Shown: positions 1-64,000 of the stretch, one piece after another
Layout of the letters: each line of letters begins with the position of its first letter
Position numbering within the stretch: the stretch's first letter is position 1
Assembly: GCA_902789675.1 (NCBI GenBank)
Contig: CADAPG010000005.1
Span: 868-64,867 of the forward strand
Direction: 5' to 3'
DNA from: an uncultured Eubacteriales bacterium
GTDB lineage: Bacteria > Bacillota > Clostridia > Christensenellales > CAG-138
Length of the DNA stretch: 64,000 nt
Notes under the pieces: generated by a model
Databases searched by the model: none
Seen by the model: the letters and a program-made list of their open reading frames with translations, nothing else
What the model was told of the DNA's origin: nothing
Translations under genes and position numbers: made by a program

Positions 1-18
1 CAAAGCGGTATTATACTC

Positions 19-711
19 GTGCAGACGGATGTGCCTACTGCTGCCCCGAGATCCATCATTCCTAACCTTGAGATCGGCGTCCCTCTCGTGCTACGAGAGC
101 GAGAGGGACGCCCAGTTAAAACCGTTATGGAGAAAAAGCTATCGGACGTCGCAATCCTGCAGAGTGGATTGGTCCTGAGTCGAAAAGAAGCGAGAGCCGG
201 AGATGACGCAATCGAGTATAAGCGATTGAATCTTCGGTCAGTTGAAGCTGGTGGCAAAATCAACTTGTCAACACTCGAAGCTTATTATTCGAGAAGCGAA
301 ATACCGCCTGCTCAACTCACAAAGAAGAATGATATTGTAATTCGATTGCTCGACCCTCTTTATCCTGTTCTTATCGGAAAAAGCGAAGAAGGATTGGTAG
401 TTCCATCACAACTGGCAATCATACGAGTTACAAATAATATGGTTCTGCCGGCTTTCTTGTGCATATTTCTGTCGCGGCCGGCTATCTCTGAAAAACTGAC
501 GGCTGAAGACACGCACGCGTTCAGGACCATTTCTGTTGGTGCGATTTTAAACACCACGATACCTATTCTCCCACTGGACATTCAAAAAAAGCTGATTGAG
601 ATTTACAACGCAAATAATCGTCGTATTCAGCTGTACCGCGAGTTAATTGAAAAGGAACAACTTTACACAGACCTTGTAATTGAAAAAATGATTGGAGGAC
701 ATCATGAGTAA
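19..711 (+). CDS. hsdS: Type I R-M specificity subunit, half-size (one target-recognition domain plus C-terminal coiled-coil conserved region). The 5' end is uncertain: GTG19, ATG127, or upstream of the window.
   Basis: TRD-like body followed by the helical tail LPLDIQKKLIEIYNANNRRIQLYRELIEKEQ typical of HsdS conserved regions. The stop overlaps the hsdM start. There is no in-frame stop between nt 1 and 19, so the ORF may be open to the left edge. Confidence 0.7.
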   Translation: MQTDVPTAAPRSIIPNLEIGVPLVLREREGRPVKTVMEKKLSDVAILQSGLVLSRKEARAGDDAIEYKRLNLRSVEAGGKINLSTLEAYYSRSEIPPAQLTKKNDIVIRLLDPLYPVLIGKSEEGLVVPSQLAIIRVTNNMVLPAFLCIFLSRPAISEKLTAEDTHAFRTISVGAILNTTIPILPLDIQKKLIEIYNANNRRIQLYRELIEKEQLYTDLVIEKMIGGHHE

Positions 712-2272
712 AACCACAAAAAAAGACATTGAAAATGCATTGATGCGCGGAGCGGACTCGTTACGCGACACAATTGATGCAGCAAACTATAAGGACTATG
801 TCCTTCCGATCATGTTTGTTAAATACCTCAGTGATTCTTATCGTGAAGAGGTTGAAAAGCTTCAGAAAGAATATGAGGGCATCCGCTTGGAGCGGCAAAA
901 GCGTTATCTTCCGTTCACAGTGGCGGAGGAGTGTTCTTTCCAAAGTCTGTATGACCAGCGCTTTTCCGAGAACATCGGGCAGCTGATCAATGTTGCGCTT
1001 CGCCAGATCGAGAATGACAACCATCAGCAGCTTTCCGGTGTATTAAGCGCAGTTGACTACAACAGCGAAACCACGCTTGGAACACGGGAGCATAAGAAAG
1101 CTATTCTTTGCGACCTGCTTGAGGACTTTGTCAATCTTGATCTTCGTCCGTCAATGATCGAAACGAAGGATGGACAGATCGCGGCTGACGTGATCGGAGA
1201 TGCTTATGAATACATGATCGGTCAGTTTGCGAGCATGGCAGGAAAGAAAGCTGGTTCCTTCTACACGCCTGCAGCTGTTTCCGAAATCATGGCGCGGCTC
1301 GTAGCGGTTCAACCTCGTGAACGTGTATATGATCCGACATGCGGATCTGGTTCTTTGCTGATAAAGGCGGCAAAGCATCAGAATACGAATGAGGTTTCCA
1401 TCTTCGGCCAGGAGGTGAACGGATCTTCTGTCGCCATGGCGAAGATGAATATGTATATCCATGAAATCCGCGACGCGAAGATCGCCTGGGGGGATACGCT
1501 TGCAAATCCGATCTTCAAGGATTCCGACGGCAATCTGCTGACGTTTGACGCGATTGTCGCAAATATGCCTTTCTCCAAGGATAAATGGGCTTCCGGCTTT
1601 AACCCGGGTGGTGAATCCAGTGGAAAAGGCAAGAAAGAGTTCAAAATGGAAGCATCTCTGGACAAGTTCCACCGCTTTGATTGGGGAGTTCCGCCTGCAA
1701 GCAAAGGTGATTGGGCGTTTCTTTTACACATGATCGCAAGTATGTCGGTAAAAGGACGCATTGCAGCGGTTGCACCGCACGGCGTTTTGTTCCGCGGCGC
1801 GGCGGAAGGACGAATTCGTCAGCGCGTTATTGAGGAGAACCTGCTTGATGCGGTGATTGGTTTGCCGGAGAATCTATTCTATGGCACACCTATACCGGCA
1901 TGCATTCTCGTGTTCAAAGCGAATCGTCAGACAAAAGACATCCTGTTTATCGACGCGAGTAAAAAGGACGAAAACGGGAATCTCCGTTACATTAAGGCAA
2001 AGAATCAGAACGAATTGGGGCAAAAGCACGTTGATGATATCATCCACGCTTATACAGAGCGGAAAGACGTTGACAAATTTGCGCACGTTGCATCGCCGGA
2101 AGAGATTAAGGCAAATGACTATAATCTGAACATCCCGCGTTATGTCGATACATTTGAAGAAGAAGAGCTGATCGATATCGAGGAGGTTCAAGCAAATATT
2201 GCAAAGCTAAAGACCGAAATCGCAGAGGCAGAAGCCAAAATGGAAGCATATCTGAAGGAGCTGGGATTATGA
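704..2272 (+). CDS. hsdM: Type I R-M N6-adenine DNA methyltransferase subunit M
   Basis: AdoMet motif DPTCGSGSLL and catalytic NMPF (ANMPFS). GGAGG lies 5 nt upstream of ATG704; the ORF-track start TTG692 is less likely. C-terminal coiled coil. Confidence 0.95.
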   Translation: MSKTTKKDIENALMRGADSLRDTIDAANYKDYVLPIMFVKYLSDSYREEVEKLQKEYEGIRLERQKRYLPFTVAEECSFQSLYDQRFSENIGQLINVALRQIENDNHQQLSGVLSAVDYNSETTLGTREHKKAILCDLLEDFVNLDLRPSMIETKDGQIAADVIGDAYEYMIGQFASMAGKKAGSFYTPAAVSEIMARLVAVQPRERVYDPTCGSGSLLIKAAKHQNTNEVSIFGQEVNGSSVAMAKMNMYIHEIRDAKIAWGDTLANPIFKDSDGNLLTFDAIVANMPFSKDKWASGFNPGGESSGKGKKEFKMEASLDKFHRFDWGVPPASKGDWAFLLHMIASMSVKGRIAAVAPHGVLFRGAAEGRIRQRVIEENLLDAVIGLPENLFYGTPIPACILVFKANRQTKDILFIDASKKDENGNLRYIKAKNQNELGQKHVDDIIHAYTERKDVDKFAHVASPEEIKANDYNLNIPRYVDTFEEEELIDIEEVQANIAKLKTEIAEAEAKMEAYLKELGL

Positions 2273-3291
2273 GCGATGAACTAGCGAATACCGGGAAGAT
2301 CCTGATTTATCAAACCGAAAAAGGCGATACCAAGGTTGACGTCTACTTTGCAGAGGACACCATCTGGATGACGCAGCGCGCCATGGCGGAGCTTTATCAG
2401 ACCACACCGCAAAACATTACCACACATATAAAAAACATCTATGCAGATGGTGAACTTGACATGAATTCAACTTGTAAGGATTACTTACAAGTTCAAACCG
2501 AGGGATCAAGAGAAGTAGAGCGTGCCAGAAAGTATTACAGTCTGGATATGATTCTGGCGGTCGGTTATCGTGTGCGCAGCAACGTTGGTATCCATTTCCG
2601 CAGATGGGCGAGCAGCGTCCTTACGGAATACATGAAGAAGGGCTTCGTGCTGAACGACGAACGCCTGCGCAACCCGAAGGAGTTTGGCGCCGACTACTTC
2701 GACGAATTGCTGGAGCGCATCCGCGACATCCGTGCCAGCGAAAAGCGGCTCTATCAAAAGGTTAAGGAAATCTTCGCTTTGTCCGTCGATTACGACAGCC
2801 GAAGCGATGCGGCACAGCTGTTTTTCAAAACCGTGCAGAACAAGCTCGAATATGCGGCGACCGGTCACACCGCGCCGGAGATCATTGCCGCACGCGCGGA
2901 CGCTTCCAAAGACAATATGGGGCTGACGTCATTCAAAGGTGTCAAGGTTCGCAAAACGGATGTGACCGTGGCAAAGAACTATATGACGCACGAGGAAATC
3001 AGCACGCTGAATCTGATTGTCAATATGTATCTCGACTATGCAGAACTGCAGGCAAAACACCATCGCGTTATGCACATGGCGGATTGGGAATTGAAGCTCA
3101 ACCAATTCCTGCAATTCAACGGTCGGGAAGTACTGCAGAACTTTGGTACGGTAAGGCGTGAGGTTGCAGAAGCATTGGCAATTGGCGAGTATGAAAAGTA
3201 TGATGCGCATCGCCGAATGATCGAATCTATAGACAGCGCTGATGAATTAGCAGAGGATGCAAGAAGAATTGAGGAAGGATTTGAAAAATGA
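2269..3291 (+). CDS. rhuM: RhuM-family protein, commonly nested in type I R-M loci
   Basis: The N-terminus ILIYQTEKGDTKVDVYFAEDTIWMTQRAMAELYQTTPQNITTHIKNIY and the body SLDMILAVGYRVRSNVGIHFRRWA match my memory of the RhuM family. ATGA overlaps at both ends. Confidence 0.75.
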   Translation: MSDELANTGKILIYQTEKGDTKVDVYFAEDTIWMTQRAMAELYQTTPQNITTHIKNIYADGELDMNSTCKDYLQVQTEGSREVERARKYYSLDMILAVGYRVRSNVGIHFRRWASSVLTEYMKKGFVLNDERLRNPKEFGADYFDELLERIRDIRASEKRLYQKVKEIFALSVDYDSRSDAAQLFFKTVQNKLEYAATGHTAPEIIAARADASKDNMGLTSFKGVKVRKTDVTVAKNYMTHEEISTLNLIVNMYLDYAELQAKHHRVMHMADWELKLNQFLQFNGREVLQNFGTVRREVAEALAIGEYEKYDAHRRMIESIDSADELAEDARRIEEGFEK

Positions 3292-3938
3292 TGAGCAATC
3301 CTAAAAAGAATGATCCAAGACAATTCTCGGAAAGGCATCCGAAGTGGAACACAATACTGGGTTTGTTTTTATTTTTGATATTGTTAGCAGCAGCAGGGAC
3401 GATACTGTTCTTCGGATTCAAATTCCTAGGAATTGCGATATCACGCTTTCTTGACTGGCTCAAAGACATTTCATCCAGTTTTGACGCTGTTGTCATAGTT
3501 GCTTTGATAACAGGGACTGTTTCGATCATTACAGTTCTTATTAGTTCCGTTGTCGCAAAAAGCATTGAATATAAAAAACAAAGACGTGCTTATCTTGCTC
3601 AAAAACGCGAAAAATCATATGGTGAATTCGTTGAGATGGTATATAAAATACAAATGTATAGTAAAAATGCTGGAAGCTATACAGAAGAAGAAATGAAAGA
3701 TGATATTCGGTCTTTTTCACAAGAATTAACACTCTGGGGGTCGAAAAGAGTTGCTGATAAATGGGTTCAGTTTAGACTGAATGGTGTAAACCCAAAGGTT
3801 GCTACAGATAATTTGTTTTTATTAGAACAAATAATGAACGAAATGAGAAAAGATCTCGGAGTAAAGCGTGTGAAGAAGGGAAAATTGCTTTCGTTTTTTG
3901 TCAATGACATAGATTCGATTATGGGGAAAAACAAATGA
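3288..3938 (+). CDS. Hypothetical 2-TM membrane protein with a ~125-aa helical cytoplasmic tail, nested in the R-M operon
   Basis: Two hydrophobic helices (ILGLFLFLILLAAAGTILFFGF and VVIVALITGTVSIITVLISSVVA) followed by a charged helical region. ATGA overlap with rhuM upstream and with hsdS downstream. No family recognised. Confidence 0.6.
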   Translation: MMSNPKKNDPRQFSERHPKWNTILGLFLFLILLAAAGTILFFGFKFLGIAISRFLDWLKDISSSFDAVVIVALITGTVSIITVLISSVVAKSIEYKKQRRAYLAQKREKSYGEFVEMVYKIQMYSKNAGSYTEEEMKDDIRSFSQELTLWGSKRVADKWVQFRLNGVNPKVATDNLFLLEQIMNEMRKDLGVKRVKKGKLLSFFVNDIDSIMGKNK

Positions 3939-5224
3939 CCACGAAAATCAAGCAACGAATTGAACAGACTCGTCGCGGGGAAGTGCCTGAGGGATATTGT
4001 ATGAAAAGAGCAATGCTATATCCTATGGGCTGGGGGGAGCCAACACCTTTGAACACCGTACTGCACGAGAATACAGATAGAAATGAAAAACTAGAATATG
4101 GGAAGGAGGACGTTCTATCGGTTTCTGGTGAACTTGGGATAATTAACCAGATTGAGCTCCTTGGCCGATCATATGCAGGAGAGTCTGTTGCTCCATATCA
4201 TGTCGTGGAAACAGGTGATGTGGTATATACAAAGAGCCCGCTGAAGGACAATCCGTATGGAATTATTAAGCAGAACCGCGGTAAACCAGGGATAGTATCA
4301 ACACTCTATGCGGTATACCATTGTGATAACCTGATTACCGGTCAGTATCTTGAAAACTATTTTTCTATTGACTCCTTTTTGAACAACTACCTTAGACCTA
4401 TCGTAAAACGTGGTGCAAAAAATGACATGAAAGTCAACAACGAGGATGTTCTGTTGGGAACAATTCCGCTTCCTCAAATTGATGAACAAAAGATAATCAA
4501 CGAAATAATATCTCATGCGGATCATCTAATCAGGCTTAAGCAAATGCTGATTGATGAACTGAAGAAGTTAAAGCGGGCATGCCTGGCAAAGATGTTTCCT
4601 CAAGAAGGGGAAACGGTACCGGAGATTCGCTTCCCTGGATTCACTGCTCCTTGGGAAAAGCGAATGCTTAGGGATGAATTCGCAAGAAGAAGTGAACGAA
4701 ATGACGGCTCGTTCAAAAAACAACATTGGATTTCTGTTGCGAAAATGTATTATCAATCAGCAGATAAAGTCCAATCAAATAATATAGATACAAGAACATA
4801 TATCATGAGGAAAGGAGATATCGCTTTCGAAGGACACCCAAATGCAGATTTCAAGTATGGGAGATTTGTTGTAAACGATATTGGTGATGGCATTATTTCA
4901 GAGCTATTTCCTATTTATCGACATTTAGGGGAGTTTGATATTGCGTATTGGAAAGTGGCTATTCAAAAAGAAGACATCATGGCACCAATAATAGCAAAAG
5001 CAATAACGACGTCAGGTGCTTCTTCAAACAAGCTTAATGAAGAACACTTTTTACGGCAATTTATATTTGTTCCTTCAATGCCAGAACAAGTTGTGATTGG
5101 AAAGTTCTTTTCTTGCTTGGACTCCATGATTAGCCTTTACCAAAACCAGCTTAAACAGGAGGTACAAAAAAAGAAAGCCATAATGCAGCTATTACTGACG
5201 GGGATCGTGAGGGTAAATCAATGA
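3935..5224 (+). CDS. hsdS: Type I R-M specificity subunit, full length (two TRDs)
   Basis: Two TRD-like halves separated by the central coiled coil IPLPQIDEQKIINEIISHADHLIRLKQMLIDELKKLKRACLAKMFPQEGE. Matching C-terminal conserved region VPSMPEQVVIGKFFSCLDSMISLYQNQL. Confidence 0.9.
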   Translation: MTTKIKQRIEQTRRGEVPEGYCMKRAMLYPMGWGEPTPLNTVLHENTDRNEKLEYGKEDVLSVSGELGIINQIELLGRSYAGESVAPYHVVETGDVVYTKSPLKDNPYGIIKQNRGKPGIVSTLYAVYHCDNLITGQYLENYFSIDSFLNNYLRPIVKRGAKNDMKVNNEDVLLGTIPLPQIDEQKIINEIISHADHLIRLKQMLIDELKKLKRACLAKMFPQEGETVPEIRFPGFTAPWEKRMLRDEFARRSERNDGSFKKQHWISVAKMYYQSADKVQSNNIDTRTYIMRKGDIAFEGHPNADFKYGRFVVNDIGDGIISELFPIYRHLGEFDIAYWKVAIQKEDIMAPIIAKAITTSGASSNKLNEEHFLRQFIFVPSMPEQVVIGKFFSCLDSMISLYQNQLKQEVQKKKAIMQLLLTGIVRVNQ

Positions 5225-6018
5225 ACATGAACAAGAAGGATGTTACGAATTCGGAAGACTTGCAAAGATATTTGCAGGAAAAGTCCCGTGAATCCGATAG
5301 GTTGTATCATTATACATCTTTTGATAGCTTGATTTGTATTATCAAAAACAAGTGTGTCCGTTTGTCAAGAATGGATTTGATGAATGATAAAGCCGAACAG
5401 ACTTTAGGACGTCAGGATCAACATTTGAAAAACTATATCATGAGTTTTACGAGAGACAAAGAGTATGTTTCTATGTGGGCGATGTATGGCAAACCGAGCG
5501 GAATAAAGATTCGGGTTGATTTTTCAAGAGATTGCTTTGAGAGAGCAATTAACAACAACTTCTATGAAGATGCTGCGCTAGTGAAGAAAATACCTTTTGA
5601 ATCCGATAACGCCCCTGGGGCATTTTATAAAAAAGATATTCTTATTTCTGATGTGGTTTACCTTGATAAGATATCACAGCAATTACGGCATAATGAGAAT
5701 AAATTCTCTAGTATTGTAGCTGATCAACTGGTTGTTAATGAAATGACAGGGTTCATCAAATATGATGCATGGGAGTTTGAAAGGGAAACGCGTTTGCGTG
5801 TATTAATGCATCATGAGAAAGGGGCTAATCTTGCGGAAATACCAAAGTATATATATGCTGGAATAGATGGGGATTTGGTTCGCGATCTGCATATTACTTT
5901 TAACCCTTGGATGTCTAAAGAATTGAAAGAAGAGATTAAAAAGAGTTTAGACTCTTTAGCAGGATGTCATTTATCATATGATAACAGTCAAAATGACGGC
6001 GAAATATCAGAGCTGTAA
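5221..6018 (+). CDS. DUF2971-like protein
   Basis: N-terminal LYHYTSFDSLICIIKNKCVRLSRMDLMNDKAEQ matches the remembered DUF2971 signature (YHYTS...L...ND..E). ATGA overlap with hsdS. Confidence 0.55.
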   Translation: MNMNKKDVTNSEDLQRYLQEKSRESDRLYHYTSFDSLICIIKNKCVRLSRMDLMNDKAEQTLGRQDQHLKNYIMSFTRDKEYVSMWAMYGKPSGIKIRVDFSRDCFERAINNNFYEDAALVKKIPFESDNAPGAFYKKDILISDVVYLDKISQQLRHNENKFSSIVADQLVVNEMTGFIKYDAWEFERETRLRVLMHHEKGANLAEIPKYIYAGIDGDLVRDLHITFNPWMSKELKEEIKKSLDSLAGCHLSYDNSQNDGEISEL

Positions 6019-6030
6019 GGAGGATAATCC

Positions 6031-6204
6031 ATGAGCATTGAAGAGCATATCAGCAAAGAAATACTCAAAAACTCTGTCAAGAATTGCCCAAACTATACGG
6101 AGAAAATGAAAAGAGATTTGTGTGAGATAATTGATGTGGGACAGACACCAGATGAGATATGCAGGGCTGTTCTGTTATACTTTGCCGCATATACTTGGTG
6201 CTGA
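6031..6204 (+). CDS. Unlisted 57-aa Cys-containing small ORF: MSIEEHISKEILKNSVKNCPNYTEKMKRDLCEIIDVGQTPDEICRAVLLYFAAYTWC
   Basis: AGGAGG at 6019-6024 lies 6 nt upstream of ATG6031, and the ORF starts 12 nt after the DUF2971 stop. It is below the 60-aa cut-off of the ORF track. Four Cys. No family recognised. Confidence 0.4.
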   Translation: MSIEEHISKEILKNSVKNCPNYTEKMKRDLCEIIDVGQTPDEICRAVLLYFAAYTWC

Positions 6205-6268
6205 ATAAAGGGCGTTGTAGCCCTGCAGGATTCTATTAGTGTGTAACAGATAATACGGAGACAGATTT

Positions 6269-9200
6269 ATGCCAAACCATACCATTTTCAATGAACGTCC
6301 GGAATCGCAGGATCGTGCAATTAGGGTAATCGAACAACTCGGCTACACGGTTGTATCACGCGGCGATGCAGAACAAAAGCGCGGATCGCGGCGAGACGTA
6401 CTCTTTTCGGGAGAGCTGCAGTCCTTTTTAGGCAAGCAGACCTATCCTTTCAACAAAGAACAACGCTTCTTTTCCGGCGGAGGGATCTCGAAAGCCGTGC
6501 GTGCCATCGATCATGTTACGGCTGCCGGTCTGTATGCCTGCAACAAAGAGATCTATGATTTGCTGTGCGAAGGGAAGAGCGTAGAGGAAACGCTGCCGGA
6601 CGGTACACAGCAATCCTTTGATATTCGCTATATCGACTTTGATCATCCGGAAAACAATATCTTTCAAGTCACGGATGAGTTTGAAGTGGAACGACCGAAC
6701 GGGAAGTTTGCCCGTCCGGATATTGTTGTGCTGATTAACGGAATCCCCGTGGTTGTGATCGAATGCAAAAAGTCTTCTGTAGACGTGATGGAAGGTGTAA
6801 CACAGAACATCCGAAACCAGGGGGACGATTATATTCCGCAGCTGTTCCGCTATACGCAGATGGTGGTTGCCGTGAATCCGAATAAGGTGCTTTACGGCAC
6901 TTGCGGAACGCCAGCAAAGCATTTTGTTTCGTGGCATGAGGATGACAAACAGTGGCTCGATGCCTGGTGCAAAAAGTGCTCGCCGGACGGACAGATTCTG
7001 GAACAGGATCGTGCGTTGGTTTCTTTGCTGCATCCGGAACGCTTGTTGGATATTATCCGCAACTTTATCATCTATGACAACAATATCAAGAAGGTCTGCC
7101 GTTATAAACAGTTCTTTGCGGTCAAGAAATGCATGGACCGTGTACTGGAGCGAGACGGCGCCAATACACGAAGCGGCGTTGTTTGGCATACGCAGGGCAG
7201 CGGCAAGACCATCACCATGATTATGCTCACGAAGATGATTATTCGGGAAAGCATGAAAAAGGACAGTCCGATCAAAAAGCCCCGATTCATCATGGTGACC
7301 GACCGTATCAACCTCGATAAGCAGATCCGTGACAACTTTATACATACACAGATGGCACCGCACAGGGCAAAGACAGGAAAGGGCTTGGTTGAACTCCTGA
7401 AAGATGACAGCAACACGGTTATTACAGCACTGGTCAACAAGTTTGAGGCGGCAATCAAGCAAAAGTATTGCAACGAGAGTAAAAACATCTTTCTATTCAT
7501 CGATGAAGGACATCGTACGCAGTATGGCTCTTTGAATATGTATATGACGGAGGTTCTGCCGAATGCAGCAAAGATTGCCTTCACAGGAACGCCGTTGATG
7601 CAGAAAACACCAGAGGGAAGCAAGACACCGATTCAACCCAAACGCAACACGTTTGCCAAGTTCGGAACGCTGATTGACAGCTATACGCTTCAGGATGCGA
7701 TTGATGACGGCGTAACGGTTCCTTTGGTTTATGAAGGCCGTGTTGTTCCGCAATCTGTTACAAGCGAGCAGATCAACGCGCATCTGAAATATATCACGGT
7801 AGGGCTTTCGGAAGATGCGAGACTGGATCTGGAAAAGAAATACAGTCAATTCGTTTATACCGCAGAAACGGAGCAGCGGTTGAATATGATCGCTTTCGAC
7901 CTGCACGAGCATTTTATCAGCTATGTAAAGCCGAAAGGATTCAAAGCGATTCTGACCTGTTCCTCACGTGCTGCAGCCGTGCAAATGTTTTACAAGCTGC
8001 GCAGCATCGGGGGGATTACTCCTGCTGTCGTCATCACACCCAACACGGCAAACGAAGGAGATGACGAGGAAAACACGACAGAATCCAAGAGAATCATCGG
8101 AGATTTCTTCAAAAAGGAAATCGATCCGCTCTACAAGAACAACTATGAGGCATACGAAGATTCTGTTACCGGTGAGTTTGTAGACCCGGAAGGGGAGATT
8201 GATCTTCTCATCGTAAAAGATAAGTTGCTGACCGGCTTTGATGCACCAATTGCTGCGGTATTGTATGTTGATAAGAAGCTGAGAGATCACACTTTGCTGC
8301 AAGCAATCGCACGTGTCAACCGCGTATATGCAGATAAGGATTTCGGATTGATCGTTGATTATATCGGGATCTTCAAGAAGTTGAATTCGGCACTTGATTT
8401 GTATTCGGACGAAAAATCCGGAATGGATGCATTCGATCAAAGCGATATTACGTCTGCAATTACCTCGGTAGAAGAAGAAAAAACTGCGTTGGAGAAAGCA
8501 CATAAGATGCTTTGGGATGTATTCGAAGGCATTCCGAAGAATGAAAAACGAGCGAATGTCTGGCAGGAGCATCTTCGCGAATATGAAAAACGCGTACTAT
8601 TCTATGAAAAACTGGCTGCTTTTGCAAAGCGCGTTGACTTCCTTTATACGAGCTACGACTTGTTCAAAGCAATCGGGCAGGAAAAGGCAGAACAATATCG
8701 AAAAGACTACTTATTCTTCAAAAAACTGAAGGATAGCGTTTCCTTGCGTTTCAACGACAGGGTAGACTTCTCGCAATATGAAGATGGCATTCGCAGATTG
8801 TTGAACACCTATGTTAATGCAGAAGATGTAAGAACGATCATAGAACCGCTCGATATTTCCAATAAGGATAAAATGGAAGAGCAGTTGGCAAGGTTGGGAT
8901 CAAACGAGGCAAAGGCAGAGGCAATTCAAACTCGTCAGGTAGAGGTCTTGGAGAGCAGAAGATTCGAAGATCCGATTCTGTACATGACCTTCATGGAGCG
9001 AATTAACAAAACGATCCGTGACTATCTTGCTGAACGTGATAGCGAAAAATACTTGTCATCTATGGAGCAACTGGCAGACGATTATCGTGCCGGCAGAGGA
9101 AGTACGAATTACCCGGAGATCATCATGGACGATGGGGACGCTAAGTCTTTCTACGGAGCGGTGTGTGCGGGAATTAAAAAGTCAATTGGCGAGGTGACCA

Positions 9201-9427
9201 ACCCGACAAGTGACGCAATGGGCAAGCTGGCAATTAGCATTAAAAACATTATAATTGCCAACACGAAAAGGGATTGGAAAGATAATATTGTCGTTCATCG
9301 CAATATCAAGAAAGCGCTTGATGACCTGCTTTTCGACTATATTGAAGAAAATCATTTAGACTGGTCGTTGGATACAATCGACATTATCATCGATGAAATC
9401 ATGATGGTCGCAAAAAAAGGATTCTGA
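6269..9427 (+). CDS. hsdR: Type I restriction enzyme R subunit (endonuclease/helicase)
   Basis: PD-(D/E)xK nuclease motif PDIVVLINGIPVVVIECKK. Helicase motif I TQGSGKT and motif II DEGHR, plus QAIARVNR. Size is typical (1052 aa). Confidence 0.95.
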   Translation: MPNHTIFNERPESQDRAIRVIEQLGYTVVSRGDAEQKRGSRRDVLFSGELQSFLGKQTYPFNKEQRFFSGGGISKAVRAIDHVTAAGLYACNKEIYDLLCEGKSVEETLPDGTQQSFDIRYIDFDHPENNIFQVTDEFEVERPNGKFARPDIVVLINGIPVVVIECKKSSVDVMEGVTQNIRNQGDDYIPQLFRYTQMVVAVNPNKVLYGTCGTPAKHFVSWHEDDKQWLDAWCKKCSPDGQILEQDRALVSLLHPERLLDIIRNFIIYDNNIKKVCRYKQFFAVKKCMDRVLERDGANTRSGVVWHTQGSGKTITMIMLTKMIIRESMKKDSPIKKPRFIMVTDRINLDKQIRDNFIHTQMAPHRAKTGKGLVELLKDDSNTVITALVNKFEAAIKQKYCNESKNIFLFIDEGHRTQYGSLNMYMTEVLPNAAKIAFTGTPLMQKTPEGSKTPIQPKRNTFAKFGTLIDSYTLQDAIDDGVTVPLVYEGRVVPQSVTSEQINAHLKYITVGLSEDARLDLEKKYSQFVYTAETEQRLNMIAFDLHEHFISYVKPKGFKAILTCSSRAAAVQMFYKLRSIGGITPAVVITPNTANEGDDEENTTESKRIIGDFFKKEIDPLYKNNYEAYEDSVTGEFVDPEGEIDLLIVKDKLLTGFDAPIAAVLYVDKKLRDHTLLQAIARVNRVYADKDFGLIVDYIGIFKKLNSALDLYSDEKSGMDAFDQSDITSAITSVEEEKTALEKAHKMLWDVFEGIPKNEKRANVWQEHLREYEKRVLFYEKLAAFAKRVDFLYTSYDLFKAIGQEKAEQYRKDYLFFKKLKDSVSLRFNDRVDFSQYEDGIRRLLNTYVNAEDVRTIIEPLDISNKDKMEEQLARLGSNEAKAEAIQTRQVEVLESRRFEDPILYMTFMERINKTIRDYLAERDSEKYLSSMEQLADDYRAGRGSTNYPEIIMDDGDAKSFYGAVCAGIKKSIGEVTNPTSDAMGKLAISIKNIIIANTKRDWKDNIVVHRNIKKALDDLLFDYIEENHLDWSLDTIDIIIDEIMMVAKKGF

Positions 9428-9430
9428 GAA

Positions 9431-10153
9431 ATGAGCAGTATTTTACTAACACTATCTAATGGGCAGATTGTTTCTGTGCAGATTGATAGAAAGAAAATGA
9501 AGACATGTCGATTAAAGGTGTTTCCTGATCGACAGATCATTCTTTCTGTTCCGGAATTCGTCAGCGATGAATGGGCAGATGCTTTTTTGGAGGAAAAAAG
9601 ATCTTGGATCGAGAAAAAACTGGAGGTATTTAATTCGACAAGAGGATATGCTTCGACAAATATAATCAAAAATGGTTTCTCTATTCAAATGCTTGGCGAA
9701 GACTTGATCTTTAGTGTATTTCAAGCCGAGAAAGACTATGTAACGCGGGAGGATCGGATTATACAAATTTGCGTTAAGGACCCATCTGATCAAGATCACA
9801 TTATGGATCTTTTCCAAAAGTGGTGGAAAAAACAAGCGTTAAGAATACTACGCGAACGCGTTGACTACTGGTATCCTATTATTCAAAAATATGGGATATC
9901 AAAACCAAAAGTGTACATAAGAAAGATGAAAACGCTTTGGGGAAGCTGCAGCAGAGACAGAGGAATCGTAACCTTCAATTTCTATTTAATAAAAGCGAGG
10001 AGCGCGTGCATTGATTACGTTGTACTTCATGAGCTGACGCATTTTCTATATCCAAACCATAGCAAGCAGTTCTATTCTTTTTTGAGTAATTATATGCCTG
10101 ACTGGAAGGAAAGGAAAACGATATTAGATCAGGATGTTGTTCATGGATTGTGA
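9431..10153 (+). CDS. DUF45/YgjP-like (M48-type) zinc metallopeptidase, a frequent hsdR neighbour
   Basis: HExxH motif in VVLHELTHFLYPNHS near the C-terminus. Starts 3 nt after the hsdR stop. Confidence 0.8.
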   Translation: MSSILLTLSNGQIVSVQIDRKKMKTCRLKVFPDRQIILSVPEFVSDEWADAFLEEKRSWIEKKLEVFNSTRGYASTNIIKNGFSIQMLGEDLIFSVFQAEKDYVTREDRIIQICVKDPSDQDHIMDLFQKWWKKQALRILRERVDYWYPIIQKYGISKPKVYIRKMKTLWGSCSRDRGIVTFNFYLIKARSACIDYVVLHELTHFLYPNHSKQFYSFLSNYMPDWKERKTILDQDVVHGL

Positions 10154-10214
10154 GAAATAGAGTACTAGCTTTACAAAGATACAACAGGATCACGAGAGAA
10201 GCTTGCATAGTTAA

Positions 10215-10265
10215 AAAAGGAGAAGAATCCTTGATCTACGAATACGTCACGGGGAAGAAGGAGGT
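10215..10265 (+). repeat. 51-nt leader element, copy 1 (3 mismatches to copy 2)
   Basis: aaaaggagaagaatccttgatctacgaatacgtcacggggaagaaggaggt, read directly. It ends 6 nt before GTG10272. Confidence 0.95.
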
Positions 10266-10269
10266 ATAA
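10231..10269 (+). promoter_or_regulatory. Candidate leader micro-ORF (TTG start) encoding (M)IYEYVTGKKEV, stop TAA
   Basis: AGGAG-N8-TTG. Codons 10-12 (aag gag gta) form the GGAGG Shine-Dalgarno of the 444-aa ORF. The stop lies 2 nt before GTG10272. Confidence 0.4.
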
Positions 10270-10271
10270 TT

Positions 10272-11606
10272 GTGCGAATGAGGAAAGATAAACTGACGGG
10301 AGCTTTAGATGATGCGAACATTGTTTTTAGTAACAATGATTATCAGTTTACTCTAATGGCAGCTAATAAAGAAGAACCAGAATGTAAACTTGAGTCTTCT
10401 GACGGGTTTATCTATGGTACCTCGTATTACAACAAAAGAGTTGGACTTTTTATTGGGGAATCAAAACTGTGCATTAGCAAATCGCTGTTGTACACTCCTT
10501 TACTCTACGTTCAGTCAGAAACAGCTTGGAATAAAAACATAGATATCAGCAAGTTTCAGCGCATCGTGTTTTCAGGAGGAACACTCAATAATCTTTTTGA
10601 AACTCGATTCTATCAAGATCAGTTACAATTTGATAATGACAAAATAACTATTAACTACCCTACATATAAAAAGCAGTATTCATTTAGAATAAAAGGGACT
10701 AAATGTAATATTACAATTGGCATACTTCCGAACGATTCCTGTGATGATACCTCCTTAAACTATCATAATGAGGCTTACATATGTTTAGAATTTGAGGAAG
10801 AACAACCGTTATCAGATGTGCGAATGCATTATAAATATATTAATCAGGTAGTGTCTGTTATGACACATAGAAAAGAGAATCACTTCGATTATATATTTGT
10901 AGAACAAAGTGGAGACGCGATGATGAGGATGATGAACAGATGTTTGGTTCATCTATGGGAGAATGATAATGCTCAAATGCACAGTAACTGTTGCGCTACA
11001 TTTGATTTTCTGGGAGATAGTCTACCGAGACTATTAAGTCTCGTCTATAACAGTAAAGACAAAGAGGCATCGTACTCATTAGGTTTCATACCGCAAAACA
11101 ATGATGATAGCAGAATCATTACAGATGACACAATTCGATCAATATCAGCGGCCATTGAATGCGAATATCAATTGAGTGATGATCTAACAATTAATTATTC
11201 AGAAGAGTTGGATACAATTTGTGAATTGGCAAGAAATGCAGTAATTAAGTACCGTGAAGAGTATAAGAACTCTACAAAGCTTTCTCCAGATACATATAAT
11301 TCCATTTTCAAAAGTATAAGCTTTTGGAAGATAACTACCGCTGAAAAGGCTTATGCCTTATACGAAAGATTCAAGAACAATATGGAGAGTTATTTTAGCT
11401 TTCGGCAGAGAATAGCGCAGGAAGACATACAACGATTTGTACAGTATAGAAACAGCATATCACATGGTAGTTATCGTAAGATGACGAAGGAAATTAGAGA
11501 TACGGCTTTTGCAATGAAAGTGCTGGTGTATTATAGTTTGCTTCATCGTATTGGTATTCCCGATGAGAAGTTGAATGAATTAAATGTTATGGGGGTTGTG
11601 TTTTGA
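10272..11606 (+). CDS. ApeA-like HEPN-domain protein: beta-rich N-terminal region plus C-terminal HEPN with RNSISH
   Basis: FVQYRNSISHGSYRK (R-x4-H) lies about 45 aa from the C-terminus, where HEPN helix 4 sits. Size and layout resemble the single-gene ApeA abortive-infection proteins. This assignment is from memory only. Confidence 0.5.
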   Translation: MRMRKDKLTGALDDANIVFSNNDYQFTLMAANKEEPECKLESSDGFIYGTSYYNKRVGLFIGESKLCISKSLLYTPLLYVQSETAWNKNIDISKFQRIVFSGGTLNNLFETRFYQDQLQFDNDKITINYPTYKKQYSFRIKGTKCNITIGILPNDSCDDTSLNYHNEAYICLEFEEEQPLSDVRMHYKYINQVVSVMTHRKENHFDYIFVEQSGDAMMRMMNRCLVHLWENDNAQMHSNCCATFDFLGDSLPRLLSLVYNSKDKEASYSLGFIPQNNDDSRIITDDTIRSISAAIECEYQLSDDLTINYSEELDTICELARNAVIKYREEYKNSTKLSPDTYNSIFKSISFWKITTAEKAYALYERFKNNMESYFSFRQRIAQEDIQRFVQYRNSISHGSYRKMTKEIRDTAFAMKVLVYYSLLHRIGIPDEKLNELNVMGVVF

Positions 11607-11618
11607 TAAGAATAAGGG

Positions 11619-12197
11619 GTGATTTGCGTGCTGCTACAAATAATAAATGAAATTAAACAGTGCATATCCAATGATCTATACCTCGCTGCTTTGAGCATGG
11701 CACTGACGATTCCGGATATATGCGGTAAAGCAGAGTATCCCGAGCTGAAAGATAATAGAGACAAAACGAAGAAACGCTATGTGCAGTGGTTTGATACATA
11801 CATCGGGCAACATCAACGCAAATATAGCATTTCTGAAAATGACGGTGTGCCTGATCTCCCATATATCAGCGGCGAACTGGTTTACAAGCTGAGGAACAGC
11901 GTTTTGCATTCCGGCATGGTTGATGTTGACGGACAGAAACTCTCAGAAGAGCAGAACAAGGTTACGAAATTCCGGTTGATGATTTCGGAGAATTTGAGCG
12001 GCGGCTATGCAGCAAGCGATGCAGCGATCACTCGTTCATTGAGCGGTGAAGAAGTGAGCAGGGAATACACGGTTTCGATCCAGTATCTTTGCAACATCCT
12101 TTGTTACGCTGCTGAGAAGTATTACAATGCAAACAAGGATAAGTTCGATTTCTTCCAATACAACATCGTTGACGAACGAAAAGGGGAAAGAGTATGA
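11619..12197 (+). CDS. Small HEPN-like protein (RNSVLH motif); start is GTG11619 or GTG11628
   Basis: Helical N-terminal half LAALSMALTIPDICGK ... ELVYKLRNSVLHSG contains an R-N-x3-H motif. AAGGGG precedes GTG11628. The gene begins 12-21 nt after the upstream stop. Confidence 0.5.
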   Translation: MICVLLQIINEIKQCISNDLYLAALSMALTIPDICGKAEYPELKDNRDKTKKRYVQWFDTYIGQHQRKYSISENDGVPDLPYISGELVYKLRNSVLHSGMVDVDGQKLSEEQNKVTKFRLMISENLSGGYAASDAAITRSLSGEEVSREYTVSIQYLCNILCYAAEKYYNANKDKFDFFQYNIVDERKGERV

Positions 12198-12811
12198 GCA
12201 AGAACGAAAAGCAAAACAAACAACGTAATTTGATAATTGCCGTCTTTTGCGTTATGGCGTTCTTCGTGACGGCGGCTCTGTTATTGGATGTATTCGATGT
12301 TCCGTCAAGACTCGGCTTTAACTGCAAAGATGTGAATTGGAGCATCCAAGGGACAATCATCGGCTCGGTTATTACGATTGGATTGTATCTCATAACATAC
12401 CTGTTAATTCAGCGATGGGATCTAAGAAGGCAGAATAATAAGCAAGAGATAGCTGTCCTGCTATTAAAAGATGCCTATACTGATTGTGAAAAGGGCTTGG
12501 CAATTTTAGAAAAAGGCTATTATCAGATGTTGAAGGATTCTGACGATGATATCGCAAAACAAATTTGCTCCAACGCCGAAAGATTTGCGGATTCATCTTT
12601 TCAAAACGAAACTGTTATCATGGATCTATGCAAAGATGGAGTGATTTCGTCAGAACAGTTGAGAGCCTATTTCAGGGTAAAAACATTTTACTTACAATAC
12701 GTTAGGCTGTCTCTTGCCATGCCGGACAATTCAGGCTTGCATAAGAAAACCAAAGAGATGGCGGAACAAGAAATAAAAGCGGCACTTGAATTGTTAGATA
12801 AGGAAAGATAG
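12194..12811 (+). CDS. Hypothetical 2-TM membrane protein with a helical C-terminal domain
   Basis: TM helices LIIAVFCVMAFFVTAALLLDVF and TIIGSVITIGLYLITYLLI. ATGA overlap with the mini-HEPN gene. No family recognised. Confidence 0.6.
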   Translation: MSKNEKQNKQRNLIIAVFCVMAFFVTAALLLDVFDVPSRLGFNCKDVNWSIQGTIIGSVITIGLYLITYLLIQRWDLRRQNNKQEIAVLLLKDAYTDCEKGLAILEKGYYQMLKDSDDDIAKQICSNAERFADSSFQNETVIMDLCKDGVISSEQLRAYFRVKTFYLQYVRLSLAMPDNSGLHKKTKEMAEQEIKAALELLDKER

Positions 12812-12816
12812 TCGAC

Positions 12817-12867
12817 AAAAGGAGAAAAGTCCTTGATCTACGAATATGTCACGGGGAAGAAGGAGGT
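12817..12867 (+). repeat. 51-nt leader element, copy 2
   Basis: aaaaggagaaaagtccttgatctacgaatatgtcacggggaagaaggaggt, read directly. It ends 9 nt before ATG12877. Confidence 0.95.
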
Positions 12868-12880
12868 TGCCGATTCATGA
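12833..12880 (+). promoter_or_regulatory. Candidate leader micro-ORF copy 2, (M)IYEYVTGKKEVADS; the stop TGA overlaps ATG12877 (ATGA)
   Basis: Same AGGAG-N8-TTG and the same first 12 codons as copy 1. The only codon difference is TAC to TAT (both Tyr). Confidence 0.4.
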
Positions 12881-14073
12881 CAATAAAAGAGCTGGGCTTG
12901 TTGCTTCACGAATACGATGTGTATGATGCACTGCAGTTTATCACTGGCGCACAGAGAGCAATTCTTTCAGCTCTGTTTTGCAAGGATGTAATAGCTGGCT
13001 TACATAACGAAGTTCAAACCGTGACAGAGAAATGGGATGAAGCAATATCTGAAAAAGTAAAAGAGAACCGCGGGAAAGGTGGATGGACAGGGGTTAGCGA
13101 CTGGCCGAATTATAATGTGACAATTGCTGGTGTCGAGATCAACTCGATGTTTGTTCAGGATTTCTTGGTTAGAACTTTCTTTCAGAACGGAAGAAATGCT
13201 TTTGATATATTAGCGCAAGCGGCGAATACCGGATGCTTGGCGACGAAAGCAAAAGCAATTGAACGTGTTAATTTTCGAAGGATGAGCGAGGCTTTCCAAC
13301 AGCAGACATATCAGCAAGCTTCCCCGGAAATGAGCGAGTGGTTCAGCAGTATAGCAAATTCTGACGAATTTAAATATATTGACGCATACTGCAACAGAAC
13401 AAAGCATACGTGTTCGATACCAACGAAGTTTACGATGCCAATACTCAGTAGTGATAATACCGCGACGATACCGGCGTTTCATAAAGAAACCAATCAGTAT
13501 GATGAAAAGGATGTATTAGAACATATTCCTGCTATTTATGAATTCGTTTCAAAAGTGTACCATGATTTCATCGTAATCTTGAAGAAGGAGATAACGAAGC
13601 GTACATATACGGATAACAGGTACTATACTGTAAAGGTTTATCAGCAGAAATATCGTCAAAAGGAGGAGGAAGGTTTCTCGGCTGCGCTGATCGAAGCAAC
13701 AACAGACATAGGTTCTATGCCGGATTCCATACAGATCCTGTTTGCTAAAGCACTCAAGTATAGCGATGGCAACAAAGAGGTAATGGCGCAGAATTGTCCA
13801 TTTGATACGGTTTATATCAAAGCAAAGGATGCAACAGACGAATGCGACTTCATCGGTAAATATGTAGCGAAGGATGTCATTGTCAAGGATGCTCTTCTTC
13901 GATTCAGAACATATAAGAAAGTAATACCTGATAAAGGCGAACAACCGTTGGCTTTGCAAGCGGCGGGGGATGAGAAGCAAAAAGGGAAGTATTATCGCGC
14001 CAACCATTTCTTTGCTATAAAAACAGTCAGCGACGATGAAGCGTTTCTTAAAAAGGTAAATCTGACACTGTAA
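12877..14073 (+). CDS. Hypothetical 398-aa protein, possibly a degenerate HEPN (CNRTKH)
   Basis: Helical N-terminal half with FFQNGRNAFDILAQAAN and IDAYCNRTKHT. The N and H line up with RNSISH and RNSVLH of the two upstream proteins, but the canonical R is a C. The C-terminal ~200 aa are unassigned. Confidence 0.35.
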   Translation: MTIKELGLLLHEYDVYDALQFITGAQRAILSALFCKDVIAGLHNEVQTVTEKWDEAISEKVKENRGKGGWTGVSDWPNYNVTIAGVEINSMFVQDFLVRTFFQNGRNAFDILAQAANTGCLATKAKAIERVNFRRMSEAFQQQTYQQASPEMSEWFSSIANSDEFKYIDAYCNRTKHTCSIPTKFTMPILSSDNTATIPAFHKETNQYDEKDVLEHIPAIYEFVSKVYHDFIVILKKEITKRTYTDNRYYTVKVYQQKYRQKEEEGFSAALIEATTDIGSMPDSIQILFAKALKYSDGNKEVMAQNCPFDTVYIKAKDATDECDFIGKYVAKDVIVKDALLRFRTYKKVIPDKGEQPLALQAAGDEKQKGKYYRANHFFAIKTVSDDEAFLKKVNLTL

Positions 14074-14082
14074 GAGGGAAGA

Positions 14083-14406
14083 GTGATGGAAAAACGAGCT
14101 ACACTGGATGATAGAATCTATACTGCGATCAGGGATAAAGCGGAAGCGTGGGAAGTGGCTGAATTGTCTGCTGAAGAAACACAAGAAAAGCTTTGCGATG
14201 CCACGACGGAAGCTTTTGATAACATTATTCCCGGGGAACGGGTTGATAGGTTCGAGTATTATAAATCACATATGTATGGCTTTGGTCAACTCGTGCAAGA
14301 TGTACACGAAGGTATAATGAACGCTCCTATTGGTTCAAGCGATGAAAAGAAAATAGAACAAAATGCGCCGCAAACAGTTGTTTCCGACGAATTGCCAGAC
14401 CTTTGA
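14083..14406 (+). CDS. Small acidic hypothetical protein (107 aa; ATG14086 is an alternative start)
   Basis: GAGGGAAGAG lies upstream. The protein is rich in D/E. It starts 10 nt after the 398-aa ORF and ends 9 nt before the next ORF. Confidence 0.5.
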   Translation: MMEKRATLDDRIYTAIRDKAEAWEVAELSAEETQEKLCDATTEAFDNIIPGERVDRFEYYKSHMYGFGQLVQDVHEGIMNAPIGSSDEKKIEQNAPQTVVSDELPDL

Positions 14407-14415
14407 GGAAAGAAT

Positions 14416-15996
14416 ATGTCCGAACGTTATACTCGCTTATTTACACTTCCGGAGGGAAACCTATATGCTATCGGTTCTTCTATTATCATTTGTGCCGGAG
14501 CATTATTAAAAGACACTTTATCTGGAAACATTATCGCGCAGTTGAAGTTTCGCAACATCGGAAACAAAACAGTCTCTGCTTTGAAGGTTTCTATACGAAC
14601 GTATGATATTTTTGGAAAAGAATTAGAAGGTATAACAGAGTATCAGTATCTAGATTTAGCGGTTTTGAGGGATCAAGAATTCGGTCAGAAAACCGCTGTG
14701 GTTCTGCCAAACCCGGATACTCGTTCTTTTTGCTGTGATTGCCGTAGCATAGTATTTGCTGATGGCTCTGTTTGGGAAGCAAAAGAAGCGAATTGGTCAC
14801 CTTTGAAAAAGCAAGAATCATTACAATCTCGTTTTGGCGATCTGATAAGTCAATATCAACGTGATATAGGAGATCCGGAAGCAAGATTTGTTGCAATCGA
14901 AGACCGCGATCTTTGGCTTTGCACGTGTGGGGCAATCAACAATAGTGAGGAAAAAATCTGTCATAGTTGCAAGACAAGAATTGAGAAATTAAAAGAGGCA
15001 GAAGATATGACGCTCTTAAATGAGCATTTACAGGAGTATCTACAGAAGGAAGAACAGGCTCGTCTTGAAACTGAACGCAGAGCAGAAATCGCACGTGCGG
15101 AAGAAGCACAAAAAGCTGAAGAAGAACGAATCGCGGCAGAAAAAACGAAAAAGAGATGGAAACAAATTGTTGCGATAGTAACGCCGATCATTCTTGCTTG
15201 CATCGCTTTTGTCATAGTATTAGTCTCTTATATAATTCCTAATAAGAAATACAATTCGGCTTTAGAACTCTACAAATCCAGAAAATACGAAGAGGCAATT
15301 GCGGCATTTGAAGCAATAGCAGGATTTAAGGATAGTAAGGAGAAGATTCAAGTCATCAAGCCTTTGTACCACGATGAATTACTGAATAATGCAAGCGCTG
15401 GATCAGTAGTATTCTTCGGATGCTATGAACAGGATAATGAAGTGGCTACAGCAAATGAAGATATTGAGTGGTTAGTGCTAAAAAGAGATAACAATAGAAT
15501 CCTTTTGATCAGTAGATATGTACTTGATTGTCATCGTTTTGATTATGATATACCCGAGGGAAGCGCATCATGGGGAAATTCATCAATCAGATACTGGCTT
15601 AATAATTCCTTTTTTGAGAATGCCTTTTCAAGTGAAGAACAGGAAAGAATACAAGCGATCCCCATTGAATCAATATCTCCTGCAACTGGCTATGTTTATA
15701 CCACAACAGACAAAGTGTTCTTGTTATCAATTAGCGAAGCAAGCGATTATTTTGTAACAGACAAAGAAAGGACCTGTTTGCCTACAGATTATGCTTCTGA
15801 ACAGATTGTTGTTAATGGAGGTAAACTATACGGGGCAACATGCGAGTGGTGGTTATTGCCTTCTGATAGCGACCCAGCAGGTGTATATGCTGCAGGTGTA
15901 TTAGATGATGGTTGGATTCAACGAAGTCTTCTTAGTGACATAACATACTTTGGTGTACGACCAGTGATATGGGTTGATTTAAATAGTGAAAATTAA
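14416..15996 (+). CDS. Zn-ribbon / coiled-coil / single-TM / DUF6273-like protein
   Basis: CTCGAINNSEEKICHSCK (CxC...CxxC). Charged coiled coil EQARLETERRAEIARAEEAQKAEEERIAAEK. TM helix IVAIVTPIILACIAFVIVLVSYII. The C-terminal WWLLPS...YFGVRPVIWVDL resembles the DUF6273 pattern. Confidence 0.6.
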   Translation: MSERYTRLFTLPEGNLYAIGSSIIICAGALLKDTLSGNIIAQLKFRNIGNKTVSALKVSIRTYDIFGKELEGITEYQYLDLAVLRDQEFGQKTAVVLPNPDTRSFCCDCRSIVFADGSVWEAKEANWSPLKKQESLQSRFGDLISQYQRDIGDPEARFVAIEDRDLWLCTCGAINNSEEKICHSCKTRIEKLKEAEDMTLLNEHLQEYLQKEEQARLETERRAEIARAEEAQKAEEERIAAEKTKKRWKQIVAIVTPIILACIAFVIVLVSYIIPNKKYNSALELYKSRKYEEAIAAFEAIAGFKDSKEKIQVIKPLYHDELLNNASAGSVVFFGCYEQDNEVATANEDIEWLVLKRDNNRILLISRYVLDCHRFDYDIPEGSASWGNSSIRYWLNNSFFENAFSSEEQERIQAIPIESISPATGYVYTTTDKVFLLSISEASDYFVTDKERTCLPTDYASEQIVVNGGKLYGATCEWWLLPSDSDPAGVYAAGVLDDGWIQRSLLSDITYFGVRPVIWVDLNSEN

Positions 15997-16424
15997 ATAA
16001 TAATTCCTACATGATAACTGCAATGTTAGCATATATAAAAAGGAGGTAAACAATATGAAGATTATTAAATCCATTTTGTTGATCTCCAGCATAGCACTAT
16101 TGCTTTTGTAGCCTCTGGTGCTGCTGGGGATCGTGACAGACCCGGCTGTTGTGGCTGTGGCTTCATGGTTTAATTTCGTTGTTGATTTCGTATAGCTAGT
16201 TATTAGCATATGGGAAAAATGCATGAATAAATCGCGAAAGCCGCGCACATAATGCGTGTCCACCGGGATTCGGAACACTCCGAATCCCGGTGTTAATATA
16301 TTCATAATGATAATTGTTTAGTAATGATTATGTTTTCCAAAGCATTAACTTGGTTTGTTTTGTAAAAGTATTATGCATAAAATGTTGAAAACAACGGGCG
16401 ATGAACAGCACCTCCAAAAAGCCG

Positions 16425-16457
16425 GTGTCGTCAAAGTGTCGTCAAAGTGTCGTCAAA
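16425..16457 (+). repeat. Perfect 3 x 11-bp tandem repeat (gtgtcgtcaaa)
   Basis: Read directly. It lies 66 nt from the tRNA 3' end in the ORF-free island border. Confidence 0.9.
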
Positions 16458-16494
16458 ACCCCAAAAATGACAGTTTGCGAAAGAACCAAAAAGG

Positions 16495-16523
16495 AAAAAT
16501 GCCCTAGATTAGGGCACTTTTTT
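16495..16523 (-). terminator. Bidirectional intrinsic terminator just past the tRNA 3' end
   Basis: GCCCTA-gat-TAGGGC stem flanked by an A-run (16495-16500) and a T-run (16518-16523). Confidence 0.6.
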
Positions 16524-16598
16524 GGTTGCGGGGGCAGGACTTGAACCTGCGGCCTCCGGGTTATGAGCCCGACGAGCTACCGACTGCTCCACCCCGCG
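16523..16598 (-). tRNA. Initiator tRNA-fMet (anticodon CAT), CCA encoded
   Basis: The reverse complement is CGCGGGGTGGAGCAGTCGGTAGCTCGTCGGGCTCATAACCCGGAGGCCGCAGGTTCAAGTCCTGCCCCCGCAACCA. It folds as a cloverleaf, with the C1:A72 mismatch and the GGG/CCC anticodon stem of initiator tRNAs. It is nearly identical to E. coli tRNA-fMet as I remember it. Confidence 0.95.
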
Positions 16599-16772
16599 AT
16601 GTTGGAACTACAGTATAACAAGACGCACGGGATTTGTCAACCCCTTTTTTCGGATGGTTTTGTCGATCGGTGAAAAAGGACGGGGACAATGCTGCGGGAA
16701 TCGCGGAACAAGCCTTGCGCAAAACGGCGGGATTTGGTATAATACAGATAATTCAAACTGGGGGCATATGGA

Positions 16773-17453
16773 ATGAAGATCCTTTTGGTCAACGACGACG
16801 GCATCGACGCAGTCGGCATCCGCAGTCTCGTCGGCGCGCTTTCGAAGACGCATACGGTGTGGATCGCGGCGCCGGACCGGCAGCGGAGCGCGGCAAGCAT
16901 GTCGATGATGCTCGAGCAGCCGCTGCGCGCCGTACCGAGGCGGGTCGAAGGCGCGGCGCTTGCGTACTCCGGGATCAATCACGGACCGAACCTCGGCAGC
17001 GACACGCTTTATTCCGGCACCTGCGGGGCGGCGCAGCAGGCGGCGGTTCTCGGCGTACAGGCGATCGCGATGTCGCTGGATCGCCGCGATCCGGCGCATT
17101 TTGAAACGGCGGTCGCATGCACCGAGCGCATGATCGGGATCGTCGAAAGGCATCCGCTGCCGTTCGGGATGTTCTATAACGTCAACGTGCCCGATCTGCC
17201 GCTTGCCGAAATCAAGGGCGTTCGGGTCACGGGGCTTGCCACGGTACGCTACAGCAGCACTTATGAACGGCGCGAGGATCCGATCGGACGCCCGTATTAC
17301 TGGGTGCCGCGCGGCAAGCTGCCGTGCGATCCGGACGAGGATACCGATTACGCATGGATGAAAAAGGGATGGGTCACGGTCACGCCGATGGGCTTCCATT
17401 CCGAAAAGCTCGACGCGGTCGATCTGTCGGCGGAGTTCGGAGGCGAAGCATGA
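16773..17453 (+). CDS. surE: 5'/3'-nucleotidase SurE, lacking a conserved internal segment
   Basis: MKILLVNDDGIDAVGI and SGINHGPNLGSDTLYSGTCGAA signatures. See the finding on the missing GTPxDC segment. Confidence 0.85.
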   Translation: MKILLVNDDGIDAVGIRSLVGALSKTHTVWIAAPDRQRSAASMSMMLEQPLRAVPRRVEGAALAYSGINHGPNLGSDTLYSGTCGAAQQAAVLGVQAIAMSLDRRDPAHFETAVACTERMIGIVERHPLPFGMFYNVNVPDLPLAEIKGVRVTGLATVRYSSTYERREDPIGRPYYWVPRGKLPCDPDEDTDYAWMKKGWVTVTPMGFHSEKLDAVDLSAEFGGEA

Positions 17454-18679
17454 GAGTTGCAGTCATCGGCGGCGGCGCGGCGGGACAGCTTGCGGCAATC
17501 AAGGCGGCGGAGAACGGGCATCGGGTGACGATCTTCGAACAGAACGAAAAGCTCGGTAAGAAGCTGTTCATCACCGGCAAAGGCCGCTGCAATGTGACGA
17601 ACGCTGCAGACCGGGAGGGCTTCTTCCGGCATGTGGTAAAAAACCCGCGGTTCCTGTACAGCGCATACGCGCATTTCGACAGCGCGGCGATCATGCAGCT
17701 CATCGAGGCGGCGGGCGTGCCGCTGAAGATCGAACGCGGACAGCGCGTGTTTCCGGTCTCCGACCATTCGAGCGACATCCTGAAGGCGCTCGAAAAGACG
17801 GTTCGTTCCAGCGGGGTCGACGTGCGGCTTAACACGCGCGTGTCGGGGATCCTGACGAACGGTGAAGCGGTGTCCGGCGTGCGCGTCGGACAGACGGTCG
17901 AGCCGTTCGACGCGGTGATCCTTGCAACCGGCGGGCTTTCCTATCCGTCCACGGGCAGCACGGGCGACGGCTATCGGTTTGCGCAGGCGCTCGGGCACAC
18001 GGTCGTTCCGCCGGTGGGCTCGCTCGTTCCGTTCGAGACGGAGGAAGCGTGGTGCGCGGCGCTTTCGGGGCTGACGCTCAAGAACGTCACGCTGACCGCC
18101 TATAACTATAAAGGTAAGGAAGTCTATTCCGAGCTCGGCGAAATGCTGTTCACGCACTTCGGCGTCAGCGGACCTCTGGTGCTGTCGGCGTCCGCGCTCG
18201 TTGCGGAGGAGCCGGCGGGCACGGTGCTTTCGATCGACCTGAAGCCGGGGCTTACGGAGGAGCAGCTGGACGCAAGGCTTTTAAGGGATCTTGCGGCGAA
18301 CGCGAAAAAGACGTTCTCCGGCGCGCTGTACGGGCTGCTGCCGCAGAAGCTTCTGGGCGTCGTGCTCGACGCAGCCGGGATCGACGGAACCGCGCAGGCG
18401 GGCAACTGCACGAAGGCGCAGAGGAGAGCGCTCGTCGAAACGCTGAAGGGGCTGAAGCTGCATGTGACCGGCACGCGCCCGATCGCGGAGGCGATCGTCA
18501 CGCGCGGCGGCGTGAAGGTTGCGGAGGTCAACCCTTCCACGATGGAGTCAAAGAAGATCGCAAACCTGTATTTTGCGGGGGAGCTTCTCGATACGGACGC
18601 CTTTACGGGCGGATTCAACCTGCAGATCGCCTGGTCGACAGGCGCGCTTGCGGGCAGCAGCATTCCTACGGAGGTATAG
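17450..18679 (+). CDS. HI0933/YhiN (BaiN-like) FAD-dependent oxidoreductase
   Basis: Rossmann motif VAVIGGGAAGQLAAIKAAENG, then GKGRCNVTN. ATGA overlap with surE. The ORF-track extension to 17324 was rejected. Confidence 0.85.
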   Translation: MRVAVIGGGAAGQLAAIKAAENGHRVTIFEQNEKLGKKLFITGKGRCNVTNAADREGFFRHVVKNPRFLYSAYAHFDSAAIMQLIEAAGVPLKIERGQRVFPVSDHSSDILKALEKTVRSSGVDVRLNTRVSGILTNGEAVSGVRVGQTVEPFDAVILATGGLSYPSTGSTGDGYRFAQALGHTVVPPVGSLVPFETEEAWCAALSGLTLKNVTLTAYNYKGKEVYSELGEMLFTHFGVSGPLVLSASALVAEEPAGTVLSIDLKPGLTEEQLDARLLRDLAANAKKTFSGALYGLLPQKLLGVVLDAAGIDGTAQAGNCTKAQRRALVETLKGLKLHVTGTRPIAEAIVTRGGVKVAEVNPSTMESKKIANLYFAGELLDTDAFTGGFNLQIAWSTGALAGSSIPTEV

Positions 18680-18683
18680 TCAA

Positions 18684-19340
18684 ATGAAACCAAGCATCGG
18701 CATCGACGGACCCGCGGGCGCGGGCAAGAGCACGGTTGCAAAGCGGGTCGCAAAGATCCTGAACATCCCGTATCTCGATACGGGCGCAATGTATCGCGGC
18801 GTTGCGGTGGCGGCAAAGCGGCACGGCGTGGGCTTCACGGACGAGGAAGCGGTCGCGGCGCTGGTCGAAGCGATCGACCTTCGCGTGCAGTACACGGAAA
18901 CCGGCGAGCAGCACATCGTTGTCGACGGCGAGGACGTCACGGGAGAGCTCCGCACCGAGGAGATCGGGCAGGGCGCGTCGCTCGTGAGCCGCGTTCCCGC
19001 CGTGCGCGACCGGATGACGGAGCTGCAGCGCGAGGTGGCGCATGCGCAGCGCGTGATCATGGACGGACGCGACATCTGCACGAACGTTCTTTTCGACACG
19101 CCCTACAAGTTTTTCATCACGGCGTCGGCGGAGGAGCGCGCGAACCGGCGGTACAAGCAGCTTCTGGAGAGCGGGCAGGAAGCCGATTACGACACGATCC
19201 TGAAGGACATCATCCGCCGCGACAAACAGGACAGCGAGCGCGCCTACAAGCCGCTGTACTGCGGCGCGGACACGAAGCGGATCGACACGACGAACATGAC
19301 GATCGAGGAAGCAGTCGAAGCAATTCTTTCGGAGGTATGA
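18684..19340 (+). CDS. cmk: Cytidylate kinase
   Basis: P-loop GIDGPAGAGKST and YLDTGAMYR. Start ATG18684 (MKPSIGIDG); the upstream extension was rejected. Confidence 0.95.
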   Translation: MKPSIGIDGPAGAGKSTVAKRVAKILNIPYLDTGAMYRGVAVAAKRHGVGFTDEEAVAALVEAIDLRVQYTETGEQHIVVDGEDVTGELRTEEIGQGASLVSRVPAVRDRMTELQREVAHAQRVIMDGRDICTNVLFDTPYKFFITASAEERANRRYKQLLESGQEADYDTILKDIIRRDKQDSERAYKPLYCGADTKRIDTTNMTIEEAVEAILSEV

Positions 19341-19341
19341 T

Positions 19342-19944
19342 ATGCTGTACGTCTTTGCGTGCATCATCCTGAAGCCGATCCTCTGGCTGTACGGGCGGCC
19401 GAAGATCTACAACCGTGCGGCGCTGAAGAGCAAGGGCAAGGTGATCTATGTCAGCAACCATGTCAAGATGAGCGATCCGATCTGGATCGCGGCGATCGTG
19501 TGGCGCTGCATCCACTTCATGGCAAAGTCCACGCTGTTTTCGTCGAAGTTTATGACGACGGTCTTCCGCCTGCTTTTGTGCTTCCCGGTCAATCAGCGCA
19601 CGGCGGACACCAAGTCGATCAAGCACGCGTGCGAGCTCCTGAACAAGGGCAAGGCGTTCGGCGTGTTCCCAGAGGGACACCGTTCGGCGACGGAGACCGA
19701 TACGGACGCGTTCGACAAGGGCTGCGCGTTCATCGCGCTTCGCGCGGACGCGCCGATCGTGCCGCTGTACATCGTGCACCACGACCGGAAGTTCGGGCAA
19801 AGGCTGAAGGTCGCGGTCGGCGATCCGATCTATCCCGCCGAGGTGAAAGCGCACTGCCCGGGCAAGAAGCCGGTTGACGCCGTCAACGCGGCGATCACGG
19901 ATTCCATGATGATGCTCAGGGACATCGCGGAGAACCGTCTATGA
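19342..19944 (+). CDS. plsC: 1-acyl-sn-glycerol-3-phosphate acyltransferase
   Basis: HX4D motif (NHVKMSD) and FPEGHRS. Confidence 0.85.
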   Translation: MLYVFACIILKPILWLYGRPKIYNRAALKSKGKVIYVSNHVKMSDPIWIAAIVWRCIHFMAKSTLFSSKFMTTVFRLLLCFPVNQRTADTKSIKHACELLNKGKAFGVFPEGHRSATETDTDAFDKGCAFIALRADAPIVPLYIVHHDRKFGQRLKVAVGDPIYPAEVKAHCPGKKPVDAVNAAITDSMMMLRDIAENRL

Positions 19945-22346
19945 GGATCCTTCTCGCAAAGCACAGCGGGTTCTGCTTCGGCGTGTCGCGGGCGATCGGG
20001 CTGGTGAACAAAGCGGCGGACGGGAACGCGCGGGTCTTTACCTACGGCAGGATCATCCACAACGAGCGCGCGGTCGGCGAGCTCGAAGCGCGCGGCGTTC
20101 ATGCGGTCGATTCGATTGACATGCTCGCGGCGGGCGACACGCTGGTGATCCGGGCGCACGGCGCGCCGCCGGAGATCTTTCGCGCGTGCGAAGAAAAGGG
20201 CGTTCGCGTGATCGACGCCACGTGTCCGTTTGTGAAGCGCATCCATCGGATCGTTGAGCGGGCGGCGGAGAAGGGGGAGCGCGTCGCGATCCTCGGAAAG
20301 CCCGAGCATCCCGAGGTGATCGGGATCAGAAGCCGCGCGGGGGAGAACGCCGCGGTCCTGACGGGCGAAGCGGACGCGGAGCGGTTTCCGCCCTGCGGAT
20401 CGCTGACCTTCGTTTCGCAGACGACGGCGAAGAAGGAGACGTACGACGCGGTCCTGCGCATTCTTTCGGAAAAGATCCCGGCGCTTTCTGCGCACTGCAC
20501 GGTCTGCGACACGACGCAGCTGAGGCAGGAGGAGGCGAAGATGCTTGCAAAGCGGTGCACGCGGATTTTCGTTCTCGGCTCCGAAACGAGCGCAAACACC
20601 TGCGCTCTGTATGATTTGTGTAAAAAATCTTGCGAAAAGGCAGAAATCATCGACAATATCGGTAAAATTCCTCTTGCAAAAATCAAAGACGATGATATAA
20701 TAGGGATTATCGCAGGCGCATCGACGCCACCAGCGATGATTAGGGAGGTTAAACAAGTAATGAGCGAACTCGAAAAGACGACAGTTGAAACCATCGAAGC
20801 GGAAGCTCCCGCTGAGGTTGTCGCCGAAACCACTGAACAGGTCGTTGCGGAAGCAGAACAGGCAGTTACGGAAGCGGCAGCGGAAACAGTCGAAGCGGTC
20901 GAAGAAGTGAAAGAGACCGTCGAAGAAGCACCGGCAGTCGTGGAAGAAGCAGTCGAAGAAGCAGTTGAAGCAGCGCCCGCTGCTGTCGAGGCGGAGGCGG
21001 AAGCCGAACCCGAAACGTTTGAACAGGCCTTTGAAAAGACCGTGAAGCGGATTCGTCCGGGCCAGATGATCACGGGCACCGTGATCCAGGTGGTCGACGG
21101 CGAAGTATTTGTCAACATCGGTTACAAGGCTGACGGCGTGATTCCGAAGGGAGAATTCTCCGCGGATCCCGAAGTCCGTGCGGAAGACGTTGTCAAAGAG
21201 GGTGACAGCATCGACGTAGAAGTACTCATGGTCAACGACGGCGAAGGCAATGTCCGCCTTTCCCGCAAGAATGTCGAAGGCAGAAAGCTGATGGACGAAA
21301 TGTTCGCAGAAGACGTCGAAGGCAAGACCTTTGAGGCAGTGGTCAAGGAAGTCGTCAAGGGCGGCCTGATCGCCGATATCAACGGCGTTCGCGCGTTCGT
21401 TCCGGCTTCGCACGTTTCTACGAAATACGTTGAGAATCTCAACGACTACGTCGGCAAGACCATCAAGGTCAAGGTCCTCGAAGCGGACAAGGCAAAGAAG
21501 CGCATCGTCGCTTCCATCAAGCAGGTCCTCATCGAGGAGGCAAAGGCAGCGAAGGCGGCCAAGTGGGACGCGCTCGTCGTCGGCGAGAAGGTCCACGGCG
21601 TCGTCCGCCGCATCACCGATTTCGGCGCGTTTGTCGACATCGGCGGCCTGGACGGTCTCGTTCACGTAACGGACTGCGCATGGGGCAGAGTCAAGCATCC
21701 GAGCGACGCGCTGTCCATCGGTCAGGAGATCGAGGTTCTGATCCTCGGCGTCGACCGTGAAAAGGAACGCATCTCGCTGGGCTACAAGCAGCTCCAGCCG
21801 AAGCCCTGGACCAAGGCGGCGGAGAAGTATCCGATCGGCTCGATCGTCGAGGGCAAGGTCGTCCGCATCGTTCCGTTCGGCGCGTTCGTCGCGCTGGAGC
21901 CGACGATCGACGGTCTCATCCACATCTCTCAGGTCGGCGTACACCGCATCGAGAAGGTCGAGGACGAGATCAAGGTCGGCGACATCGTTCGCTGCAAGGT
22001 GCTCGATGTCAACGTCGAAGCAAAGCGCATCAGCCTCTCCCGCAAGGATGCTCTGATCGAGGAGAACCCCGAGATCGCGGAGCAGCTCGCGGCGGAGAAG
22101 GCGGAGCGCGAACGTGTGAACGCGGAGCGCAAGGCGCAGCGTGAGGCACAGCGCGAGCAGCAGAACAAGGAGCGCGAGGAGCGCAATGCCCGCCGCGCGC
22201 AGGACAACAACGGCGAGCGCCGCGAATCCCGTCCGGATCGCCGCCGCCGCAATTCCGAGGACGGCGAGTACGAGCTGCCCCCGGTCACGCAGACGACCAC
22301 CTCTCTGGCGAGCCTGTTTGCGAATTTCAAGGCGGAAGAGGAGTAA
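19941..22346 (+). CDS. ispH: Bifunctional IspH (HMBPP reductase) / ribosomal protein S1 fusion
   Basis: N-terminal LytB/IspH region (ATCPFVKRIH). An acidic Ala/Glu/Val linker follows. Four S1 repeats (GxV..I..FGAFV type) come next, then a charged tail. The cmk-plsC-ispH/rpsA order is typical of Clostridia. Confidence 0.9.
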   Translation: MRILLAKHSGFCFGVSRAIGLVNKAADGNARVFTYGRIIHNERAVGELEARGVHAVDSIDMLAAGDTLVIRAHGAPPEIFRACEEKGVRVIDATCPFVKRIHRIVERAAEKGERVAILGKPEHPEVIGIRSRAGENAAVLTGEADAERFPPCGSLTFVSQTTAKKETYDAVLRILSEKIPALSAHCTVCDTTQLRQEEAKMLAKRCTRIFVLGSETSANTCALYDLCKKSCEKAEIIDNIGKIPLAKIKDDDIIGIIAGASTPPAMIREVKQVMSELEKTTVETIEAEAPAEVVAETTEQVVAEAEQAVTEAAAETVEAVEEVKETVEEAPAVVEEAVEEAVEAAPAAVEAEAEAEPETFEQAFEKTVKRIRPGQMITGTVIQVVDGEVFVNIGYKADGVIPKGEFSADPEVRAEDVVKEGDSIDVEVLMVNDGEGNVRLSRKNVEGRKLMDEMFAEDVEGKTFEAVVKEVVKGGLIADINGVRAFVPASHVSTKYVENLNDYVGKTIKVKVLEADKAKKRIVASIKQVLIEEAKAAKAAKWDALVVGEKVHGVVRRITDFGAFVDIGGLDGLVHVTDCAWGRVKHPSDALSIGQEIEVLILGVDREKERISLGYKQLQPKPWTKAAEKYPIGSIVEGKVVRIVPFGAFVALEPTIDGLIHISQVGVHRIEKVEDEIKVGDIVRCKVLDVNVEAKRISLSRKDALIEENPEIAEQLAAEKAERERVNAERKAQREAQREQQNKEREERNARRAQDNNGERRESRPDRRRRNSEDGEYELPPVTQTTTSLASLFANFKAEEE

Positions 22347-22370
22347 TCTCCGCCCCGAAACAAGAAGGAA

Positions 22371-22404
22371 AAGCCGATCGGTAAAACGATCGGCTTTCTT
22401 TTTT
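22371..22404 (+). terminator. Intrinsic terminator after ispH-rpsA
   Basis: AAGCCGATCG-gtaaaa-CGATCGGCTT followed by tctttttt. Confidence 0.8.
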
Positions 22405-22562
22405 CCGATCGGCGAACGGTTCAAACTATGAAAAATATTTGAAAAATATGCGAGAATCCTCTTCCATTCTTGAAAAGTATCTGTTATAATACGTTCGTAC
22501 GTATGGCGTGCAAATTTATAATCCTGCACGGCAGGAAAAACAAATCAGGAGGAAAACAAACT

Positions 22563-23783
22563 ATGAAGAAAATCATTGCATTGCTGATGGTTCTCGCAAT
22601 GGTCTTTGCGCTGGTTGCTTGCCAGACAAAGCCCGCTGAGACGGAGAAGCCGGCAGAGCAGCCCGCGGAACAGCCGGCAGAGCAGCCCGCGGAACAGCCG
22701 GCAGAGCAGCCCGCAGAGCAGCCCGCTGAGCAGCCGGAACAGCAGGCGGCGGTCGACCCCGAGTCCATCCCGGACACGATGACGAGCGCAGACGGCAAGT
22801 ATGAGATCGCGTTCGTTACCGACGTCGGTCAGCTGAAGGACAAGTCCTTCAACCAGGGCACCTGGGAAGGCTGCAAGCTCTATGCAGCTGCACACGGTCT
22901 GTCCTACAAGTACTATCAGCCCGCGAACGCCGATCAGGCGACGGACGATGACCGCTATGACGCCATGAAGGCGGCAGCGGACGGCGGTGCGAAGATCATC
23001 GTTTGCGCAGGCTTCATGCAGGCAGGCGCACTCGAGAAGGCAGCGAAGGAATTCACGGACGTCAACTTCATCTTCATCGATGGTTGGGATCTCGGTCTTC
23101 CCAATGTTGCAGGTATCGCGTATCATGAGGAGCAGGCCGGTTACCTCGCAGGCTATGCGGTAGTCATGGAAGGCTACACCAAGCTCGGCTTCTGCGGCGG
23201 CGGCGGCGGCACCAACCCGGCATGCTGCCGTTACGGCTACGGCTTCGTCCAGGGCGCAAATGCTGCGGCAGAGAAGAAGGGCATCACCGTTGACGTGAAG
23301 TACTCCTGGCAGTACGGCGCATCCTTCTCCGCATCCCCCGAACTGCAGACCATGGCAGCGGGCTGGTACGAGAGCGGCACGGAGATCATCTTCGCTTGCG
23401 GCGGTTCCATGTTCTCCTCGATCGCAGCAGCAGCTGCTGAGAACGATGCGAAGGTCGTCGGCGTTGACGTTGACCAGTCTCCGGAATCCGACACCGTTGT
23501 TACCTCCGCGATGAAGGGTCTGTCTGCATCCGTGCAGTGGGCAATTGCGAAGAACTATGACGGCGCATGGACCGAGATCGGCGGCAACGGCACCGGCACG
23601 ATGCTGGGCGCTGAGAACGATGCAGTCGGTCTGCCGACCGCAACCTGGAGCCTCAAGAACTGGAGCGTTGAAGAGTATGAAGCTCTGTTCGCCGCAATGA
23701 AGGACGGTTCGCTCGTCGTCGACGCGAACTTCCCGGCGGATCACGTCTTCACGTTCTCCAATGCGAATGTTGAAGTTATCTGA
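22563..23783 (+). CDS. BMP-family (PnrA/Med-like) ABC transporter substrate-binding lipoprotein, copy 1
   Basis: Signal peptide with lipobox LVAC. AGGAGG lies upstream of ATG22563. A (PAEQ)x7 linker precedes the BMP-like body. Confidence 0.85.
   Translation: MKKIIALLMVLAMVFALVACQTKPAETEKPAEQPAEQPAEQPAEQPAEQPAEQPAEQPEQQAAVDPESIPDTMTSADGKYEIAFVTDVGQLKDKSFNQGTWEGCKLYAAAHGLSYKYYQPANADQATDDDRYDAMKAAADGGAKIIVCAGFMQAGALEKAAKEFTDVNFIFIDGWDLGLPNVAGIAYHEEQAGYLAGYAVVMEGYTKLGFCGGGGGTNPACCRYGYGFVQGANAAAEKKGITVDVKYSWQYGASFSASPELQTMAAGWYESGTEIIFACGGSMFSSIAAAAAENDAKVVGVDVDQSPESDTVVTSAMKGLSASVQWAIAKNYDGAWTEIGGNGTGTMLGAENDAVGLPTATWSLKNWSVEEYEALFAAMKDGSLVVDANFPADHVFTFSNANVEVI
22650..22733 (+). repeat. In-frame 12-nt tandem repeat x7 encoding (PAEQ)7
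   Basis: Read directly from ccg gca gag cag / ccc gcg gaa cag units and the translation. Confidence 0.9.
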
Positions 23784-23800
23784 TTCAACACGTCACGAAA

Positions 23801-23828
23801 AGGACTTTCTTCGGAAAGTCCTTTTTTT
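23801..23828 (+). terminator. Intrinsic terminator between the SBP and ATPase genes
   Basis: AGGACTTTC-ttcg-GAAAGTCCT followed by T6. Confidence 0.8.
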
Positions 23829-23880
23829 ATGCGCAAAAACGGGAAATGTTTCAATTTCTTCACAAATTTTTCATACAAGC

Positions 23881-23909
23881 TTGCAATTTACCCTTGCAGG
23901 AATTATAAT
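23881..23909 (+). promoter_or_regulatory. SigA-type promoter TTGCAA-N17-TATAAT for the ATPase/permease genes
   Basis: Hexamers and spacing read directly. It lies 55 nt upstream of ATG23964. Confidence 0.55.
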
Positions 23910-23963
23910 ATATGCAATACTTGTGGAAGTGTTTTCGCAAGTCACAATGAAGGAGGTGGAGTC

Positions 23964-25517
23964 ATGGAGCAAGCTCCCGAATATGTCATTGAGATGCTGC
24001 ACATTACCAAGATCTTTCCTGGTATCAAGGCAAACGATGATATTACGCTGCAGCTCAAAAAAGGCGAGATCCACGCGCTGTTGGGGGAAAACGGAGCAGG
24101 CAAGTCCACGCTGATGAGCGTTCTCTTCGGTCTGTATCAGCCGGAGGAGGGCATCATCAAGAAGGACGGCAAGGAAGTCAAGATCAACAACCCGAACGAT
24201 GCGACGGCACTGCACATCGGCATGGTGCATCAGCACTTCAAGCTGATCGACGTGTTCACGGTTCTCGACAACATCATTCTCGGCGCTGAGGATACCAAGC
24301 TCGGTTTTCTGCAGAAGAAGGAAGCGCGCAAGAAGGTCAAGGAGCTTTCGGAGCGTTACGGTCTGCACGTGGACCTCGACGCCAAGATCGAGGATATCAC
24401 GGTCGGCATGCAGCAGCGCGTCGAGATCCTCAAGATGCTCTACCGCGACAATGAGATCCTGATCTTCGACGAACCGACGGCGGTTCTGACGCCGCAGGAA
24501 ATCGAAGAGCTCATGGCGATCATGCGCGGGCTGGTGAAGGAAGGGAAGTCGATCCTGTTCATCTCCCATAAGCTGAACGAGATCATGGAGGTCTCCGACC
24601 GCGTTTCCGTTCTCCGCAAGGGCAAGTACATCGGCACGGTCAACACCAAGGACACCACAAAGGAGGAGCTGTCCTCCATGATGGTCGGACGCCCGGTCCA
24701 GCTCGTCGTCGACAAGGACGAGGCGAAGCCCGCCGAGCCGATCCTCAAGGTCGAAAACCTCACCGTTCCGTCCAAGCTGCATAAGAACAACGCCGTCAAA
24801 AACGTCACGTTCACCGCGCACGCGGGCGAGATCACCTGTATCGCGGGCATCGACGGAAACGGTCAGACCGAGCTCGTCTATGCGCTGTCCGGTCTCGAAA
24901 AGGCAAGCGGCGGCAAGATCACGCTGTGCGGCAAGGACATCACCAAGGCGTCCATCCGTCAGCGCAGCCTGACGGGCATGAGCCACATTCCCGAGGACCG
25001 TCATAAGCACGGTCTGGTGCTGGATTTCACGCTCGAACAGAACATGGTTCTCCAGCGCTACTATGAAAAGGACTTCCAGAAAGGCGGCTTCATCAAGTTC
25101 GGTGCCGTCCGCGAATACGCGAACAAGCTGATCGAACAGTTCGACATCCGCTCCGGTCAGGGCCCGATCACGATCGCGCGCTCCATGTCCGGCGGCAACC
25201 AGCAGAAGGCGATCGTCGCGCGTGAGATCGACCGCAACCTCCCGCTGATCATTGCGGTGCAGCCGACCCGCGGTCTCGACGTCGGCGCGATCGAGTTCAT
25301 CCATAAGCGTCTCGTCGAAGAGCGCGACGCGGGCAAGGCGGTCCTGCTCGTCTCGCTCGAGCTCGAAGAGGTCATGAGCCTTTCTGACCGCATCCTCGTC
25401 ATGTACGAGGGCGAGATCGTCGGCGAGCTCGATCCCAAGAAGACCACCGTGCAGGAGCTCGGCCTTTACATGGCGGGCGCCAAACGCGACGGTAAGGAAA
25501 AGGAGGAACAGGCATGA
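23964..25517 (+). CDS. ABC transporter ATP-binding protein (duplicated ATPase, sugar/nucleoside type), copy 1
   Basis: Walker [10 protein letters not shown] and signature MSGGNQQK, with two ATPase halves. AGGAGG lies 7 nt upstream of ATG23964. Confidence 0.9.
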
Positions 25518-26764
25518 GCGAATTTCTGAAGAAAAACGGAACACGCTCCGTTCTCGCAACCATCATTTCCATCCTTGTCGGTCTCATCGCCGGTTCGATC
25601 CTGATTCTGATCGTCGGTCTTTCCAGCAGCGAGATCGGTCTTTCCGGCGCATGGGAAGGCATCCGGCTGATCCTTGCGGGCACCTTCAGCACCGGACGTT
25701 CCGCGTCCGGCGCGCTGTCCTTCGGTTTTAACCCGCAGATCATCGGCAACATGCTGTTCCGCGCGGTCCCGCTGATCCTCTGCGGTCTGTCCGTCGCGCT
25801 GGCGTATAAGACGGGTCTGTTCAACATCGGTGCATCCGGTCAGTATCTGGCGGGCACCTGCGCAACGCTGTATGTGGCGCTGTCGATCCCGGCGGGCATC
25901 CTTCCGCAGTTCGTGGTATGGATCCTCGCATTCCTGGCAGGCGTCCTTGCCGGCGCGCTCTGGGGCGCGATCCCGGGCCTCCTGAAGGCGTACCTGAACA
26001 TCAACGAGGTTCTCGCCTGCATCATGACCAACTGGATCGCGGCGAACCTCGTCACCTGGATGTTCGATATCAGCAATCTCAAGAACATGGTCGAGGGCAC
26101 CAAGACCGGTTACATCTATAAGACCACCTACGGGCTTGTCAATCTCGACGGCGCGTGGACATATAAGGACGGTCTCGGCGTTGCGACGCCCAAGCTGGGT
26201 CTGAACAAGATCTTCCCGGGCTCGCAGGCGAACGCCGGCATCCTGATTGCAATCGTCATTGCGGTTGCGGTGTACATCATCCTCACCAAGACGACCTTCG
26301 GCTACGAGCTCAAGGCGTGCGGCGCAAACCGCCATGCGGCGCGTTACGCGGGCATCAAGGACAAACGCAGCATCGTCCTTTCCATGGCGATCGCGGGCGC
26401 GCTCGCCGGTTCCGCCGCGGCGCTGTACTACCTCTCCGGCAACACCGAGCTTTACTGGTCGGTCTATCAGAAGCTTCCGGCGGAGGGCTTCAACGGCATC
26501 GCGGTCGCAATGCTCGCATCCTGCAACCCGATCGCGTGTATCTTCACCGGTCTGTTCATGTCGGCGATCGACCTGCACGGTCTGCAGCTTGCAAACCTCA
26601 CGGCGTATAACGAGTACATCACGGACGTTATCATCGCGGTCATCGTGTATCTGTCCGCGTTCTCTCTGCTGATCAAGACCTGGCTCAGCGGACGCAAAAA
26701 GACCGCAGCACCGAAACCGGCAAAAGAGAATAAAGCCAATCCGGGAAAGGGGGTCGCTGAATAA
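25514..26764 (+). CDS. ABC transporter permease (BMP-type system), copy 1a
   Basis: Polytopic membrane protein. ATGA overlap with the ATPase gene. Confidence 0.85.
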   Translation: MSEFLKKNGTRSVLATIISILVGLIAGSILILIVGLSSSEIGLSGAWEGIRLILAGTFSTGRSASGALSFGFNPQIIGNMLFRAVPLILCGLSVALAYKTGLFNIGASGQYLAGTCATLYVALSIPAGILPQFVVWILAFLAGVLAGALWGAIPGLLKAYLNINEVLACIMTNWIAANLVTWMFDISNLKNMVEGTKTGYIYKTTYGLVNLDGAWTYKDGLGVATPKLGLNKIFPGSQANAGILIAIVIAVAVYIILTKTTFGYELKACGANRHAARYAGIKDKRSIVLSMAIAGALAGSAAALYYLSGNTELYWSVYQKLPAEGFNGIAVAMLASCNPIACIFTGLFMSAIDLHGLQLANLTAYNEYITDVIIAVIVYLSAFSLLIKTWLSGRKKTAAPKPAKENKANPGKGVAE

Positions 26765-27831
26765 TGTCATTCTTAATCAGCAAAACTCTGATCTACGCAG
26801 TCCCGCTGATGATCGTTGCGCTCGCAGGCGTTTTCGCAGAACGAAGCGGCGTCATCAACCTCGCGTTGGAAGGCATCATGATCTTCGGCGCATTCATCGG
26901 CGCGCTGACCATCAACCTGATGCAGAAGGCGAACACGTTCCAGATCATCGACGTCGCAAAGGACATGGGCGCGAACTGGGGCAAACTGCAGGCATTCCTG
27001 CTGCTGGTCATGCTGATCACGGCGGTAGCGGGCGCGGTGTTCTCATTGCTGCTCGCATTCGCGGCGATCAACCTGAAGGCGGACCAGACCATCGGCGGCA
27101 CGGCGCTGAACATGCTGTCTCCGGCGCTCGTCTGCTTCTTCATCCGTCTCATCGCGCAGCAGAGCGAATTGAGAATGTTCAAGGGCGACGCGGCAAGCTG
27201 GTTCATGGTGAAAAAGACCATGCTCGGCTTTGAAAAGTCGCAGGATATCGGGTTCCTCGGGGAGACCTTCCTGAACAAGGTCTACCTGACCACGTACATC
27301 TGTATCATCCTGTTCGTCCTGCTCTCGATCTTCCTCTATAAGACGCGCTTCGGTCTCCGTCTCCGCGCATGCGGCGAGAATCCGCAGGCGGCGGCTTCGC
27401 TGGGCATCAACGTCTTCAAGATGCGTTACAGCGGCGTGATCATTTCCGGCGCGCTTGCCGGCATGGGCGGCTTCGTCTATACGCTGACCACCGCGAACTG
27501 CGTGGCAAACGGCGACGTTGCGGGCTTCGGCTTCCTCGCTCTGGCGGTTATGATCTTCGGTAACTGGAAGCCGCTGAGCATTGCGGGCGCGGCGCTGCTG
27601 TTCGGTTTCTTCAAGTGTATCGCGGCGTCGTACTCCACGCTGGACATCAACGGCGACGGCATCGCGCTGCTGCTGAACCTCAGCAAGCATCCGACCTGGG
27701 GCAAGATCCTCAATCCGCATCTGTACCGCCTGATCCCGTACGTGATCTCGCTCTTAGTGCTCGCGTTCACTTCCAAGAAGTCCCGCGCGCCGAAGGCGGA
27801 AGGTATTCCGTACGACAAGGGCATGCGTTAA
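26764..27831 (+). CDS. ABC transporter permease (BMP-type system), copy 1b
   Basis: Polytopic membrane protein immediately following permease 1a. Confidence 0.85.
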   Translation: MSFLISKTLIYAVPLMIVALAGVFAERSGVINLALEGIMIFGAFIGALTINLMQKANTFQIIDVAKDMGANWGKLQAFLLLVMLITAVAGAVFSLLLAFAAINLKADQTIGGTALNMLSPALVCFFIRLIAQQSELRMFKGDAASWFMVKKTMLGFEKSQDIGFLGETFLNKVYLTTYICIILFVLLSIFLYKTRFGLRLRACGENPQAAASLGINVFKMRYSGVIISGALAGMGGFVYTLTTANCVANGDVAGFGFLALAVMIFGNWKPLSIAGAALLFGFFKCIAASYSTLDINGDGIALLLNLSKHPTWGKILNPHLYRLIPYVISLLVLAFTSKKSRAPKAEGIPYDKGMR

Positions 27832-27843
27832 GGGCAGAGCCCT

Positions 27844-27882
27844 CGGTCTGTTGAAAAGCATGTTTTCAACAGACCGGTTTTC
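27844..27882 (+). terminator. Intrinsic terminator after ABC operon 1
   Basis: 14-bp stem CGGTCTGTTGAAAA / TTTTCAACAGACCG followed by gttttc. Confidence 0.8.
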
Positions 27883-28034
27883 AGCCCGCGCCTATGCATC
27901 AAAGATGCACCGGGCGGCGCATCCACTTCGCTGTCGCTTCGTTACAGCGGCAGATCGCGCGCTGCCCGCGCGTACCATCGCAAAGAGTCAAATGCACCGC
28001 GCATGTCGCTGCATTTGACGGATTGAAATGTGAA

Positions 28035-28065
28035 AGGACCGTTCATTTCCGGACGGTCCTTTTTC
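28035..28065 (+). terminator. Terminator or attenuator hairpin directly upstream of the ytfI-like gene
   Basis: AGGACCG ... CGGTCCT followed by T5. Confidence 0.55.
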
Positions 28066-28100
28066 GTATGCAAAAACGGCGGATCGGAAATACTGTGCAT

Positions 28101-28667
28101 ATGGGTATTCTCATCGTTCTTTTCATGGTACTGTTCCTGATTCTGCTGCTGTCCATGCCGCTGATCGTCGAGGCAAGAGCGCGGATCGGCGTGCGCGGGG
28201 CGGTCGTGCACGGCAGGGTGTGGCTGCTCGGGCTTGTGCCGATTCCCGTCCGGCTGCGGATCTATCTGTTTGAGCAGCCGTATTTCACGCTCGGAATCGG
28301 AAAAAAACGCGTATTTCTGCTGCAAAAACAGAGGAAACAACAAAAGCCGCCGATCGCGGGCGTCCGGCTTCTGCGGCTCGGCACAAGGACGACCGTCGGC
28401 GTGGAAGGCGAGCCCGCGCAGGCGGTGCTGCTTGCGGGAACGCTCGCGGTTCTGCTTGCCATGCTGACGACGCGCGTTGCGGAGAGCGGCAGCGCAGGAG
28501 CGGCGCTGGCAAAGACCTCGCTGTTTCGGATCACGGCAGGCGTGCAGGCGATCGTGTCCCCGCCGCAGCTGCTGTTTTCGATCGCGCGCCGGCGTATAGC
28601 GCGGCGCAAAGCGGCAAACAATACCCGTAAACTCAAAGAAAAGAGGACATCCTATGCATCCTGTTGA
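28101..28667 (+). CDS. DUF2953/YtfI-like membrane protein (start uncertain: 28068 or 28101)
   Basis: N-terminal TM helix ILIVLFMVLFLILLLSMPLIV. Sits immediately upstream of, and overlapping, a ytfJ homologue as in Bacillus ytfI-ytfJ. The ORF-track start 27894 spans a terminator and was rejected. Confidence 0.5.
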   Translation: MGILIVLFMVLFLILLLSMPLIVEARARIGVRGAVVHGRVWLLGLVPIPVRLRIYLFEQPYFTLGIGKKRVFLLQKQRKQQKPPIAGVRLLRLGTRTTVGVEGEPAQAVLLAGTLAVLLAMLTTRVAESGSAGAALAKTSLFRITAGVQAIVSPPQLLFSIARRRIARRKAANNTRKLKEKRTSYASC

Positions 28668-29079
28668 AACGATTCTGCAAACGACGATGCGCGAGCTCAA
28701 GAACATCGTCGACGTCAATACGATCGTGGGCTCGCCGATTTACGGCGAGGGCGGCGCGGTCGTGATTCCGGTCTCAAAAGTCTGCCTCGGCTTCTTTGCG
28801 GGCGGCGGCGATTTCCCGACGCAGGCGGTGGCGAAGAAGGGCGCGCCGGATTTCGACGCAAACGGCTATCCCTTCCTCGGCGCAAGCGTCGTCGGCGTCT
28901 CGATCAGCCCGAAGGCGTTTCTGTACATGCAGGGCAAAGAGGTGACGCTGCTGCATGCCGACTGCGACAACACGCTCGACCGGCTCGTGCAGATGATCCC
29001 GACCGCATTGACCGAGATCCGCGACGCGATCGAAAACGTTCGCGCGCAGCGGCAGAGCCCGCCGGAGGACGAGCCGTGA
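28654..29079 (+). CDS. ytfJ: GerW/YtfJ-family sporulation protein
   Basis: VNTIVGSPIYGEGGAVVIPVSKVCLGFFAGGGDF matches the remembered YtfJ pattern. Confidence 0.8.
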   Translation: MHPVETILQTTMRELKNIVDVNTIVGSPIYGEGGAVVIPVSKVCLGFFAGGGDFPTQAVAKKGAPDFDANGYPFLGASVVGVSISPKAFLYMQGKEVTLLHADCDNTLDRLVQMIPTALTEIRDAIENVRAQRQSPPEDEP

Positions 29080-30182
29080 AACGGCTTTGCGTCGCGCTGT
29101 TCGCCGTACTGCTGCTGATCCCGCGGATCGCAAAGGCGGAGGAAGCGTTTCCGGACGTGCCCGCCGAGGCGGCGTATCTCATCGAGGCGAATTCCGGCCG
29201 CGTGCTGTATGCGAAAAACGAGAGCGCGCGGCTGCCGATGGCGAGCACGACCAAGATCATGACCGCGCTTTTGGCGATCGAATCGGGCAGGCTCGACGAG
29301 CTTGTGACCGTTCCGGACGAAGCCGTCGGCACGGAGGGCTCGTCGATGTACCTGCGGACGGGCGAACGGATCCCGCTCCGCGATCTCGTGTACGGGCTGA
29401 TGCTCGTCTCCGGCAACGACGCGGCGGTTGCGATCGCGTACATCCTGGACGGCGGCACGGCGGCGTTTGCGGACCGCATGAACGCGCGGGCGCGGGCGCT
29501 CGGCATGGACGATACGCATTTCGTCACGCCGAACGGACTGCACGATCCGGCGCACTGTACGACGGCGAAGGACCTGGCGCTGCTCGGCGCGGCAGCGCTT
29601 GAAAACCCGGCGTTTGCGGAGATCGCGCGGACGCAGTATCGGAAAACGGAGGGCACGAACCCGCACACGCTGAAGAACAAGAACCGGCTCCTGTGGGAGT
29701 ATGAGGGCGGGATCGGCGTCAAGACCGGCTACACGAAGGCGGCGGGGAAGTGCCTCGTCTTTGCGGCGGAGCGCGGCGGGATGAAGCTTGTCGGCGCGAT
29801 CCTGAACTGTCCCACGATGTGGAACACGGCAAAATCCATGCTCGACGCGGGCTTCCGGCTCTATACCGCAAAGCAGTTTGTGTCCGCGGACACGGTTTTT
29901 CTGATCCCCGTGCAAAACGGCGTGAAAAAAACATTGTGCGCCGCGCCGATCCGCGGTATACTGTATCCGACGGAGACCGGCGGGGAAGAAACGTTTGCCG
30001 TGGAGACGTCGCTCGATCCGGACCTTAATGCGCCGGTGCGGGCGGGGGACACGGTCGGAAGCGTTTCGCTTCTCAGAAACGGGGTCGTCGCGGCAACGGT
30101 TCCGATCGTTGCGGCGGAGACGGTCGAACCGGCGGGCTTCGGTTACTATCTCAGAAAGGCGGTCTCGGCGTTTTTCGGCTGA
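29076..30182 (+). CDS. D-alanyl-D-alanine carboxypeptidase (S11 low-MW PBP)
   Basis: SxxK (STTK), SxN (SGND) and KTG (KTGYT) motifs plus a signal peptide. GTGA overlap with ytfJ. Confidence 0.9.
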   Translation: MKRLCVALFAVLLLIPRIAKAEEAFPDVPAEAAYLIEANSGRVLYAKNESARLPMASTTKIMTALLAIESGRLDELVTVPDEAVGTEGSSMYLRTGERIPLRDLVYGLMLVSGNDAAVAIAYILDGGTAAFADRMNARARALGMDDTHFVTPNGLHDPAHCTTAKDLALLGAAALENPAFAEIARTQYRKTEGTNPHTLKNKNRLLWEYEGGIGVKTGYTKAAGKCLVFAAERGGMKLVGAILNCPTMWNTAKSMLDAGFRLYTAKQFVSADTVFLIPVQNGVKKTLCAAPIRGILYPTETGGEETFAVETSLDPDLNAPVRAGDTVGSVSLLRNGVVAATVPIVAAETVEPAGFGYYLRKAVSAFFG

Positions 30183-30200
30183 ACCGCAGGGGCGGGGCAT

Positions 30201-30917
30201 ATGCGTTTACAGAAATTCATGGCGGATTGCGGCGTGGCGTCGCGACGCGCCTGCGAAACGATCATCACGGACGGACGGGTCACGGTCAACGGCATCCCGG
30301 CCGTCCTCGGCATGTCCGTGGAGGAAACGGACGACGTGCGGCTGGACGGCAAGCGCCTTACGCCGCAGGCGGAGCGCGTCGTGCTGATGCTGTACAAGCC
30401 GCGCGGCGTGGTCTCGACCTCGAGCGACGAGTCGGGACGAAAGACCGTGCAGGCGTTCGTTTCCGAGCTGCCGTACCGGCTGTACAACGTCGGGCGGCTC
30501 GACCTGAATTCCGAGGGGCTGCTGCTGCTGACGAACGACGGCGAGCTTGCGAACCATCTGATGCACCCGCGCTACAAGGTGGACAAGACCTATCGCGTGG
30601 TGTGCGACGGAACGCTTTCGGCGTCGGAGATCGCAACGCTCACGAACGGCGTGCTGCTCGACGACGGGTTCACGGCACCGGCAAGGGTGACGAACATCCG
30701 CCGCTCCACGACCGGCGGCACGGCGTTTTCGATCACGATCCACGAGGGCAGAAACCGCCAGATCCGGCGCATGCTCGAGGCGGTCGGACACCGCACGCTG
30801 CGGCTGAAGCGCGAGGCGTACGGACCTTTGAAGCTCGGCGATCTTCGTCCCGGCGAGTGGCGGTACCTTACGAAGGAGGAGATCGACGGACTGAATGAGG
30901 CAAGCGGCACAAAATGA
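30201..30917 (+). CDS. rluB: Pseudouridine synthase, RsuA/RluB family
   Basis: S4 domain MRLQKFMADCGVASRRACE and the catalytic GRLDLNSEGLLLLTNDG. Confidence 0.9.
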   Translation: MRLQKFMADCGVASRRACETIITDGRVTVNGIPAVLGMSVEETDDVRLDGKRLTPQAERVVLMLYKPRGVVSTSSDESGRKTVQAFVSELPYRLYNVGRLDLNSEGLLLLTNDGELANHLMHPRYKVDKTYRVVCDGTLSASEIATLTNGVLLDDGFTAPARVTNIRRSTTGGTAFSITIHEGRNRQIRRMLEAVGHRTLRLKREAYGPLKLGDLRPGEWRYLTKEEIDGLNEASGTK

Positions 30918-30926
30918 ACGATTCCC

Positions 30927-30959
30927 GCAGGCAGTTCCTTCCCGGACAGCCTGCTTTTT
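30927..30959 (+). terminator. Probable intrinsic terminator after rluB
   Basis: GCAGGC ... GCCTGC followed by T5. The 16-nt loop is long. Confidence 0.45.
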
Positions 30960-31022
30960 GACAGGAATATGCAAAATTATATATCTTTAGATGGCAAATT
31001 GAATATTCTGCCTCCGGATCGC

Positions 31023-31051
31023 TTGACTTTATGCACGGTTGCGGTTACAAT
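31023..31051 (+). promoter_or_regulatory. SigA-type promoter TTGACT-N17-TACAAT for BMP operon 2
   Basis: Hexamers and spacing read directly. It lies 80 nt upstream of ATG31131. Confidence 0.55.
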
Positions 31052-31130
31052 ATAAATGCGTATTGCGTTGTGAACACGGCGAACCGTGTGCTGCGATACA
31101 GCAAATTCAGAAATGAGTATGGAGGGAAAC

Positions 31131-32363
31131 ATGAAGAAATTTTTTGCAATCGTTCTTTGCCTGCTGATGGTTGCCGCTCTGGTTGCCTGCAAGACAACGG
31201 ATGCTGAGAAGCCTGCAGAGAACCAGGAACAGACGCAGAATGAAACGAAAGGTCTGGACATCAAGGTCGGCTTTATCTGCCTGCATGATGAGAACTCCAC
31301 CTACGACCTGAACTTCATCAACGCGGCGAAAGGCGCATGCGCGACGCTCGGCATCACGGACTACATCATCAAGACGAACATCCCCGAGGGTCAGGAATGC
31401 TACGAGACCGCGGCGGACATGGCGGCTTCCGGCTGCAAGATCATCTTTGCGGACAGCTTCGGTCATGAGGACTACATGATCCAGGCGGCAAAGGAATTCC
31501 CGGATGTCCAGTTCTGCCACGCAACGGGCACCAAGGCGCACACCGAGAATCTCCCGAACTACCACAACGCATTCGCGGCGATCTACGAGGGCCGTTACCT
31601 CGCGGGTATCGCGGCGGGCATGAAACTCCAGCAGATGCTCGATGAGGGCAAGATCACCAAGGACCAGCTCAAGATCGGCTACGTCGGCGCGTTCACCTAT
31701 GCAGAGGTCGTTTCCGGCTACACCTCCTTCTTCCTGGGCGTCCGCTCCATCGTTCCGGAGGTCACCATGGAAGTTACCTTCACCGGTTCCTGGTATGATG
31801 AGACCGCCGAAAAGGAAGGCGCTATGAAGCTGATCAACAACGGCTGCGTGCTCATTTCGCAGCATGCTGACTCCATGGGCGCACCGTCCGCTTGCGAGAG
31901 CATGGGCGTTCCGAACGTCTCCTACAACGGCAGCACCGTCAAGGTCGGCCCGAACACCTACATCGTTTCTTCCCGCATCAACTGGGAGCCGTACTATGAG
32001 TACGCGATCAAGGCTGCGGCGGCAGGCGAAGCGATCCCGGCAGACTGGACCGGCACGATCGAGACCGGCTCCGTTGAGCTCTTCGAGCTGAACAGCGCGG
32101 TTGCGGCAGACGGCACGCAGGCGAAGATCGACGAGGCGAAGGCTGCGATGATCGCGGGCACGCTCCACGTCTTCAGCACCGATGCGTTCACCGTCGGCGG
32201 CGAAAAGCTTACGAGCTATATGGCAGACGTCGACACCGATCCGGCATACACCCCGGACACCGAGGTCATCAAGGACGGTTACTTCCATGAGTCCGAGTTC
32301 CGCAGCGCGCCGTACTTCGATCTGCGCATCGACGGCATCACCCTGCTGAACGAGAGCTATTAA
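31131..32363 (+). CDS. BMP-family ABC transporter substrate-binding lipoprotein, copy 2
   Basis: Signal peptide with lipobox LVAC. GGAGGG lies upstream of ATG31131. BMP-like body. Confidence 0.85.
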   Translation: MKKFFAIVLCLLMVAALVACKTTDAEKPAENQEQTQNETKGLDIKVGFICLHDENSTYDLNFINAAKGACATLGITDYIIKTNIPEGQECYETAADMAASGCKIIFADSFGHEDYMIQAAKEFPDVQFCHATGTKAHTENLPNYHNAFAAIYEGRYLAGIAAGMKLQQMLDEGKITKDQLKIGYVGAFTYAEVVSGYTSFFLGVRSIVPEVTMEVTFTGSWYDETAEKEGAMKLINNGCVLISQHADSMGAPSACESMGVPNVSYNGSTVKVGPNTYIVSSRINWEPYYEYAIKAAAAGEAIPADWTGTIETGSVELFELNSAVAADGTQAKIDEAKAAMIAGTLHVFSTDAFTVGGEKLTSYMADVDTDPAYTPDTEVIKDGYFHESEFRSAPYFDLRIDGITLLNESY

Positions 32364-32381
32364 GTCGCATCAGAACCCCTT

Positions 32382-32413
32382 GCAGGCAGTCAAATGACTG
32401 CCTGCTTTTTTTT
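32382..32413 (+). terminator. Intrinsic terminator between the SBP and ATPase genes of operon 2
   Basis: GCAGGCAGTCA-aa-TGACTGCCTGC followed by T8. Confidence 0.85.
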
Positions 32414-32434
32414 CGCCTGCGGGATCGGTTTTCA

Positions 32435-32463
32435 TTTACAAATGAAATCTTATATGATACAAT
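32435..32463 (+). promoter_or_regulatory. SigA-type promoter TTTACA-N17-TACAAT for the ATPase/permease genes of operon 2
   Basis: Hexamers and spacing read directly. Confidence 0.5.
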
Positions 32464-32502
32464 ACTGTATTATCGGCAGAAGTGTTTTCTTCTGCGGAAA
32501 GG

Positions 32503-34053
32503 ATGGGGGACTTGGAAGCAGTCAAAAATGCCGTCAGGATGGAAGGCATCACCAAGCATTTCGGCAGCGTGATCGCCAACCGGGATATTCATCTCGAACT
32601 GCATGAAGGCGAGATCCTTTCGCTGCTCGGCGAGAACGGCAGCGGAAAGACCACGCTGATGAACATGCTCTCCGGTATTTATTATCCGGACGAGGGACAG
32701 ATCTATATCCATGATAAACCGGTGACGATCCGGTCGCCGAAGGACGCGTTTGAGAACGGGATCGGCATGATCCATCAGCATTTCAAGCTGGTGGACGTCT
32801 TTACCGCGACGGAAAACATCATCCTCGGGCTCAAGGAAGAAGGCATGCTGAACCTGAAGCGCGCCGCAAAAAGGATCAAGGAGATCAGCGACCGCTACGG
32901 GTTCGAGATCGATCCGAATCAAAAGGTGTACAATATGTCGGTATCGCAGAAGCAGACCGTTGAGATCATCAAGGTCCTGTATCGCGGCGCCGATATTCTG
33001 ATTTTGGACGAGCCGACGGCGGTTCTGACGCCGCAGGAGACGGACAAGCTCTTCAAGGTCATGCGCAACATGCAGAAGGACGGCAAGTCGCTGATCATCA
33101 TCACGCATAAGCTGCATGAGGTTTTAGAGGTCTCCGACCGCGTTGCGATCCTGCGGAAGGGCGAGTATATCGGCGACGTGCTGACCAGGGACGCAAACCA
33201 GCAAAGTCTGACCGACATGATGGTCGGACGCGCCGTTTCACTCAACATCGACCGTCCGCGCTCGCAGGAGATCCATCCGCGGCTGATCGTCGAACACCTG
33301 ACGGTCAAGGACATCGAGGGCGTGAAGCGGCTTGACGACATCAACTTCACGGCGAATTCCGGCGAGATCCTCGGCATTGCGGGCATCGCGGGGAGCGGGC
33401 AGCGCGAGCTTCTGGAATCGATCGCGGGCATGCAGACCGTGGAACCGGGCAGCAAGATCACCTATATCGATCCGGAGACCGATCTGGAACAGAACCTTGT
33501 CGGCATGGATCCTTTGAAGATCATTCGCTCCGGCGTGCTGCTGTCGTTCGTGCCGGAGGACCGCTTCGGCATGGGACTGGTCGGCAGCATGAGCATTGCG
33601 GATAACGTCATGCTGCGGAGCTACCGGAGAGGAAAACACAATCCGTTCCTCGACCGCAAGTTCCCGAAAGCCCTTGCAAACAAGATCGTCAACGATCTCG
33701 AGGTCGTCACGCCGAACGTGGATCAGATTCCGCTGCGCCGTCTTTCCGGCGGCAACGTGCAGAAGGTGCTGGTCGGACGCGAGATCGAGCAGAACCCGAC
33801 GGTGCTGATGACCGCTTACGCGGTGCGCGGACTGGACATCAACACGTCCTACACGATCTATAACCTTTTGACCGAGCAAAAGATGAAAGGCGTCGCCGTC
33901 ATCTACGTCGGCGAAGATCTGGACGTTCTTCTGGAGCTTTGCGACCGCATCCTGGTGCTTTGCGGCGGCAAGGTGTCCGGCATCGTGGACGGGCGTTCCG
34001 TCACCAAGGAACAAGTCGGTCTCTTGATGACCAAGGTCGGGGGAGGTGAATAA
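32503..34053 (+). CDS. ABC transporter ATP-binding protein (duplicated ATPase), copy 2
   Basis: Walker A GENGSGKTT and signature LSGGNVQK, with two ATPase halves. Confidence 0.9.
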   Translation: MGDLEAVKNAVRMEGITKHFGSVIANRDIHLELHEGEILSLLGENGSGKTTLMNMLSGIYYPDEGQIYIHDKPVTIRSPKDAFENGIGMIHQHFKLVDVFTATENIILGLKEEGMLNLKRAAKRIKEISDRYGFEIDPNQKVYNMSVSQKQTVEIIKVLYRGADILILDEPTAVLTPQETDKLFKVMRNMQKDGKSLIIITHKLHEVLEVSDRVAILRKGEYIGDVLTRDANQQSLTDMMVGRAVSLNIDRPRSQEIHPRLIVEHLTVKDIEGVKRLDDINFTANSGEILGIAGIAGSGQRELLESIAGMQTVEPGSKITYIDPETDLEQNLVGMDPLKIIRSGVLLSFVPEDRFGMGLVGSMSIADNVMLRSYRRGKHNPFLDRKFPKALANKIVNDLEVVTPNVDQIPLRRLSGGNVQKVLVGREIEQNPTVLMTAYAVRGLDINTSYTIYNLLTEQKMKGVAVIYVGEDLDVLLELCDRILVLCGGKVSGIVDGRSVTKEQVGLLMTKVGGGE

Positions 34054-35194
34054 GATGCTGCATATTTCAAAGCGGTCGGGACTCCCCGTATGGAAGGCAT
34101 GGCTGATCCGCGGCGCGGCGATCCTGCTTGCGCTCGTCGTCTGCTCGATCGTCACGATGATCGTGACCAAGCTGAACCCGATCACCGTGTTCAAGACCAT
34201 GTTCGAAGGAACGCTGGGCACGCAGAGGCGCGTGTGGGTCACCGTCTACCGTCTCGTGATCCTGCTCGGCATTTCCCTTGCGGTCACGCCTGCGTTCAAG
34301 ATGCGGTTCTGGAACATCGGCGCCGAGGGACAGGTGCTGATCGGCGCGTTCGCAACGGCGATCTGCATGTTCTATGCGGGCAAGATGCCGTTCTTCCAGA
34401 ATCCGGACATTCCGCTTTCGGTCAAGAACCTCATCCTGATCCCCTGCATGGTGCTCGCGAGTCTGCTTGCAGGCGCGCTGTGGGGCTTTTTGCCCGCGTT
34501 TTTCAAGTCGCGCTGGAACACGAACGAAACGCTGTTTACGCTGATGATGAACTACGTCGCGCTGCAGCTTGTCAAGTTCATGATCTCCTATCGCGGATTC
34601 AAGTATATCTGGTCTCCGAACGGCACGGTGGTCGGCATCATCAATTCCGACGCCTCGCTCGGCTCCTACGGCGTGGGGTGGCTTCCGGAGATCGGCGGTT
34701 CGCGGTATCTGCTTCCGACGGCGGTGATCGGCGTGCTGACGGTCGTGCTGTATCTGTACCTCCGGTACAGCAAGCACGGCTATGAGATCGCGGTCGTCGG
34801 CGAAAGCGAGCGCACCGCGTCGTATTCGGGCATCAAGGTCAATCGCGTCATCATCCGCACGATGGTCCTTTCCGGCATGCTGTGCGGTCTGGTCGGCTGT
34901 CTCTTGGCGGGAACCGACCGTACGCTGACCGATACGCTCGTCGACGGACGCGGCTATACGGCGGTCATGGTTTCGTGGATGTCGAAGTTCAATCCGATTG
35001 GCATGATCTTCTCGTCGTTTTTGATCGTGTTCATGCAGTACGGCGCAAAGGAGGTCGCAAGCCGTCCGGAGCTCGGACTGAACCATTCGTTCGCGGATAT
35101 TCTGACCGGCATCATTCTGTTCTTCATCATCGGCTGCGAGTTCTTCATCAACTATCAGCTGCAGTTCAGCCGGCACAAGAAACGGGAGGTGTAA
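34046..35194 (+). CDS. ABC transporter permease, copy 2a
   Basis: Polytopic membrane protein that overlaps the end of the ATPase gene. Confidence 0.85.
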   Translation: MNKMLHISKRSGLPVWKAWLIRGAAILLALVVCSIVTMIVTKLNPITVFKTMFEGTLGTQRRVWVTVYRLVILLGISLAVTPAFKMRFWNIGAEGQVLIGAFATAICMFYAGKMPFFQNPDIPLSVKNLILIPCMVLASLLAGALWGFLPAFFKSRWNTNETLFTLMMNYVALQLVKFMISYRGFKYIWSPNGTVVGIINSDASLGSYGVGWLPEIGGSRYLLPTAVIGVLTVVLYLYLRYSKHGYEIAVVGESERTASYSGIKVNRVIIRTMVLSGMLCGLVGCLLAGTDRTLTDTLVDGRGYTAVMVSWMSKFNPIGMIFSSFLIVFMQYGAKEVASRPELGLNHSFADILTGIILFFIIGCEFFINYQLQFSRHKKREV

Positions 35195-35199
35195 ACGGT

Positions 35200-36153
35200 A
35201 TGTGGGAATTCTTGGTATCATTCATCCCGAGAGCGGTCATGCAGGGCATGCCGCTGCTATACGGCAGTACCGGTGAGATCCTCACGGAGAAGGCGGGCAA
35301 CCTGAACCTCGGTATTCCGGGCATCATGTATGTCGGCGCGATCTCCGGCGTCATCGGCGCGTTCTTCTATGAGCAGGCAACGATCGGCGCGGGGCAGCCG
35401 ATGGTCGGCATCCTTGCGGTGCTGATCCCGATGCTCTGCTGTCTTCTCGGCTCGTTCCTGATGGGGCTTCTCTATTGCTTCCTGACCGTTACGCTGCGCG
35501 CGAACCAGAACGTCACCGGTCTTGCCATGACGATGTTCGGCGTCGGCTTCGGCAACTTCTTCGGCGGCTCCCTGATCAAGCTGGCGCACAGCGAGGTCCC
35601 GAGCCTGACGTTTGCCGCGACCTGCAACTTCTTCGGCGACGGCAAGCATCCGGGCTGGCTTGCGTATCTCGGCATCGTCATTGCGATCCTTGCCTCGCTG
35701 TTTTTGCGGTACACCCGCAAGGGCATGCAGCTGCGCGCGGTCGGCGAGAATCCGGCGACTGCGGATGCGGCGGGCATCAACGTGACGCGGTACAAGTACG
35801 TTGCAACGCTCGTCGGCAGCATGATCGCGGGGCTCGGCGGACTCTACTACGTCATGGAGTGCGCGCATGGCACGTGGGCGAACGAGGGCTTCGGCGACCG
35901 TGGCTGGCTGGCGATTGCGCTGGTCATCTTCACGACATGGCGTCCGAGCGTCAGCATCTTTGCGTCGATCCTGTTCGGCGGGCTCATCATCCTGTCCGAG
36001 CATCTGTCGCTTCCGCTCGGCATCAAGGAGCTCTATAAGCTCGCGCCGTACGTGGTCACGCTGCTGGTGCTCATCATCGTCTCGCTGCGCAAGAAGCGCG
36101 AGAATCAGCCGCCGCAGAGCCTCGGGCTTGCGTACTTCCGCGAAGAGCGGTAA
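35200..36153 (+). CDS. ABC transporter permease, copy 2b
   Basis: Starts at MWEFLVSFIPRAVMQG (ATG35200), 6 nt after permease 2a. The ORF-track extension to 34882 was rejected. Confidence 0.85.
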   Translation: MWEFLVSFIPRAVMQGMPLLYGSTGEILTEKAGNLNLGIPGIMYVGAISGVIGAFFYEQATIGAGQPMVGILAVLIPMLCCLLGSFLMGLLYCFLTVTLRANQNVTGLAMTMFGVGFGNFFGGSLIKLAHSEVPSLTFAATCNFFGDGKHPGWLAYLGIVIAILASLFLRYTRKGMQLRAVGENPATADAAGINVTRYKYVATLVGSMIAGLGGLYYVMECAHGTWANEGFGDRGWLAIALVIFTTWRPSVSIFASILFGGLIILSEHLSLPLGIKELYKLAPYVVTLLVLIIVSLRKKRENQPPQSLGLAYFREER

Positions 36154-36174
36154 AATCCTTGCAACTGCATACGG

Positions 36175-36205
36175 GCACAGCTCTTTTCGGGGCTGTGCTT
36201 TTTTT
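36175..36205 (+). terminator. Intrinsic terminator after ABC operon 2
   Basis: GCACAGC ... GCTGTGC followed by T7. Confidence 0.7.
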
Positions 36206-36223
36206 GATTCCGGGAGAATACGC

Positions 36224-36252
36224 TTGACAGATTCGGTCTATCGTGATAAACT
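36224..36252 (+). promoter_or_regulatory. Candidate promoter TTGACA-N17-TAAACT for blaI/blaR1
   Basis: Perfect -35 box, 17-nt spacer, 4/6 match at -10. It lies 42 nt upstream of ATG36294. Confidence 0.45.
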
Positions 36253-36293
36253 GCACATGAGGTCTATTTGAATAAACCAAAGGAGAAGCATGT

Positions 36294-36656
36294 ATGGAAA
36301 TCGAATTGGGCGCCGTACAGGAACGCTTTGCCGATCTCATCTGGGAAAGGGAACCGATCGACTCGGGGGAGCTTGTCAAGCTCTGCGCCGAACGCTTTGA
36401 ATGGAAAAAATCCACCACGTATACCGTTCTTCGAAAGCTCTGTGAGAAGGGGCTGTTTGTGAACGAAAACGGTACGGTTCGCGCCTGCATGCAGCGGGAC
36501 GCGTTCTATGCGAAGCGCAGCAAACAGATCGTTGCGGATTCGTTCAGGGGATCGCTGCCCGCGTTCTTCGCTGCGTTCCTGTCCGATCGCGGGCTTTCGG
36601 AAAACGAGGCGGAGGAGATCCGGACCATGATCGACGCGTATCGGAAAGGGGAATGA
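36294..36656 (+). CDS. blaI: BlaI/MecI/CopY-family transcriptional repressor
   Basis: 120-aa winged-helix protein (KKSTTYTVLRKLCEKGL). Translationally coupled to an M56 peptidase gene. Confidence 0.8.
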   Translation: MEIELGAVQERFADLIWEREPIDSGELVKLCAERFEWKKSTTYTVLRKLCEKGLFVNENGTVRACMQRDAFYAKRSKQIVADSFRGSLPAFFAAFLSDRGLSENEAEEIRTMIDAYRKGE

Positions 36657-38947
36657 CGATGGAAGCCGCCTTTTTGAAGATTCTGAACATGAGCCTTTCG
36701 GCAAGCATCCTGATTCTTGTCGTGCTGCTTGTGCGGCTGCTGCTGTTTCGCGCGCCGAAGTGGGTGCGCGGCGTCCTTTGGGCGATCGTCGCGGTGCGGC
36801 TCGTGCTGCCGTTTTCCATCGAGAGCATTTTCAGCCTGATCCCAGCGGCGGAACCGATCCCGAACAACATCGCCTTGATGGAGCATCCCGCGGTGGAAAC
36901 GGGCATTCCGATCGTGAACCGGTCGGTCAATCCGGTGATCGAACGGCAGTTTGCGCCGAACCCGGCAAACAGCATCAATCCGCTGCAGGTCGTGACGTAC
37001 GCTGCGGCGATCATTTGGATCGCAGGCGTTTGCGGCATGCTGCTCTTTCTGTTTCTGAGCTGCCTCCGTGCCAAAAACAGCGTCCGCGCGTCGGTTCCGA
37101 ACGGGAGCGGCGTTTATCTCTGCGACGAGATCCGTTCTCCGTTCATCCTCGGCATGTTCCGCCCGCGCATCTATCTGCCGTCGGATCTTGAGGGGACGAC
37201 GCGCGAAAGCGTTCTGATGCACGAGCGCGCGCATCTGCGCCGCCGCGATCATTGGTGGAAGCCGCTCGGGTTTCTGATCCTTGCGGTGCATTGGTTCAAT
37301 CCGCTTTGCTGGCTTGCCTACATCCTGTTTTGCCGGGACATTGAATCCGCGTGTGACGAGAAAGCGATCGCGCAGATGGATCGCGAAGGCCGCGCCGCCT
37401 ATTCGCAGGCGCTTCTGGATTGCAGCCGCCCGCAGCGCGTCGTTTCGGTCTGTCCGCTTGCATTCGGAGAAAACGGCGTCAAAAGCCGCGTGAAGTCGGT
37501 TCTGCACTACAAGAAGCCGCTTCTGTGGATCTTCATCGCGGCGATCCTCGTATCCGTGATCGTTGCGGTATGCTTCCTGACGAACCCGAAGGCAAAGCGC
37601 GAAGCGGAGAGGCAGGCGGCGGAAACACAGACGGCTGCAGCCGAAACGCCTTCTTTGTCAAATGCGCCGGAGTCTGCCGAGCCTGCGCCGACGCCGTGGG
37701 CGGGGGACGGACATTGGTACACGTTTCAGCTTACCGCGCCGGGACTGATCAGCTCGATCGGAACAGAGTATCTCTATGTTCCGGAGGGATACACGGTATG
37801 TCCGATCAACAGCGTCGCGATCGGGAAGCTGAAGGGTATGCGCAGTGAGACCAAGGTCTATACCGCCGATCCGGAGGAACGCGTGATCTGGTTCGAATCC
37901 TGGTTTTCGTATTACCGGTCCGGGCTGGCGCTGCCGAAACCGGATCCCAAAACCTGCAATTACGCAATCAGTGTTTATCATGCCGATTCGGAATCTTGGA
38001 TGTATCTTTCGGAAGAAGCAGGCAAAGAGCTGCATACTCTTTTGAACAGGCTCGATACGGAGGGCGAAAAAGCGAAGATCTCAGAGTTCGATAAGACGGC
38101 GAATGTTTACCAAACGGTCCCGGAGATTCCGGGTCTGCTGCATGACACAAGACTGCTTCTCGCTCGACGCAACGGAGATGCATTTTTGTATGCGGGAAAA
38201 ACGAGGGCGTATACCAAAGAAGGAACCGCAATCAAAATGAATGCGGACAGCGCTTTGTTCCGCGAGTTTGCCGCGGCGCTCGACGTCAGAACGACGCCGG
38301 TTCCGCTTCCCGCATTCACGGAAATCGACGGCGGCATTACGGACGGCACGAACAACTATTATGACGCGCCGCCGCACTGGCATCTGTTTTTTGACGAGAG
38401 AGAGTTGAGCTTCGAGGAGACGATCGGCGAGATCAAGATCAAGGACGATGCGGAGAGCGATGCGCATATAGAATCTGTCCGGTCGTTTGCAAAGGCAAAC
38501 CGGTTTTTGAAAATATGGGATAAGCGGTATCCGTATCAAGACAGAACATTGATCCGCGAGGGGGAAGCTCTGCGGGATCCGTTTGGGGATGGATTTTCCG
38601 TCTATCTGCTGAATGACAATAAGAACGTAGACCTTCCGCTGTCCGAGGAGGCGAGCGCAGAGCTTTGCGAACGGTACAAGGCGGCAGAGAACGGAACGGC
38701 GGATGCAGTGACGCCGATCGACGAAAATGCAGAGGAATACGGCACGCTGATCCTCAGGAACATCCGGTATGACAGCATACTGTGCTATGAGTTCGCCGGG
38801 ATCCGCATCCTGGGCGAAACGATCTGGCTCAGCACCATGGACACCGGTCTCATCACGGAGATCCCGAAAGATACGGCGGCATATACCGAATTGATGGAGA
38901 TCTACAAAAACAACAAGCTGCCGCAGGGCGTGTTTGTTCTTCACTGA
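36653..38947 (+). CDS. BlaR1-like M56 peptidase/sensor with an uncharacterised ~450-aa extracytoplasmic C-terminal region
   Basis: N-terminal TM helices and the Zn motif MHERAHLRRRDHWWK. The C-terminal region shows no PBP motif triad that I can see. Confidence 0.8.
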   Translation: MTMEAAFLKILNMSLSASILILVVLLVRLLLFRAPKWVRGVLWAIVAVRLVLPFSIESIFSLIPAAEPIPNNIALMEHPAVETGIPIVNRSVNPVIERQFAPNPANSINPLQVVTYAAAIIWIAGVCGMLLFLFLSCLRAKNSVRASVPNGSGVYLCDEIRSPFILGMFRPRIYLPSDLEGTTRESVLMHERAHLRRRDHWWKPLGFLILAVHWFNPLCWLAYILFCRDIESACDEKAIAQMDREGRAAYSQALLDCSRPQRVVSVCPLAFGENGVKSRVKSVLHYKKPLLWIFIAAILVSVIVAVCFLTNPKAKREAERQAAETQTAAAETPSLSNAPESAEPAPTPWAGDGHWYTFQLTAPGLISSIGTEYLYVPEGYTVCPINSVAIGKLKGMRSETKVYTADPEERVIWFESWFSYYRSGLALPKPDPKTCNYAISVYHADSESWMYLSEEAGKELHTLLNRLDTEGEKAKISEFDKTANVYQTVPEIPGLLHDTRLLLARRNGDAFLYAGKTRAYTKEGTAIKMNADSALFREFAAALDVRTTPVPLPAFTEIDGGITDGTNNYYDAPPHWHLFFDERELSFEETIGEIKIKDDAESDAHIESVRSFAKANRFLKIWDKRYPYQDRTLIREGEALRDPFGDGFSVYLLNDNKNVDLPLSEEASAELCERYKAAENGTADAVTPIDENAEEYGTLILRNIRYDSILCYEFAGIRILGETIWLSTMDTGLITEIPKDTAAYTELMEIYKNNKLPQGVFVLH

Positions 38948-38960
38948 TGCGCACGGTGTA

Positions 38961-39017
38961 AAGCGCGGAATCGCCCGCAGAGTCTCGGGCTTGCGTATTT
39001 TTTGCGAAGAGCGGTAA
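38961..39017 (+). repeat. Decayed, non-coding duplicate of the last ~19 codons plus stop of permease 2b (36094-36153)
   Basis: The blocks cgcagag[t]ctcgggcttgcgta and gcgaagagcggtaa are shared in the same order. Indels break the frame. Confidence 0.85.
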
Positions 39018-39031
39018 GAGAATGACGCATG

Positions 39032-39058
39032 GGACCGTCCTTTCGGGCGGTCCTTTTT
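39032..39058 (+). terminator. Intrinsic terminator after the relic and the blaR1-like gene
   Basis: GGACCG ... CGGTCC followed by T5. Confidence 0.6.
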
Positions 39059-39127
39059 CCTGCCGAAAATACCGAAAAAGTTCACAATTCAAAAAAAGGG
39101 TTTTGGCAAAAAACGTCGTATTTATTG

Positions 39128-39334
39128 TAATTACATAGATATAATTACATAGATATAATTACATAGATATAATTACATAGATATAATTACATAGATATAA
39201 TTACATAGATTTAATTACATAGATTTAATTACATAGATTTAATTACATGGATATAATTACATGGATATAATTACATGGATTTTATTACATCAATGTAATT
39301 ACATAGAATGAAATCAAATGAATGTAATTACAGG
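39128..39334 (+). repeat. 13 tandem copies of a 14-bp AT-rich unit (TAATTACATAGATA and variants) plus one detached partial copy
   Basis: Units were counted base by base. There are 5x ...atagata, 3x ...atagatt, 2x ...atggata and 1x ...atggatt, then 2 degenerate units. A 15-nt spacer follows, then taattacagg. The 10-bp palindrome TGTAATTACA occurs at 39126, 39293 and 39322. Confidence 0.95.
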
Positions 39335-39341
39335 TATTTAC

Positions 39342-39377
39342 AAAACGCCTCCCCGAAAAAAGCAGGGGAGGCGTTTT
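39342..39377. terminator. Bidirectional intrinsic terminator, serving the ade operon on the minus strand
   Basis: 13-bp stem AAAACGCCTCCCC / GGGGAGGCGTTTT. It begins 4 nt beyond the minus-strand stop at 39381-39383. Confidence 0.85.
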
Positions 39378-39380
39378 CTT

Positions 39381-39971
39381 TCAGTTCTGAAAATTGCTCA
39401 GCGATTCGCCGTTCAGCCAGCGGACAAGCTCGGGCGGCGTGTCGGGCACGTTGACGGTCGTGAAGGTCGTGCGCTTCGGCACCATGCTTTCGGGGTCGTC
39501 GCTTTCCGCCCAGATGAGTCGCTGCAGGACCTTCTTTTCACAGCCGACCGCGCCCGCTTCGGGGAGCTCCTCGATCTGCAAAAGGATCGAAGCATGCTTC
39601 TGATCGGAGCTCCAGCGCCCGAAATTCGTCGTCGGACGCTTCCAGAGCCATTGCATCCGCTTGCCGCCGTCCTCGACCTTTTTGCGCTTCAGGTAGCCGT
39701 TGTGGATGTCCTGCGTGCAGCGCATCAGCCAGATGACGTGGTAGCCCGCTTTCTGAAACAGCTCGCACACGTCGAAGAACGTCGCCTGCATCAAAAGCCC
39801 ATCCTGCAGCATCATGGCGTTGTGTCCGACGAGCACATAGGCGATGTGCGTCACGCCGTCGACGGTCACGGGGACGTTGCGGCATTCCGGCGGGAACAGC
39901 TCCTGCCACTGCGACCGCCAGACCTCATGCATAGACTGCGTAAACGGTTGTTTTTTACGGAACAGACACAT
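39381..39971 (-). CDS. Hypothetical protein, possibly an inactivated CoiA-like/PD-(D/E)xK-type fold (very tentative)
   Basis: Start chosen at MCLFRKK (AAGAGG 8 nt upstream). THIAYVLVGHNAMMLQDG...FQKAGYHVIWLM loosely recalls the HIADV...IEFQHS...Y..G..VIWL pattern, but with the acidic residues replaced. Confidence 0.5.
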   Translation of the reverse strand: MCLFRKKQPFTQSMHEVWRSQWQELFPPECRNVPVTVDGVTHIAYVLVGHNAMMLQDGLLMQATFFDVCELFQKAGYHVIWLMRCTQDIHNGYLKRKKVEDGGKRMQWLWKRPTTNFGRWSSDQKHASILLQIEELPEAGAVGCEKKVLQRLIWAESDDPESMVPKRTTFTTVNVPDTPPELVRWLNGESLSNFQN

Positions 39972-40064
39972 AGGCATTACCTCTTGTTGGATCATAAACG
40001 GAATCGACAAATTTCAGGCGCGTTGAAAACGCGCGCGCGGATGCAGCGGGGGAAGAACGAAGCA

Positions 40065-41795
40065 TCAATCCGTCGAATCCGGCGACATGTGCGGCGAATT
40101 GTACAAAAACGACATCGTCCGCACGTCGAACAGTCCGCAGTCGGTCAGACGCACCTCCGGGATGACCGGCAGGGCAAGGAAGGACAGCAGAACGAGCGGG
40201 TCGCAGGCGTCGTCCGCGCCGAGCGCTTTTGCGGCGCACAGCAGCTCGCGCTGCTTTTCGAGCACGGTCTCCACCGGCGCGTCGCTCATCAGCCCTGCGA
40301 CGGGCAGCTCCAGAAGCGCCTTCACTTCGCCGTTCGAGACGACCGTGAACCCGCCGCCGCACGCCTTCAGCGCTTCCACGGCGCAGATCATATCGCCGTC
40401 GTTGTCGCCGACGACCACGATGTTGTGCGAATCGTGCGCGACGGTCGCCGCGATCGCGCCGCCGCGGATGTGCATGCCGTCGACGATGCCGACGCCGATG
40501 TTGCCGGTGGCGTGATGCCGCTCGATGACGGCAAGCTTGTTCAGCACGTCGTCCGCGACGAAGTATCCGTTCTCGTCGGTCGGCACGGTGCCGGAGACGA
40601 GCCGCGTCACGAGCTGGTGCGGAACGGTCTCGATGATCGGCATGAAGGCTTTTGCTTTCAGCCGGAGGTCGTCCGGCGTGACCGGCGCGGCGTGGACGCT
40701 GTTTTTCACGCTCTCGGGAACCGCGGGGGAGGGGATCGGCGCGTTCGGGTCGATGCGGACCCCGTTTGCAAAGACCGCCTTCGGTTCGATCGTGTGCAGG
40801 TCGTCGAACAGGATAAAGTTCGCGCGGTATCCCGGAGCGACCGCGCCGACGCGGCGAAGACCGTACGCCCTTGCCGTATTCAGCGTCGCCATGCGGATCG
40901 CGTCGAGCGGACGAATCCCGCGGGAGATCGCGGTGTTGACGATGTGGTTGATGTGTCCCTCGGTGCGGATGTTCTCAAGATGCTTGTCGTCGGTGCAGAA
41001 GCAGATCCGGTCGGTGGGAAGCCCCTCCGAAACGATCCCGTCGAGCATCTCCCGGACGCCGTTTGCCGCCGAGCCCATGCGGATCAGAATGTACATGCCG
41101 TTGCGCAGCTTTTCTTTGAGCTCCGGGAAGTTCGAGCATTCGTGATCGGTCATCGGTCCCGCCAGACAGTAGGCGTTCAGCGCGCGTCCGGTGAGCATCG
41201 GCGCGTGACCGTCGATCGGACGGTCGAAAAAGCATTGCAGCTTAAAGATCATCTCCGGCGCGCACGACACGACCGAGGGATAATCCATCACTTCGCCGAG
41301 CCCGACCACGCTCGGTTCGTCCATGAACACGGCAAGGTCCTTTGCGGAAAGCGAAGCGCCGCTGTGCTCGAACGGCGTTGCGGGAACGCAGGAGGGCAGC
41401 ATGAAGTGGATGTCCAGCGGCAGGTTCTCGGAAAGCGCCATGATCGCTTTGAGCCCCTCCTTGCCCGCGACGTTTGCGATCTCGTGCGGGTCGGCGACGA
41501 TCGAGGTCGTGCCCTTCGGCAGGATCACCTGCGCAAAAGAAGCGGGCGTGACCATCGAGCTTTCGATGTGTACATGCCCGTCGATGAACCCCGGCGCAAG
41601 GTACGCGCCGTGGGCGTTGTATTCGTTTTCGCACGAGTAGTTTCCGACGCCGATGACCGTGTCGCCTGCGATCGCGACGTTCGTGTGCATGATCTCGTTG
41701 GTAAAGACGTTGATCACGCGCGCATCCCGGATGACAAGGTCCGGTTTGCCTTTGCGCGCGGCGGTGATCAGCCGGGGAAGATCGCCTGCGTTCAT
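40065..41795 (-). CDS. ade: Adenine deaminase
   Basis: The N-terminus LVIRDARVINVFTNEIMHTNVAIAGDTVIGVG and the metal-binding FIDGHVHIESSMV are typical of Ade. Start MNAGDLPRL at 41795; the upstream extension was rejected. Confidence 0.9.
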   Translation of the reverse strand: MNAGDLPRLITAARKGKPDLVIRDARVINVFTNEIMHTNVAIAGDTVIGVGNYSCENEYNAHGAYLAPGFIDGHVHIESSMVTPASFAQVILPKGTTSIVADPHEIANVAGKEGLKAIMALSENLPLDIHFMLPSCVPATPFEHSGASLSAKDLAVFMDEPSVVGLGEVMDYPSVVSCAPEMIFKLQCFFDRPIDGHAPMLTGRALNAYCLAGPMTDHECSNFPELKEKLRNGMYILIRMGSAANGVREMLDGIVSEGLPTDRICFCTDDKHLENIRTEGHINHIVNTAISRGIRPLDAIRMATLNTARAYGLRRVGAVAPGYRANFILFDDLHTIEPKAVFANGVRIDPNAPIPSPAVPESVKNSVHAAPVTPDDLRLKAKAFMPIIETVPHQLVTRLVSGTVPTDENGYFVADDVLNKLAVIERHHATGNIGVGIVDGMHIRGGAIAATVAHDSHNIVVVGDNDGDMICAVEALKACGGGFTVVSNGEVKALLELPVAGLMSDAPVETVLEKQRELLCAAKALGADDACDPLVLLSFLALPVIPEVRLTDCGLFDVRTMSFLYNSPHMSPDSTD

Positions 41796-41862
41796 GGGAA
41801 CGGATGCACCTCGTTTCGTATATTTTTTACAGTATACCACGATTTGCACCCGAAGACAATCG

Positions 41863-42255
41863 CTAAAGCAAAGAATTCCACGAAAAAAGTTCGATCCCCT
41901 CGATGCGGACGAGGATGGAGCGCGCCTCGGCAAGCGCTTCCGCCGCCGCGCCCGTGTCATCCGCCCGCGCGGCGCAGTCCGCAACGGCTGCCGCCGCGTC
42001 GAGCGCGTCGATGCTTGCATGGTTCAGAAACCGTTCCAGCACCGGCATCCGATCGCGCACAAGGGTTTTGAGCGCGGCGCAGTGCGCGCGCGCCGCTTCG
42101 GGATCGCCGCCGAGCAGCGCGGTCTCGGCGTCGCCGATCAGGGCGTCCGCTTCCTCGGAAAACCGCCGGAGGATCGCCGAGGGAAGCAGAAACAGCAGCA
42201 CCAGAAACGCGCAGATCAGCAGCGTCACGGTCGTGCGAAAGATCGTAAAGCCCAT
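41863..42255 (-). CDS. DUF4363-like small membrane-anchored protein
   Basis: N-terminal TM helix followed by an Ala-rich helical domain. AAGGAG lies upstream of ATG42255. Paired with a DUF421 gene, as is commonly seen. Confidence 0.5.
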   Translation of the reverse strand: MGFTIFRTTVTLLICAFLVLLFLLPSAILRRFSEEADALIGDAETALLGGDPEAARAHCAALKTLVRDRMPVLERFLNHASIDALDAAAAVADCAARADDTGAAAEALAEARSILVRIEGIELFSWNSLL

Positions 42256-42291
42256 TTTTTCTCCTTTCCTGCGGGGCTGCCGCAATGTATT

Positions 42292-43008
42292 CTAAGGCTC
42301 GTTTGCCGAAAAACACATCACGCGGCTTTGGTTTTTGCGGTCCAGCTGCACGTGCAGCTCGCCGTCGCCGTTCATCTGCGCAAAGAAAATGTTAGAAAGC
42401 GCAAGCCCGTTCCTCTTCAGCATCGTCTCCACGTCCTTCTGCGAAAGGTGCAGGGTTTCGAGCCCGCTCTTCTGGATCTTTCCCTCGAGGATCAGAAGGT
42501 GCGAGAGCGCCGCGCTTCCCGGTTCAAGCCCGAGCTCGCGCTTGCTCGGCTGCTGAAACGCCGCCTTCTCGAGCACGCTCACCGTGCCGTTCGTTTCGAG
42601 GATCGCATAGGCGACTTCGCCGACGTCGAAGATGTCCTTCGAACGCAGGCTGTCAAGCAGGTCGCGCACCGTGTAGTTCGTGCGGCGCATGATCTTTTCC
42701 TGCAGCACCCCGTCGAGGATCAGAATCTGCGGCGTGCCGCAGATGAGCCGCCGCATCGCGGACGATTTCAGACACAGCTTCGCGATCGCCTGCTGCACCA
42801 GGTACAGGGCGAGGATCGGCACGATGCTGTAGAGCAGCGGAATGTCCGTGTCCGCGATCGCCGTGCTCGCAAGGTCTGCGATGATCAGCGTCATCAGAAG
42901 ATCGTACGGCTGCAGATCGCTCACCTGACGCTTGCCGGTCAGCCGCAGGATCAGCAGCACGAAGAGGTCCAGAAAAACGGCACGTAAAAACAAAGTCAGC
43001 ATACGCAT
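42292..43008 (-). CDS. DUF421/YetF-family membrane protein
   Basis: LRLTGKRQVSDLQPYDLLMTLIIADLAS and RTNYTVRDLLDSLRSKDIFDVGEVAYAILETNGTVSVL match the remembered YetF pattern. The start is uncertain. Confidence 0.7.
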   Translation of the reverse strand: MRMLTLFLRAVFLDLFVLLILRLTGKRQVSDLQPYDLLMTLIIADLASTAIADTDIPLLYSIVPILALYLVQQAIAKLCLKSSAMRRLICGTPQILILDGVLQEKIMRRTNYTVRDLLDSLRSKDIFDVGEVAYAILETNGTVSVLEKAAFQQPSKRELGLEPGSAALSHLLILEGKIQKSGLETLHLSQKDVETMLKRNGLALSNIFFAQMNGDGELHVQLDRKNQSRVMCFSANEP

Positions 43009-43169
43009 AGCCTGTCCGAAAACGCCCTGCGGCATACGCGGGAGTTGACGTATCAAAAATAATGATATATACTATTTAAAACCGGTAAGAGGAAAAAAAG
43101 GTTTTCCGTCGAATATATCAGTAAGAGGGAGAGATTGAGATGAGATCTCCCGAACGGATGGAGGTATCT

Positions 43170-43505
43170 ATGCTGTTTTCATCGGAAAGCGCCGCAGGCC
43201 TTGATTTCACGGGAGGCGCCGCGGCAACATCGACGCTGATCACGTTCCTTCTGGGCCTCGGCATCGTCTTCATCGGACTGATCGCGCTGATCCTGATCAT
43301 CAAGGTGATGGGAGCGATCATGCGCGCATCCGGAAAGAAAAAGACAAAAGCCGTTCCGCCGGTCGAGGCGGAGAAGCCCGCAGCCGTTCCCGTTCCGGAG
43401 GGCGACATGGGCGAGATCAAGGCGGCCGTCGCTGCCGTCATTGCAACCATGCTGGGCGAAAGCGTCAGCGGGATCCGGATCGTATCGTTCAAAAAAGTGG
43501 ATTAA
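43170..43505 (+). CDS. oadG: OadG-family small membrane subunit of a Na+-translocating decarboxylase
   Basis: Single TM helix LITFLLGLGIVFIGLIALILIIKVMG, first gene of the decarboxylase operon. GGAGG lies 5 nt upstream of ATG43170; ATG43140 is an alternative start. Confidence 0.6.
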   Translation: MLFSSESAAGLDFTGGAAATSTLITFLLGLGIVFIGLIALILIIKVMGAIMRASGKKKTKAVPPVEAEKPAAVPVPEGDMGEIKAAVAAVIATMLGESVSGIRIVSFKKVD

Positions 43506-43523
43506 ACAGGGGGGAAGGAAACC

Positions 43524-43862
43524 ATGCGTAAGTTTTCAGTCAACGTCAACGGAACCAAGTACGAAGTAGAAGTCGAAGAGCTCGACGCAAACGCGGTCGC
43601 GCAGGCGCCGAAGGCGGCGGAACCGGTGAAGAGCGCGCCCGCAGGCGCAGGCACCGAGGTCAGAAGCCCGATGCCCGGCAACATCCTGCAGGTCAACGTC
43701 AATCCCGGCGACACCGTCAAGGAAGGCCAGCAGCTGATGATCCTCGAAGCCATGAAGATGGAAAACGAGATCCTTGCGCCGTGCGCGGGCAGGATCAGCT
43801 CCATCGGCGTCGCCAAGGGTTCCTCGGTCGAAAGCGGCGCGCTGCTTTGCACCATCGCCTGA
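43524..43862 (+). CDS. Biotin carboxyl carrier protein subunit
   Basis: Biotinylation motif ILEAMKMENEI. Confidence 0.9.
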   Translation: MRKFSVNVNGTKYEVEVEELDANAVAQAPKAAEPVKSAPAGAGTEVRSPMPGNILQVNVNPGDTVKEGQQLMILEAMKMENEILAPCAGRISSIGVAKGSSVESGALLCTIA

Positions 43863-43874
43863 TCGGGGGCGCCT

Positions 43875-45089
43875 ATGGAAGCCATCTGGAAAACCATTTC
43901 CGAGTTCTTCTCCGGATCGGGCTTTGCCCTGTTCTTTGAGGGGGACAACTGGAAATGTCTGCTTATGATCGTGCTTGCATGCGGACTGTTGTTCCTTGCG
44001 ATCGTCAAGAAGTTCGAGCCGCTGCTGCTCGTGCCGATCGCGTTCGGCATGCTTCTCACGAACCTGCCCGGCGCGGGTCTGTTCCATGAGGAGTTCTTCG
44101 CGGGCGGGCACGTGCACTGGGAGAACCTCACCGGCGGCGCGGGTCTTCTGGACTATCTGTATCTCGGCGTCAAGCTCGGCATCTATCCGTGCCTGATCTT
44201 CATGGGCGTCGGCGCGATGACGGACTTCGGTCCGCTGATCGCGAACCCGAAGAGCCTGATCCTCGGCGCGGCGGCGCAGCTCGGCATCTACATCGCGTTT
44301 GCGCTCTCCGTGCTGGTGTTCCAGCTTCCGTTCATGAACCTGATGGGGACGAACATCCAGAACGTCGCCGCGTCCATCGGCATCATCGGCGGCGCGGACG
44401 GCCCGACGGCGATCCTCGTCACCTCGCAGCTTGCTCCGGCGTTCCTGGGACCGATCGCGGTCGCCGCGTATTCGTACATGGCGCTCGTGCCGGTCATTCA
44501 GCCGCCGATCATGAAGGCGCTCACCACCAAGAAGGAACGGCAGATCGTGATGGCGCAGCTGCGTCCGGTCTCGCAGGCCGAAAAGATCCTGTTCCCGATC
44601 GTGGTCACGATCTTCGTCGCGCTGCTCGTACCCTCCGCGGCGCCCCTGGTCGGCTGCCTGATGCTCGGCAACCTCTTCAAGGAATGCGGCGTGACCGAGC
44701 GCCTTTCGAAGACCGTGCAGAACGAGCTTTGCAACATCGTTACGATCTTCCTCGGCGTCTGCGTCGGCGCAACGGCGACCGGCACGACGTTCCTTTCGTG
44801 GACGACGCTTGCGATCGTCATCCTCGGCGTGGTCGCGTTCATGGGCGGCACCGCCGGCGGCGTGCTCCTTGCGAAGCTCATGAACCTGTTCCTGAAGCAG
44901 AAGATCAACCCGCTGATCGGCTCCGCGGGCGTGTCCGCAGTTCCGATGGCGGCGCGTGTTTCGCAGGTCGTCGGTCAGAAGGAGAATCCGAAGAACTTCC
45001 TGCTGATGCACGCAATGGGTCCCAACGTGGCGGGCGTCATCGGCTCGGCGATCGCGGCGGGCGTGTTCCTGTCGCTGTTCGGAAACTGA
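43875..45089 (+). CDS. oadB: Na+-translocating decarboxylase beta subunit
   Basis: Polytopic membrane protein of the OadB/GcdB/MmdB type, placed between the BCCP and carboxyltransferase genes. Confidence 0.85.
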
Positions 45090-45101
45090 GGAGGAACGAC
45101 T

Positions 45102-46538
45102 ATGGGAAAACTGTTTGTTACCGATACCATTCTGCGTGACGCGCATCAGTCGCTTGCCGCGACGCGCATGACCACGAAGGAGATGCTCCCCGCCTGCGAG
45201 ATGCTCGACGCGATCGGCTACTGGTCGCTGGAGGTCTGGGGCGGCGCGACGTTCGACTCCTGCCTCAGATACCTCAACGAGGATCCGTGGGAGCGTCTTC
45301 GCACGCTTAGAAAGGCACTGCCGAACACCAAGCTGCAGATGCTGTTCCGCGGACAGAACATCCTGGGCTACAAGCACTATGCGGACGACGTCGTCGAGCA
45401 GTTCTGCCGCAAGGCGATCGAAAACGGCATCGACGTGATCCGTATCTTCGACGCGCTGAACGATCCGAGAAACCTCGAAGCCGCGATCAAGTATACCAAG
45501 AAATACGGCGGCTTCTGCGAGACGGCGATCTCCTATACGACCTCGCCGGTGCACAGCGAGGAGTATTTCGTAAAGCTTAGTAAGGAGCTTGTCCAGATGG
45601 GCGCGGATTCGATCTGCATCAAGGATATGGCGAATCTTTTGCTCCCGTACGACGCATACTCTCTGGTGAAGAAGCTGAAGGCGGAGGTCGACATTCCGAT
45701 CCACCTGCACACGCACAACACCACCGGCACGGGCGACATGGTGCTTCTGAAGGCTGCGGAGGCGGGCGTCGACATCGTCGATACCGCGCTTTCCCCGCTC
45801 GGAAACGGCACCTCGCAGCCTGCGACCGAATCGCTCGTCGCAACGCTCAAGGGCACCGAACGCGACACCGGGCTGGACCTCAACGCGCTCTCGGAGTGCG
45901 CAAAGTATTTCCGTCAGGTCTACGAACGTCTCAAGCAGGACGGACTGATCTCCGATAAGTCCCTGCGCGTCGACACGAACACGCTCCTGTATCAGGTTCC
46001 GGGCGGCATGCTCTCGAACCTCATCAAGCAGCTTCGCGACGCGGGCGCGGAGGATAAGTATTACGACGTGCTCGCGGAGATCCCGCGGGTCAGAAAGGAC
46101 TTCGGCTACCCGCCTCTGGTCACGCCCACGAGTCAGATCGTCGGCACGCAGGCGGTGTTCAACGTGCTCGTCGGACGCTACAAGACCTTCCCGAACAACT
46201 CGAAGGCGCTGCTGCGCGGCGAATACGGAAAGCTTCCGGGACCCGTCAACGAGGAAGTGCGCAGAATGGCGATCGGCGACGAAGAGGTCGTCACCTGCCG
46301 TCCGGCGGACCTTCTGGAGCCGGAGCTTGAAAAGTACAAGGCGGAGCTCGGCGATCGCGCAAGAAGCGAGGAGGACGTTCTGAGCTATGCGCTGCTGCCG
46401 CAGGTTGCGATGAAGTATTTCGACTGGCGCGACGAGCAGGAGCGGAAGGCGAAAGAGCCCGCGCCCGAAAAGAAGGCGGAACCCGCGATCGACCCGAACG
46501 CGGTCCGTGAATTATATGTAGAGGACGTCAGTATCTGA
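45102..46538 (+). CDS. oadA: Oxaloacetate decarboxylase alpha / pyruvate-carboxylase-B-type carboxyltransferase (no fused biotin domain)
   Basis: TDTILRDAHQSLAATRMTT TIM-barrel carboxyltransferase signature. GAGGAGG RBS. Confidence 0.85.
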   Translation: MGKLFVTDTILRDAHQSLAATRMTTKEMLPACEMLDAIGYWSLEVWGGATFDSCLRYLNEDPWERLRTLRKALPNTKLQMLFRGQNILGYKHYADDVVEQFCRKAIENGIDVIRIFDALNDPRNLEAAIKYTKKYGGFCETAISYTTSPVHSEEYFVKLSKELVQMGADSICIKDMANLLLPYDAYSLVKKLKAEVDIPIHLHTHNTTGTGDMVLLKAAEAGVDIVDTALSPLGNGTSQPATESLVATLKGTERDTGLDLNALSECAKYFRQVYERLKQDGLISDKSLRVDTNTLLYQVPGGMLSNLIKQLRDAGAEDKYYDVLAEIPRVRKDFGYPPLVTPTSQIVGTQAVFNVLVGRYKTFPNNSKALLRGEYGKLPGPVNEEVRRMAIGDEEVVTCRPADLLEPELEKYKAELGDRARSEEDVLSYALLPQVAMKYFDWRDEQERKAKEPAPEKKAEPAIDPNAVRELYVEDVSI

Positions 46539-47156
46539 ATGAAGCACATTCCCAACATCCTGTCAAGTCTGCGGATCGCCATGGTCGGCGTATTCGCATG
46601 GCTGTTCCTGACGGCGAAGATCCCGCATCCCGCGAACTATCTCTGGGCGCTCGGCGTATTCGTGCTGGCGTTCGTCACCGACGTGCTGGACGGATTTCTG
46701 GCGCGCCGGTTCAACTGGGTCACGCCGGTCGGCAAGCTTCTGGACCCGCTCGCGGATAAGCTGATGATGATCACCGCGCTGATCGTGATCCTGATCGGCA
46801 AGTTCGACGACGATCTCTTCTGGGTCTACCTCGTGCTGGTGATCCTCATCGTGGTCAAGGAAGGGCTCATGGTCGCCGGCGGGCTGGTGATGCTGCGACA
46901 GCACAAGGTCGCGTATTCCGACTGGTACGGCAAAACGGCGACGGGGCTGTTTGCGATCGGCACCGTGATGACGCTGGTGAGTTTTGTGGTCCCGAAGATG
47001 GAGCCGTGGAACATCGCCGTGCTTTCGGCGGCGATCGGACTCGGATACGTTGCGCTGACGCACTACGCAAGGACGCAGCTGTTCGTGCCGAACAAGACGG
47101 ATCCGAGCGAGGACGAACAGAAATTATTCGATAAGTTCGACCGATTGGCGAAATAA
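46539..47156 (+). CDS. pgsA: CDP-diacylglycerol-glycerol-3-phosphate 3-phosphatidyltransferase
   Basis: CDP-alcohol phosphatidyltransferase motif DVLDGFLARRFNWVTPVGKLLDPLADKL. Confidence 0.85.
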   Translation: MKHIPNILSSLRIAMVGVFAWLFLTAKIPHPANYLWALGVFVLAFVTDVLDGFLARRFNWVTPVGKLLDPLADKLMMITALIVILIGKFDDDLFWVYLVLVILIVVKEGLMVAGGLVMLRQHKVAYSDWYGKTATGLFAIGTVMTLVSFVVPKMEPWNIAVLSAAIGLGYVALTHYARTQLFVPNKTDPSEDEQKLFDKFDRLAK

Positions 47157-47159
47157 TGC

Positions 47160-47188
47160 TTGCAATCCGGACAATACTGTGATATACT
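47160..47188 (+). promoter_or_regulatory. SigA-type promoter TTGCAA-N17-TATACT for the rimP-nusA-infB operon
   Basis: Hexamers and spacing read directly. Confidence 0.55.
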
Positions 47189-47211
47189 GCGTCTGTTGGT
47201 ATGTTGAACTT

Positions 47212-47243
47212 GAAGGAGTGGGGAGATCCCACTCCTTCGTTTT
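47212..47243 (+). terminator. Leader hairpin plus U-tract (candidate attenuator) upstream of rimP
   Basis: GAAGGAGTGGG-gagat-CCCACTCCTTC followed by gtttt, between the promoter and ATG47261. Confidence 0.5.
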
Positions 47244-47260
47244 GAGAGAGGAAGCGCGAT

Positions 47261-47716
47261 ATGAAAACGACCGAGATCTGTGAAAATCTCTGCAAAGCGA
47301 AGATCGAATCCATGGGGTTCGAGCTCTGCGACGTGGAATATCAGAAGGAATACGGCGACTGGGTGCTGACGTTCTATATCGATAAGCCCCGCGGCGTAAC
47401 GATCGACGAATGCGAGGAAGTCAGCCGCGCGATCGAACCGATCCTGGACGAAGCGGATCCGATCGAGTCGGAATACGTGCTTTCGGTCTCGTCGCTCGGC
47501 ATCGACCGCCCGCTCAAAAAGGACCGCGATTTCGAACGCGCGATGGGCACGGAGCTTGAGATCAAGCTCTACGCGCCGCAGGGCGGCAAAAAGCAATGGA
47601 TCGGGACGCTGACCGCATACGACGCGGACAGCTTCACCGTGGAAACGGAATCGGGGGAGACGCTCACCGTCAAAAAGAAGGACTGCGCGCTCGTCCGTCC
47701 GAATATCAGATTTTAA
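47261..47716 (+). CDS. rimP: Ribosome maturation factor RimP
   Basis: 151 aa, directly upstream of nusA. GFELCDVEYQKEYGDWVLTFYIDKPRGVTIDECEEVSR is typical. Confidence 0.85.
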   Translation: MKTTEICENLCKAKIESMGFELCDVEYQKEYGDWVLTFYIDKPRGVTIDECEEVSRAIEPILDEADPIESEYVLSVSSLGIDRPLKKDRDFERAMGTELEIKLYAPQGGKKQWIGTLTAYDADSFTVETESGETLTVKKKDCALVRPNIRF

Positions 47717-47748
47717 TCACCAGGTTTCAGAACAGAAAGGAAAGAACC

Positions 47749-48825
47749 ATGAACGCAGAGTTTATCGAAGCATTGAACGCGCTGGAAAAGGAGCGCGGCA
47801 TCAAAAAGTCCGTGCTGCTCTCCGCATTTGAAGCGGCGCTGATCGTTGCCTATAAGCGCAACTACAATTCGACCGCGAACGTCCGCGCGGAGGTCGACGG
47901 CGACACCGGCGACTACCACATCTACGCGAGCAAGACCGTCGTCGAAAAGGTCGAGACCCCCTCCATGGAGATCTCGCTCGAACGCGCAAAGAAGATCAAT
48001 CCGCTCTACGAGCTCGGCGACGTGCTCGAGGAGGAAGCCTTCACGAAGGATTTCGGACGCATTGCGGCGCAGACCGCGAAGCAGGTCATGGTGCAGCGCA
48101 TCCGCGAGGCGGAACGCGGCAACATCTACGACGAATACATTGAGAAGGAAAACGAGATTCTGACCGCGATCGTGCAGCGCGTCGAAAAGGGCAACGCGTA
48201 CGTCGAGCTCGGCAAGACGGACGGCATCCTCACCGAAAAGGAAATGATCCCCGGCGAGCAGTACGAGATGAACGAGCGCATCAAGGTCTACGTCCTCGAA
48301 GTCCGCAAGGAAAACAAGGGTCCGCAGGTCGTCGTGAGCCGCACGCACCCGGGTCTTGTCAAGCGTCTCTTCGAGCTGGAGGTGCCGGAGATCATGAGCG
48401 GCACCGTGCAGATCAAGTCGATCGCGCGCGAAGCGGGCTTCCGCACCAAGGTCTCCGTGTTCTCGACGGATCCGCAGGTCGACGCGGTCGGCGCCTGCGT
48501 GGGTCCGCGCGGCGCGCGCGTGGAGCGCATCGTCAACGAGCTGCACAACGAGAAGATCGACATCATCGAGTACGATTCCGACAGCGCAATCTATATCGCG
48601 AAGGCGCTGAGCCCCGCGAAGGTGCTGATGGTCTACGTCAATGAGGACGAAAAAGCGGCGCGCGTGGTCGTGCCGGATTCGCAGCTTTCGCTTGCCATCG
48701 GCAAGGAGGGTCAGAACGCGCGTCTTGCGGCGAAGCTGACCGGCTGGAAGATCGACATCAAGAGCCAGTCGCAGGCGGACGCGGCGGTGGACGCGGCGAC
48801 GGCGGAACGGAACGCGGAGGAGTAA
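47749..48825 (+). CDS. nusA: Transcription termination/antitermination factor NusA
   Basis: MNAEFIEALNALEKERGI start with S1 and KH domains. The upstream extension was rejected. Confidence 0.95.
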   Translation: MNAEFIEALNALEKERGIKKSVLLSAFEAALIVAYKRNYNSTANVRAEVDGDTGDYHIYASKTVVEKVETPSMEISLERAKKINPLYELGDVLEEEAFTKDFGRIAAQTAKQVMVQRIREAERGNIYDEYIEKENEILTAIVQRVEKGNAYVELGKTDGILTEKEMIPGEQYEMNERIKVYVLEVRKENKGPQVVVSRTHPGLVKRLFELEVPEIMSGTVQIKSIAREAGFRTKVSVFSTDPQVDAVGACVGPRGARVERIVNELHNEKIDIIEYDSDSAIYIAKALSPAKVLMVYVNEDEKAARVVVPDSQLSLAIGKEGQNARLAAKLTGWKIDIKSQSQADAAVDAATAERNAEE

Positions 48826-48829
48826 GCGC

Positions 48830-49105
48830 TTGAAAAAGATCCCGATGCGGATGTGCGTCGCCTGCCGCGAGATGCGGGCGAAGAAGGACCTGATGCGCGT
48901 GGTGAAGACCGCGGAGGGCGAGCTTCGGCTCGACACGACCGGAAAGCTGAACGGCCGCGGCGCATACCTGTGCCGCAGCGCGGAGTGCCTCAAAAAGGCG
49001 GTCAAGACCCGCGCCCTGGAACGCGCGCTGGAAGCGCCGACGAACGAAACGCTGCTTGCGGCGCTGGAATCGGAGATCGGACATGGGGACGGATCGGCTG
49101 TATAA
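48830..49105 (+). CDS. ylxR: YlxR/RnpM (DUF448) RNA-binding protein
   Basis: KKIPMRMCVACREMRAKKDLMRVV and GRGAYLC motifs. TTG start. Confidence 0.85.
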   Translation: MKKIPMRMCVACREMRAKKDLMRVVKTAEGELRLDTTGKLNGRGAYLCRSAECLKKAVKTRALERALEAPTNETLLAALESEIGHGDGSAV

Positions 49106-49397
49106 CGCGATCGGACTTTGTCAGAGAGCGGGCAAGGCGCAGAGCGGCGCATTCGCCGCGGAGAAAGCGATCCGCGCCGGCAAGGCGAAGCTGGTCCTTT
49201 TGGAGGAGACCGCGTCCGAGGCGACAAGGACGCATTACGAACAACTGTGCGCCGCGCACGGCGTTCCGCTTTACGGGGTGGAGACCGTGGGGCGCGCGAT
49301 CGGAAAGGACGCCCGCATCGTGATGGCGGTGACGGACGCGAATTTCCGGGACATGATAGAACGCGCAATGCGCAATACCGATGAAAAGCGGGGATGA
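49083..49397 (+). CDS. ylxQ: L7Ae-family ribosome-associated protein (YlxQ-like)
   Basis: [31 protein letters not shown]. Sits between ylxR and infB as in Bacillus. Confidence 0.8.
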
Positions 49398-51901
49398 GTA
49401 TGGCAACGAATTTTCTGGATACTGCAAAAAGTTTAAAAGAGGAGATGCAGGCGCTTCTGAATAAGCTCGAGGCGGCGAAGGGTACGATCGGTACGCTTCT
49501 CGACGCCGCGCGCCGCACGGAAGGCAGCATGATCGACCGCGAAGAGCGGGAGAAGCAGGAGCGCGAGGAACGCGAACGCGCCGAGCGTCTCAAAGCGATG
49601 CTCGAGAGCGACACGGACGTCGTCGCGCATGCCGGCGGAACGGACGAGCCCGAGCCGAAGGCGGAGGAGCCTGCGCCGGCGGCGGTCGAGCCGCAGCCGG
49701 AACCCGTCGCGCCCGAAAAGCCTGCGGAGGTAAAGAAGGCGCCGGAGCAGAAGCCGCAGCGCCCGCAGCAGCCGCGCGAGCAGCGTGAACCGCGCGAGCA
49801 GCGTCCGCGCAGCGAAGGACAGCGTCCGCAGCAGGGCGATCGCCGTTCGGGCGAGAACGATCGCAGGCAGAACGACAGCCGCGGTCCGCACCGCGACGCA
49901 AACGCCGGTTCGCAGCGCGCCGTGATGATCAATCCGCCGGGTCCTGCGGATACCGGCAAGCAGAGGACCGACAAGAAAAAGACGTTTGACACAACAGATA
50001 AAAAGGCAAAGAACAAGAAAACCATGATGAAAGAACAGGGCCCGACCGCGCGCGGCTGGGAAGACGACGGACAGATGGGCAACCGCCGCAAGGTGAAGCG
50101 GCATGAAGCGGAGGCGCAGCAGCCGAAGCCCGCGCCCGTCGTGATCGACCACGCGGTGATCACCACCGAAACGATCACGGTCAAGGACCTTTCCGAAAAA
50201 CTCGGCAAGCCCGCAAACGAGATCCTGAAGAAGCTCCTGATGCTCGGCATCATCGCGAACATCAACCAGGAGCTGGATTTCGACACCTGCGAGCTCATCG
50301 CCGGAGAGTTCAATATCACGCTCGAACAGCAGCTTGCAAAGTCGTTTGAGGACGTCCTTCTGGACGCGGCGGACGACGTCGACGCGCCGGAAACGCTGAA
50401 ACCGCGTCCCCCGGTCGTCACGATCATGGGTCACGTCGACCACGGCAAGACGTCGCTCCTCGACGCGATCCGCAACTCGCACGTCACCGCGGGCGAGGCG
50501 GGCGGCATCACGCAGCACATCGGCGCGTACACCGTCACCCTGAACGGCAAGCAGATCACCTTCATCGACACGCCGGGTCACGAGGCGTTCACCGCCATGC
50601 GTGCCCGCGGCGCGCAGGTCACGGACGTCGTCATCCTCGTCGTTGCGGCGGACGACGGCATCATGCCGCAGACGATCGAGGCGATCAACCACGCGAAGGC
50701 GGCGGGCGTTCCGATCGTCGTCGCGATCAACAAGATCGACCGCGACACCGCGGATCCCGAGCGCGTCAAGCAGCAGCTCACCGAATACGGTCTCGTCACC
50801 GAGGAATGGGGCGGCGACACGATCTGCGTGCCGGTTTCGGCAAAGAAGCAGATCAACCTCGATCAGCTCCTCGAAATGGTTCTGCTGCAGGCGGACGTTC
50901 TGGAGCTCAAGGCGAATCCCGACCGTCTTGCGAAGGGCACGATCATCGAGGCGCAGCTCGACAAGGCGCGCGGTCCCGTGGCGACCGTTCTCGTGCAGAA
51001 CGGCACGCTGAAGAAGGGCGACATGATCGTCGCGGGCACGGCGTTCGGCAAGGTCCGCGCCATGATGGACGACAAGGGCAGGCTCGTCAATTCCGCGGGT
51101 CCGTCCATGCCGGTCGAGGTGCTCGGCTTCAACGAGGTCCCGGCGGCGGGCGATATGCTGTTTGCGGCGAACGACGACAAGCTGAGCCGTCAGGTCGCCG
51201 ACGAACGCCGTCAGAAGGCAAAGGCGGCGCAGGTCAAGCAGGCGCAGAAGGTCTCCCTGGACGACCTGTTCAGCCAGATGGCGGAGGGCGATCTCAAGGA
51301 GCTCAACCTGATCGTCAAGGCGGACGTGCAGGGCTCGGTCGAGGCGGTCAAGCAGTCGCTTGAAAAGCTTTCGAACGAGGAAGTCCGCGTGAAGGTCATT
51401 CACAGCGGCGTCGGCGCGATCACCGGATCGGACATCATGTTCGCGTCCGCGTCGAACGCGATCGTCATCGGCTTCAACGTGCGTCCGGATTCTACGGCGC
51501 GCACCGCGGCCGAAAAGGAAAAGGTCGACGTCCGCACGTACCGCGTCATCTACAACGCGATCGAGGACGTGCAGAACGCCATGAAGGGCATGTTCAAGCC
51601 CGTCTATCAGGAGGTCGAACTCGGCCGCTGCACGGTCCGCAGCACGTTCCGCATCTCCGGCGTCGGCACGATCGCGGGCGCGTACGTCAACGAGGGCAAG
51701 GTCACGAGAACGGCGCAGGTCCGCGTGGTCCGCGGCGGCATCGTTCTGCACGACGGCAAGATCGGCTCGCTGAAGCGCTTCAAGGACGACGCGAAGGAAG
51801 TCATGGCGGGCTACGAGTGCGGTATCTCGATCGAGAACTTCAACGACATCCTCGAGGACGACGTGATCGAATGCTATGAGATGGAGGAAGTGAAGCGCTG
51901 A
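49394..51901 (+). CDS. infB: Translation initiation factor IF-2
   Basis: Low-complexity N-terminus. GTPase motifs [22 protein letters not shown] and NKID. Confidence 0.95.
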
Positions 51902-52275
51902 TGGCAAAGGTCAGAAACGAACGGCTCCGCGAGGAGCTCAAAAAGACGGTCAGCGCGATCATCTTCGATATGAAGGATCCGCGGATCCCGGCGGTGACCT
52001 CGATCACCGAGATGGAGATCACGCCCGATCTCAAATACGCGAAGGCGCACGTGTCCGTGTACGACGCGGACGAGAACGCGGCAAAGACCGCGGTCGACGC
52101 GCTGAACCATGCGGCAGGCTTCATCGGACATGAAGTAGGAAGCCGCATGACGATCCGCCGCGTGCCGGCGATCAAGTTTGTGGCGGACGATTCGATCGCC
52201 TATTCGGTGCATATCTCCGAGGTGATCCGCTCGCTGCACAAGGACGACAAACCCGAAAAGGAGCCGGAAGCATGA
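51901..52275 (+). CDS. rbfA: Ribosome-binding factor A
   Basis: 124 aa. KDPRIPAVTSITEMEITPDLKYAKAHVSV is typical. TGATG overlap with infB. Confidence 0.9.
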   Translation: MAKVRNERLREELKKTVSAIIFDMKDPRIPAVTSITEMEITPDLKYAKAHVSVYDADENAAKTAVDALNHAAGFIGHEVGSRMTIRRVPAIKFVADDSIAYSVHISEVIRSLHKDDKPEKEPEA

Positions 52276-53228
52276 ACCTCGAACGGGCGAAGGCGTTCAT
52301 ACAATCGCATCAAAACTTTGTTCTGGCAGCCCACCAGTCGCCCGACGGCGACACGCTGGGCTCTTGCCTTGCTTTGCGGGCGGCGCTGCTTTCGATGGGC
52401 AAGACGGCGCAGGTCGTCTGTCCCGACCGCGTTCCGCCGGTGCTCGGCTTTCTCGTCGGCGCCGATACGATGACCGGCACGGACGGGATCGAACCGCCCG
52501 CAGAGGCGGTGATCTACGTCGACTGCGCGGATCATAAGCGCACCGGCGCGCTCAAAGAAGCGCTCGAAGCCGCGCCGTATCAGTTCTGCATCGACCATCA
52601 CGGCACGAATCCGAAAGAGACGAAGGACGGCGACTGGGTGGAGGAGGTTTCCGCGACGGGCGAGCTGATCCTGCGCTTGCTCGAAGCGCTGGACGTTCCG
52701 GTCACAAGGGAGATCGCGATCGCGCTGTATACGGCGATCGCCACCGATACCGGCAATTTCTCGTACGGGAATACCTCTCCGGAGGCGTTCGAGGCGGCGG
52801 CGAAGCTTTTGGCGCACGGCATCAATCTGCCGGAGCTGAACCGCGTGCTGTTCCGCGAAATGCCGGTCAGCAAAGCGAAGATGATCGCCTATACGCTCGG
52901 GCACATGGAGCTTTCGGCGGACGGGCGGCTGAACCTTTGCGCGATCCCCGCGTCCGCGCTCAGGGACTGCGGCGCGACCAAGGAGGACTGCGAGGGGCTG
53001 ATCGACTGGCTGCGCGATATCGACACGGTCGAGGCGGCGTGCGTGCTGCGCGAAAGCGACGGCTGCGTGCGCGTGAGCATGCGCAGCAAACGGTATTGCG
53101 ACGTGGCGGCGATCGCAAAGCGCTTCGGCGGCGGCGGACATGTCGCCGCGGCGGGCTGCACGCTGTATCTGCCTCTGGACGAGGCGACGGCAGCCATGCG
53201 CGACGCGCTCATCGAGGCACTGCAATGA
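52272..53228 (+). CDS. nrnA: DHH-family phosphoesterase (NrnA-like oligoribonuclease/pAp phosphatase)
   Basis: DGDTLGS, DHH and GGGH motifs. Confidence 0.85.
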   Translation: MNLERAKAFIQSHQNFVLAAHQSPDGDTLGSCLALRAALLSMGKTAQVVCPDRVPPVLGFLVGADTMTGTDGIEPPAEAVIYVDCADHKRTGALKEALEAAPYQFCIDHHGTNPKETKDGDWVEEVSATGELILRLLEALDVPVTREIAIALYTAIATDTGNFSYGNTSPEAFEAAAKLLAHGINLPELNRVLFREMPVSKAKMIAYTLGHMELSADGRLNLCAIPASALRDCGATKEDCEGLIDWLRDIDTVEAACVLRESDGCVRVSMRSKRYCDVAAIAKRFGGGGHVAAAGCTLYLPLDEATAAMRDALIEALQ

Positions 53229-54094
53229 TCGAGGGGATCGTGACCGTGCTGAAGCCGCCTGCGATGTCCTCGAGCGACGTCGTGGTGGACGTACGGAAAA
53301 TCTTTGAAACGAAGCGCGTCGGACATCTCGGGACGCTGGATCCCGAGGCGGCGGGCGTTCTGCCCGTGTGCGTCGGACGCGCGGTGCGGCTGTTCGATTA
53401 TCTGGTCGACAAGCGAAAGACCTATCTTGCCGAGATCGCGTTCGGTGTAAGCACCGACACGCAGGACGCGCAGGGGAAGGTGCTCGAAACGAGCGGCGCG
53501 ATCGTGACGGAGGACATGCTGGACGCGGTCCTCAAGCGCTTTACCGGCACGATCCTGCAGACGCCGCCGATGTATTCCGCGCTGAAATGCAACGGACAGA
53601 AGCTTTACGACCTCGCGCTTTCGGGGAAGGAGATCCCGGACAAATCGCGCGAGGTGGAGATCTTTGCGCTCCGGCGCGTCGGAACGCGCGGCGAAAACCG
53701 GTTTCTGATCGAAACGACCTGCTCGCGCGGGACGTATATCCGCACGCTCTGCGCCGACATCGGCAAGGCGGTCGGCGTGCCCGCGCACATGGCGTTTCTG
53801 CTGCGGACCGCGTCCGGACCGTTCACGCTCGAACACGCGCATTCGATCGCGGAGCTTACGCAGATGAAAGCGGAGGGGCGTCTTGCGGACGCGCTCACAA
53901 GCTGCGAGGACGCGCTCGGATTCTTGCCGCGGCTGGACCTTGCGCGCGATCGCAGAAAGCCCGCGATGAACGGGCTGCCCACGCGCACGAACGCGGCGGA
54001 CGGCACGTACCGCCTTTACTGCGAAGGCTTCCTCGGCGTCGGCGCCGTGCAGAACGGCAACGCCGTGCTGAAAGTACACTTATACGGGGAATGA
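53225..54094 (+). CDS. truB: tRNA pseudouridine-55 synthase
   Basis: GHLGTLDPEAAGVLPVCVG. ATGA overlap with nrnA. The upstream extension was rejected. Confidence 0.95.
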   Translation: MIEGIVTVLKPPAMSSSDVVVDVRKIFETKRVGHLGTLDPEAAGVLPVCVGRAVRLFDYLVDKRKTYLAEIAFGVSTDTQDAQGKVLETSGAIVTEDMLDAVLKRFTGTILQTPPMYSALKCNGQKLYDLALSGKEIPDKSREVEIFALRRVGTRGENRFLIETTCSRGTYIRTLCADIGKAVGVPAHMAFLLRTASGPFTLEHAHSIAELTQMKAEGRLADALTSCEDALGFLPRLDLARDRRKPAMNGLPTRTNAADGTYRLYCEGFLGVGAVQNGNAVLKVHLYGE

Positions 54095-54100
54095 CAACCC

Positions 54101-54185
54101 CTCAGTCGCCTTGCGGCGACAGCTCCCCTTGCACAGGGGAGCCAAGACTGACTGAAACAGCTCGCCTTACACGGCGGAGCAGGGA
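54101..54185 (+). repeat. REP-like GC-rich triple-hairpin element between truB and ribF
   Basis: Hairpins GTCGCC-ttgc-GGCGAC and CTCCCCT-tgcac-AGGGGAG, plus the imperfect GCTCGCC...GGCGGAGC. Confidence 0.6.
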
Positions 54186-54195
54186 ATGACGGAGG

Positions 54196-55125
54196 ATGCA
54201 AACGGGTATGAACCAAACGGTTGTGGCGCTGGGAATGTTCGACGGGGTGCACCTTGCGCATCGGGCGCTGTTGCGGAAAGCGGCGGAGATCGCGCACGCG
54301 AACGGCGACGAGGCGGTTGCGTTTACCTACGACAATCACCCGCGCGAGCTGTTTTCCGGCACGTTTTCGTACCTTTGCACCCGGGAACAGCGCGACGCGC
54401 TGATCCGCGCCGCGGGCTGCGACCGCATGGACAGCATTCCGTTCGACGCGGCGTTTGCCGCCATGACGCCGGAGCAGTTCGCGGATTGGCTTACGGCGCG
54501 CTACGAGGGCGGAATTTCCGCGATCGTGGTCGGCTTCGATTATCGCTTCGGCGCAAAGGCGGCGGGCGATACGGACACGCTCAGGACGCTGTGCGGGGCG
54601 CGGGGCATTGCCCTGACCGTGATCGACGAGGTCAGGGTCGGCGGCGAGAGCTGTTCCTCCACGAACATCCGCGAGGCGATCCGGGCGGGGGACATGGCGC
54701 GCGCAGAACGGATGCTGGGACGTCCCTACGTGCTGTCGGGCGAGGTTGTGCACGCAAAGGCTTTGGGACGCCGGTTCGACTGTCCGACGGCGAATCTCGA
54801 CGCGGGGCTGCAGCTTCTGCCGAAGGACGGCGTCTACGCGACGGAGCTGCTGTTTGAAAGGAACCGATACGACGCGGTGACCAACGTGGGCACGAACCCC
54901 ACGGTCGGCGGAAGCGCCCGCACCGTGGAGACGCACGCGATCGGTCAATCGCTCGATCTCTACGGAAAGCGGATCGAGGTCGCGTTTTTGAAGCGCCTCC
55001 GGGACGAGAAACGGTTTGAAACGAAGGATCTGCTGTTTGCGCAGATCCGGGCGGACGCCGCGGAAGCAAAAAAAGTTTGCGAAGAACGCAAAAAAAGTGT
55101 TTACAATTCGGAACCGTTGTGCTAA
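54196..55125 (+). CDS. ribF: Bifunctional riboflavin kinase / FMN adenylyltransferase (ATG54208 is an alternative start)
   Basis: VALGMFDGVHLAHRAL and the C-terminal riboflavin kinase region. Confidence 0.9.
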   Translation: MQTGMNQTVVALGMFDGVHLAHRALLRKAAEIAHANGDEAVAFTYDNHPRELFSGTFSYLCTREQRDALIRAAGCDRMDSIPFDAAFAAMTPEQFADWLTARYEGGISAIVVGFDYRFGAKAAGDTDTLRTLCGARGIALTVIDEVRVGGESCSSTNIREAIRAGDMARAERMLGRPYVLSGEVVHAKALGRRFDCPTANLDAGLQLLPKDGVYATELLFERNRYDAVTNVGTNPTVGGSARTVETHAIGQSLDLYGKRIEVAFLKRLRDEKRFETKDLLFAQIRADAAEAKKVCEERKKSVYNSEPLC

Positions 55126-55218
55126 ACTGTCAAAGGTTAAACCGTAAGCTGGGTTGATGCGACTCTCCGACGCCATACGCAGCCTGCGGGGATACGAAAT
55201 AAAAGGAGGAAAACAACT

Positions 55219-55473
55219 ATGACGAAACAGGAAATCATCGCAAAGTACGCGCTGCACGAGGGCGACACGGGTTCTCCCGAGGTTCAGATCGCGCTTCTCA
55301 CCGAACGCATCAACCACCTCAACGAGCACCTCAAGGTCAACCAGAAGGACCATCACTCCCGCCGCGGTCTTCTGAAGATGGTCGGTACCCGCAGGGGTCT
55401 TCTGAACTATCTGAAGGAAAAGGACATCGAGCGTTACAGAGCGATCATCGCAGCATTGAACCTCAGAAAGTAA
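55219..55473 (+). CDS. rpsO: 30S ribosomal protein S15
   Basis: [51 protein letters not shown]. Confidence 0.95.
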
Positions 55474-55480
55474 GTGAAAA

Positions 55481-55512
55481 AGGCGGGGGTTTTATTCCCC
55501 GCCTCACTTTTT
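55481..55512 (+). terminator. Intrinsic terminator after rpsO
   Basis: AGGCGGGG ... CCCCGCCT followed by cacttttt. Confidence 0.75.
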
Positions 55513-55569
55513 GGGCGCTGCACTTTGAAAGGCAATTATTAAATAAAGATAAAGAGGAAAAAAGACAAA

Positions 55570-57660
55570 ATGTTCAGAGTGTTCGAAACCATGGTAGGCG
55601 ATCGCAAGCTGATCGTCGAAACCGGAAAGTACGCCGAGCAAGCGGGCGGCAACTGCCTCGTGCGCTGCGGCGGAACGGCGGTCATGGTCAACGCAACGGT
55701 CGCAAAGGAACCGCGCGACGGCGTTGATTTTCTGCCGCTGTCCATTGAATTTGAAGAGAAGCTGTACGCGGTCGGCAAGATCCCCGGCGGCTTCATCAAG
55801 CGCGAAGGCCGCCCGACCGAAAAGGCGATCCTGACGAGCCGCTTGATCGACCGTCCGCTGCGTCCGTTGTTCCCGAAGGGATTCTACAACGACGTGCAGG
55901 TCATCGCGACCGTGCTCTCCGTGGAGCAGGACGTCCAGCCCGACGTGCTGGGCATGATCGGCTCCTCCATTGCGCTGTCCATCAGCAACGCTCCGTTCAT
56001 GGGTCCGACGGGCTCCGTGGCGGTCGGCATGATCGACGGCGAGTATATCCTGAACCCCGACTGCGCGCAGCGTGAAAAGAGCCGCCTTGCGCTGACCGTC
56101 GCCGGCACGCGCGACGCCGTCATGATGGTCGAGGCGGGTGCGAACGAGGTCACCGAGGAGGAAATGCTCGGCGCGATCCTGTTTGCGCATGAGGAGATCA
56201 AGAAGATCGTCGACTTCATCGAGATGATCCAGAAGGAAGTCGGCAAACCCAAGATGGAAGTCAACATCCACGTTCCGGACGAAGACCTCAACCGCCGCGT
56301 GCGCGAGTACGCGATGGACAAGGTCGTCTGGCAGATGGACACCTTCGACCGCCACGAGCGCGAGATGCGCACCGAGCAGGTCAAGGAGGAGACCAAGGCA
56401 GCGTTCGCGGAGTCCGATCCCGGCATGGAGAAGGACGTCGACGCGATCCTGTACCAGATGCAGAAGGAAGTCATGCGCGACAAGATCATCAACAAGAAGA
56501 TCCGTCCCGACGGACGCGCGCAGGACGAGATCCGTCCGATCTGGAGCGAGGTCCACATGCTTGAGCGTCCGCACGGCAGCGCGGTGTTCACCCGCGGTCA
56601 GACGCAGGTCATGACGATCGCGACCCTCGGCACCATTGCCGAAGCGCAGATCCTCGACGGGCTGACCCTCGAAGACAGTAAGCGCTACATGCATCAGTAC
56701 AACATGCCGCCGTATTCGACCGGTGAAACGCGCCCCGTGCGCAGCCCCGGCCGCCGCGAGATCGGTCACGGCGCTTTGGCGGAGCGCGCGCTCCTGCCGG
56801 TGCTTCCGAGCGAGGAGGAGTTCCCGTACTGCATGCGTCTGGTCTCCGAAGTCATCAGCTCGAACGGCTCCACGTCGCAGGCTTCGATCTGCGCGAGCAC
56901 GCTGGCGCTGATGGACGCGGGCGTTCCGATCAGGAAGCCCGTTGCGGGCGTTGCGATGGGTCTCATCAAGGACGTCGAGAGCGGCAACATCGCGATCCTC
57001 ACCGACATCCAGGGTCTCGAGGACTTCCTCGGCGACATGGACTTCAAGGTGGCGGGCACGCGTGACGGCATCACCGCGATCCAGATGGACATCAAGATCA
57101 AGGGCATCGACCGCGAGATCCTGACCAGAGCGCTGGAGCAGGCGCGCAAGGGCCGTCTGTTCATCCTGGACAAGATGGCGGAGACGATCGCCGAGCCGCG
57201 CGCAGAGCTTTCGCCCTATGCGCCGCGCATCCTCTCCTTCAAGATCAATCCGGACAAGATCCGCGACGTCATCGGCAGCGGCGGCAAGACCATCAACGGC
57301 ATCATCGCGAAGACCGGCGTCAAGATCGACATCGAGGACGACGGCAGTGTGTTCATCGCGTCGCCCGACCAGGCGGCTGCCGAGGAAGCGAAGCGCATCA
57401 TCGACGGCATCGTCGAGGAAATCGAAGTCGGCAAGGTCTATCTCGGCACGGTGGTCAACATCAAGGAGTTCGGCGCATTCGTGAACCTGAAGCCCGGCAC
57501 CGACGGACTGTTGCACATCTCGCGCATCGCGAAGGAGCGCGTGAACAAGGTTGAGGACGTTCTGAACCTCGGCGATCAGGTGCTCGTGCGCGTGATCGAG
57601 ATCGACCCGAAGACCGGCAAGATCAGCCTGACCCGCAAGGATCTGCTGCCCGACGCATAA
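55570..57660 (+). CDS. pnp: Polyribonucleotide nucleotidyltransferase (PNPase)
   Basis: 696 aa with two RNase PH domains plus KH and S1 domains. The rpsO-pnp order is conserved. Confidence 0.97.
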
Positions 57661-57700
57661 GATCGGGAAAATCGGGGGAAACAAGGAACAGAATCAGGAG

Positions 57701-57727
57701 GGGCAGAGGGACTTCTGCCCTTCTTTT
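57701..57727 (+). terminator. Intrinsic terminator after pnp
   Basis: GGGCAGA ... TCTGCCC followed by ttctttt. Confidence 0.65.
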
Positions 57728-57746
57728 ACAATCGGAGGTATCGGAT

Positions 57747-59036
57747 ATGATCGAAACGACCGTTCTCAAAAACGGCATTCGCGTGATGACGGAGCATATG
57801 GCGTCGGTGCGCTCGGTGGCGATCGGCGTGTGGGTCAACGCGGGCTCGGTCTTTGAGTCGGACGCGGAGGCGGGCGTTTCCCACTTCATCGAGCACATGC
57901 TCTTCAAGGGCACCGAAACGCGCGGCGCTTCGGACATTGCCGCGGAAATGGACGCGATCGGGGCGAACCTCAACGCCTTCACCGCAAAGGAGTGCACCTG
58001 CTTCCATGTGAAGGCGCTGGACGAGGACCTCGAAAAAGCGGTCGACATGCTTTCGGACATCGTTTTGAGAAGCACGTTCGATCCGGAGCAGATGGCGCTC
58101 GAAAAGGGCGTCGTGCTCGAGGAGATCGCCATGACCGAGGACAGCCCGGAGGACATCGTGTTCGACCGCGCCAGCGAACAGCTCTTTGCGGGAACGCCGA
58201 TCGAGTCCGAGATCCTCGGTACGGAAAAGACCGTAAACCGCCTTTCGCGCGAGGATCTTCTGCGTTACATGCAGAAGCATTACACGGCGGAGAACATCGT
58301 GATCGCCGTTGCGGGAAGCTTCGAACGCGAAAACCTGATCGCGCTGCTCGAACGGTACTTTGCGGACGTTCTGCACGGCGAGCGGCACAAGACGCCGTCC
58401 GTGTCGATGCGTCCGGGATTCCGCACCGCGCTCGTCAAAAAGGACGTGGAGCAGATCAATCTGTGCCTTGCGCTGCCCGGCGCGGCGCTCGGCACCGACG
58501 CATACTATGCGCAGGCGGTGCTTTCGAACGCTCTGGGCGGCAGCATGAGCTCGCGACTGTTCCAGCGGATCCGCGAGGAACGCGGGCTTGCGTACTCCGT
58601 CTATTCCTATCCGATGGCATACCGCGGCGCGGGCAGCCTCTGCTTCTATGCGGGCTGCACGGAGGGGCAGGCGAAGGAGGTCCTTTCGCTGATGCTCGCG
58701 GAGATCGAAGACGTGAAGCGGAACGGCATATCCGAGGAGGAATTCCTCCGCGCAAGGCAGCAGCTGAAGGGCAGCTACGTGCTCGGCATGGAATCCACGA
58801 TGGCGCACATGAGCGCGCTCGGCAAAACCGCGCTGCTTCTGGAAAAAGAATATGATCTGGAGGCTACCCTGAACCGCATCGATTGTGTTACAATAGAAGC
58901 GGTGAAGGCTGCTGCGCGGGAACTGTTCACGCCGGAGACCGCCGCGTTCTGCGCGGTGGGACGGCTTGACGGCGTCGGGGACGCGCTGAAATCTGCCGCA
59001 GAGGATTGGTGGAACAAACATGGAAGACAGGCTTGA
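57747..59036 (+). CDS. M16-family (pitrilysin-like) zinc peptidase
   Basis: HxxEH motif in GVSHFIEHMLFKGT. Confidence 0.85.
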   Translation: MIETTVLKNGIRVMTEHMASVRSVAIGVWVNAGSVFESDAEAGVSHFIEHMLFKGTETRGASDIAAEMDAIGANLNAFTAKECTCFHVKALDEDLEKAVDMLSDIVLRSTFDPEQMALEKGVVLEEIAMTEDSPEDIVFDRASEQLFAGTPIESEILGTEKTVNRLSREDLLRYMQKHYTAENIVIAVAGSFERENLIALLERYFADVLHGERHKTPSVSMRPGFRTALVKKDVEQINLCLALPGAALGTDAYYAQAVLSNALGGSMSSRLFQRIREERGLAYSVYSYPMAYRGAGSLCFYAGCTEGQAKEVLSLMLAEIEDVKRNGISEEEFLRARQQLKGSYVLGMESTMAHMSALGKTALLLEKEYDLEATLNRIDCVTIEAVKAAARELFTPETAAFCAVGRLDGVGDALKSAAEDWWNKHGRQA

Positions 59037-59406
59037 AATGATTTTCCGGCTGCAGAAGCTCCTTGACGAGGACATCATGGAGCGGCGGCATCTGGAGTTT
59101 CCCTATGAGGTATGGATGCAGAAGGACATCCTTGCCTGCATGGACGAGCTCACGGAGCTTTTGAACGAGCTGAACTGGAAGTGGTGGAAGAACGAAAAGC
59201 CGCTGGATCCGGGGGCGATCCGGGGCGAGCTCGTCGACGTGCTGCACTTTTTCGTGAGCATGTGCTTAAGGAGCGGCATGACGGCGCAGGACCTGTTCGA
59301 CGGATACGTCGCAAAGAACAGGGAGAACTTCGACCGCCAGTACGGCAGATCCCAAAAGACGGGTTATGAGGTAAATTCGAATGGAACGGAGCTTCCGGGC
59401 AAGTAA
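59020..59406 (+). CDS. Dimeric (all-alpha, YncF-like) dUTPase-family protein
   Basis: ILACMDELTELLNELNWKWWK ... GELVDVLHFFVSMC resembles the dimeric dUTPase/MazG-like helical pattern. Confidence 0.55.
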   Translation: MEDRLEMIFRLQKLLDEDIMERRHLEFPYEVWMQKDILACMDELTELLNELNWKWWKNEKPLDPGAIRGELVDVLHFFVSMCLRSGMTAQDLFDGYVAKNRENFDRQYGRSQKTGYEVNSNGTELPGK

Positions 59407-60664
59407 ACGGTTTTATCTGCTTCTGGGCGCAAGCGGCGTGCTGCTGATCGCCTTCGTGGTCGGCGCGATCTGGCTGATGCGAAAGGTCACGGGCAACGTG
59501 CGGAAGCTCGAGCAGATGACGCTTTATACCGAGGTCGAGAGCGAGGCGGTCGTTGTGCGCAGCGAGCGTCTGTTCACCGAGTCCGCAAGCGAAAGCCGCA
59601 TCCTGTTCTCGGAGGGCGCAACGGTCTCCGAGGGCGACGCGATCGCCGTGCTGTTCCCGTATTCCTACGAGAGCACGCTCAACACGATCTGCACCAGGGA
59701 AGCGACGCTGTACATGACCATGCTGAACGTGATCAAAACGGCGACCGGCGGAACGGTCCCGTCGGAGATCACACAGTACAACGAGCGGATCGGCTCGATC
59801 TCGAAGCAGATGCGCGGGGCGTCGAACCGGGAACGCGATCCGGTCAACTACGCAAAGCTCGAAGCACAGCTGACTGCGGTGCTCGCGCAGCGGCGAGCGG
59901 TCATGCTCGACTGGCTCGATCTGCACACCCGCAAAACGGCGGAGGACGCGAGCAATCCCTCCAAGAACGTGGAACAGAGCGCGCTTGACGACGTGAACCG
60001 CGAGGCGGCGGAGATCGACGCGCTGCGGTCCAATTTCGAACAGAACAGCGCGCGCACGGTCACGTCCGAATACAACGGCTATGTGAGCTTCTATTCCGAC
60101 GCGAACGAGGACAACCTGCGCGACGTCTCGCAGCTCACGGTGCCGCTGATCAAGCGAATCCTGAACGCGCCGTCGATCAGTATGGACAACGAAAACTTCA
60201 GCTACCGCATCGTGACCGACCGTACGTCGTTCTATCTCGCGTTCGTGCAGAGCGGCAAGAGCGCCGACCGTCTGATGCCGGGTCTGACCTATTCGTTCAC
60301 CGTCAAGGGCATCCGGCAGGCGTATCAGGGCAGGATCATCACGGAGCGCGACACCGCGTCCGGCGTTCTGTACGTCATGCAGGTCAACGCCGACGTGCGG
60401 CCGCTGCTCACCACGCGCGTGGTCGAGATCTCCGTGCAGAACAACGCGACGGGGCTGTACGTGCCGGTCGACTACCTGCAGTATACCGACGGCGTTCCCT
60501 ATATTTACGCGAAATCGACGGACGGCACCTTCCAGAAGGTCGCGGTGTACGTCGCGGGAAGCGACGGCGAGAACGCGATCATCAGCGCGCGCGACAGCCA
60601 CATCACGCTGTTTGCGGGGCTGAAGGTGCGCATTCCGGTGGAAGAGGAGGAAAAGAAGTCGTGA
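59381..60664 (+). CDS. Membrane-anchored hypothetical protein, possibly a HlyD-like barrel-sandwich protein
   Basis: N-terminal TM helix followed by a predicted beta/coiled-coil region. The family assignment is weak. Confidence 0.35.
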   Translation: MERSFRASKRFYLLLGASGVLLIAFVVGAIWLMRKVTGNVRKLEQMTLYTEVESEAVVVRSERLFTESASESRILFSEGATVSEGDAIAVLFPYSYESTLNTICTREATLYMTMLNVIKTATGGTVPSEITQYNERIGSISKQMRGASNRERDPVNYAKLEAQLTAVLAQRRAVMLDWLDLHTRKTAEDASNPSKNVEQSALDDVNREAAEIDALRSNFEQNSARTVTSEYNGYVSFYSDANEDNLRDVSQLTVPLIKRILNAPSISMDNENFSYRIVTDRTSFYLAFVQSGKSADRLMPGLTYSFTVKGIRQAYQGRIITERDTASGVLYVMQVNADVRPLLTTRVVEISVQNNATGLYVPVDYLQYTDGVPYIYAKSTDGTFQKVAVYVAGSDGENAIISARDSHITLFAGLKVRIPVEEEEKKS

Positions 60665-61368
60665 CGATCCGGGAAAATCTCGAACAGGTACGGGAGCGGA
60701 TGGCGCTTGCGTGCCAAAGGAGCGGCAGAGCGGAGCGCGACGTGACGCTGATCGCGGTCACCAAGTTTGTCGAAACGGCAAGGATCGCGGAGGCGGTTGC
60801 GGCGGGCGTGACCGAAATCGGCGAGAATCGCGCGCAGGAGTTCTCCGAAAAGTTAAATTTTTATAAACAGAATCATTTACGGGCTCATTTTATTGGACAA
60901 CTGCAGACGAACAAGGTAAAATATGTTTGCGGGAAAGCGGATCTGATCCAATCGGTGGATCGCGAACCGCTGCTCGACGCGATCGCCGCGTACGCCGCAA
61001 AGAACGGCGTGACGCAGGACATCCTGATCGAAGTCAACATCGGCCGTGAGGAACAGAAGGGCGGCGTTCTGCCGGAGGCGCTCGACGCGCTTACGGAAAG
61101 GATCGCATCGCTCGAATCCGTTCGGCTGCGGGGACTGATGTGCGTGCCGCCGGCGGTGGACCGGGAAGCGGTCCGGGTCTATTTCCGGGAGATGCGCTGC
61201 CGGTTCGAACGTCTGACGGCGGCGTATCCGCAGCTTCCGATCGACACCCTGTCGATGGGAATGAGCCACGATTTTGACACCGCGATCGAGGAAGGCGCAA
61301 CGACCGTTCGCGTCGGGACAGCGATCTTCGGACCGCGTATTATTACGGGAGGAAAACAGAATGGGTAA
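60661..61368 (+). CDS. yggS: YggS/YlmE-family PLP homeostasis protein
   Basis: VTLIAVTKFV (PLP lysine), GENRAQE and the C-terminal VRVGTAIFG. Confidence 0.9.
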   Translation: MTIRENLEQVRERMALACQRSGRAERDVTLIAVTKFVETARIAEAVAAGVTEIGENRAQEFSEKLNFYKQNHLRAHFIGQLQTNKVKYVCGKADLIQSVDREPLLDAIAAYAAKNGVTQDILIEVNIGREEQKGGVLPEALDALTERIASLESVRLRGLMCVPPAVDREAVRVYFREMRCRFERLTAAYPQLPIDTLSMGMSHDFDTAIEEGATTVRVGTAIFGPRIITGGKQNG

Positions 61369-61789
61369 GTTTTTGAATTTCATCGGACTGGAAGAGAACG
61401 ACGACGAAGAGATCCTCAACGACGAGGCGCAGCCGGAACAGCCGAAGCGCGAGCCGCGCTCGAGACGCCGTGAGAACGCTCTGGTCGGCGGAGGAGATCC
61501 GCAGCCGGTTCCTTCGAGCGTTGCGTCGATGAAGATGATCGTGTATCATCCGGTCTGCTACGACGACGCGCAGAGTATCGTCGACAATCTCAAGAATCGC
61601 CGCCCGGTCATCGTCAATATGGAGGAGCTCGACGGGAACTGCGCGCAGCGCGTGCTGGACTTTCTGCTCGGTTCGATCTATGCGCTGAACGGCACGATCA
61701 ACAAGATCTCGAGAGGGATCTTCCTGGTTGCCCCGCGCGACGTCGACGTCGAGGACACCGGCGAGGATTCCGGCTACACCGACATGTAA
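61361..61789 (+). CDS. sepF: Cell division protein SepF
   Basis: MKMIVYHPVCYDDAQSIVDNLKNRRPVIVNMEELD...RVLDFLLGSIYALNGTINKIS. Start MGKFLNF at 61361. Confidence 0.9.
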   Translation: MGKFLNFIGLEENDDEEILNDEAQPEQPKREPRSRRRENALVGGGDPQPVPSSVASMKMIVYHPVCYDDAQSIVDNLKNRRPVIVNMEELDGNCAQRVLDFLLGSIYALNGTINKISRGIFLVAPRDVDVEDTGEDSGYTDM

Positions 61790-61798
61790 TTTCGCTCC

Positions 61799-62086
61799 AT
61801 GATCAAGGCGGAGAACATCGTCAATAAGGAGTTTCGCAAATCTCTGTTCGGGTACGACCGCGAGGACGTGGACAAGTATCTGGACGAATTGATCGTGCAG
61901 CTCCGTCAGATGGAGGAGGAGCGCAAGGAGATGGTCGCCACCATCGAATACCTCGTTTCGGAGGTCACCGATCAGGGCGTCCGGGACGCGAGACTGGACC
62001 GCGTGGTCGGACCGATCTCTCCGCACGCCACGGTCAGCGACGAGGAACGCAGACGCGCACAGGAATTGGAAAAGAGCATCCAATGA
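61799..62086 (+). CDS. divIVA: Short DivIVA-domain protein
   Basis: NKEFRKSLFGYDREDVDKYLDELIVQL N-terminal DivIVA motif. Confidence 0.75.
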   Translation: MIKAENIVNKEFRKSLFGYDREDVDKYLDELIVQLRQMEEERKEMVATIEYLVSEVTDQGVRDARLDRVVGPISPHATVSDEERRRAQELEKSIQ

Positions 62087-63993
62087 ACCGAAAGCCGATC
62101 AACCGAATACCGCCCTTATCGGCACAGGAAATGAAAGCCCGCGGAATCGACGGGCTTGATTTTGTGTATATCAGCGGCGACGCGTACATCGATCATCCGA
62201 GCTTCGGCACGGCGATCATTGCGCGCGTGCTGCAAAGCCGCGGGTATTCGGTCGGCATCCTGGCGCAGCCGGACTGGCACGACGTCGAGGTGTTCCGGAG
62301 CATGGGCAAGCCGCGGCTCGGGTTTCTGGTGTCCGCGGGCAACCTCGATTCGATGGTCGATCACTATACCGCCGCAAAGCACAGAAGAAGCGACGACGCC
62401 TATACCCCCGGCGGCAGGGCGGGCAAGCGCCCCGACCGCGCCGTGATCGTGTACGCAAACCGCTGCAGGGAGGCGTTTCCGCACGTGCCGGTGCTGATCG
62501 GCGGGATCGAAGCAAGCCTTCGCCGCTTCGCCCATTACGACTACTGGGACGACAGGGTACGCCACTCGATCCTGTACGACGCGGGCGCGGACATTCTGAT
62601 GTACGGCATGGGCGAGCGCAGCGTGGTTGCGATCGCCGACGCGCTGGACGCGGGCGTTCCCGTGCACGAGATCCGGGACGTGCCCGGCACGTGCTTCCGC
62701 GTGAACGACCCGGGTGAGGTTCCGGACGCGGTACTGCTGCCGTCGTACACGGAGGTGGCAGGCGATAAGCGCAGGTATGCCGAAGCCTTTAAGCTGCAGT
62801 TCGAGGAGCAGGACGCGATCCGCGGGCATCGGCTTATCCAGGCGCACGAAAAAGGGTATCTCGTGCAGAATCCGCCGCAGGCGCCGCTTTCGACCGAGGA
62901 GATGGACGCGGTCTATGCGCTGCCGTTTACGCGGCGTCCGCACCCGTCCTACAAAGAGCCGATCCCCGCGATCGACGAGGTGAAGTTTTCGATCACCTCC
63001 TGCCGCGGGTGCTTCGGCGGCTGCAATTTCTGCGCGCTGACGTTCCATCAGGGGCGCGTGATCTCGGCGCGAAGCCACGAGTCGATCCTCAAAGAGGCGC
63101 GGGAGATGACGAAGGATCCCGAGTTCAAGGGCTTTATCCACGACGTCGGCGGACCGACCGCGAACTTCCGAAAGCCCGCGTGTCATAAGCAACTCAAGAG
63201 CGGCGTGTGCAAAAACCGCTCCTGCATCGGCTATGAGCGCTGTCAAAACCTGGAGGTCAGCCACGAGGACTACGTCGCGCTTCTAAAGAAGCTGCGCGCC
63301 GTGCCGGGTGTCAAGAAGGTGTTCATCCGCAGCGGCGTGCGCTTCGATTATCTGCTGTACGACAAAAGCGACGCGTTCCTTCGGGAGCTCTGCGAGCATC
63401 ACATCTCCGGACAGCTCAAGATCGCGCCGGAGCACATCGCGGACCGCACGCTCTACTACATGAACAAGACGCCGCACGCGCTCTATGAGGAGTTTATCAA
63501 ACGCTACGAGCGCATGAACGCGCGGCTCGGCAAAAAGCAGTTCGTCGTGCCGTACCTGATGAGCTCGCACCCGGGATGCACGCTCAGCGACGCGATCGAG
63601 CTTGCGCAGTATCTCAAAAAGATCGGGCACCGTCCGCAGCAGGTGCAGGACTTTTACCCGACGCCGGGAACGGTGTCGACCTGCATGTATCATACCGGGC
63701 TTGACCCGAGAACGATGCAGCCGGTGTTCGTGCCCAAAAGTCCGCAGGAGAAGGCGATGCAGCGGGCGCTGATGCAGTTTTTCCTGCCCGCAAATTTCAG
63801 CACGGTTCGAAAAGCGCTTAAGCTTGCAAACCGCGAGGATCTGATCGGCACGGGCAAAAATGCGCTTGTTCCGCCGGAGCGCACGCGTGAAATGTCCGCG
63901 CAGGGAACAAAACCGCAGCGGAAACGCGAAATCCCGCCAAAAAAGGAAAAACAGGCAAAGAAATCTGTTGACAAACGGCGCCGGAATGGTTAA
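62083..63993 (+). CDS. ygiQ: YgiQ-family (UPF0313) radical SAM protein
   Basis: CRGCFGGCNFCALTFHQG cluster motif, typical size, basic C-terminal tail. Confidence 0.9.
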   Translation: MNRKPINRIPPLSAQEMKARGIDGLDFVYISGDAYIDHPSFGTAIIARVLQSRGYSVGILAQPDWHDVEVFRSMGKPRLGFLVSAGNLDSMVDHYTAAKHRRSDDAYTPGGRAGKRPDRAVIVYANRCREAFPHVPVLIGGIEASLRRFAHYDYWDDRVRHSILYDAGADILMYGMGERSVVAIADALDAGVPVHEIRDVPGTCFRVNDPGEVPDAVLLPSYTEVAGDKRRYAEAFKLQFEEQDAIRGHRLIQAHEKGYLVQNPPQAPLSTEEMDAVYALPFTRRPHPSYKEPIPAIDEVKFSITSCRGCFGGCNFCALTFHQGRVISARSHESILKEAREMTKDPEFKGFIHDVGGPTANFRKPACHKQLKSGVCKNRSCIGYERCQNLEVSHEDYVALLKKLRAVPGVKKVFIRSGVRFDYLLYDKSDAFLRELCEHHISGQLKIAPEHIADRTLYYMNKTPHALYEEFIKRYERMNARLGKKQFVVPYLMSSHPGCTLSDAIELAQYLKKIGHRPQQVQDFYPTPGTVSTCMYHTGLDPRTMQPVFVPKSPQEKAMQRALMQFFLPANFSTVRKALKLANREDLIGTGKNALVPPERTREMSAQGTKPQRKREIPPKKEKQAKKSVDKRRRNG

Positions 63994-64000
63994 AATAGCT

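What the first reader, a model, noticed from the sequence alone, without database searches (positions are those of the whole stretch)
10215..12880. Duplicated 51-nt leader carrying a conserved 12-codon micro-ORF in front of two different large genes
Nt 10215-10265 recur at 12817-12867 with only 3 mismatches, although the flanking genes are unrelated. Each copy contains AGGAG-N8-TTG followed by identical codons for (M)IYEYVTGKKEV. The single mismatch inside those codons is synonymous (TAC/TAT), and the other two lie in the SD-start spacer. The GGAGG Shine-Dalgarno of the main gene is built from micro-ORF codons 10-12. The micro-ORF ends 2 nt before GTG10272 in copy 1 and overlaps ATG12877 (ATGA) in copy 2. 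This suggests a leader peptide gating translation of the downstream, probably toxic, genes by termination-reinitiation or ribosome occupancy. Alternatively it marks a portable cassette junction.
Basis: seen in the sequence. Interest (0 to 1): 0.7.

Follow-up and report, generated by a model that had tools for sequence, protein, structure and literature searches.

The report
Fossil hsdS tail marking cargo junctions
The repeated "leader with a micro-ORF" is the leftover last 12-15 codons of a restriction-enzyme specificity gene (hsdS) that travels with defence genes and marks where different cargo gene sets were spliced into a mobile island; nothing indicates a dedicated regulatory leader peptide.

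Summary
The repeat is real: 10215-10265 and 12817-12867 differ at 3 positions, and homology extends to 10207-10265 / 12808-12867. The leader-peptide interpretation is not supported.

LIYEYVTGKKEV is the extreme C-terminus of a widespread family of type I R-M specificity proteins (HsdS). In 89 genomes from many phyla, these codons nearly always end a roughly 400-450-aa HsdS ORF. The next gene starts 3-9 nt later, usually with an ATGA-type overlap. The GGAGG Shine-Dalgarno and the stop/start overlap are therefore inherited from hsdS.

Homologues of the window's cargo genes (DUF8310, ApeA-like HEPN, the 192-aa and 205-aa ORFs) sit directly behind intact hsdS genes elsewhere. Related islands with the same hsdR-YgjP backbone (92-97% identical) carry one relic followed by four other cargo arrays. 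Homology breaks inside the relic.

The window stacks two arrays, which gives the direct repeat around a 2.6-kb ApeA module. No RNA structure, promoter, terminator or recombinase accompanies the relic.

Still open is whether the acquired AAAGGAG-N8-TTG makes the relic a translated coupling ORF. This is a modest new variant of known things: genes embedded in type I R-M loci and recombination at conserved hsdS regions.

The parts
10207..10265 (+). Repeat copy 1. About 24 nt of non-hsdS sequence carrying AAAGGAG (SD, 10216-10222), then the hsdS-tail relic. It is the left border of the cargo slot downstream of hsdR-YgjP.
   Evidence: Backbone homology to L094, L112 and L118 (92-97%) ends at 10262-10265.
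10231..10269 (+). Micro-ORF 1: TTG + 11 codons + TAA (LIYEYVTGKKEV*). It is the fossil of the last 12 codons of an hsdS gene. GGAGG (10260-10264) serves as SD for GTG 10272.
10272..12811 (+). First cargo array: ApeA-like HEPN protein (10272-11606), 192-aa ORF (11619-12197) and 205-aa ORF (12194-12811). It is absent from related islands L094, L104 and L118.
   Evidence: One search gave weak HEPN_Apea/ApeA_NTD1 hits. In one search, homologues lie directly after hsdS tails in L073, L072/L044 and L061. Searches show the insertion relative to L094.
12808..12867 (+). Repeat copy 2, the head of the second cargo array. Its left part, including the SD, is about 82% identical to copy 1, and its hsdS-derived part is 35/36 identical.
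12833..12880 (+). Micro-ORF 2: LIYEYVTGKKEVADS*, with TGA overlapping ATG 12877 (ATGA). It is in frame with the preceding 205-aa ORF across that ORF's TAG stop.
   Evidence: Native hsdS-DUF8310 junctions in L095, L098 and L106 have the same ATGA/TAATG arrangement.
12877..15996 (+). Second cargo array: DUF8310 protein (12877-14073), 107-aa ORF (14083-14406) and DUF6273 protein (14416-15996).
   Evidence: DUF8310 homologues sit between intact hsdS and hsdR in L095-L098 and L106-L109.
6269..10153 (+). Backbone to which the relic is attached: hsdR (6269-9427) and a YgjP-like metallopeptidase (9431-10153) of an unrelated type I system.
   Evidence: The backbone is 92-97% identical in L094, L112, L118 and L121-L125.
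3935..5224 (+). Resident hsdS of the island. Its C-terminus is ...IMQLLLTGIVRVNQ, not LIYEYVTGKKEV, so the relics do not derive from it and cannot recombine with it.
16523..16598 (-). tRNA-Met at the right end of the low-GC island (38-48% GC, against about 60% beyond it).

Best explanation
The repeated sequence is a fossil of the 3' end of a type I R-M specificity gene (hsdS). It comprises the last 12-15 codons, ...S-LIYEYVTGKKEV-x0-3-stop, fused on its left to about 24 nt of foreign sequence that happens to carry AAAGGAG.

In intact systems of this HsdS family, the tail is the fixed left border of a variable slot between hsdS and hsdR. The next gene uses the GGAGG encoded by the K-K-E-V codons as its ribosome-binding site. 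It starts 3-9 nt later, usually overlapping the hsdS stop.

In the mobile island of this window, one such tail without the rest of hsdS sits downstream of hsdR-YgjP of a different type I system. There it is the left border of a cargo slot. Inferred: cargo arrays were swapped or added by recombination between this relic and hsdS tails or relics on donor DNA. This would be homologous or homology-facilitated illegitimate recombination, and each incoming array keeps a ready-made translation start context.

The window carries two stacked arrays, ApeA-192-205 and then DUF8310-107-DUF6273. Each is headed by a relic, which produces the 59/60-nt direct repeat around a 2.6-kb module.

Shown: the hsdS origin of the relic, the native coupling architecture, the variable cargo on one backbone, and the breakpoints inside the relic. 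Inferred: the recombination mechanism, and that synonymous-only variation in codons 1-10 reflects selection in intact hsdS donors rather than on the micro-ORF.
For: (1) A degenerate peptide-pattern scan found 89 loci in Clostridia, Bacteroidota, Spirochaetota, Fibrobacter, Planctomycetes and other groups. In most of them the motif ends a roughly 400-450-aa ORF. Several others were cut by contig ends, and four were short relics or frameshifted. Three of these ORFs were scanned and carry two Methylase_S domains each. One relates to the solved S subunit 1YF2.

(2) In native loci the next gene starts 3-9 nt after GARGT. It is hsdR in roughly a third of loci and diverse cargo in the others.

(3) Cargo homologues lie directly behind hsdS. 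This holds for DUF8310 at 72%, 62% and 61% identity with an ATGA/TAATG overlap. It also holds for ApeA in L073, the 192-aa ORF in L044 and L072, and the 205-aa ORF in L061.

(4) The relic's codon choices GTCACGGGGAAGAAGGAGGT occur in 0 of 89 native tails. They occur exactly in the hsdS tail upstream of a DUF8310 homologue in L106-L109.

(5) L094 shows the window's left flank at 97.2% identity up to 10265 and the right flank at 82.9% from 12808, with a single relic and no ApeA module.

(6) Five cargo arrays sit on one backbone, and homology ends at 10262-10265.

(7) Backbones without the relic have a terminator hairpin straight after YgjP instead.

(8) Independent hsdS-tail relics of other lengths precede cargo elsewhere: TIR-TIR-relic-Fic in L083, and relic followed by a YhcG nuclease in L035 and L032.

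(9) There is no significant RNA fold (z = -1.7, 0.4, 0.2), no promoter or terminator at the relics, no Rfam hit, and no recombinase among the island ORFs scanned.
Against: - Among six relic alleles, codons 1-10 show only synonymous changes: 5 events on about 6 synonymous sites out of 30. The adjacent SD-ATG spacer is saturated with changes. I attribute this to import from intact hsdS, but it is also what selection on a translated peptide would give.
- AAAAGGAGAA upstream of TTG is identical in both window copies, although their flanks are only about 82% alike. This is not significant (about p=0.1 by my count).
- The homology available for recombination is short, about 36-45 nt.
- No donor with exactly the relic's right-hand sequence plus ApeA444 was found.
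- How the second relic came to follow the 205-aa ORF is unresolved. The join is at ATAGT.
Confidence: 0.8

Rival explanations
1. Constitutive coupling ORF. After hsdS was lost, the relic acquired an SD (AAAGGAG) 8 nt before the Leu codon TTG. A 12-15-codon ORF is therefore translated and ends at or over the cargo start. This would preserve the termination-reinitiation coupling that cargo genes enjoy behind hsdS. It is compatible with the relic/junction explanation.
For: SD-N8-TTG is present in every relic allele, including the diverged copy 2. The ORF is open in all six alleles and always stops within 2 nt of, or overlapping, the cargo start. Only synonymous changes occur in codons 1-10.
Against: - The left part, including the SD, is identical by descent in the backbone copies, so only copy 2 is an independent data point.
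- Frame and stop position are inherited automatically from native hsdS junctions.
- Each cargo gene already has a strong SD of its own at a workable spacing: GGAGG 7 nt before GTG 10272 and 10 nt before ATG 12877.
- Coupling would not explain conservation at the amino-acid level.
Confidence: 0.3
2. Regulatory leader peptide. A nascent-peptide or ribosome-occupancy sensor gates translation of toxic effectors, for example in response to phage or translation stress.
For: The peptide is invariant in its first 10 residues across alleles. The downstream genes are plausible toxic defence effectors such as ApeA-like HEPN.
Against: - The peptide is simply the HsdS C-terminus found in 89 or more genomes.
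- No alternative or SD-sequestering structure exceeds shuffles.
- There is no terminator and no Rfam family.
- The last residues and the length vary: EV, EI, DA, +ADS, +SAS, +TVS, +I.
- In native loci the same sequence precedes hsdR and many non-toxic genes.
Confidence: 0.05
3. Site-specific recombination site. The relic would be an attC-like or att-like site recognised by a recombinase that inserts and excises circular cargo cassettes.
For: Direct repeats flank a 2.6-kb module. An 'empty' single-copy site exists in L094. The chimeric pattern fits single-crossover integration of a circle: copy 1's left part matches the backbone, and copy 2's right flank matches the L094 cargo.
Against: - No integrase or recombinase was found among the island ORFs scanned.
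- The relic has no inverted-repeat or hairpin structure.
- Breakpoints differ between alleles: at or before nt 18 of the ORF in L094 and L118, at or before nt 21 in L104, and about nt 32 in L112.
- The relic-specific pattern was not found in JGI metagenomes or IMG/VR, so it is not a widespread site.
Confidence: 0.08
4. Silent hsdS segments of a phase-variable type I system (shufflon or inverton).
For: Partial hsdS sequences sharing conserved repeats are typical of such loci (PMC7672463).
Against: The copies are direct repeats, not inverted. They contain no target-recognition domain. The resident hsdS has a different tail, LLLTGIVRVNQ. No recombinase gene was found.
Confidence: 0.02

Closest known systems
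Accessory or defence genes embedded in type I R-M operons: PrrC in the type IC EcoprrI locus, C. jejuni restriction-linked ORFs, TgvAB in V. cholerae VPI-2, and 'guilt-by-embedding' (PMC12707154; PMC11411939; bioRxiv 10.1101/2024.01.29.577857)
   Same: In the native loci found here, the cargo (DUF8310, Fic, ApeA-like and many unknowns) sits between hsdS and hsdR. It is expressed from the operon, as with prrC or tgvAB.
   Different: In the window the cargo is not between hsdS and hsdR. It lies downstream of hsdR-YgjP of another type I system and has kept only the last 12-15 codons of its former hsdS neighbour. In the text I searched, these papers did not describe the hsdS tail as a conserved, reusable junction.
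Recombination at conserved regions of hsdS (TRD shuffling, 'domain movement', phase-variable invertons; PMC3077401, PMC7672463)
   Same: A short conserved hsdS segment acts as the crossover point between otherwise unrelated sequences.
   Different: Here the exchanged material is whole downstream genes, not target-recognition domains. The anchor is an orphan fragment outside any hsdS. The repeats are direct, and no invertase is present.
'3' end of ORF - intergenic region - 5' end of next ORF' as a unit of evolution in tandem clusters (PMC2568036, abstract only)
   Same: A conserved gene end plus its junction, rather than the ORF, behaves as the recombining unit.
   Different: That case concerns tandem paralogues in S. 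aureus. This one concerns unrelated cargo genes and horizontal capture.
Translational coupling by overlapping stop/start (ATGA) with the SD inside the upstream ORF
   Same: The architecture is the same: GGAGG in the last codons, and the stop overlaps or lies 2 nt before the next start.
   Different: The upstream ORF is a 12-15-codon fossil with a secondarily acquired SD and a TTG start. Whether it is translated is unknown.

Membership tests
HsdS (type I R-M specificity subunit) gene fragment | Sequence corresponds to the conserved C-terminal region of HsdS | tested here: met
   LIYEYVTGKKEV ends roughly 400-450-aa ORFs in most of 89 loci. Three of them were scanned and have two Methylase_S domains each, and one relates to the 1YF2 S subunit.
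HsdS (type I R-M specificity subunit) gene fragment | Target-recognition domains and a coiled-coil conserved region are present (a functional hsdS) | tested here: not met
   Only 12-15 codons remain, and stops or foreign sequence lie upstream. The upstream 205-aa ORF has no Methylase_S hit. It is therefore a relic, not a gene.
Phase-variable hsdS inverton or shufflon | Inverted repeats shared with an expressed hsdS, plus an adjacent recombinase | tested here: not met
   Both copies are on the + strand with no inverted copy. The resident hsdS tail differs. No recombinase domain was found in the island ORFs scanned.
Integron-type cassette site (attC) | Imperfect palindrome that folds as a hairpin, with an IntI integrase nearby | tested here: not met
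   Fold z-scores were -1.7, 0.4 and 0.2. No integrase was found.
Regulatory leader peptide or attenuator | Leader ORF coupled to alternative RNA structures or a terminator that control downstream expression | tested here: not met
   No structure exceeds shuffles. There is no terminator-like or promoter-like site at either copy and no Rfam match.
Regulatory leader peptide or attenuator | Peptide sequence conserved because of its own function (for example ribosome arrest) | tested here: inconclusive
   Codons 1-10 show synonymous changes only, while codons 11-12 and the length vary. Inheritance from intact hsdS explains this equally well.
Translationally coupled gene pair | Upstream stop overlaps or abuts the downstream start, and the SD lies inside the upstream ORF | tested here: met
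   TAA-TT-GTG in copy 1 and ATGA in copy 2, L094, L104, L112 and L118, with GGAGG in codons 10-12.
Translationally coupled gene pair | Downstream translation depends on translation of the upstream ORF | not testable with these tools
   Needs reporter fusions or ribosome profiling.
Defence genes embedded in a type I R-M operon (PrrC-like architecture) | Cargo lies between subunit genes of one type I system | tested here: not met
   This holds for the homologues in L095-L098 and L106-L109. In the window the relic-led cargo lies after hsdR-YgjP, outside the subunit genes.

The most novel reading that the evidence does not exclude
The orphan hsdS tail is a maintained 'docking adaptor' rather than a mere scar. 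By keeping the codons of the conserved HsdS C-terminus, and its own SD and TTG start, a mobile element could capture any cargo gene that sits behind an hsdS of this very widespread family by short-homology recombination. The captured gene would be expressed at once through the inherited stop/start coupling. Purifying selection would then act on the relic, both for homology to donors and for translation. That would be an integrase-free analogue of an integron attachment site for defence genes.
Probability: 0.2. Interest if true: 0.6.

Novelty: new variant of a known kind. Interest (0 to 1): 0.33.

Why it matters
The finding removes a tempting false lead: a conserved micro-ORF in front of toxic genes is in fact a gene fossil. 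It shows concretely how defence cargo moves between type I R-M loci and mobile islands.

The conserved hsdS tail carries the next gene's ribosome-binding site, and it marks the break points where cargo differs. On one backbone I found five different cargo arrays behind it, plus independent relics in other phyla.

In practice, hsdS-tail relics could be used as search handles to find uncharacterised defence cargo, and to recognise cargo that once lived inside a type I operon. If the relic proved to be maintained by selection, it would be a simple recombinase-free gene-capture device.

Tried and rejected
- Rfam scan of the whole window: only tRNA-Met.
- RNA folding of both copies, of L094 and of two native junctions: no significant or shared structure.
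- Promoter and terminator scan around both copies: nothing at the relics.
- Exact 35-mer in JGI metagenomes: 0 hits.
- Relic-specific pattern (GGAGAA-N3-TCN-DTG...) in JGI metagenomes and IMG/VR: 0 hits. The relic form looks confined to this island lineage in the collections I could scan.
- The degenerate pattern in IMG/VR gave 5 hits: four end full-length hsdS ORFs and one is cut by its contig end. No short relic was found.
- Homologue search for ApeA444 returned only itself.
- Exact-protein look-ups of ApeA444, DUF8310 and YgjP from the window returned only the same island.
- Phase-variation, integron and attenuator models were considered and rejected on their defining features (see the membership test).
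- I considered that the 205-aa ORF plus relic 2, which are in frame across a TAG, might be a broken half-hsdS. Pfam gives no Methylase_S signal, and its homologue in L061 is a separate gene behind an intact hsdS.
Full report
**1. Observation.** The repeat exists exactly as described. Window 10215-10265 and 12817-12867 are 48/51 identical. A 37-nt core occurs only at these two places, and 0 of 100 shuffles gave any match.

Reading the sequence:
- AGGAG lies at 10218-10222, followed by 8 nt and then TTG at 10231.
- The shared codons read L/M-IYEYVTGKKEV.
- In copy 1, TAA (10267-10269) is followed by TT and GTG 10272.
- In copy 2 there are three more codons (ADS), and TGA overlaps ATG 12877.
- Two mismatches fall in the SD-start spacer. 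The third is TAC/TAT.
- The two downstream proteins (444 and 398 aa) are unrelated.
- Compared with a related island, the repeated unit is really 59/60 nt: 10207-10265 and 12808-12867.

**2. Setting.** Positions 1-16500 form a low-GC island (38-48%) in a roughly 60% GC genome, and it ends at tRNA-Met 16523-16598. All island genes read on the + strand:
- hsdM (692-2272)
- RhuM (2269-3291)
- a 216-aa ORF
- hsdS (3935-5224)
- DUF2971 (5221-6018)
- hsdR (6269-9427)
- YgjP-like peptidase (9431-10153)
- copy 1 of the repeat
- ApeA-like HEPN (10272-11606)
- a 192-aa ORF and a 205-aa ORF
- copy 2 of the repeat
- DUF8310 (12877-14073)
- a 107-aa ORF
- DUF6273 (14416-15996)

The region is a defence island built around a type I R-M system.

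**3. What the micro-ORF is.** I scanned one genome per species for the peptide back-translated with free third positions (DTGATHTAYGARTAYGTNACNGGNAARAARGARGT). This gave 89 loci in Clostridia, Bacilli, Negativicutes, Bacteroidales, Spirochaetales, Fibrobacter, Planctomycetes, Opitutales, Alphaproteobacteria and Gastranaerophilales.

In most of them the motif is the end of a roughly 400-450-aa ORF reading ...KC.EID.LI.K......YKKS-LIYEYVTGKKEV-(0-6 aa)-stop. Several others were cut by contig ends, and four were short relics or frameshifted. Three of these ORFs were scanned and have two Methylase_S domains each. One was compared with solved structures and relates to the S subunit 1YF2, whose conserved regions end in the equivalent ...LLLTGKVR motif.

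The 'micro-ORF' is therefore the extreme C-terminus of HsdS. Third codon positions vary freely among the 89 loci, as expected for conservation at the protein level.

The island's own hsdS ends differently (...LLLTGIVRVNQ). The relics come from another type I family.

**4. Why the SD and the stop/start overlap are there.** In the native loci the gene after hsdS starts 3-9 nt after GARGT, often as ATGA or TAATG. Its SD is therefore the GGAGG encoded by K-K-E-V. That next gene is hsdR in roughly a third of loci. In the others it is a very diverse set of cargo genes such as Fic.

The features that looked designed are thus the ordinary hsdS-to-next-gene junction of this family.

**5. The cargo genes come from such junctions.**
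- DUF8310 homologues at 72%, 62% and 61% identity lie directly behind intact 433-440-aa hsdS genes and ahead of hsdR, with ATGA/TAATG overlaps.
- The specific codon choices of the window relic (GTCACGGGGAAGAAGGAGGT) occur in none of the 89 representative tails. They occur exactly in the hsdS tail upstream of one of these DUF8310 homologues, in L106-L109.
- An ApeA444 homologue (L073), 192-aa homologues (L044, L072) and a 205-aa homologue (L061) also follow hsdS tails.

**6. The relic is a junction of exchangeable cargo.** Members of the same 90% YgjP cluster revealed related islands.
- L094 matches window 4275-10265 at 97.2% and window 12808-14275 at 82.9%. It has one relic and no ApeA module.
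- L104 and L105 have a single relic followed by another DUF8310 allele and DUF5677.
- L112-L116 have a relic followed by ApeA495, a remnant of the 192-aa gene, RES and a 251-aa ORF.
- L118-L120 have a relic followed by DUF5677 and a 343-aa ORF.

In every case, backbone homology (92-97%) stops at window 10262-10265, inside the relic. It resumes only at a common right flank: DUF6076, HTH_17 and ParB, plus NikA-like and relaxase genes in L118. The host structure is therefore a mobilisable element.

The first difference from the backbone falls at nt 18 (L094, L118), nt 21 (L104) or nt 33 (L112) of the ORF. The scatter argues against a fixed cleavage site.

Other backbones with the same hsdR-YgjP (93-95% identical up to 10147) lack the relic. 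They have a terminator hairpin and convergent genes instead.

Independent relics of other lengths exist elsewhere: TIR-TIR followed by a 24-codon tail and Fic in L083, and relics ahead of a YhcG/DUF1016 nuclease in L035 and L032.

**7. How the window's duplication arose (inference).** Two relic-headed arrays are stacked. Copy 1's left part matches the backbone. Copy 2's left part is a diverged version (about 82%) of the same non-hsdS leader. Copy 2's right flank is the DUF8310 array.

This pattern would result from single-crossover integration of a circular relic-ApeA-192-205 segment. It would equally result from an illegitimate join at ATAGT between two relic-bearing elements. I cannot tell these apart.

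The two copies share perfect blocks of only 17 and 20 nt, so deletion of the module by RecA would be infrequent.

**8. Is the micro-ORF itself functional?** Evidence against a regulatory leader:
- no fold better than shuffles;
- no terminator or promoter at the relics;
- no Rfam family;
- variation in the last residues and in length (EV*, EVADS*, EVSAS*, EITVS*, DA*, EVI*).

Points left open:
- The relic's left part supplies AAAGGAG 8 nt before TTG, so the ORF could be translated.
- All six alleles keep the frame and end at the cargo start.
- Codons 1-10 show five synonymous and no non-synonymous differences. With about 6 of 30 sites synonymous, that is roughly p ~ 1e-3 under neutrality by my estimate.

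My reading is that the right-hand parts of the relics were imported with their cargo from intact hsdS genes, where selection acted. Frame and stop position are then inherited automatically. This rests on the sharp 97% to 83% identity drop inside the relic and on the exact codon match to a native tail. A translated coupling ORF is not excluded, and I put it at about 0.3. It does not conflict with the relic/junction model.

**9. Comparison with what is known.** Genes embedded in type I R-M operons are well documented: PrrC in EcoprrI, TgvAB, and large-scale 'guilt-by-embedding' (PMC12707154; PMC11411939; bioRxiv 10.1101/2024.01.29.577857). Recombination at conserved hsdS regions is known for specificity shuffling and phase variation (PMC3077401; PMC7672463).

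Three things differ here. The conserved tail survives as an orphan fragment outside any hsdS. It heads cargo arrays downstream of an unrelated type I system. It is also the breakpoint for at least five cargo configurations.

I did not find this described in the papers I searched, but my literature search was limited.

**10. Verdict.** The leader-peptide interpretation is not supported. This is a modest new variant of known phenomena, and I score interest at about 0.33.

Noticed in passing
window 39128-39307 (wider 39086-39340): About 13 tandem copies of a 14-nt AT-rich unit (TAATTACATAGATA) lie in a roughly 60% GC genome. They look like iterons or protein-binding repeats.
   Followed up: no
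window 16425-16457: Three perfect tandem copies of GTGTCGTCAAA lie between the last island ORF and tRNA-Met (16523-16598), at the GC jump. They could be part of the island end or attachment region.
   Followed up: no
window 22644-22750: A 12/24-nt tandem repeat (GAGCAGCCGGCA...) in a GC-rich stretch. I did not check whether it lies in a coding region.
   Followed up: no
window 24030-24711 vs 32575-33250: Two segments about 8.5 kb apart are roughly 70% identical, probably paralogous genes.
   Followed up: no
window 2269-3938 and 5221-6204: The resident type I operon itself has embedded genes: RhuM and a 216-aa ORF between hsdM and hsdS, and a DUF2971 protein plus a 57-aa ORF between hsdS and hsdR. 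Related islands carry different genes in these slots (DUF4145, DUF6680, DUF6119).
   Followed up: partly
window 12194-12880: The 205-aa ORF is in frame with micro-ORF 2 and separated from it only by its TAG stop (12809-11) and 7 codons. There is no HsdS signal in the ORF, so this is probably coincidence.
   Followed up: partly
L112 9329-9437: The 110-nt gap between ApeA495 and the RES gene holds remnants of the 5' and 3' ends of the window's 192-aa gene (83-86% identity to 11629-11680 and 12140-12198). This is an internal deletion of that gene.
   Followed up: partly
L094 8253-8550; L112 11094-11321; L118 9932-10223: The right border of the variable cargo slot contains several mutually similar segments of about 60-145 nt (70-95% identical, offset by about 83 nt), just before a conserved 47-aa ORF and a DUF6076 gene on the opposite strand. 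Their nature is unknown.
   Followed up: no
L121-L125, just after YgjP: Islands with the same hsdR-YgjP but no relic have a strong hairpin (AACAAACCGCAGCT...AGCTGCGGTTTGTT) followed by convergent DUF2971-like and YunG genes. Beyond these they carry other defence genes (McrBC, GmrSD-HNH, HipA).
   Followed up: partly
L083 (oriented 3967-7335): Two TIR-domain proteins (352 aa each) are followed by a 24-codon hsdS-tail relic (KIDELKKYKKIVIYEYVTGKKEVV*) and a Fic gene. In L015 a homologue of that Fic protein follows an intact hsdS.
   Followed up: partly
L044 (oriented ~4800-4910): An hsdS tail with an extra A in an A-run (AAAAAAA) just before the motif puts the upstream hsdS out of frame. This could be a sequencing error, a pseudogene or a homopolymer switch.
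   Followed up: no

What the first reader, a model, noticed from the sequence alone, without database searches (positions are those of the whole stretch)
10215..15996. System-level hypothesis: two leader-tagged, parallel three-gene modules (large HEPN-like, small partner, membrane protein)
Read together, the 5.8-kb stretch between the R-M operon and the island border has a repeated logic. Module A is leader-444 aa (RNSISH)-192 aa (RNSVLH)-205 aa (2 TM). Module B is leader-398 aa (CNRTKH)-107 aa (acidic)-526 aa (Zn ribbon, coiled coil, 1 TM, DUF6273). All genes are on the same strand, with gaps of 12 nt or less inside each module. The modules share only the leader. Three consecutive xNxxxH proteins with a shared translational leader and membrane-associated last genes is not a described defence system as far as I know. 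This is my best candidate for the novel system in the window.
Basis: inference. Interest (0 to 1): 0.8.

Follow-up and report, generated by a model that had tools for sequence, protein, structure and literature searches.

The report
Swapped defence cassettes carrying hsdS scars
The six genes are not one new two-module immune system but a patchwork of independently mobile anti-phage gene cassettes stitched onto a restriction-modification operon, and the shared "leader" is the leftover last ~15 codons of a foreign specificity-subunit gene (hsdS) at which the cassettes recombined.

Summary
The system-level reading fails.

- **The leader.** It encodes SLIYEYVTGKKEV, the conserved C-terminal tail of a type I HsdS family that is not the window's own HsdS. 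In other contigs intact hsdS genes end with the same DNA directly in front of the 444-aa gene or the 398-aa gene. Leader A is a hybrid with a crossover inside the tail.
- **Three joined blocks.** These are 2275-10265 (R-M operon, L003-like), 10232-14278 (L044-like cassettes) and 14271-16552 (L053-like tRNA-side block).
- **Module B is not a module.** The 398-aa protein (DUF8310) occurs alone or with varying neighbours. The 107-aa ORF is an in-frame chimera of two truncated genes. The 526-aa DUF6273 protein belongs to the tRNA-side block.
- **Module A.** It travels as a triplet only among 96-99.7% identical copies. The 444-aa protein is a divergent ApeA-like HEPN protein whose distant relatives lack the partners. 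A relative of the 192-aa protein occurs without it.

This is a known kind: defence genes embedded in type I R-M operons. The new detail is a visible mechanism of cassette exchange.

The parts
692..10153 (+). Resident type I R-M operon with its own embedded genes. It comprises hsdM 692-2272, RhuM-like 2269-3291, a 216-aa ORF 3288-3938, hsdS 3935-5224 (ends ...LLLTGIVRVNQ), a DUF2971 protein 5221-6018, hsdR 6269-9427 and a YgjP-like protein 9431-10153.
   Evidence: Positions 2275-10265 are 97.9% identical to L003.
10215..10269 (+). Leader A, a hybrid hsdS-tail relic. It contains an SD-like AAGGAG, then TTG 10231 through TAA 10269, encoding MIYEYVTGKKEV*. The KKEV codons AAGAAGGAGGT form the SD for the GTG start at 10272.
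   Evidence: Searches show the repeat. In alignment A3 the left half equals the L003 relic and the right half equals the hsdS/444-aa junction of L044 and L046. The crossover lies inside GATCTACGAATACGT.
10272..11606 (+). A1, a 444-aa divergent ApeA-like protein with a beta-rich N-terminal domain and a C-terminal HEPN carrying RNSISH.
   Evidence: It is 99.3-99.6% identical in protein sequence in L044, L045 and L046, where it directly follows intact hsdS genes.
11628..12197 (+). A2, a 189-aa protein (192 aa if it starts at 11619). It is all-alpha with RNSVLH, so a possible minimal HEPN.
   Evidence: PADLOC CARF_HEPN gives E=1.3e-3. A 40%-identical relative with RNCVLH lies in L089 between hsdS and hsdR without A1. 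The single-sequence structure model is unusable.
12194..12811 (+). A3, a 205-aa protein with two N-terminal transmembrane helices and a helical C-terminal part. Its start overlaps the A2 stop (ATGA).
   Evidence: No relatives were found beyond the near-identical cassette copies. The L046 copy is only 82% identical.
12808..12880 (+). Leader B, the native 5' unit of this DUF8310 cassette. It has an SD-like AAGGAG, then TTG 12833 through TGA 12880, encoding MIYEYVTGKKEVADS*. Its stop overlaps the B1 start (ATGA). The hsdS-derived part runs from about 12825.
   Evidence: The same unit precedes DUF8310 in L003 and L044/L045.
12877..14073 (+). B1, a 398-aa DUF8310 (PF26979) protein with an N-terminal long-helix bundle and a C-terminal beta-rich domain. 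Invariant residues are R106 N107 D110 Q114 N117 and N173 R174 K176 H177.
   Evidence: No HEPN hit or any other fold hit was found.
14083..14406 (+). B2, a 107-aa chimeric ORF. Codons 1-65 are the N-terminus of a 335-aa DUF5677 gene. Codons 64-107 are the C-terminus of a 100-aa membrane-protein gene. The junction lies at the 5-nt microhomology TATGT, at about 14271-14275.
14416..15996 (+). B3, a 526-aa protein with a Cys-rich (zinc-ribbon-like) cytoplasmic part, a coiled coil, one transmembrane helix and an extracellular DUF6273 (C-type-lectin-like) domain. It belongs to the tRNA-side block.
   Evidence: Positions 14271-16552 are 98.5% identical to L053, where the intact 100-aa gene precedes it. 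The fold and DGR association of DUF6273 come from PMC10743442.
16523..16598 (-). tRNA-Met, the border of the low-GC island.

Best explanation
The 5.8-kb stretch is a mosaic of at least three or four independent units. These are an ApeA-like HEPN gene, a small HEPN-like plus membrane-protein pair, a DUF8310 gene with a truncated DUF5677 neighbour, and a resident DUF6273 surface-protein gene.

**Where the first three units come from.** They are 'embedded' defence cassettes whose home is the slot between hsdS and hsdR of a different type I R-M family. They were transplanted behind hsdR/YgjP of the window's own R-M operon.

**What the leader is.** It is the last roughly 13-17 codons of that foreign hsdS gene.
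- It travels with the cassette because its KKEV codons (AAGAAGGAGGT) are the Shine-Dalgarno site of the next gene.
- Its stop codon abuts or overlaps the next start, which points to termination-reinitiation coupling.
- Being conserved among hsdS genes, it also serves as the homologous crossover point for cassette exchange.

**How leader A and the 107-aa ORF arose.** Leader A was created by a crossover between a pre-existing relic (L003-like) and a genuine hsdS tail (L044-like). The other end of the incoming DNA was joined illegitimately at a 5-nt microhomology. That join produced the chimeric 107-aa ORF.

**Inferred function.** A1 acts like ApeA, as an infection-activated HEPN anticodon nuclease that causes abortive infection. 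A2/A3 and B1 are further, mechanistically unknown abortive-infection candidates. All are probably co-transcribed with the R-M operon as back-up layers, following the PrrC paradigm.
For: **Shown by tool results**
- Intact HsdS proteins end ...SLIFEYVTGKKEV directly upstream of DUF8310 (L004, L008). They end the same way upstream of A1 relatives (L009, L042).
- In L044 and L046 the hsdS 3' end is base-for-base the right half of window leader A, up to and including TAATTGTG.
- The window's own HsdS ends differently, and its HsdM is only 29% identical to that chassis.
- Three-block mosaic by blastn: 2275-10265 matches L003 (97.9%), 10232-14278 matches L044 (97.1% overall; module A is about 99.7% identical) and 14271-16552 matches L053 (98.5%).
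- L003 has the same R-M operon and YgjP followed by relic and DUF8310, without module A.
- One R-M chassis (HsdM 96%, HsdR 93%) carries different cargo between hsdS and hsdR in L004, L044 and L046. L044 has a 10-gene array there.
- Survey of 120 metagenome contigs with this hsdS tail: of 109 with a downstream ORF, 37 continue with hsdR and 72 with other genes in 36 sequence clusters. These include TIR (12), FRG (6) and canonical ApeA (2). The downstream ORF mostly starts at -4 to +2 nt from the hsdS stop.
- 82 of the 120 tails use the SD-forming codons AAGGAGGT.
- Truncated hsdS tails of 67-83 codons precede cassettes in L091, L101 and L121; in L173 the truncated tail is followed directly by hsdR.
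- No terminator-like site lies between the six genes on the + strand, although one weak stem lies inside B3 at 14731-14749.

**From the literature**
- ApeA function is described in bioRxiv 10.64898/2026.01.26.701840.
- R-M-embedded HEPN genes and PrrC are described in PMC3710099.
- Widespread embedding in type I R-M systems is described in bioRxiv 10.1101/2024.01.29.577857.
Against: - No experiment shows that any of the six genes defends against phage.
- A1 itself is below the Pfam gathering scores (22.1 against 24.4 bits for HEPN_Apea; 16.6 against 25.5 for ApeA_NTD1). No PADLOC model matches any of the six genes significantly.
- The direction and order of the recombination events are inferred from only three comparison contigs.
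- The left homology anchor is short, roughly 15-50 nt.
- The core of the relic shows 4 synonymous and 0 non-synonymous differences between L003 and the window. That could mean the mini-ORF is itself selected rather than being a neutral scar.
- Module A has so far only been seen as an intact triplet, so its division into two units rests on distant relatives.
Confidence: 0.78

Rival explanations
1. One reading: the six genes form one novel defence system built from two parallel three-gene modules. Each module would have a large HEPN-like protein, a small partner and a membrane protein, and both would be driven by a dedicated shared translational leader.
For: Same strand, tight spacing and a shared 51-nt element. 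Literal xNxxxH motifs occur in three proteins. The A-to-B adjacency with the relic between them recurs in L044/L045.
Against: - The 107-aa ORF is a junction chimera.
- The DUF6273 gene comes with the tRNA-side block and has its own intact 100-aa partner in L053.
- DUF8310 has different neighbours or none in nine other contexts.
- DUF8310 shows no HEPN signal.
- A1 relatives lack A2 and A3.
- The leader is an hsdS tail.
Confidence: 0.04
2. Module A (444 + 189 + 205 aa) is a genuine three-component system. In this view an ApeA-like nuclease is regulated by, or cooperates with, a second small HEPN protein and a membrane protein. Only module B is accidental.
For: - The triplet is intact in the window, L044, L045 and L046, and partly in L047. 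These sit behind three different hsdS genes or contexts.
- The gap between A1 and A2 is 12-21 nt, with no hsdS relic in it. A2 and A3 overlap by 4 nt.
Against: - All triplet copies are 96-99.7% identical in DNA, so they reflect recent spread of one cassette rather than deep conservation.
- The 33 genome loci plus L042/L043 with A1 relatives (21-41% identity) have no A2 or A3 relative, and several sit alone between hsdS and hsdR.
- The only distant A2 relative (L089) is paired with a different small membrane protein and has no A1.
- Canonical ApeA works as a single protein.
Confidence: 0.22
3. The relic is not a passive scar but a selected, translated mini-ORF (12-15 codons with its own SD-like AAGGAG and a TTG start). 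It would keep the downstream cassette gene translationally coupled once the cassette has left its hsdS gene.
For: - AAGGAG lies 7-8 nt upstream of TTG. The stop is 2 nt before the next start (TAA..GTG) or overlaps it (ATGA).
- In the 13-codon core, the L003 and window relics differ at 4 sites, all synonymous, while flanking codons differ non-synonymously.
- In intact operons the downstream ORF usually overlaps or abuts the hsdS stop, which suggests that coupling matters.
Against: - The TTG is simply the Leu codon used by several intact hsdS genes.
- The synonymous pattern can be imported by gene conversion from real hsdS tails, which demonstrably happened for leader A.
- The relic-specific 5' part gave 0 hits in JGI metagenomes and IMG/VR, so there is only one evolutionary instance.
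- No expression data exist.
Confidence: 0.3
4. The stretch is a decaying graveyard of cassette debris with no current function.
For: - B2 is a chimera.
- L004-L007 carry 39-aa DUF5677 fragments and 43-aa A1 fragments in the same slot.
- DUF5677 gave no protection in one published screen.
Against: - A1, A2, A3, B1 and B3 are full-length and match full-length relatives end to end.
- The A1 and B1 families keep invariant catalytic-type residues.
- B1 models with pLDDT 89.8.
Confidence: 0.06

Closest known systems
Defence genes 'embedded' in type I R-M operons (guilt-by-embedding; Payne et al. 2024, bioRxiv 10.1101/2024.01.29.577857)
   Same: The same-orientation cargo genes sit between hsdS and hsdR in the donor-type loci (L004, L008, L009, L042, L044, L046, L052, L089). 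The cargo is diverse: TIR, FRG, ApeA, SLFN, Abi_alpha, RES and DUFs.
   Different: In the window the cassettes are appended after hsdR/YgjP of an unrelated R-M family rather than nested. They still carry a piece of the donor's hsdS. The paper leaves open how embedding arises; here the junctions show homologous exchange at the hsdS tail.
PrrC / EcoprrI (anticodon nuclease between hsdS and hsdR)
   Same: It is a HEPN RNase gene placed directly after hsdS in a type I operon. The presumed logic is a second-line abortive defence backing up restriction.
   Different: A1 has no ABC-ATPase domain. There is no evidence that it binds or is silenced by the R-M complex. In the window it is no longer next to its original R-M.
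ApeA (Gao et al. 2020; Pfam ApeA_NTD1 + HEPN_Apea; tRNA anticodon nuclease activated by deoxydinucleotides)
   Same: Size is about 440-480 aa, with a beta-rich N-terminal domain and a C-terminal HEPN carrying an invariant RNxxxH. It is a single-gene family, some members of which are embedded in R-M operons. A canonical ApeA sits in the same array in L044 and in the same slot in L096/L163.
   Different: A1 scores below the Pfam thresholds and is not matched by PADLOC or PDB sequence searches. It represents a divergent subfamily (291 representatives at E<=1e-3). It is followed by two extra genes in its only known recent copies.
Recombination in conserved regions of hsdS (TRD reassortment, hsdS shufflons/invertons)
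   Same: The conserved, non-TRD parts of hsdS act as recombination substrates.
   Different: Here the C-terminal conserved tail mediates exchange of whatever lies downstream of hsdS, not of target-recognition domains. No invertase or inverted repeat is involved.
Integron gene cassettes
   Same: There is an ordered, same-strand array of promoter-less cassettes, with a short conserved element at cassette boundaries.
   Different: There is no integrase and no attC structure. Only some boundaries carry the element. Exchange appears to be by homologous and illegitimate recombination.

Membership tests
ApeA (for the 444-aa protein) | C-terminal HEPN domain with the Rx4-6H catalytic motif | tested here: met
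   RNSISH lies at 393-398. R393, N394 and H398 are invariant in 24 relatives.
ApeA (for the 444-aa protein) | Match to Pfam HEPN_Apea and ApeA_NTD1 above the gathering score | tested here: inconclusive
   The protein itself scores 22.1 against 24.4 bits and 16.6 against 25.5 bits. Among 24 family members, 16 hit HEPN_Apea and 8 hit ApeA_NTD1 at E<=1e-3. There is no PADLOC ApeA hit and no PDB sequence hit.
ApeA (for the 444-aa protein) | Acts as a single gene; oligomeric; ligand-activated tRNA anticodon cleavage | not testable with these tools
   Distant relatives do stand alone. The biochemistry is known only from the literature.
PrrC-type R-M-embedded anticodon nuclease | Gene located between hsdS and hsdR of a type I system | tested here: met
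   This is met for relatives and near-identical copies (L009, L042, L044, L046). In the window itself the gene lies after hsdR/YgjP.
PrrC-type R-M-embedded anticodon nuclease | N-terminal ABC-type NTPase domain fused to the HEPN | tested here: not met
   No ATPase family hit appears in Pfam, NCBIfam or PADLOC.
HEPN superfamily (for the 192/189-aa protein) | Rx4-6H motif in an all-alpha domain, supported by a profile or fold match | tested here: inconclusive
   RNSVLH is conserved as RNCVLH in the L089 relative. The only profile signal is PADLOC CARF_HEPN at E=1.3e-3. There is no Pfam hit. The single-sequence model has pLDDT 36.
HEPN superfamily (for the 398-aa protein) | Rx4-6H motif and a HEPN four-helix fold | tested here: not met
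   The motif is C-N-R-T-K-H, so the invariant R174 and H177 are spaced Rx2H. There is no HEPN hit in Pfam or PADLOC and no similarity to the A1 HEPN profile. A high-confidence model has no PDB or BFVD match at E<0.05.
DUF8310 (PF26979) | Match to the Pfam model | tested here: met
   The precomputed Pfam assignment applies to the window protein and all 40 relatives. The model is absent from the local Pfam copy.
   A1 occurs alone. A2 occurs without A1. B1 occurs alone or with other neighbours. B2 is chimeric. B3 lies in another block.
DGR variable-protein target (DUF6273 / C-type-lectin-like), for the 526-aa protein | DUF6273 domain plus a template repeat and reverse transcriptase nearby | tested here: not met
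   The domain is present at 73.7 bits. No second copy of the 3' 750 nt exists anywhere in the 64-kb window.

The most novel reading that the evidence does not exclude
The conserved 3' tail of hsdS may work as a recombinase-free docking site for defence cassettes. It would combine a homology anchor, a built-in Shine-Dalgarno site (the KKEV codons AAGAAGGAGGT) and a stop/start coupling context. Any gene dropped behind it would be expressed at once, and cassettes could be shuffled between type I operons. A cassette could even take a 40-56-nt copy of the tail along, as a still-translated mini-ORF, when it moves to an unrelated operon. This would give a concrete mechanism for the 'embedding' of defence genes. 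Independently, the 444-189-205 triplet could be a real three-part ApeA derivative.
Probability: 0.3. Interest if true: 0.6.

Novelty: new member of a known kind. Interest (0 to 1): 0.38.

Why it matters
The work turns an apparent new 'system' into a worked example of how defence islands are assembled. The same R-M chassis carries from one to ten cargo genes between hsdS and hsdR. The junctions show homologous crossover in the hsdS tail on one side and microhomology joining on the other.

This has three practical consequences.
- It warns against reading operon-like spacing and shared upstream sequence as evidence of a functional system.
- It supplies candidates for testing: a divergent ApeA subfamily, an HEPN-like plus membrane-protein pair, and DUF8310, which has a confidently predicted fold with no detectable relative.
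- It suggests a simple search key for harvesting embedded defence cassettes and their relics, namely hsdS tails of the ...YVTGKKEV type.

Tried and rejected
- **Rfam search of 9500-17000.** Only the tRNA was found, so the leader is not a known RNA element.
- **Word-indexed protein searches with the 444-aa protein.** Searching with the protein alone and with a 24-sequence profile found almost nothing. The exhaustive representative search was needed.
- **Viral-contig scans for the 192-aa and 205-aa proteins.** No relatives were found.
- **Relic-specific DNA pattern in JGI metagenomes and IMG/VR.** It gave 0 hits.
- **Single-sequence AlphaFold of the 189-aa protein.** The model is unusable at pLDDT 36.
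- **Foldseek of the good DUF8310 model against PDB and BFVD.** Nothing scored below E=0.05. PDB sequence profile searches for both families were also empty.
- **hhalign comparisons.** A2 against A1, B1 against A1, A1 against the canonical ApeA of L044, and B1 against the 400-aa L044 protein all gave nothing significant.
- **B3 as a DGR target with a nearby template.** No repeat was found.
- **The 607-aa Zn-ribbon protein of L004 as a B3 relative.** It is not.
- **A 6-nt insertion as the origin of the relic's SD.** I considered this and rejected it. Alignment A3 shows that hsdS homology simply ends about 8 nt upstream of the TTG.
- **Independent promoters or terminators around each module.** No convincing sites were found.

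Full report
**1. Observation**

- The region is low in G+C (0.36-0.42 against about 0.6 beyond 17 kb) and ends at tRNA-Met 16523-16598(-).
- The two upstream elements, 10215-10265 and 12817-12867, are 48/51 identical. Two matches were found against 0.00 expected in shuffles.
- Pfam confirms DUF6273 in the 526-aa protein. It gives only sub-threshold ApeA-type hits for the 444-aa protein. The other four proteins have no significant Pfam, NCBIfam or PADLOC match.

**2. What the leader is**

Read in frame, both copies encode (S)LIYEYVTGKKEV followed by a stop. That stop lies 2 nt before the GTG start of the 444-aa gene, or overlaps the ATG start of the 398-aa gene.
- This peptide is the C-terminal tail of a family of type I specificity subunits. 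Intact HsdS proteins in L004 and L008 end ...YKKSLIFEYVTGKKEV.. immediately before a DUF8310 gene.
- The HsdS genes of L009 and L042 end the same way immediately before relatives of the 444-aa protein.
- In L044 and L046, near-identical copies of the 444-aa gene directly follow intact hsdS genes. The last 40 nt of those hsdS genes, plus the TAATTGTG junction, are the same DNA as the right half of window leader A.
- The window's own HsdS ends ...LLLTGIVRVNQ. Its HsdM is only 29% identical to that of the donor-type chassis. The tail is therefore foreign to the resident R-M system.

**3. Mosaic structure**

blastn splits the region into three blocks.

| Window coordinates | Matches | Identity | Content |
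|---|---|---|---|
| 2275-10265 | L003 1-7991 | 97.9% | R-M operon, YgjP-like gene, relic |
| 10232-14278 | L044 3574-7621 | 97.1% overall | hsdS tail, 444-189-205, relic, DUF8310, first 65 codons of DUF5677 |
| 14271-16552 | L053 1339-3625 | 98.5% | Last 42 codons of a 100-aa membrane-protein gene, the DUF6273 gene, the tRNA border |

- L003 has the identical R-M operon and YgjP gene followed by relic, DUF8310 (84% identical) and a full 335-aa DUF5677 gene. It has no module A.
- In alignment A3, leader A matches L003 up to ...GATCTACGAATACGT and matches L044 from GATCTACGAATACGT onward. The crossover therefore lies inside the hsdS tail.
- At the right end, homology to L044 and to L053 meets at a 5-nt microhomology (TATGT). 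This fuses DUF5677 codon 65 in frame to the C-terminal 42 codons of the 100-aa gene.
- The 107-aa 'acidic partner' is therefore a junction chimera.
- Within the L044-like block, module A differs at only 9 positions. A 600-nt patch inside DUF8310 (13040-13630) is about 15% divergent, which is a further recombination tract.

**4. Synteny tests**

*The 444-aa protein.*
- Its family has 291 representatives at E<=1e-3 in the exhaustive search.
- It keeps an invariant R393/N394/H398. Of 24 members, 16 hit HEPN_Apea and 8 hit ApeA_NTD1. It is a divergent ApeA-like family.
- In 33 genome loci (mostly Clostridia MAGs) plus L042/L043, no relative of the 192-aa or 205-aa protein is nearby.
- In L009 and L042/L043 the relative sits alone between hsdS and hsdR. 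In L031 and L037 it also lies inside an R-M operon, followed by an Abi_alpha-like gene in L031. Elsewhere the contexts vary.

*The triplet and its small partners.*
- The triplet is intact only in near-identical copies (L044, L045, L046, L047).
- The one distant relative of the 192-aa protein (40% identity, RNCVLH) lies in L089. The order there is hsdS, a 122-aa coiled-coil/one-TM protein, the relative, then hsdR, with no ApeA-like gene.
- This suggests that the small HEPN-like protein plus a small membrane protein is a unit of its own.

*DUF8310.*

| Loci | Context of DUF8310 |
|---|---|
| L052 | Directly after hsdS, alone |
| L008 | After hsdS, followed by SLFN_AlbA_2 |
| L004-L007 | After hsdS, followed by cassette debris: a 39-aa DUF5677 fragment and a 43-aa fragment of an A1-like HEPN |
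| L003, L044 | Followed by DUF5677 |
| L049-L051 | Next to Mrr and LlaJI-type restriction genes |
| L048 | On another mobile element |

*The donor chassis.* L004, L044 and L046 share one R-M chassis (HsdM 96%, HsdR 93%) with different cargo. L044 carries ten genes between hsdS and hsdR: the triplet, DUF8310, DUF5677, RES, a 400-aa ORF, a canonical ApeA and an SLFN-type protein.

**5. How general is the slot?**

- Of 109 contigs with a downstream ORF, 37 continue with hsdR and 72 with other genes. Those 72 fall into 36 sequence clusters, including TIR (12), FRG (6), canonical ApeA (2), DUF4238 and Zn-ribbon proteins carrying an RxxxxH motif (seen by eye, no Pfam HEPN hit).
- The downstream ORF's first possible start codon usually overlaps or abuts the hsdS stop.
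- 82 of the 120 tails use AAGGAGGT for K-E-V, a perfect Shine-Dalgarno sequence 4-13 nt before the stop.
- Truncated hsdS tails of 67-83 codons precede cassettes in L091, L101 and L121; in L173 such a tail is followed directly by hsdR. Relics travelling with cargo are therefore not unique to this window.
- The relic-specific 5' part (AAGGAG...TCCTTG) was not found in JGI metagenomes or IMG/VR.

**6. Mechanism**

*Shown.*
- The leader is hsdS-derived.
- It contains the SD of the downstream gene.
- It is the site of one crossover.
- The right junction is a microhomology join.

*Inferred.*
- Cassettes are exchanged by homologous recombination at the conserved tail, and by one-sided-homology or illegitimate joining.
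- They are expressed by read-through transcription from the R-M operon. No terminator-like site lies between the six genes on the + strand, although one weak stem lies inside B3.
- Translation is coupled to the upstream ORF.

*Function, by analogy only.*
- A1 would be an ApeA-like infection-activated anticodon nuclease.
- A2/A3 would be a small RNase with a membrane partner.
- DUF8310 has a confidently modelled two-domain fold (pLDDT 89.8) and invariant polar residues. It has no detectable structural or sequence relative, so its activity is unknown and it is not demonstrably HEPN.
- The DUF6273 protein is a membrane-anchored C-type-lectin-like surface protein. It has no template repeat in the window and is most likely unrelated to the cassettes.

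*Unresolved.* The relic might be maintained as a translated mini-ORF. The L003 and window relics show 4 synonymous and 0 non-synonymous differences in the core. Gene conversion from genuine hsdS tails would produce the same pattern.

**7. Comparison with what is known**

- HEPN genes embedded in R-M operons, including ApeA, and the PrrC/EcoprrI paradigm were described in 2013 (PMC3710099).
- Large-scale embedding of defence cassettes in type I R-M, BREX, DISARM and Hma systems was described in 2024. That work left open how and why embedding arises.
- The present locus belongs to that kind. It adds new members: a divergent ApeA subfamily, an HEPN-like/TM pair and DUF8310. It also gives an explicit view of the exchange mechanism.

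**8. Verdict**

The system-level interpretation is not supported, apart from the defence flavour of the region, the HEPN nature of the first protein and the recent co-mobility of module A. The region is a new member of a known kind and is of moderate interest.

Noticed in passing
window 16425-16457: There are three perfect tandem copies of GTGTCGTCAAA just inside the island, next to the 3' end of tRNA-Met. They are conserved in L053. They could be recombinase arm-type sites or part of an att region.
   Followed up: no
window 13040-13630 (inside the DUF8310 gene): This 600-nt patch is about 15% divergent from L044, inside a block that is otherwise about 99.7% identical. It is a gene-conversion or diversification tract covering the part of the protein with the invariant RN..D and NRxKH residues.
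   Followed up: partly
L046 6149-6658 compared with window 12194-12704: The 205-aa membrane protein is only 82% identical in L046, while the two upstream proteins are 98-99% identical. The differences cluster in the cytoplasmic part, at about residues 90-130.
   Followed up: partly
L004-L007 (for example L004 9213-9468): Cassette debris lies between DUF8310 and the next gene. It consists of a 39-aa N-terminal DUF5677 fragment and a 43-aa fragment of an A1-like HEPN C-terminus (46% identical). Repeated turnover has therefore occurred in the same slot.
   Followed up: partly
L044 3614-13350: About 10 kb, holding ten cargo genes, is nested between hsdS and hsdR of one type I system. The cargo is an ApeA-like gene, an HEPN-like gene, a TM protein, DUF8310, DUF5677, RES, a 400-aa ORF, a canonical ApeA and SLFN_AlbA_2. 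This is an unusually long embedded array.
   Followed up: partly
window 2269-3938 and 5221-6018: The resident R-M operon itself carries embedded genes. A RhuM-like gene and a 216-aa ORF lie between hsdM and hsdS. A DUF2971 protein lies between hsdS and hsdR. A YgjP-like metal-hydrolase gene follows hsdR.
   Followed up: partly
window 16056-16112 and 16264-16292: An 18-codon hydrophobic ORF (MKIIKSILLISSIALLLL) sits behind a strong SD. A perfect 12-bp hairpin (CCGGGATTCGGA/TCCGAATCCCGG) lies in the gene-free stretch between the DUF6273 gene and the tRNA. Both are conserved in L053.
   Followed up: no
L054-L173 (metagenome contigs with the hsdS tail): 68% of hsdS genes of this family encode their last K-E-V with AAGGAGGT, a perfect Shine-Dalgarno sequence. 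The next gene's first possible start mostly overlaps or abuts the hsdS stop. This suggests selection on hsdS codon choice for translation of the downstream gene.
   Followed up: partly
L121 1579-2559: A 67-codon truncated hsdS tail is followed by a small nucleotidyltransferase-like ORF (104 aa) and a 141-aa ORF, then hsdR fragments. I read this pair as a possible MNT/HEPN-type toxin-antitoxin pair from the sequences only; no family search was run on either ORF. This would be another relic-led cassette.
   Followed up: no

What the first reader, a model, noticed from the sequence alone, without database searches (positions are those of the whole stretch)
10272..12811. Cassette A: ApeA-like HEPN protein, a 192-aa mini-HEPN and a 2-TM protein
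The 444-aa protein ends in a HEPN-type R-x4-H motif (YRNSISHG) after a large beta-rich N-terminal region, like ApeA abortive-infection proteins. The next gene encodes a second, much smaller protein with almost the same motif (LRNSVLHSG) in a four-helix context. It is ATGA-coupled to a 2-TM protein. ApeA is described as a single-gene system, so a tandem HEPN/HEPN/membrane arrangement behind one leader is not a layout I recognise. HEPN RNases act as dimers, so a heterodimer or a membrane-tethered regulator are both plausible.
Basis: partly seen in the sequence, partly recalled or inferred. Interest (0 to 1): 0.75.

Follow-up and report, generated by a model that had tools for sequence, protein, structure and literature searches.

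The report
Two restriction-linked defence modules, side by side
The three genes are real, but they look like two separate anti-phage modules parked next to each other behind a restriction system: a lone ApeA-type RNase, and an unnamed small protein with an RNase-like motif that is paired here with a membrane protein.

Summary
In detail: three co-directional genes (444, 189-192 and 205 aa), both R-x4-H motifs, and an ATGA overlap between genes 2 and 3.

- **Gene 1** belongs to a family of about 290 cluster representatives. Its members match Pfam ApeA_NTD1 and HEPN_Apea, and R393/N394/H398 are invariant. It is a divergent ApeA-type protein. In 75 other loci it has no conserved partner and often sits beside type I restriction genes.
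- **Gene 2** belongs to an uncharacterised family (phrog_18591; no Pfam, NCBIfam or PDB match) with invariant PDxC, RYxxW and R-x4-H motifs. No profile or fold search confirmed a HEPN fold. In 52 distinct loci it usually stands alone in the hsdS-X-hsdR slot where prrC sits.
- **Gene 3** is a 2-TM protein and accompanies gene 2 in only one other element. Elsewhere that position holds a TIR protein, unrelated membrane proteins, or nothing.

ApeA-type and gene-2-family genes are adjacent in only 2 of 52 loci.

Verdict: a composite of two restriction-embedded modules, not a three-gene HEPN/HEPN/membrane system. The gene-2 family is the part worth testing.

The parts
10215..10269 (+). Orphan 3' end of a type I hsdS gene (about 17 codons, ...ESLIYEYVTGKKEV*). 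It carries the GGAGG ribosome-binding site for gene 1.
   Evidence: 51-nt direct repeat with 12817-12867. The in-frame translation equals the conserved C-terminus of intact HsdS proteins in L003, L009, L019, L028, L030, L051, L059 and L060. blastn matches L003 4713-4750 at 94.7%.
10272..11606 (+). ApeA-type protein, 444 aa: beta-rich N-terminal domain plus C-terminal HEPN domain, with R393-N394-x3-H398.
   Evidence: The family is otherwise solo.
11628..12197 (+). Small protein of family phrog_18591, 189 aa (192 aa if read from GTG 11619). Invariant motifs PDxC, RYxxW and R92-x4-H97. HEPN-like, not confirmed.
12194..12811 (+). 205-aa membrane protein with two TM helices (about 10-38 and 53-73) and a cytoplasmic C-terminal domain of about 130 aa. 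ATGA-coupled to the gene before it.
   Evidence: Only six homologs were found. One of them is the partner of the gene-2 relative in L003.
12817..12880 (+). Second orphan hsdS 3' end (...KSLIYEYVTGKKEVADS*). It marks the end of this cassette and the start of the next (DUF8310 gene at 12877).
   Evidence: 97.8% identical to L003 4708-4752.

Best explanation
The interval is a composite of two independent defence modules of the kind normally embedded in type I restriction-modification operons. They were joined by recombination at the conserved 3' end of hsdS genes.

**Module 1** is a single-gene ApeA-type abortive-infection protein. By analogy with studied ApeA proteins, it is a latent HEPN RNase that dimerises through the R-x4-H domain. 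On infection it would cut tRNA or other RNA and stop translation. The beta-rich N-terminal domain is the likely sensor.

**Module 2** is a small phrog_18591-family protein, translationally coupled here to a 2-TM protein.
- The small protein is the conserved core. In most genomes it stands alone between hsdS and hsdR, the position of prrC.
- I infer that it is a minimal HEPN-like nuclease or sensor that is co-expressed with, and probably held in check by, the restriction complex, and that it fires when a phage disables restriction.
- In the minority of loci where a membrane or TIR protein is fused on behind it, that protein would serve as an added or alternative cell-killing effector.

**Shown:** gene content, family memberships, motif invariance, gene neighbourhoods, and the hsdS remnants.

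**Inferred:** RNase activity, activation by infection, any contact with the restriction enzyme, and the role of the membrane protein.
For: **Gene 1 is ApeA-type.**
- Pfam matches in the protein and in 47 of 60 (HEPN_Apea) and 30 of 60 (ApeA_NTD1) relatives.
- Invariant R393/N394/H398.
- Domain layout in the AF2 model.

**Gene 1 relatives are solo.**
- In 75 metagenome loci there is no recurrent partner, and often no co-directional gene within 150 nt downstream.
- 15 of the 75 loci have type I R-M genes. Layouts include hsdS-ApeA-hsdR (L079, L082) and hsdR-ApeA (L094-L116).

**Gene 2 family contexts.**
- Of 52 distinct loci, 24 have type I R-M genes within 6 kb on the same strand.
- 14 have hsdS immediately upstream, 9 have hsdR immediately downstream, and 8 have both, with overlaps or gaps from -16 to +18 nt.
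- Pfam counts agree: 15 of 44 upstream neighbours are Methylase_S and 11-12 of 43 downstream neighbours are HSDR_N/ResIII.

**The downstream partner varies.** It is a 2-TM protein of 205/212 aa here and in L003, an unrelated 2-TM protein of 227 aa in L012, a TIR protein in L006, and a 1-TM protein in L016.

**Mosaic structure.** Window 11626-12831 matches L003 at 84.6% nucleotide identity. The gene in front differs: ApeA-like here, SLFN_AlbA_2 in L003.

**hsdS remnants** bracket the cassette.

**Phage and plasmid relatives** of gene 2 are solo genes beside lysis cassettes and integrases, and they keep all the invariant residues.

**Literature.** ApeA is a single-protein tRNA anticodon nuclease (10.64898/2026.01.26.701840). 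HEPN genes embedded in R-M operons, including ApeA and PrrC, are an established theme (PMC3710099).
Against: - The three genes are packed tightly (21-nt gap, 4-nt overlap), with no predicted terminator between them. They are bracketed as one unit by the two hsdS remnants, so they were probably acquired and are expressed together.
- A second, independent ApeA (canonical, 477 aa) lies 23 nt upstream of a gene-2 relative in L039. A functional link is therefore not excluded.
- The HEPN fold of gene 2 is unconfirmed.
- In this window gene 2 is not between hsdS and hsdR. It lies after hsdR, ygjP and gene 1.
- About half of the family's loci showed no type I R-M genes within 6 kb, although my detection gives only a lower bound.
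- No experiment exists on any member of either family.
Confidence: 0.68

Rival explanations
1. The three genes form one functional system. The ApeA-like protein and the small R-x4-H protein would form a mixed HEPN assembly, or one would regulate the other, with the 2-TM protein as tether or effector.
For: - Tight spacing and ATGA coupling.
- The unit is bracketed by two hsdS remnants.
- A second adjacency of an unrelated-branch ApeA with a gene-2 relative in L039, gap 23 nt.
- In loci where gene 2 has a TM or TIR partner, a closely spaced upstream gene is usually present as well: SLFN_AlbA_2 in L003 and a 336-aa protein in L006.
Against: - Only 2 of 52 gene-2 loci have an ApeA-type neighbour.
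- Apart from the copy of this same element, 0 of 74 ApeA-like loci have a gene-2 or gene-3 relative.
- The gene-2 plus gene-3 module recurs at 84.6% identity behind a different gene.
- Studied ApeA proteins work alone as homo-oligomers (10.64898/2026.01.26.701840).
- The profiles of the two proteins show no similarity.
Confidence: 0.12
2. The small protein is not a nuclease. It is a non-catalytic adaptor, sensor or antitoxin-like partner: an accessory subunit of type I restriction enzymes, or a switch that controls variable downstream effectors (2-TM, TIR). The R-x4-H match would then be a binding motif or coincidental.
For: - No HEPN profile or fold match.
- Swapping of TM and TIR proteins behind a conserved gene is the usual pattern for a sensor with exchangeable effectors.
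- Other invariant residues (P32, D33, C35, R53, Y54, W57) lie outside the R-x4-H motif.
- Translational coupling to hsdS and hsdR.
Against: - Most family members, including prophage copies, have no dedicated partner at all. The protein must therefore act by itself or with host factors.
- R and H are invariant at HEPN spacing, and the motif helix has the same shape as in gene 1.
- The only weak matches in PADLOC are to HEPN-bearing models: CARF_HEPN in 3 of 42 members (best 4e-4) and Cas13a in one.
Confidence: 0.25
3. Genes 2 and 3 are a two-gene HEPN-plus-membrane defence system of the kind reported on phage-inducible chromosomal islands (HEPN-TM). Both genes would be needed, and the solo copies elsewhere would be a different functional state.
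For: - ATGA coupling.
- The pair is conserved in a second element, 86% and 77% amino-acid identity.
- The 2-TM protein has a sizeable cytoplasmic domain that could dock a partner.
- A HEPN-TM system is listed among PICI immune systems (PMC12948488). The original description is recalled from memory, not read here.
Against: - The 205-aa protein has only six homologs.
- Other membrane partners are not detectably related to it.
- No PADLOC model matched either protein beyond a weak CARF_HEPN hit.
- Most family members lack any membrane partner.
Confidence: 0.2

Closest known systems
ApeA / BMEI1217 family of HEPN proteins (Pfam ApeA_NTD1 + HEPN_Apea; Anantharaman et al. 2013, PMC3710099)
   Same: Gene 1 has the same two-part layout: a beta-rich N-terminal domain of about 270-300 aa, then a HEPN domain with a conserved R-x4-H. 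Like this family it is a single gene, and it is associated with restriction-modification operons.
   Different: The window protein scores just below both Pfam cut-offs. Its branch is not picked up from a canonical ApeA: the HMM built from its relatives does not find the L039 ApeA.
Experimentally studied ApeA defence proteins (Gao et al. 2020; Ec1/Ec2ApeA, bioRxiv 10.64898/2026.01.26.701840)
   Same: Single-protein system with a C-terminal HEPN_ApeA-type domain. The expected mode of action is abortive infection through RNA cleavage.
   Different: The studied proteins are longer (HEPN arginine at 502-521). They are described as predominantly helical, with an N-terminal domain and a Mid domain. 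The model here has a beta-rich N-terminal half. Ring oligomers, the dinucleotide pocket and tRNA cleavage cannot be assessed here.
PrrC / RloC anticodon nucleases embedded in type I restriction operons
   Same: Relatives of gene 2 occupy the same operon position, hsdM-hsdS-X-hsdR, and are often translationally coupled. They carry an R-x4-H motif like the PrrC nuclease domain (HEPN according to PMC3710099).
   Different: At about 185 aa there is no ABC-ATPase domain. The HEPN fold is not confirmed. In this window the gene lies outside the hsdS-hsdR slot.
HEPN-TM two-gene system of phage-inducible chromosomal islands (named in PMC12948488)
   Same: A small HEPN-type gene paired with a membrane-protein gene on a mobile island.
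   Different: No sequence comparison was possible. Here the membrane partner is optional across the family and can be replaced by TIR.
phrog_18591 (PHROGs family of unknown function)
   Same: Gene 2 and its relatives match it at E 1e-27 to 7e-62, so gene 2 is a member.
   Different: The family has no annotation. Its link to restriction operons and its invariant motifs are, as far as I found, not described.

Membership tests
ApeA family as defined by Pfam architecture (ApeA_NTD1 + HEPN_Apea) | C-terminal HEPN_Apea domain match | tested here: inconclusive
   The window protein scores 22.1 bits against a cut-off of 24.4, E 2.3e-4. Of 60 full-length relatives, 47 match, best E 2.1e-8.
ApeA family as defined by Pfam architecture (ApeA_NTD1 + HEPN_Apea) | N-terminal ApeA_NTD1 domain, mostly beta strands | tested here: inconclusive
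   16.6 bits against a cut-off of 25.5. Of 60 relatives, 30 match, best E 2.3e-8. The AF2 model has strands from residue 9 to 228.
ApeA family as defined by Pfam architecture (ApeA_NTD1 + HEPN_Apea) | Conserved R-x4-6-H catalytic motif | tested here: met
   R393, N394 and H398 are invariant in 60 sequences.
ApeA family as defined by Pfam architecture (ApeA_NTD1 + HEPN_Apea) | Single-gene system, often in or beside R-M operons | tested here: met
   No recurrent partner in 75 loci. 15 of the 75 have type I R-M genes nearby.
Experimentally characterised ApeA (Ec1/Ec2ApeA type) | Helical N-terminal and Mid domains forming a ligand pocket with the HEPN domain | tested here: not met
   The model shows a beta-rich N-terminal half. 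The paper describes a predominantly helical monomer. There was no significant Foldseek hit in the PDB copy and no PDB sequence hit.
Experimentally characterised ApeA (Ec1/Ec2ApeA type) | tRNA anticodon-loop cleavage, ring-shaped oligomers, activation by deoxydinucleotides | not testable with these tools
   Needs biochemistry and cryo-EM.
HEPN superfamily (for the 189/192-aa protein) | Invariant R-x4-6-H motif | tested here: met
   R92 and H97 are invariant in 42 relatives and in phage and plasmid relatives at about 30% identity.
HEPN superfamily (for the 189/192-aa protein) | Detectable profile similarity to a HEPN family | tested here: not met
   No Pfam HEPN hit in any of 42 members at E<=1. 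hhalign against the ApeA-like family gives 0.6% probability. There are only weak PADLOC hits to CARF_HEPN: 3 of 42 members, best 4e-4.
HEPN superfamily (for the 189/192-aa protein) | Four-helix HEPN fold | tested here: inconclusive
   The confident model (pLDDT 89.7) has a helical core, with the motif at the end of helix 85-98, then a three-strand insertion and a final helix. The placement is the same as in gene 1. Foldseek against the PDB found nothing at E<=0.001, and AbiV only at TM 0.33-0.38.
PrrC/RloC-type restriction-linked anticodon nucleases (for the 189/192-aa protein) | Gene located between hsdS and hsdR of a type I system | tested here: met
   For the family: 14 of 52 loci have hsdS directly upstream and 8 of 52 have both neighbours. 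In the window itself only an hsdS remnant precedes the cassette.
PrrC/RloC-type restriction-linked anticodon nucleases (for the 189/192-aa protein) | N-terminal ABC-type ATPase domain | tested here: not met
   The protein is 170-200 aa throughout the family and has no ATPase match.
HEPN-TM system of PICIs (for genes 2 and 3) | Homology to the published HEPN and TM components | not tested
   The sequences were not at hand. PADLOC gave no match for the 205-aa protein.

The most novel reading that the evidence does not exclude
The phrog_18591 family would be a previously unrecognised minimal guardian of type I restriction enzymes. It is a protein of about 185 aa with its own catalytic centre (R-x4-H together with the PDxC and RYxxW residues), held silent by the restriction complex. 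When phages inhibit restriction it would fire, as PrrC does, but without any NTPase domain. In some lineages it would pass the signal to a membrane or TIR effector. It is found mainly in gut and rumen Clostridia, and relatives occur in temperate phages and on plasmids of other bacteria.
Probability: 0.3. Interest if true: 0.65.

Novelty: new variant of a known kind. Interest (0 to 1): 0.45.

Why it matters
Restriction operons are known to carry 'second-line' RNases, of which PrrC is the textbook case, but few such guards have been defined.

- The small protein family found here has no name in Pfam, NCBIfam or PADLOC, yet it recurs in the PrrC position in 14 of 52 distinct loci, mostly from gut and rumen Clostridia. 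If it is a minimal nuclease or sensor coupled to restriction, it would be a compact new model for how cells detect anti-restriction.
- Its swap-in membrane and TIR partners would show how effectors get bolted onto such guards.
- The hsdS-remnant 'leaders' point to a simple mechanism for shuffling embedded defence genes between restriction operons: recombination at the conserved hsdS 3' end.
- The ApeA-like gene adds a divergent branch to a family whose mechanism is only now being worked out.

Tried and rejected
- **Word-index homolog search with the 444-aa protein** found only itself. The exhaustive phmmer search was needed.
- **Structure searches:** Foldseek against the PDB for both models gave no significant hit. 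PDB sequence searches with both family profiles gave nothing meaningful.
- **Zincin idea for gene 2:** the weak Foldseek hits include zincin-type proteases (DPP III, SprT), which suggested a metalloprotease. I rejected this because there is no HExxH motif, only one invariant histidine, and TM scores are about 0.15-0.2.
- **One family of 2-TM proteins?** I tested whether the 205-aa protein, the 216-aa protein at 3288-3938 and the 227-aa partner in L012 are related. Pairwise BLASTP found no significant similarity. They share architecture only.
- **Repeat as leader peptide or regulatory leader:** I considered that the 51-nt repeat encodes a short leader peptide (MIYEYVTGKKEV) or is a regulatory leader. 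I rejected this in favour of an hsdS C-terminal remnant, because intact HsdS proteins end with the same sequence.
It was repeated with 13 closer sequences.
- **PDB sequence searches for other neighbours** (L023 360 aa, L006 336 aa, L039 ApeA) gave nothing useful.
Full report
**Setting**

Bases 1 to about 16,500 of the window are roughly 36-50% G+C, mostly about 40%. The rest of the window is about 60%. This low-GC stretch ends at a tRNA-Met gene (16523-16598, minus strand) next to surE. All genes in it run on the + strand:

| Coordinates | Gene or product |
|---|---|
| 19-711 | hsdS fragment |
| 692-2272 | hsdM |
| 2269-3291 | RhuM / PDC-S05 |
| 3288-3938 | 216-aa 2-TM protein |
| 3935-5224 | hsdS |
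| 5221-6018 | 265-aa PDC-S31-like protein |
| 6269-9427 | hsdR |
| 9431-10153 | YgjP-like metallopeptidase |
| 10272-12811 | the three genes of the finding |
| 12877-15996 | DUF8310 protein (398 aa), 107-aa protein, DUF6273 protein (526 aa) |

The finding therefore lies at the tail of a type I restriction-modification island that is already full of embedded defence genes.

**Checking the observation**

- The three ORFs, both motifs and the ATGA overlap are as described.
- Gene 2 most likely starts at GTG 11628 (189 aa). Gene callers chose that start, and relatives begin at the aligned position.
- Both R-x4-H motifs are invariant across their families, so they are not chance matches.
- Hydropathy gives two membrane helices in the 205-aa protein, with K/R-rich segments before the first and after the second. 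This implies an N-in/C-in topology and a cytoplasmic C-terminal domain of about 130 aa.

**Gene 1 (444 aa)**

- The fast word-index search found only the protein itself.
- The exhaustive phmmer search found 291 cluster representatives at E<=0.001, most of them 430-460 aa and aligned end to end.
- The window protein scores just under the Pfam cut-offs for HEPN_Apea, HEPN_MAE_28990 and ApeA_NTD1.
- Of 60 aligned relatives, 47 match HEPN_Apea and 30 match ApeA_NTD1, with best E-values near 2e-8.
- G10, P274, R393, N394 and H398 are invariant.
- The AF2 model is confident (pLDDT 91.4, pTM 0.90). It has a beta-rich half (strands 9-228) and a helical half (244-440). R393-H398 sits at the end of helix 383-397.

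This is the architecture that Anantharaman et al. defined for ApeA: a mostly beta N-terminal domain of about 300 aa plus HEPN, sometimes embedded in R-M operons (PMC3710099).

It differs from the ApeA proteins studied experimentally. Those are longer and are described as predominantly helical, with an N-terminal domain, a Mid domain and a split HEPN domain. They form rings of dimers, cut tRNA anticodon loops, and are switched on by 5'-phosphorylated deoxydinucleotides (10.64898/2026.01.26.701840). Foldseek against the PDB copy gave no significant hit.

I file gene 1 as a divergent member of the ApeA_NTD1 + HEPN_Apea kind, not as an orthologue of Ec1/Ec2ApeA.

**Is gene 1 tied to genes 2 and 3?**

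A metagenome scan with close relatives of gene 1 returned 75 loci.
- An HMM of the gene-2 family, and BLAST with the 205-aa protein, hit only L078. That locus is a 100%-identical fragment of this same element.
- In the other loci the ApeA-like gene has no recurrent neighbour. Often no co-directional gene lies within 150 nt downstream.
- 15 of the 75 loci have type I R-M genes beside it. Layouts include hsdM-hsdS-ApeA-hsdR (L079, L082) and hsdM-hsdS-hsdR-ApeA (L094-L116), the latter as in the window.

Gene 1 behaves as a solo, restriction-associated gene.

**Gene 2 (189/192 aa)**

- 54 clusters of relatives were found, all 160-230 aa and none with a Pfam domain.
- The alignment has invariant A24, L25, P32, D33, C35, R53, Y54, W57, R92, H97 and G99. 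These form the motifs ALTIPDICGKAEY, RYxxW and LR(N/C)SxLHxG.
- These residues persist in about 30%-identical proteins of Erysipelothrix phage SE-1, a Lentilactobacillus phage-plasmid and a Bacillus thuringiensis plasmid.
- The family is phrog_18591, function unknown.
- There is no Pfam match for any of 42 members at E<=1, no NCBIfam match and no PDB sequence match at E<=10.
- The AF2 model is confident (pLDDT 89.7). It has helices 4-17, 21-39, 49-68 and 85-98, a three-stranded sheet (117-153) and a final helix 154-171.
- Foldseek against the PDB found nothing at E<=0.001. The HEPN protein AbiV appears only at TM 0.33-0.38.
- Foldseek against viral models found only family members.
- hhalign against the ApeA-like family gave 0.6% probability.

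In favour of a HEPN relationship:
- R and H are invariant at HEPN spacing.
- The motif closes a helix of about 14 residues and is followed by glycine, exactly as in gene 1.
- An insertion between the motif helix and the last helix is also seen in ApeA.
- The only weak PADLOC matches are to HEPN-bearing models.
- The genomic niche is typical of HEPN proteins.

I put the chance that this is a true HEPN nuclease at about one half.

**Gene 2 neighbourhoods**

I read 21 loci from seven relatives and 55 loci from representative genomes. Almost all of the genome loci are from Clostridia of gut and rumen. Collapsed at 90% identity, this makes 52 distinct loci.
- 24 have type I R-M genes within 6 kb on the same strand.
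- 14 have hsdS directly upstream, 9 have hsdR directly downstream, and 8 have both.
- These are lower bounds, since detection used BLAST with six query sets.
- Independent Pfam counts agree: 15 of 44 upstream neighbours are Methylase_S, and 11-12 of 43 downstream neighbours carry HSDR_N/ResIII.
- Junctions are tight, from -16 to +18 nt.

This is the position of prrC in the EcoprrI operon (established knowledge; PrrC is described as HEPN and R-M-linked in PMC3710099).

The remaining loci are other defence contexts: OLD-type ATPase/TOPRIM, PLD-type restriction enzyme, Fic, T5orf172 and GmrSD. In phages and phage-plasmids the gene is solo, beside the lysis cassette or the integrase. That is a usual place for prophage defence genes.

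**Gene 3 and other partners**

- The 205-aa protein has only six homologs.
- One of them (P0058, 77% identical) follows the 86%-identical gene-2 relative in L003, again with a 4-nt overlap. There the pair lies inside an operon: hsdM, hsdS, SLFN_AlbA_2, gene 2, 2-TM, hsdR.
- Nucleotide identity between the two elements is 84.6% over window 11626-12831. It stops at the start of gene 2.
- Other gene-2 relatives are followed by a TIR_2 protein (L006, overlapping), an unrelated 227-aa 2-TM protein (L012), a 1-TM protein (L016), or directly by hsdR.
- The 2-TM proteins share architecture but no detectable sequence similarity.

Gene 2 is therefore the conserved core, and the membrane protein is an optional, exchangeable add-on.

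**The 'leader'**

- The 51-nt repeat before gene 1 (10215-10265) recurs before the DUF8310 gene (12817-12867).
- Translated in frame it reads ...SLIYEYVTGKKEV*. This is the conserved C-terminus of the HsdS proteins that precede gene-2 relatives in L003, L009, L019, L028, L030, L051, L059 and L060.
- The DNA matches the hsdS 3' end of L003 at 95-98%, and that of L039 at 88%.
- The GGAGG ribosome-binding site of the following gene lies inside the KKEV codons.

The 'leaders' are therefore orphan hsdS 3' ends. Each cassette seems to have been lifted from an hsdS-X-hsdR slot, with recombination at the conserved hsdS end as the likely route. This also explains why the first gene behind the remnant can differ (ApeA-like here, SLFN_AlbA_2 in L003) while the gene 2 + gene 3 block is shared.

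**ApeA next to gene 2: chance or link?**

Besides the window, one locus (L039, a rumen Acutalibacteraceae MAG) has a canonical ApeA directly upstream of a gene-2 relative, behind an hsdS gene. That ApeA is 477 aa and matches ApeA_NTD1 at 5e-33 and HEPN_Apea at 2e-17. It belongs to a different branch, since the HMM of gene-1 relatives does not detect it.

Two adjacencies in 52 loci is what I would expect if both families independently favour the same slot. I cannot put a number on that expectation, so a weak functional link remains possible.

**Mechanism, with status**

- *Shown:* family memberships, invariant residues, neighbourhoods and mosaic structure.
- *Inferred for gene 1:* a latent HEPN RNase acting alone in abortive infection, by analogy with ApeA.
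- *Inferred for gene 2:* a minimal nuclease or sensor co-expressed with type I restriction subunits. It may be held inactive by them and released when phage anti-restriction proteins strike, as with PrrC.
- *Inferred for the 2-TM protein:* its cytoplasmic domain could dock gene 2. It could then act as a membrane-damaging effector, with TIR as the alternative in L006.
- The main rival is that gene 2 is a non-catalytic adaptor.

**Novelty and score**

HEPN genes embedded in R-M operons have been a known theme since 2013. A HEPN-TM pair is already listed among PICI immune systems (PMC12948488). Gene 1 is a new member of a known kind.

The gene-2 family is unnamed and uncharacterised. It recurs in the prrC slot in Clostridia and has exchangeable TM and TIR partners. 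I rate the whole as a new variant of a known kind, interest 0.45.

Noticed in passing
window 10215-10269 and 12817-12880: 51-nt direct repeat, 94% identical. It is the orphan 3' end of an hsdS gene (...SLIYEYVTGKKEV*) placed before each of two cassettes. The same sequence ends intact hsdS genes in many other loci, which suggests that embedded defence genes are shuffled by recombination at the hsdS 3' end.
   Followed up: yes
window 12877-15996: A second cassette behind the second hsdS remnant: a 398-aa DUF8310 protein, a 107-aa protein, and a 526-aa protein with a coiled-coil/TM middle and a C-terminal DUF6273 domain. None has a PADLOC or NCBIfam assignment. It may be another uncharacterised defence module.
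   Followed up: partly
window 3288-3938: A 216-aa protein with two N-terminal TM helices and a helical C-terminal domain, 4-nt-overlapped between RhuM (PDC-S05) and hsdS. It has the same architecture as the 205-aa protein of the finding but no detectable sequence similarity to it. The island thus carries two small membrane proteins coupled to different partners.
   Followed up: partly
window 5221-6018: A 265-aa protein directly after hsdS, in the hsdS-hsdR slot, with weak matches to the PADLOC candidate PDC-S31 (E 4e-7). This is another embedded gene of unknown function.
   Followed up: no
window 19-711 and 3935-5224: Two hsdS-type reading frames in one operon: a 230-aa half-size fragment overlapping hsdM, and a full 429-aa gene. 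I did not check for inverted repeats or shufflon-type phase variation.
   Followed up: no
L006 4978-7375: A 65%-identical relative of gene 2 is flanked by a 336-aa protein with no Pfam match (N-terminus VILGAGATIAA, reminiscent of SIR2-type proteins) and an overlapping TIR_2 protein. The trio sits beside a type II R-M/Vsr cluster. It could be a Thoeris-like combination, but this is untested.
   Followed up: partly
L039 4535-6585: A canonical ApeA (477 aa, ApeA_NTD1 5e-33, HEPN_Apea 2e-17) lies 23 nt upstream of a gene-2 relative and directly after hsdS in a rumen Acutalibacteraceae MAG. This is the only other ApeA/gene-2 adjacency found. The contig ends 330 nt later.
   Followed up: partly
L152 3998-4510 (Erysipelothrix phage SE-1) and L153 2147-2755 (Lentilactobacillus buchneri phage-plasmid): Distant relatives of gene 2 (about 32% identity, all invariant residues kept) are solo genes next to the holin/endolysin cassette or the integrase of temperate phages. 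This is consistent with a stand-alone prophage defence gene.
   Followed up: partly
window 1-16500 versus 16500-64000: The whole restriction/defence array is roughly 36-50% G+C (mostly about 40%) in a host that is about 60% G+C, and it abuts tRNA-Met (16523-16598). It is therefore a horizontally acquired island. The same island occurs on a 105.8-kb contig (sample ERZ28613037) and a 17.4-kb contig (sample ERZ1029115).
   Followed up: partly
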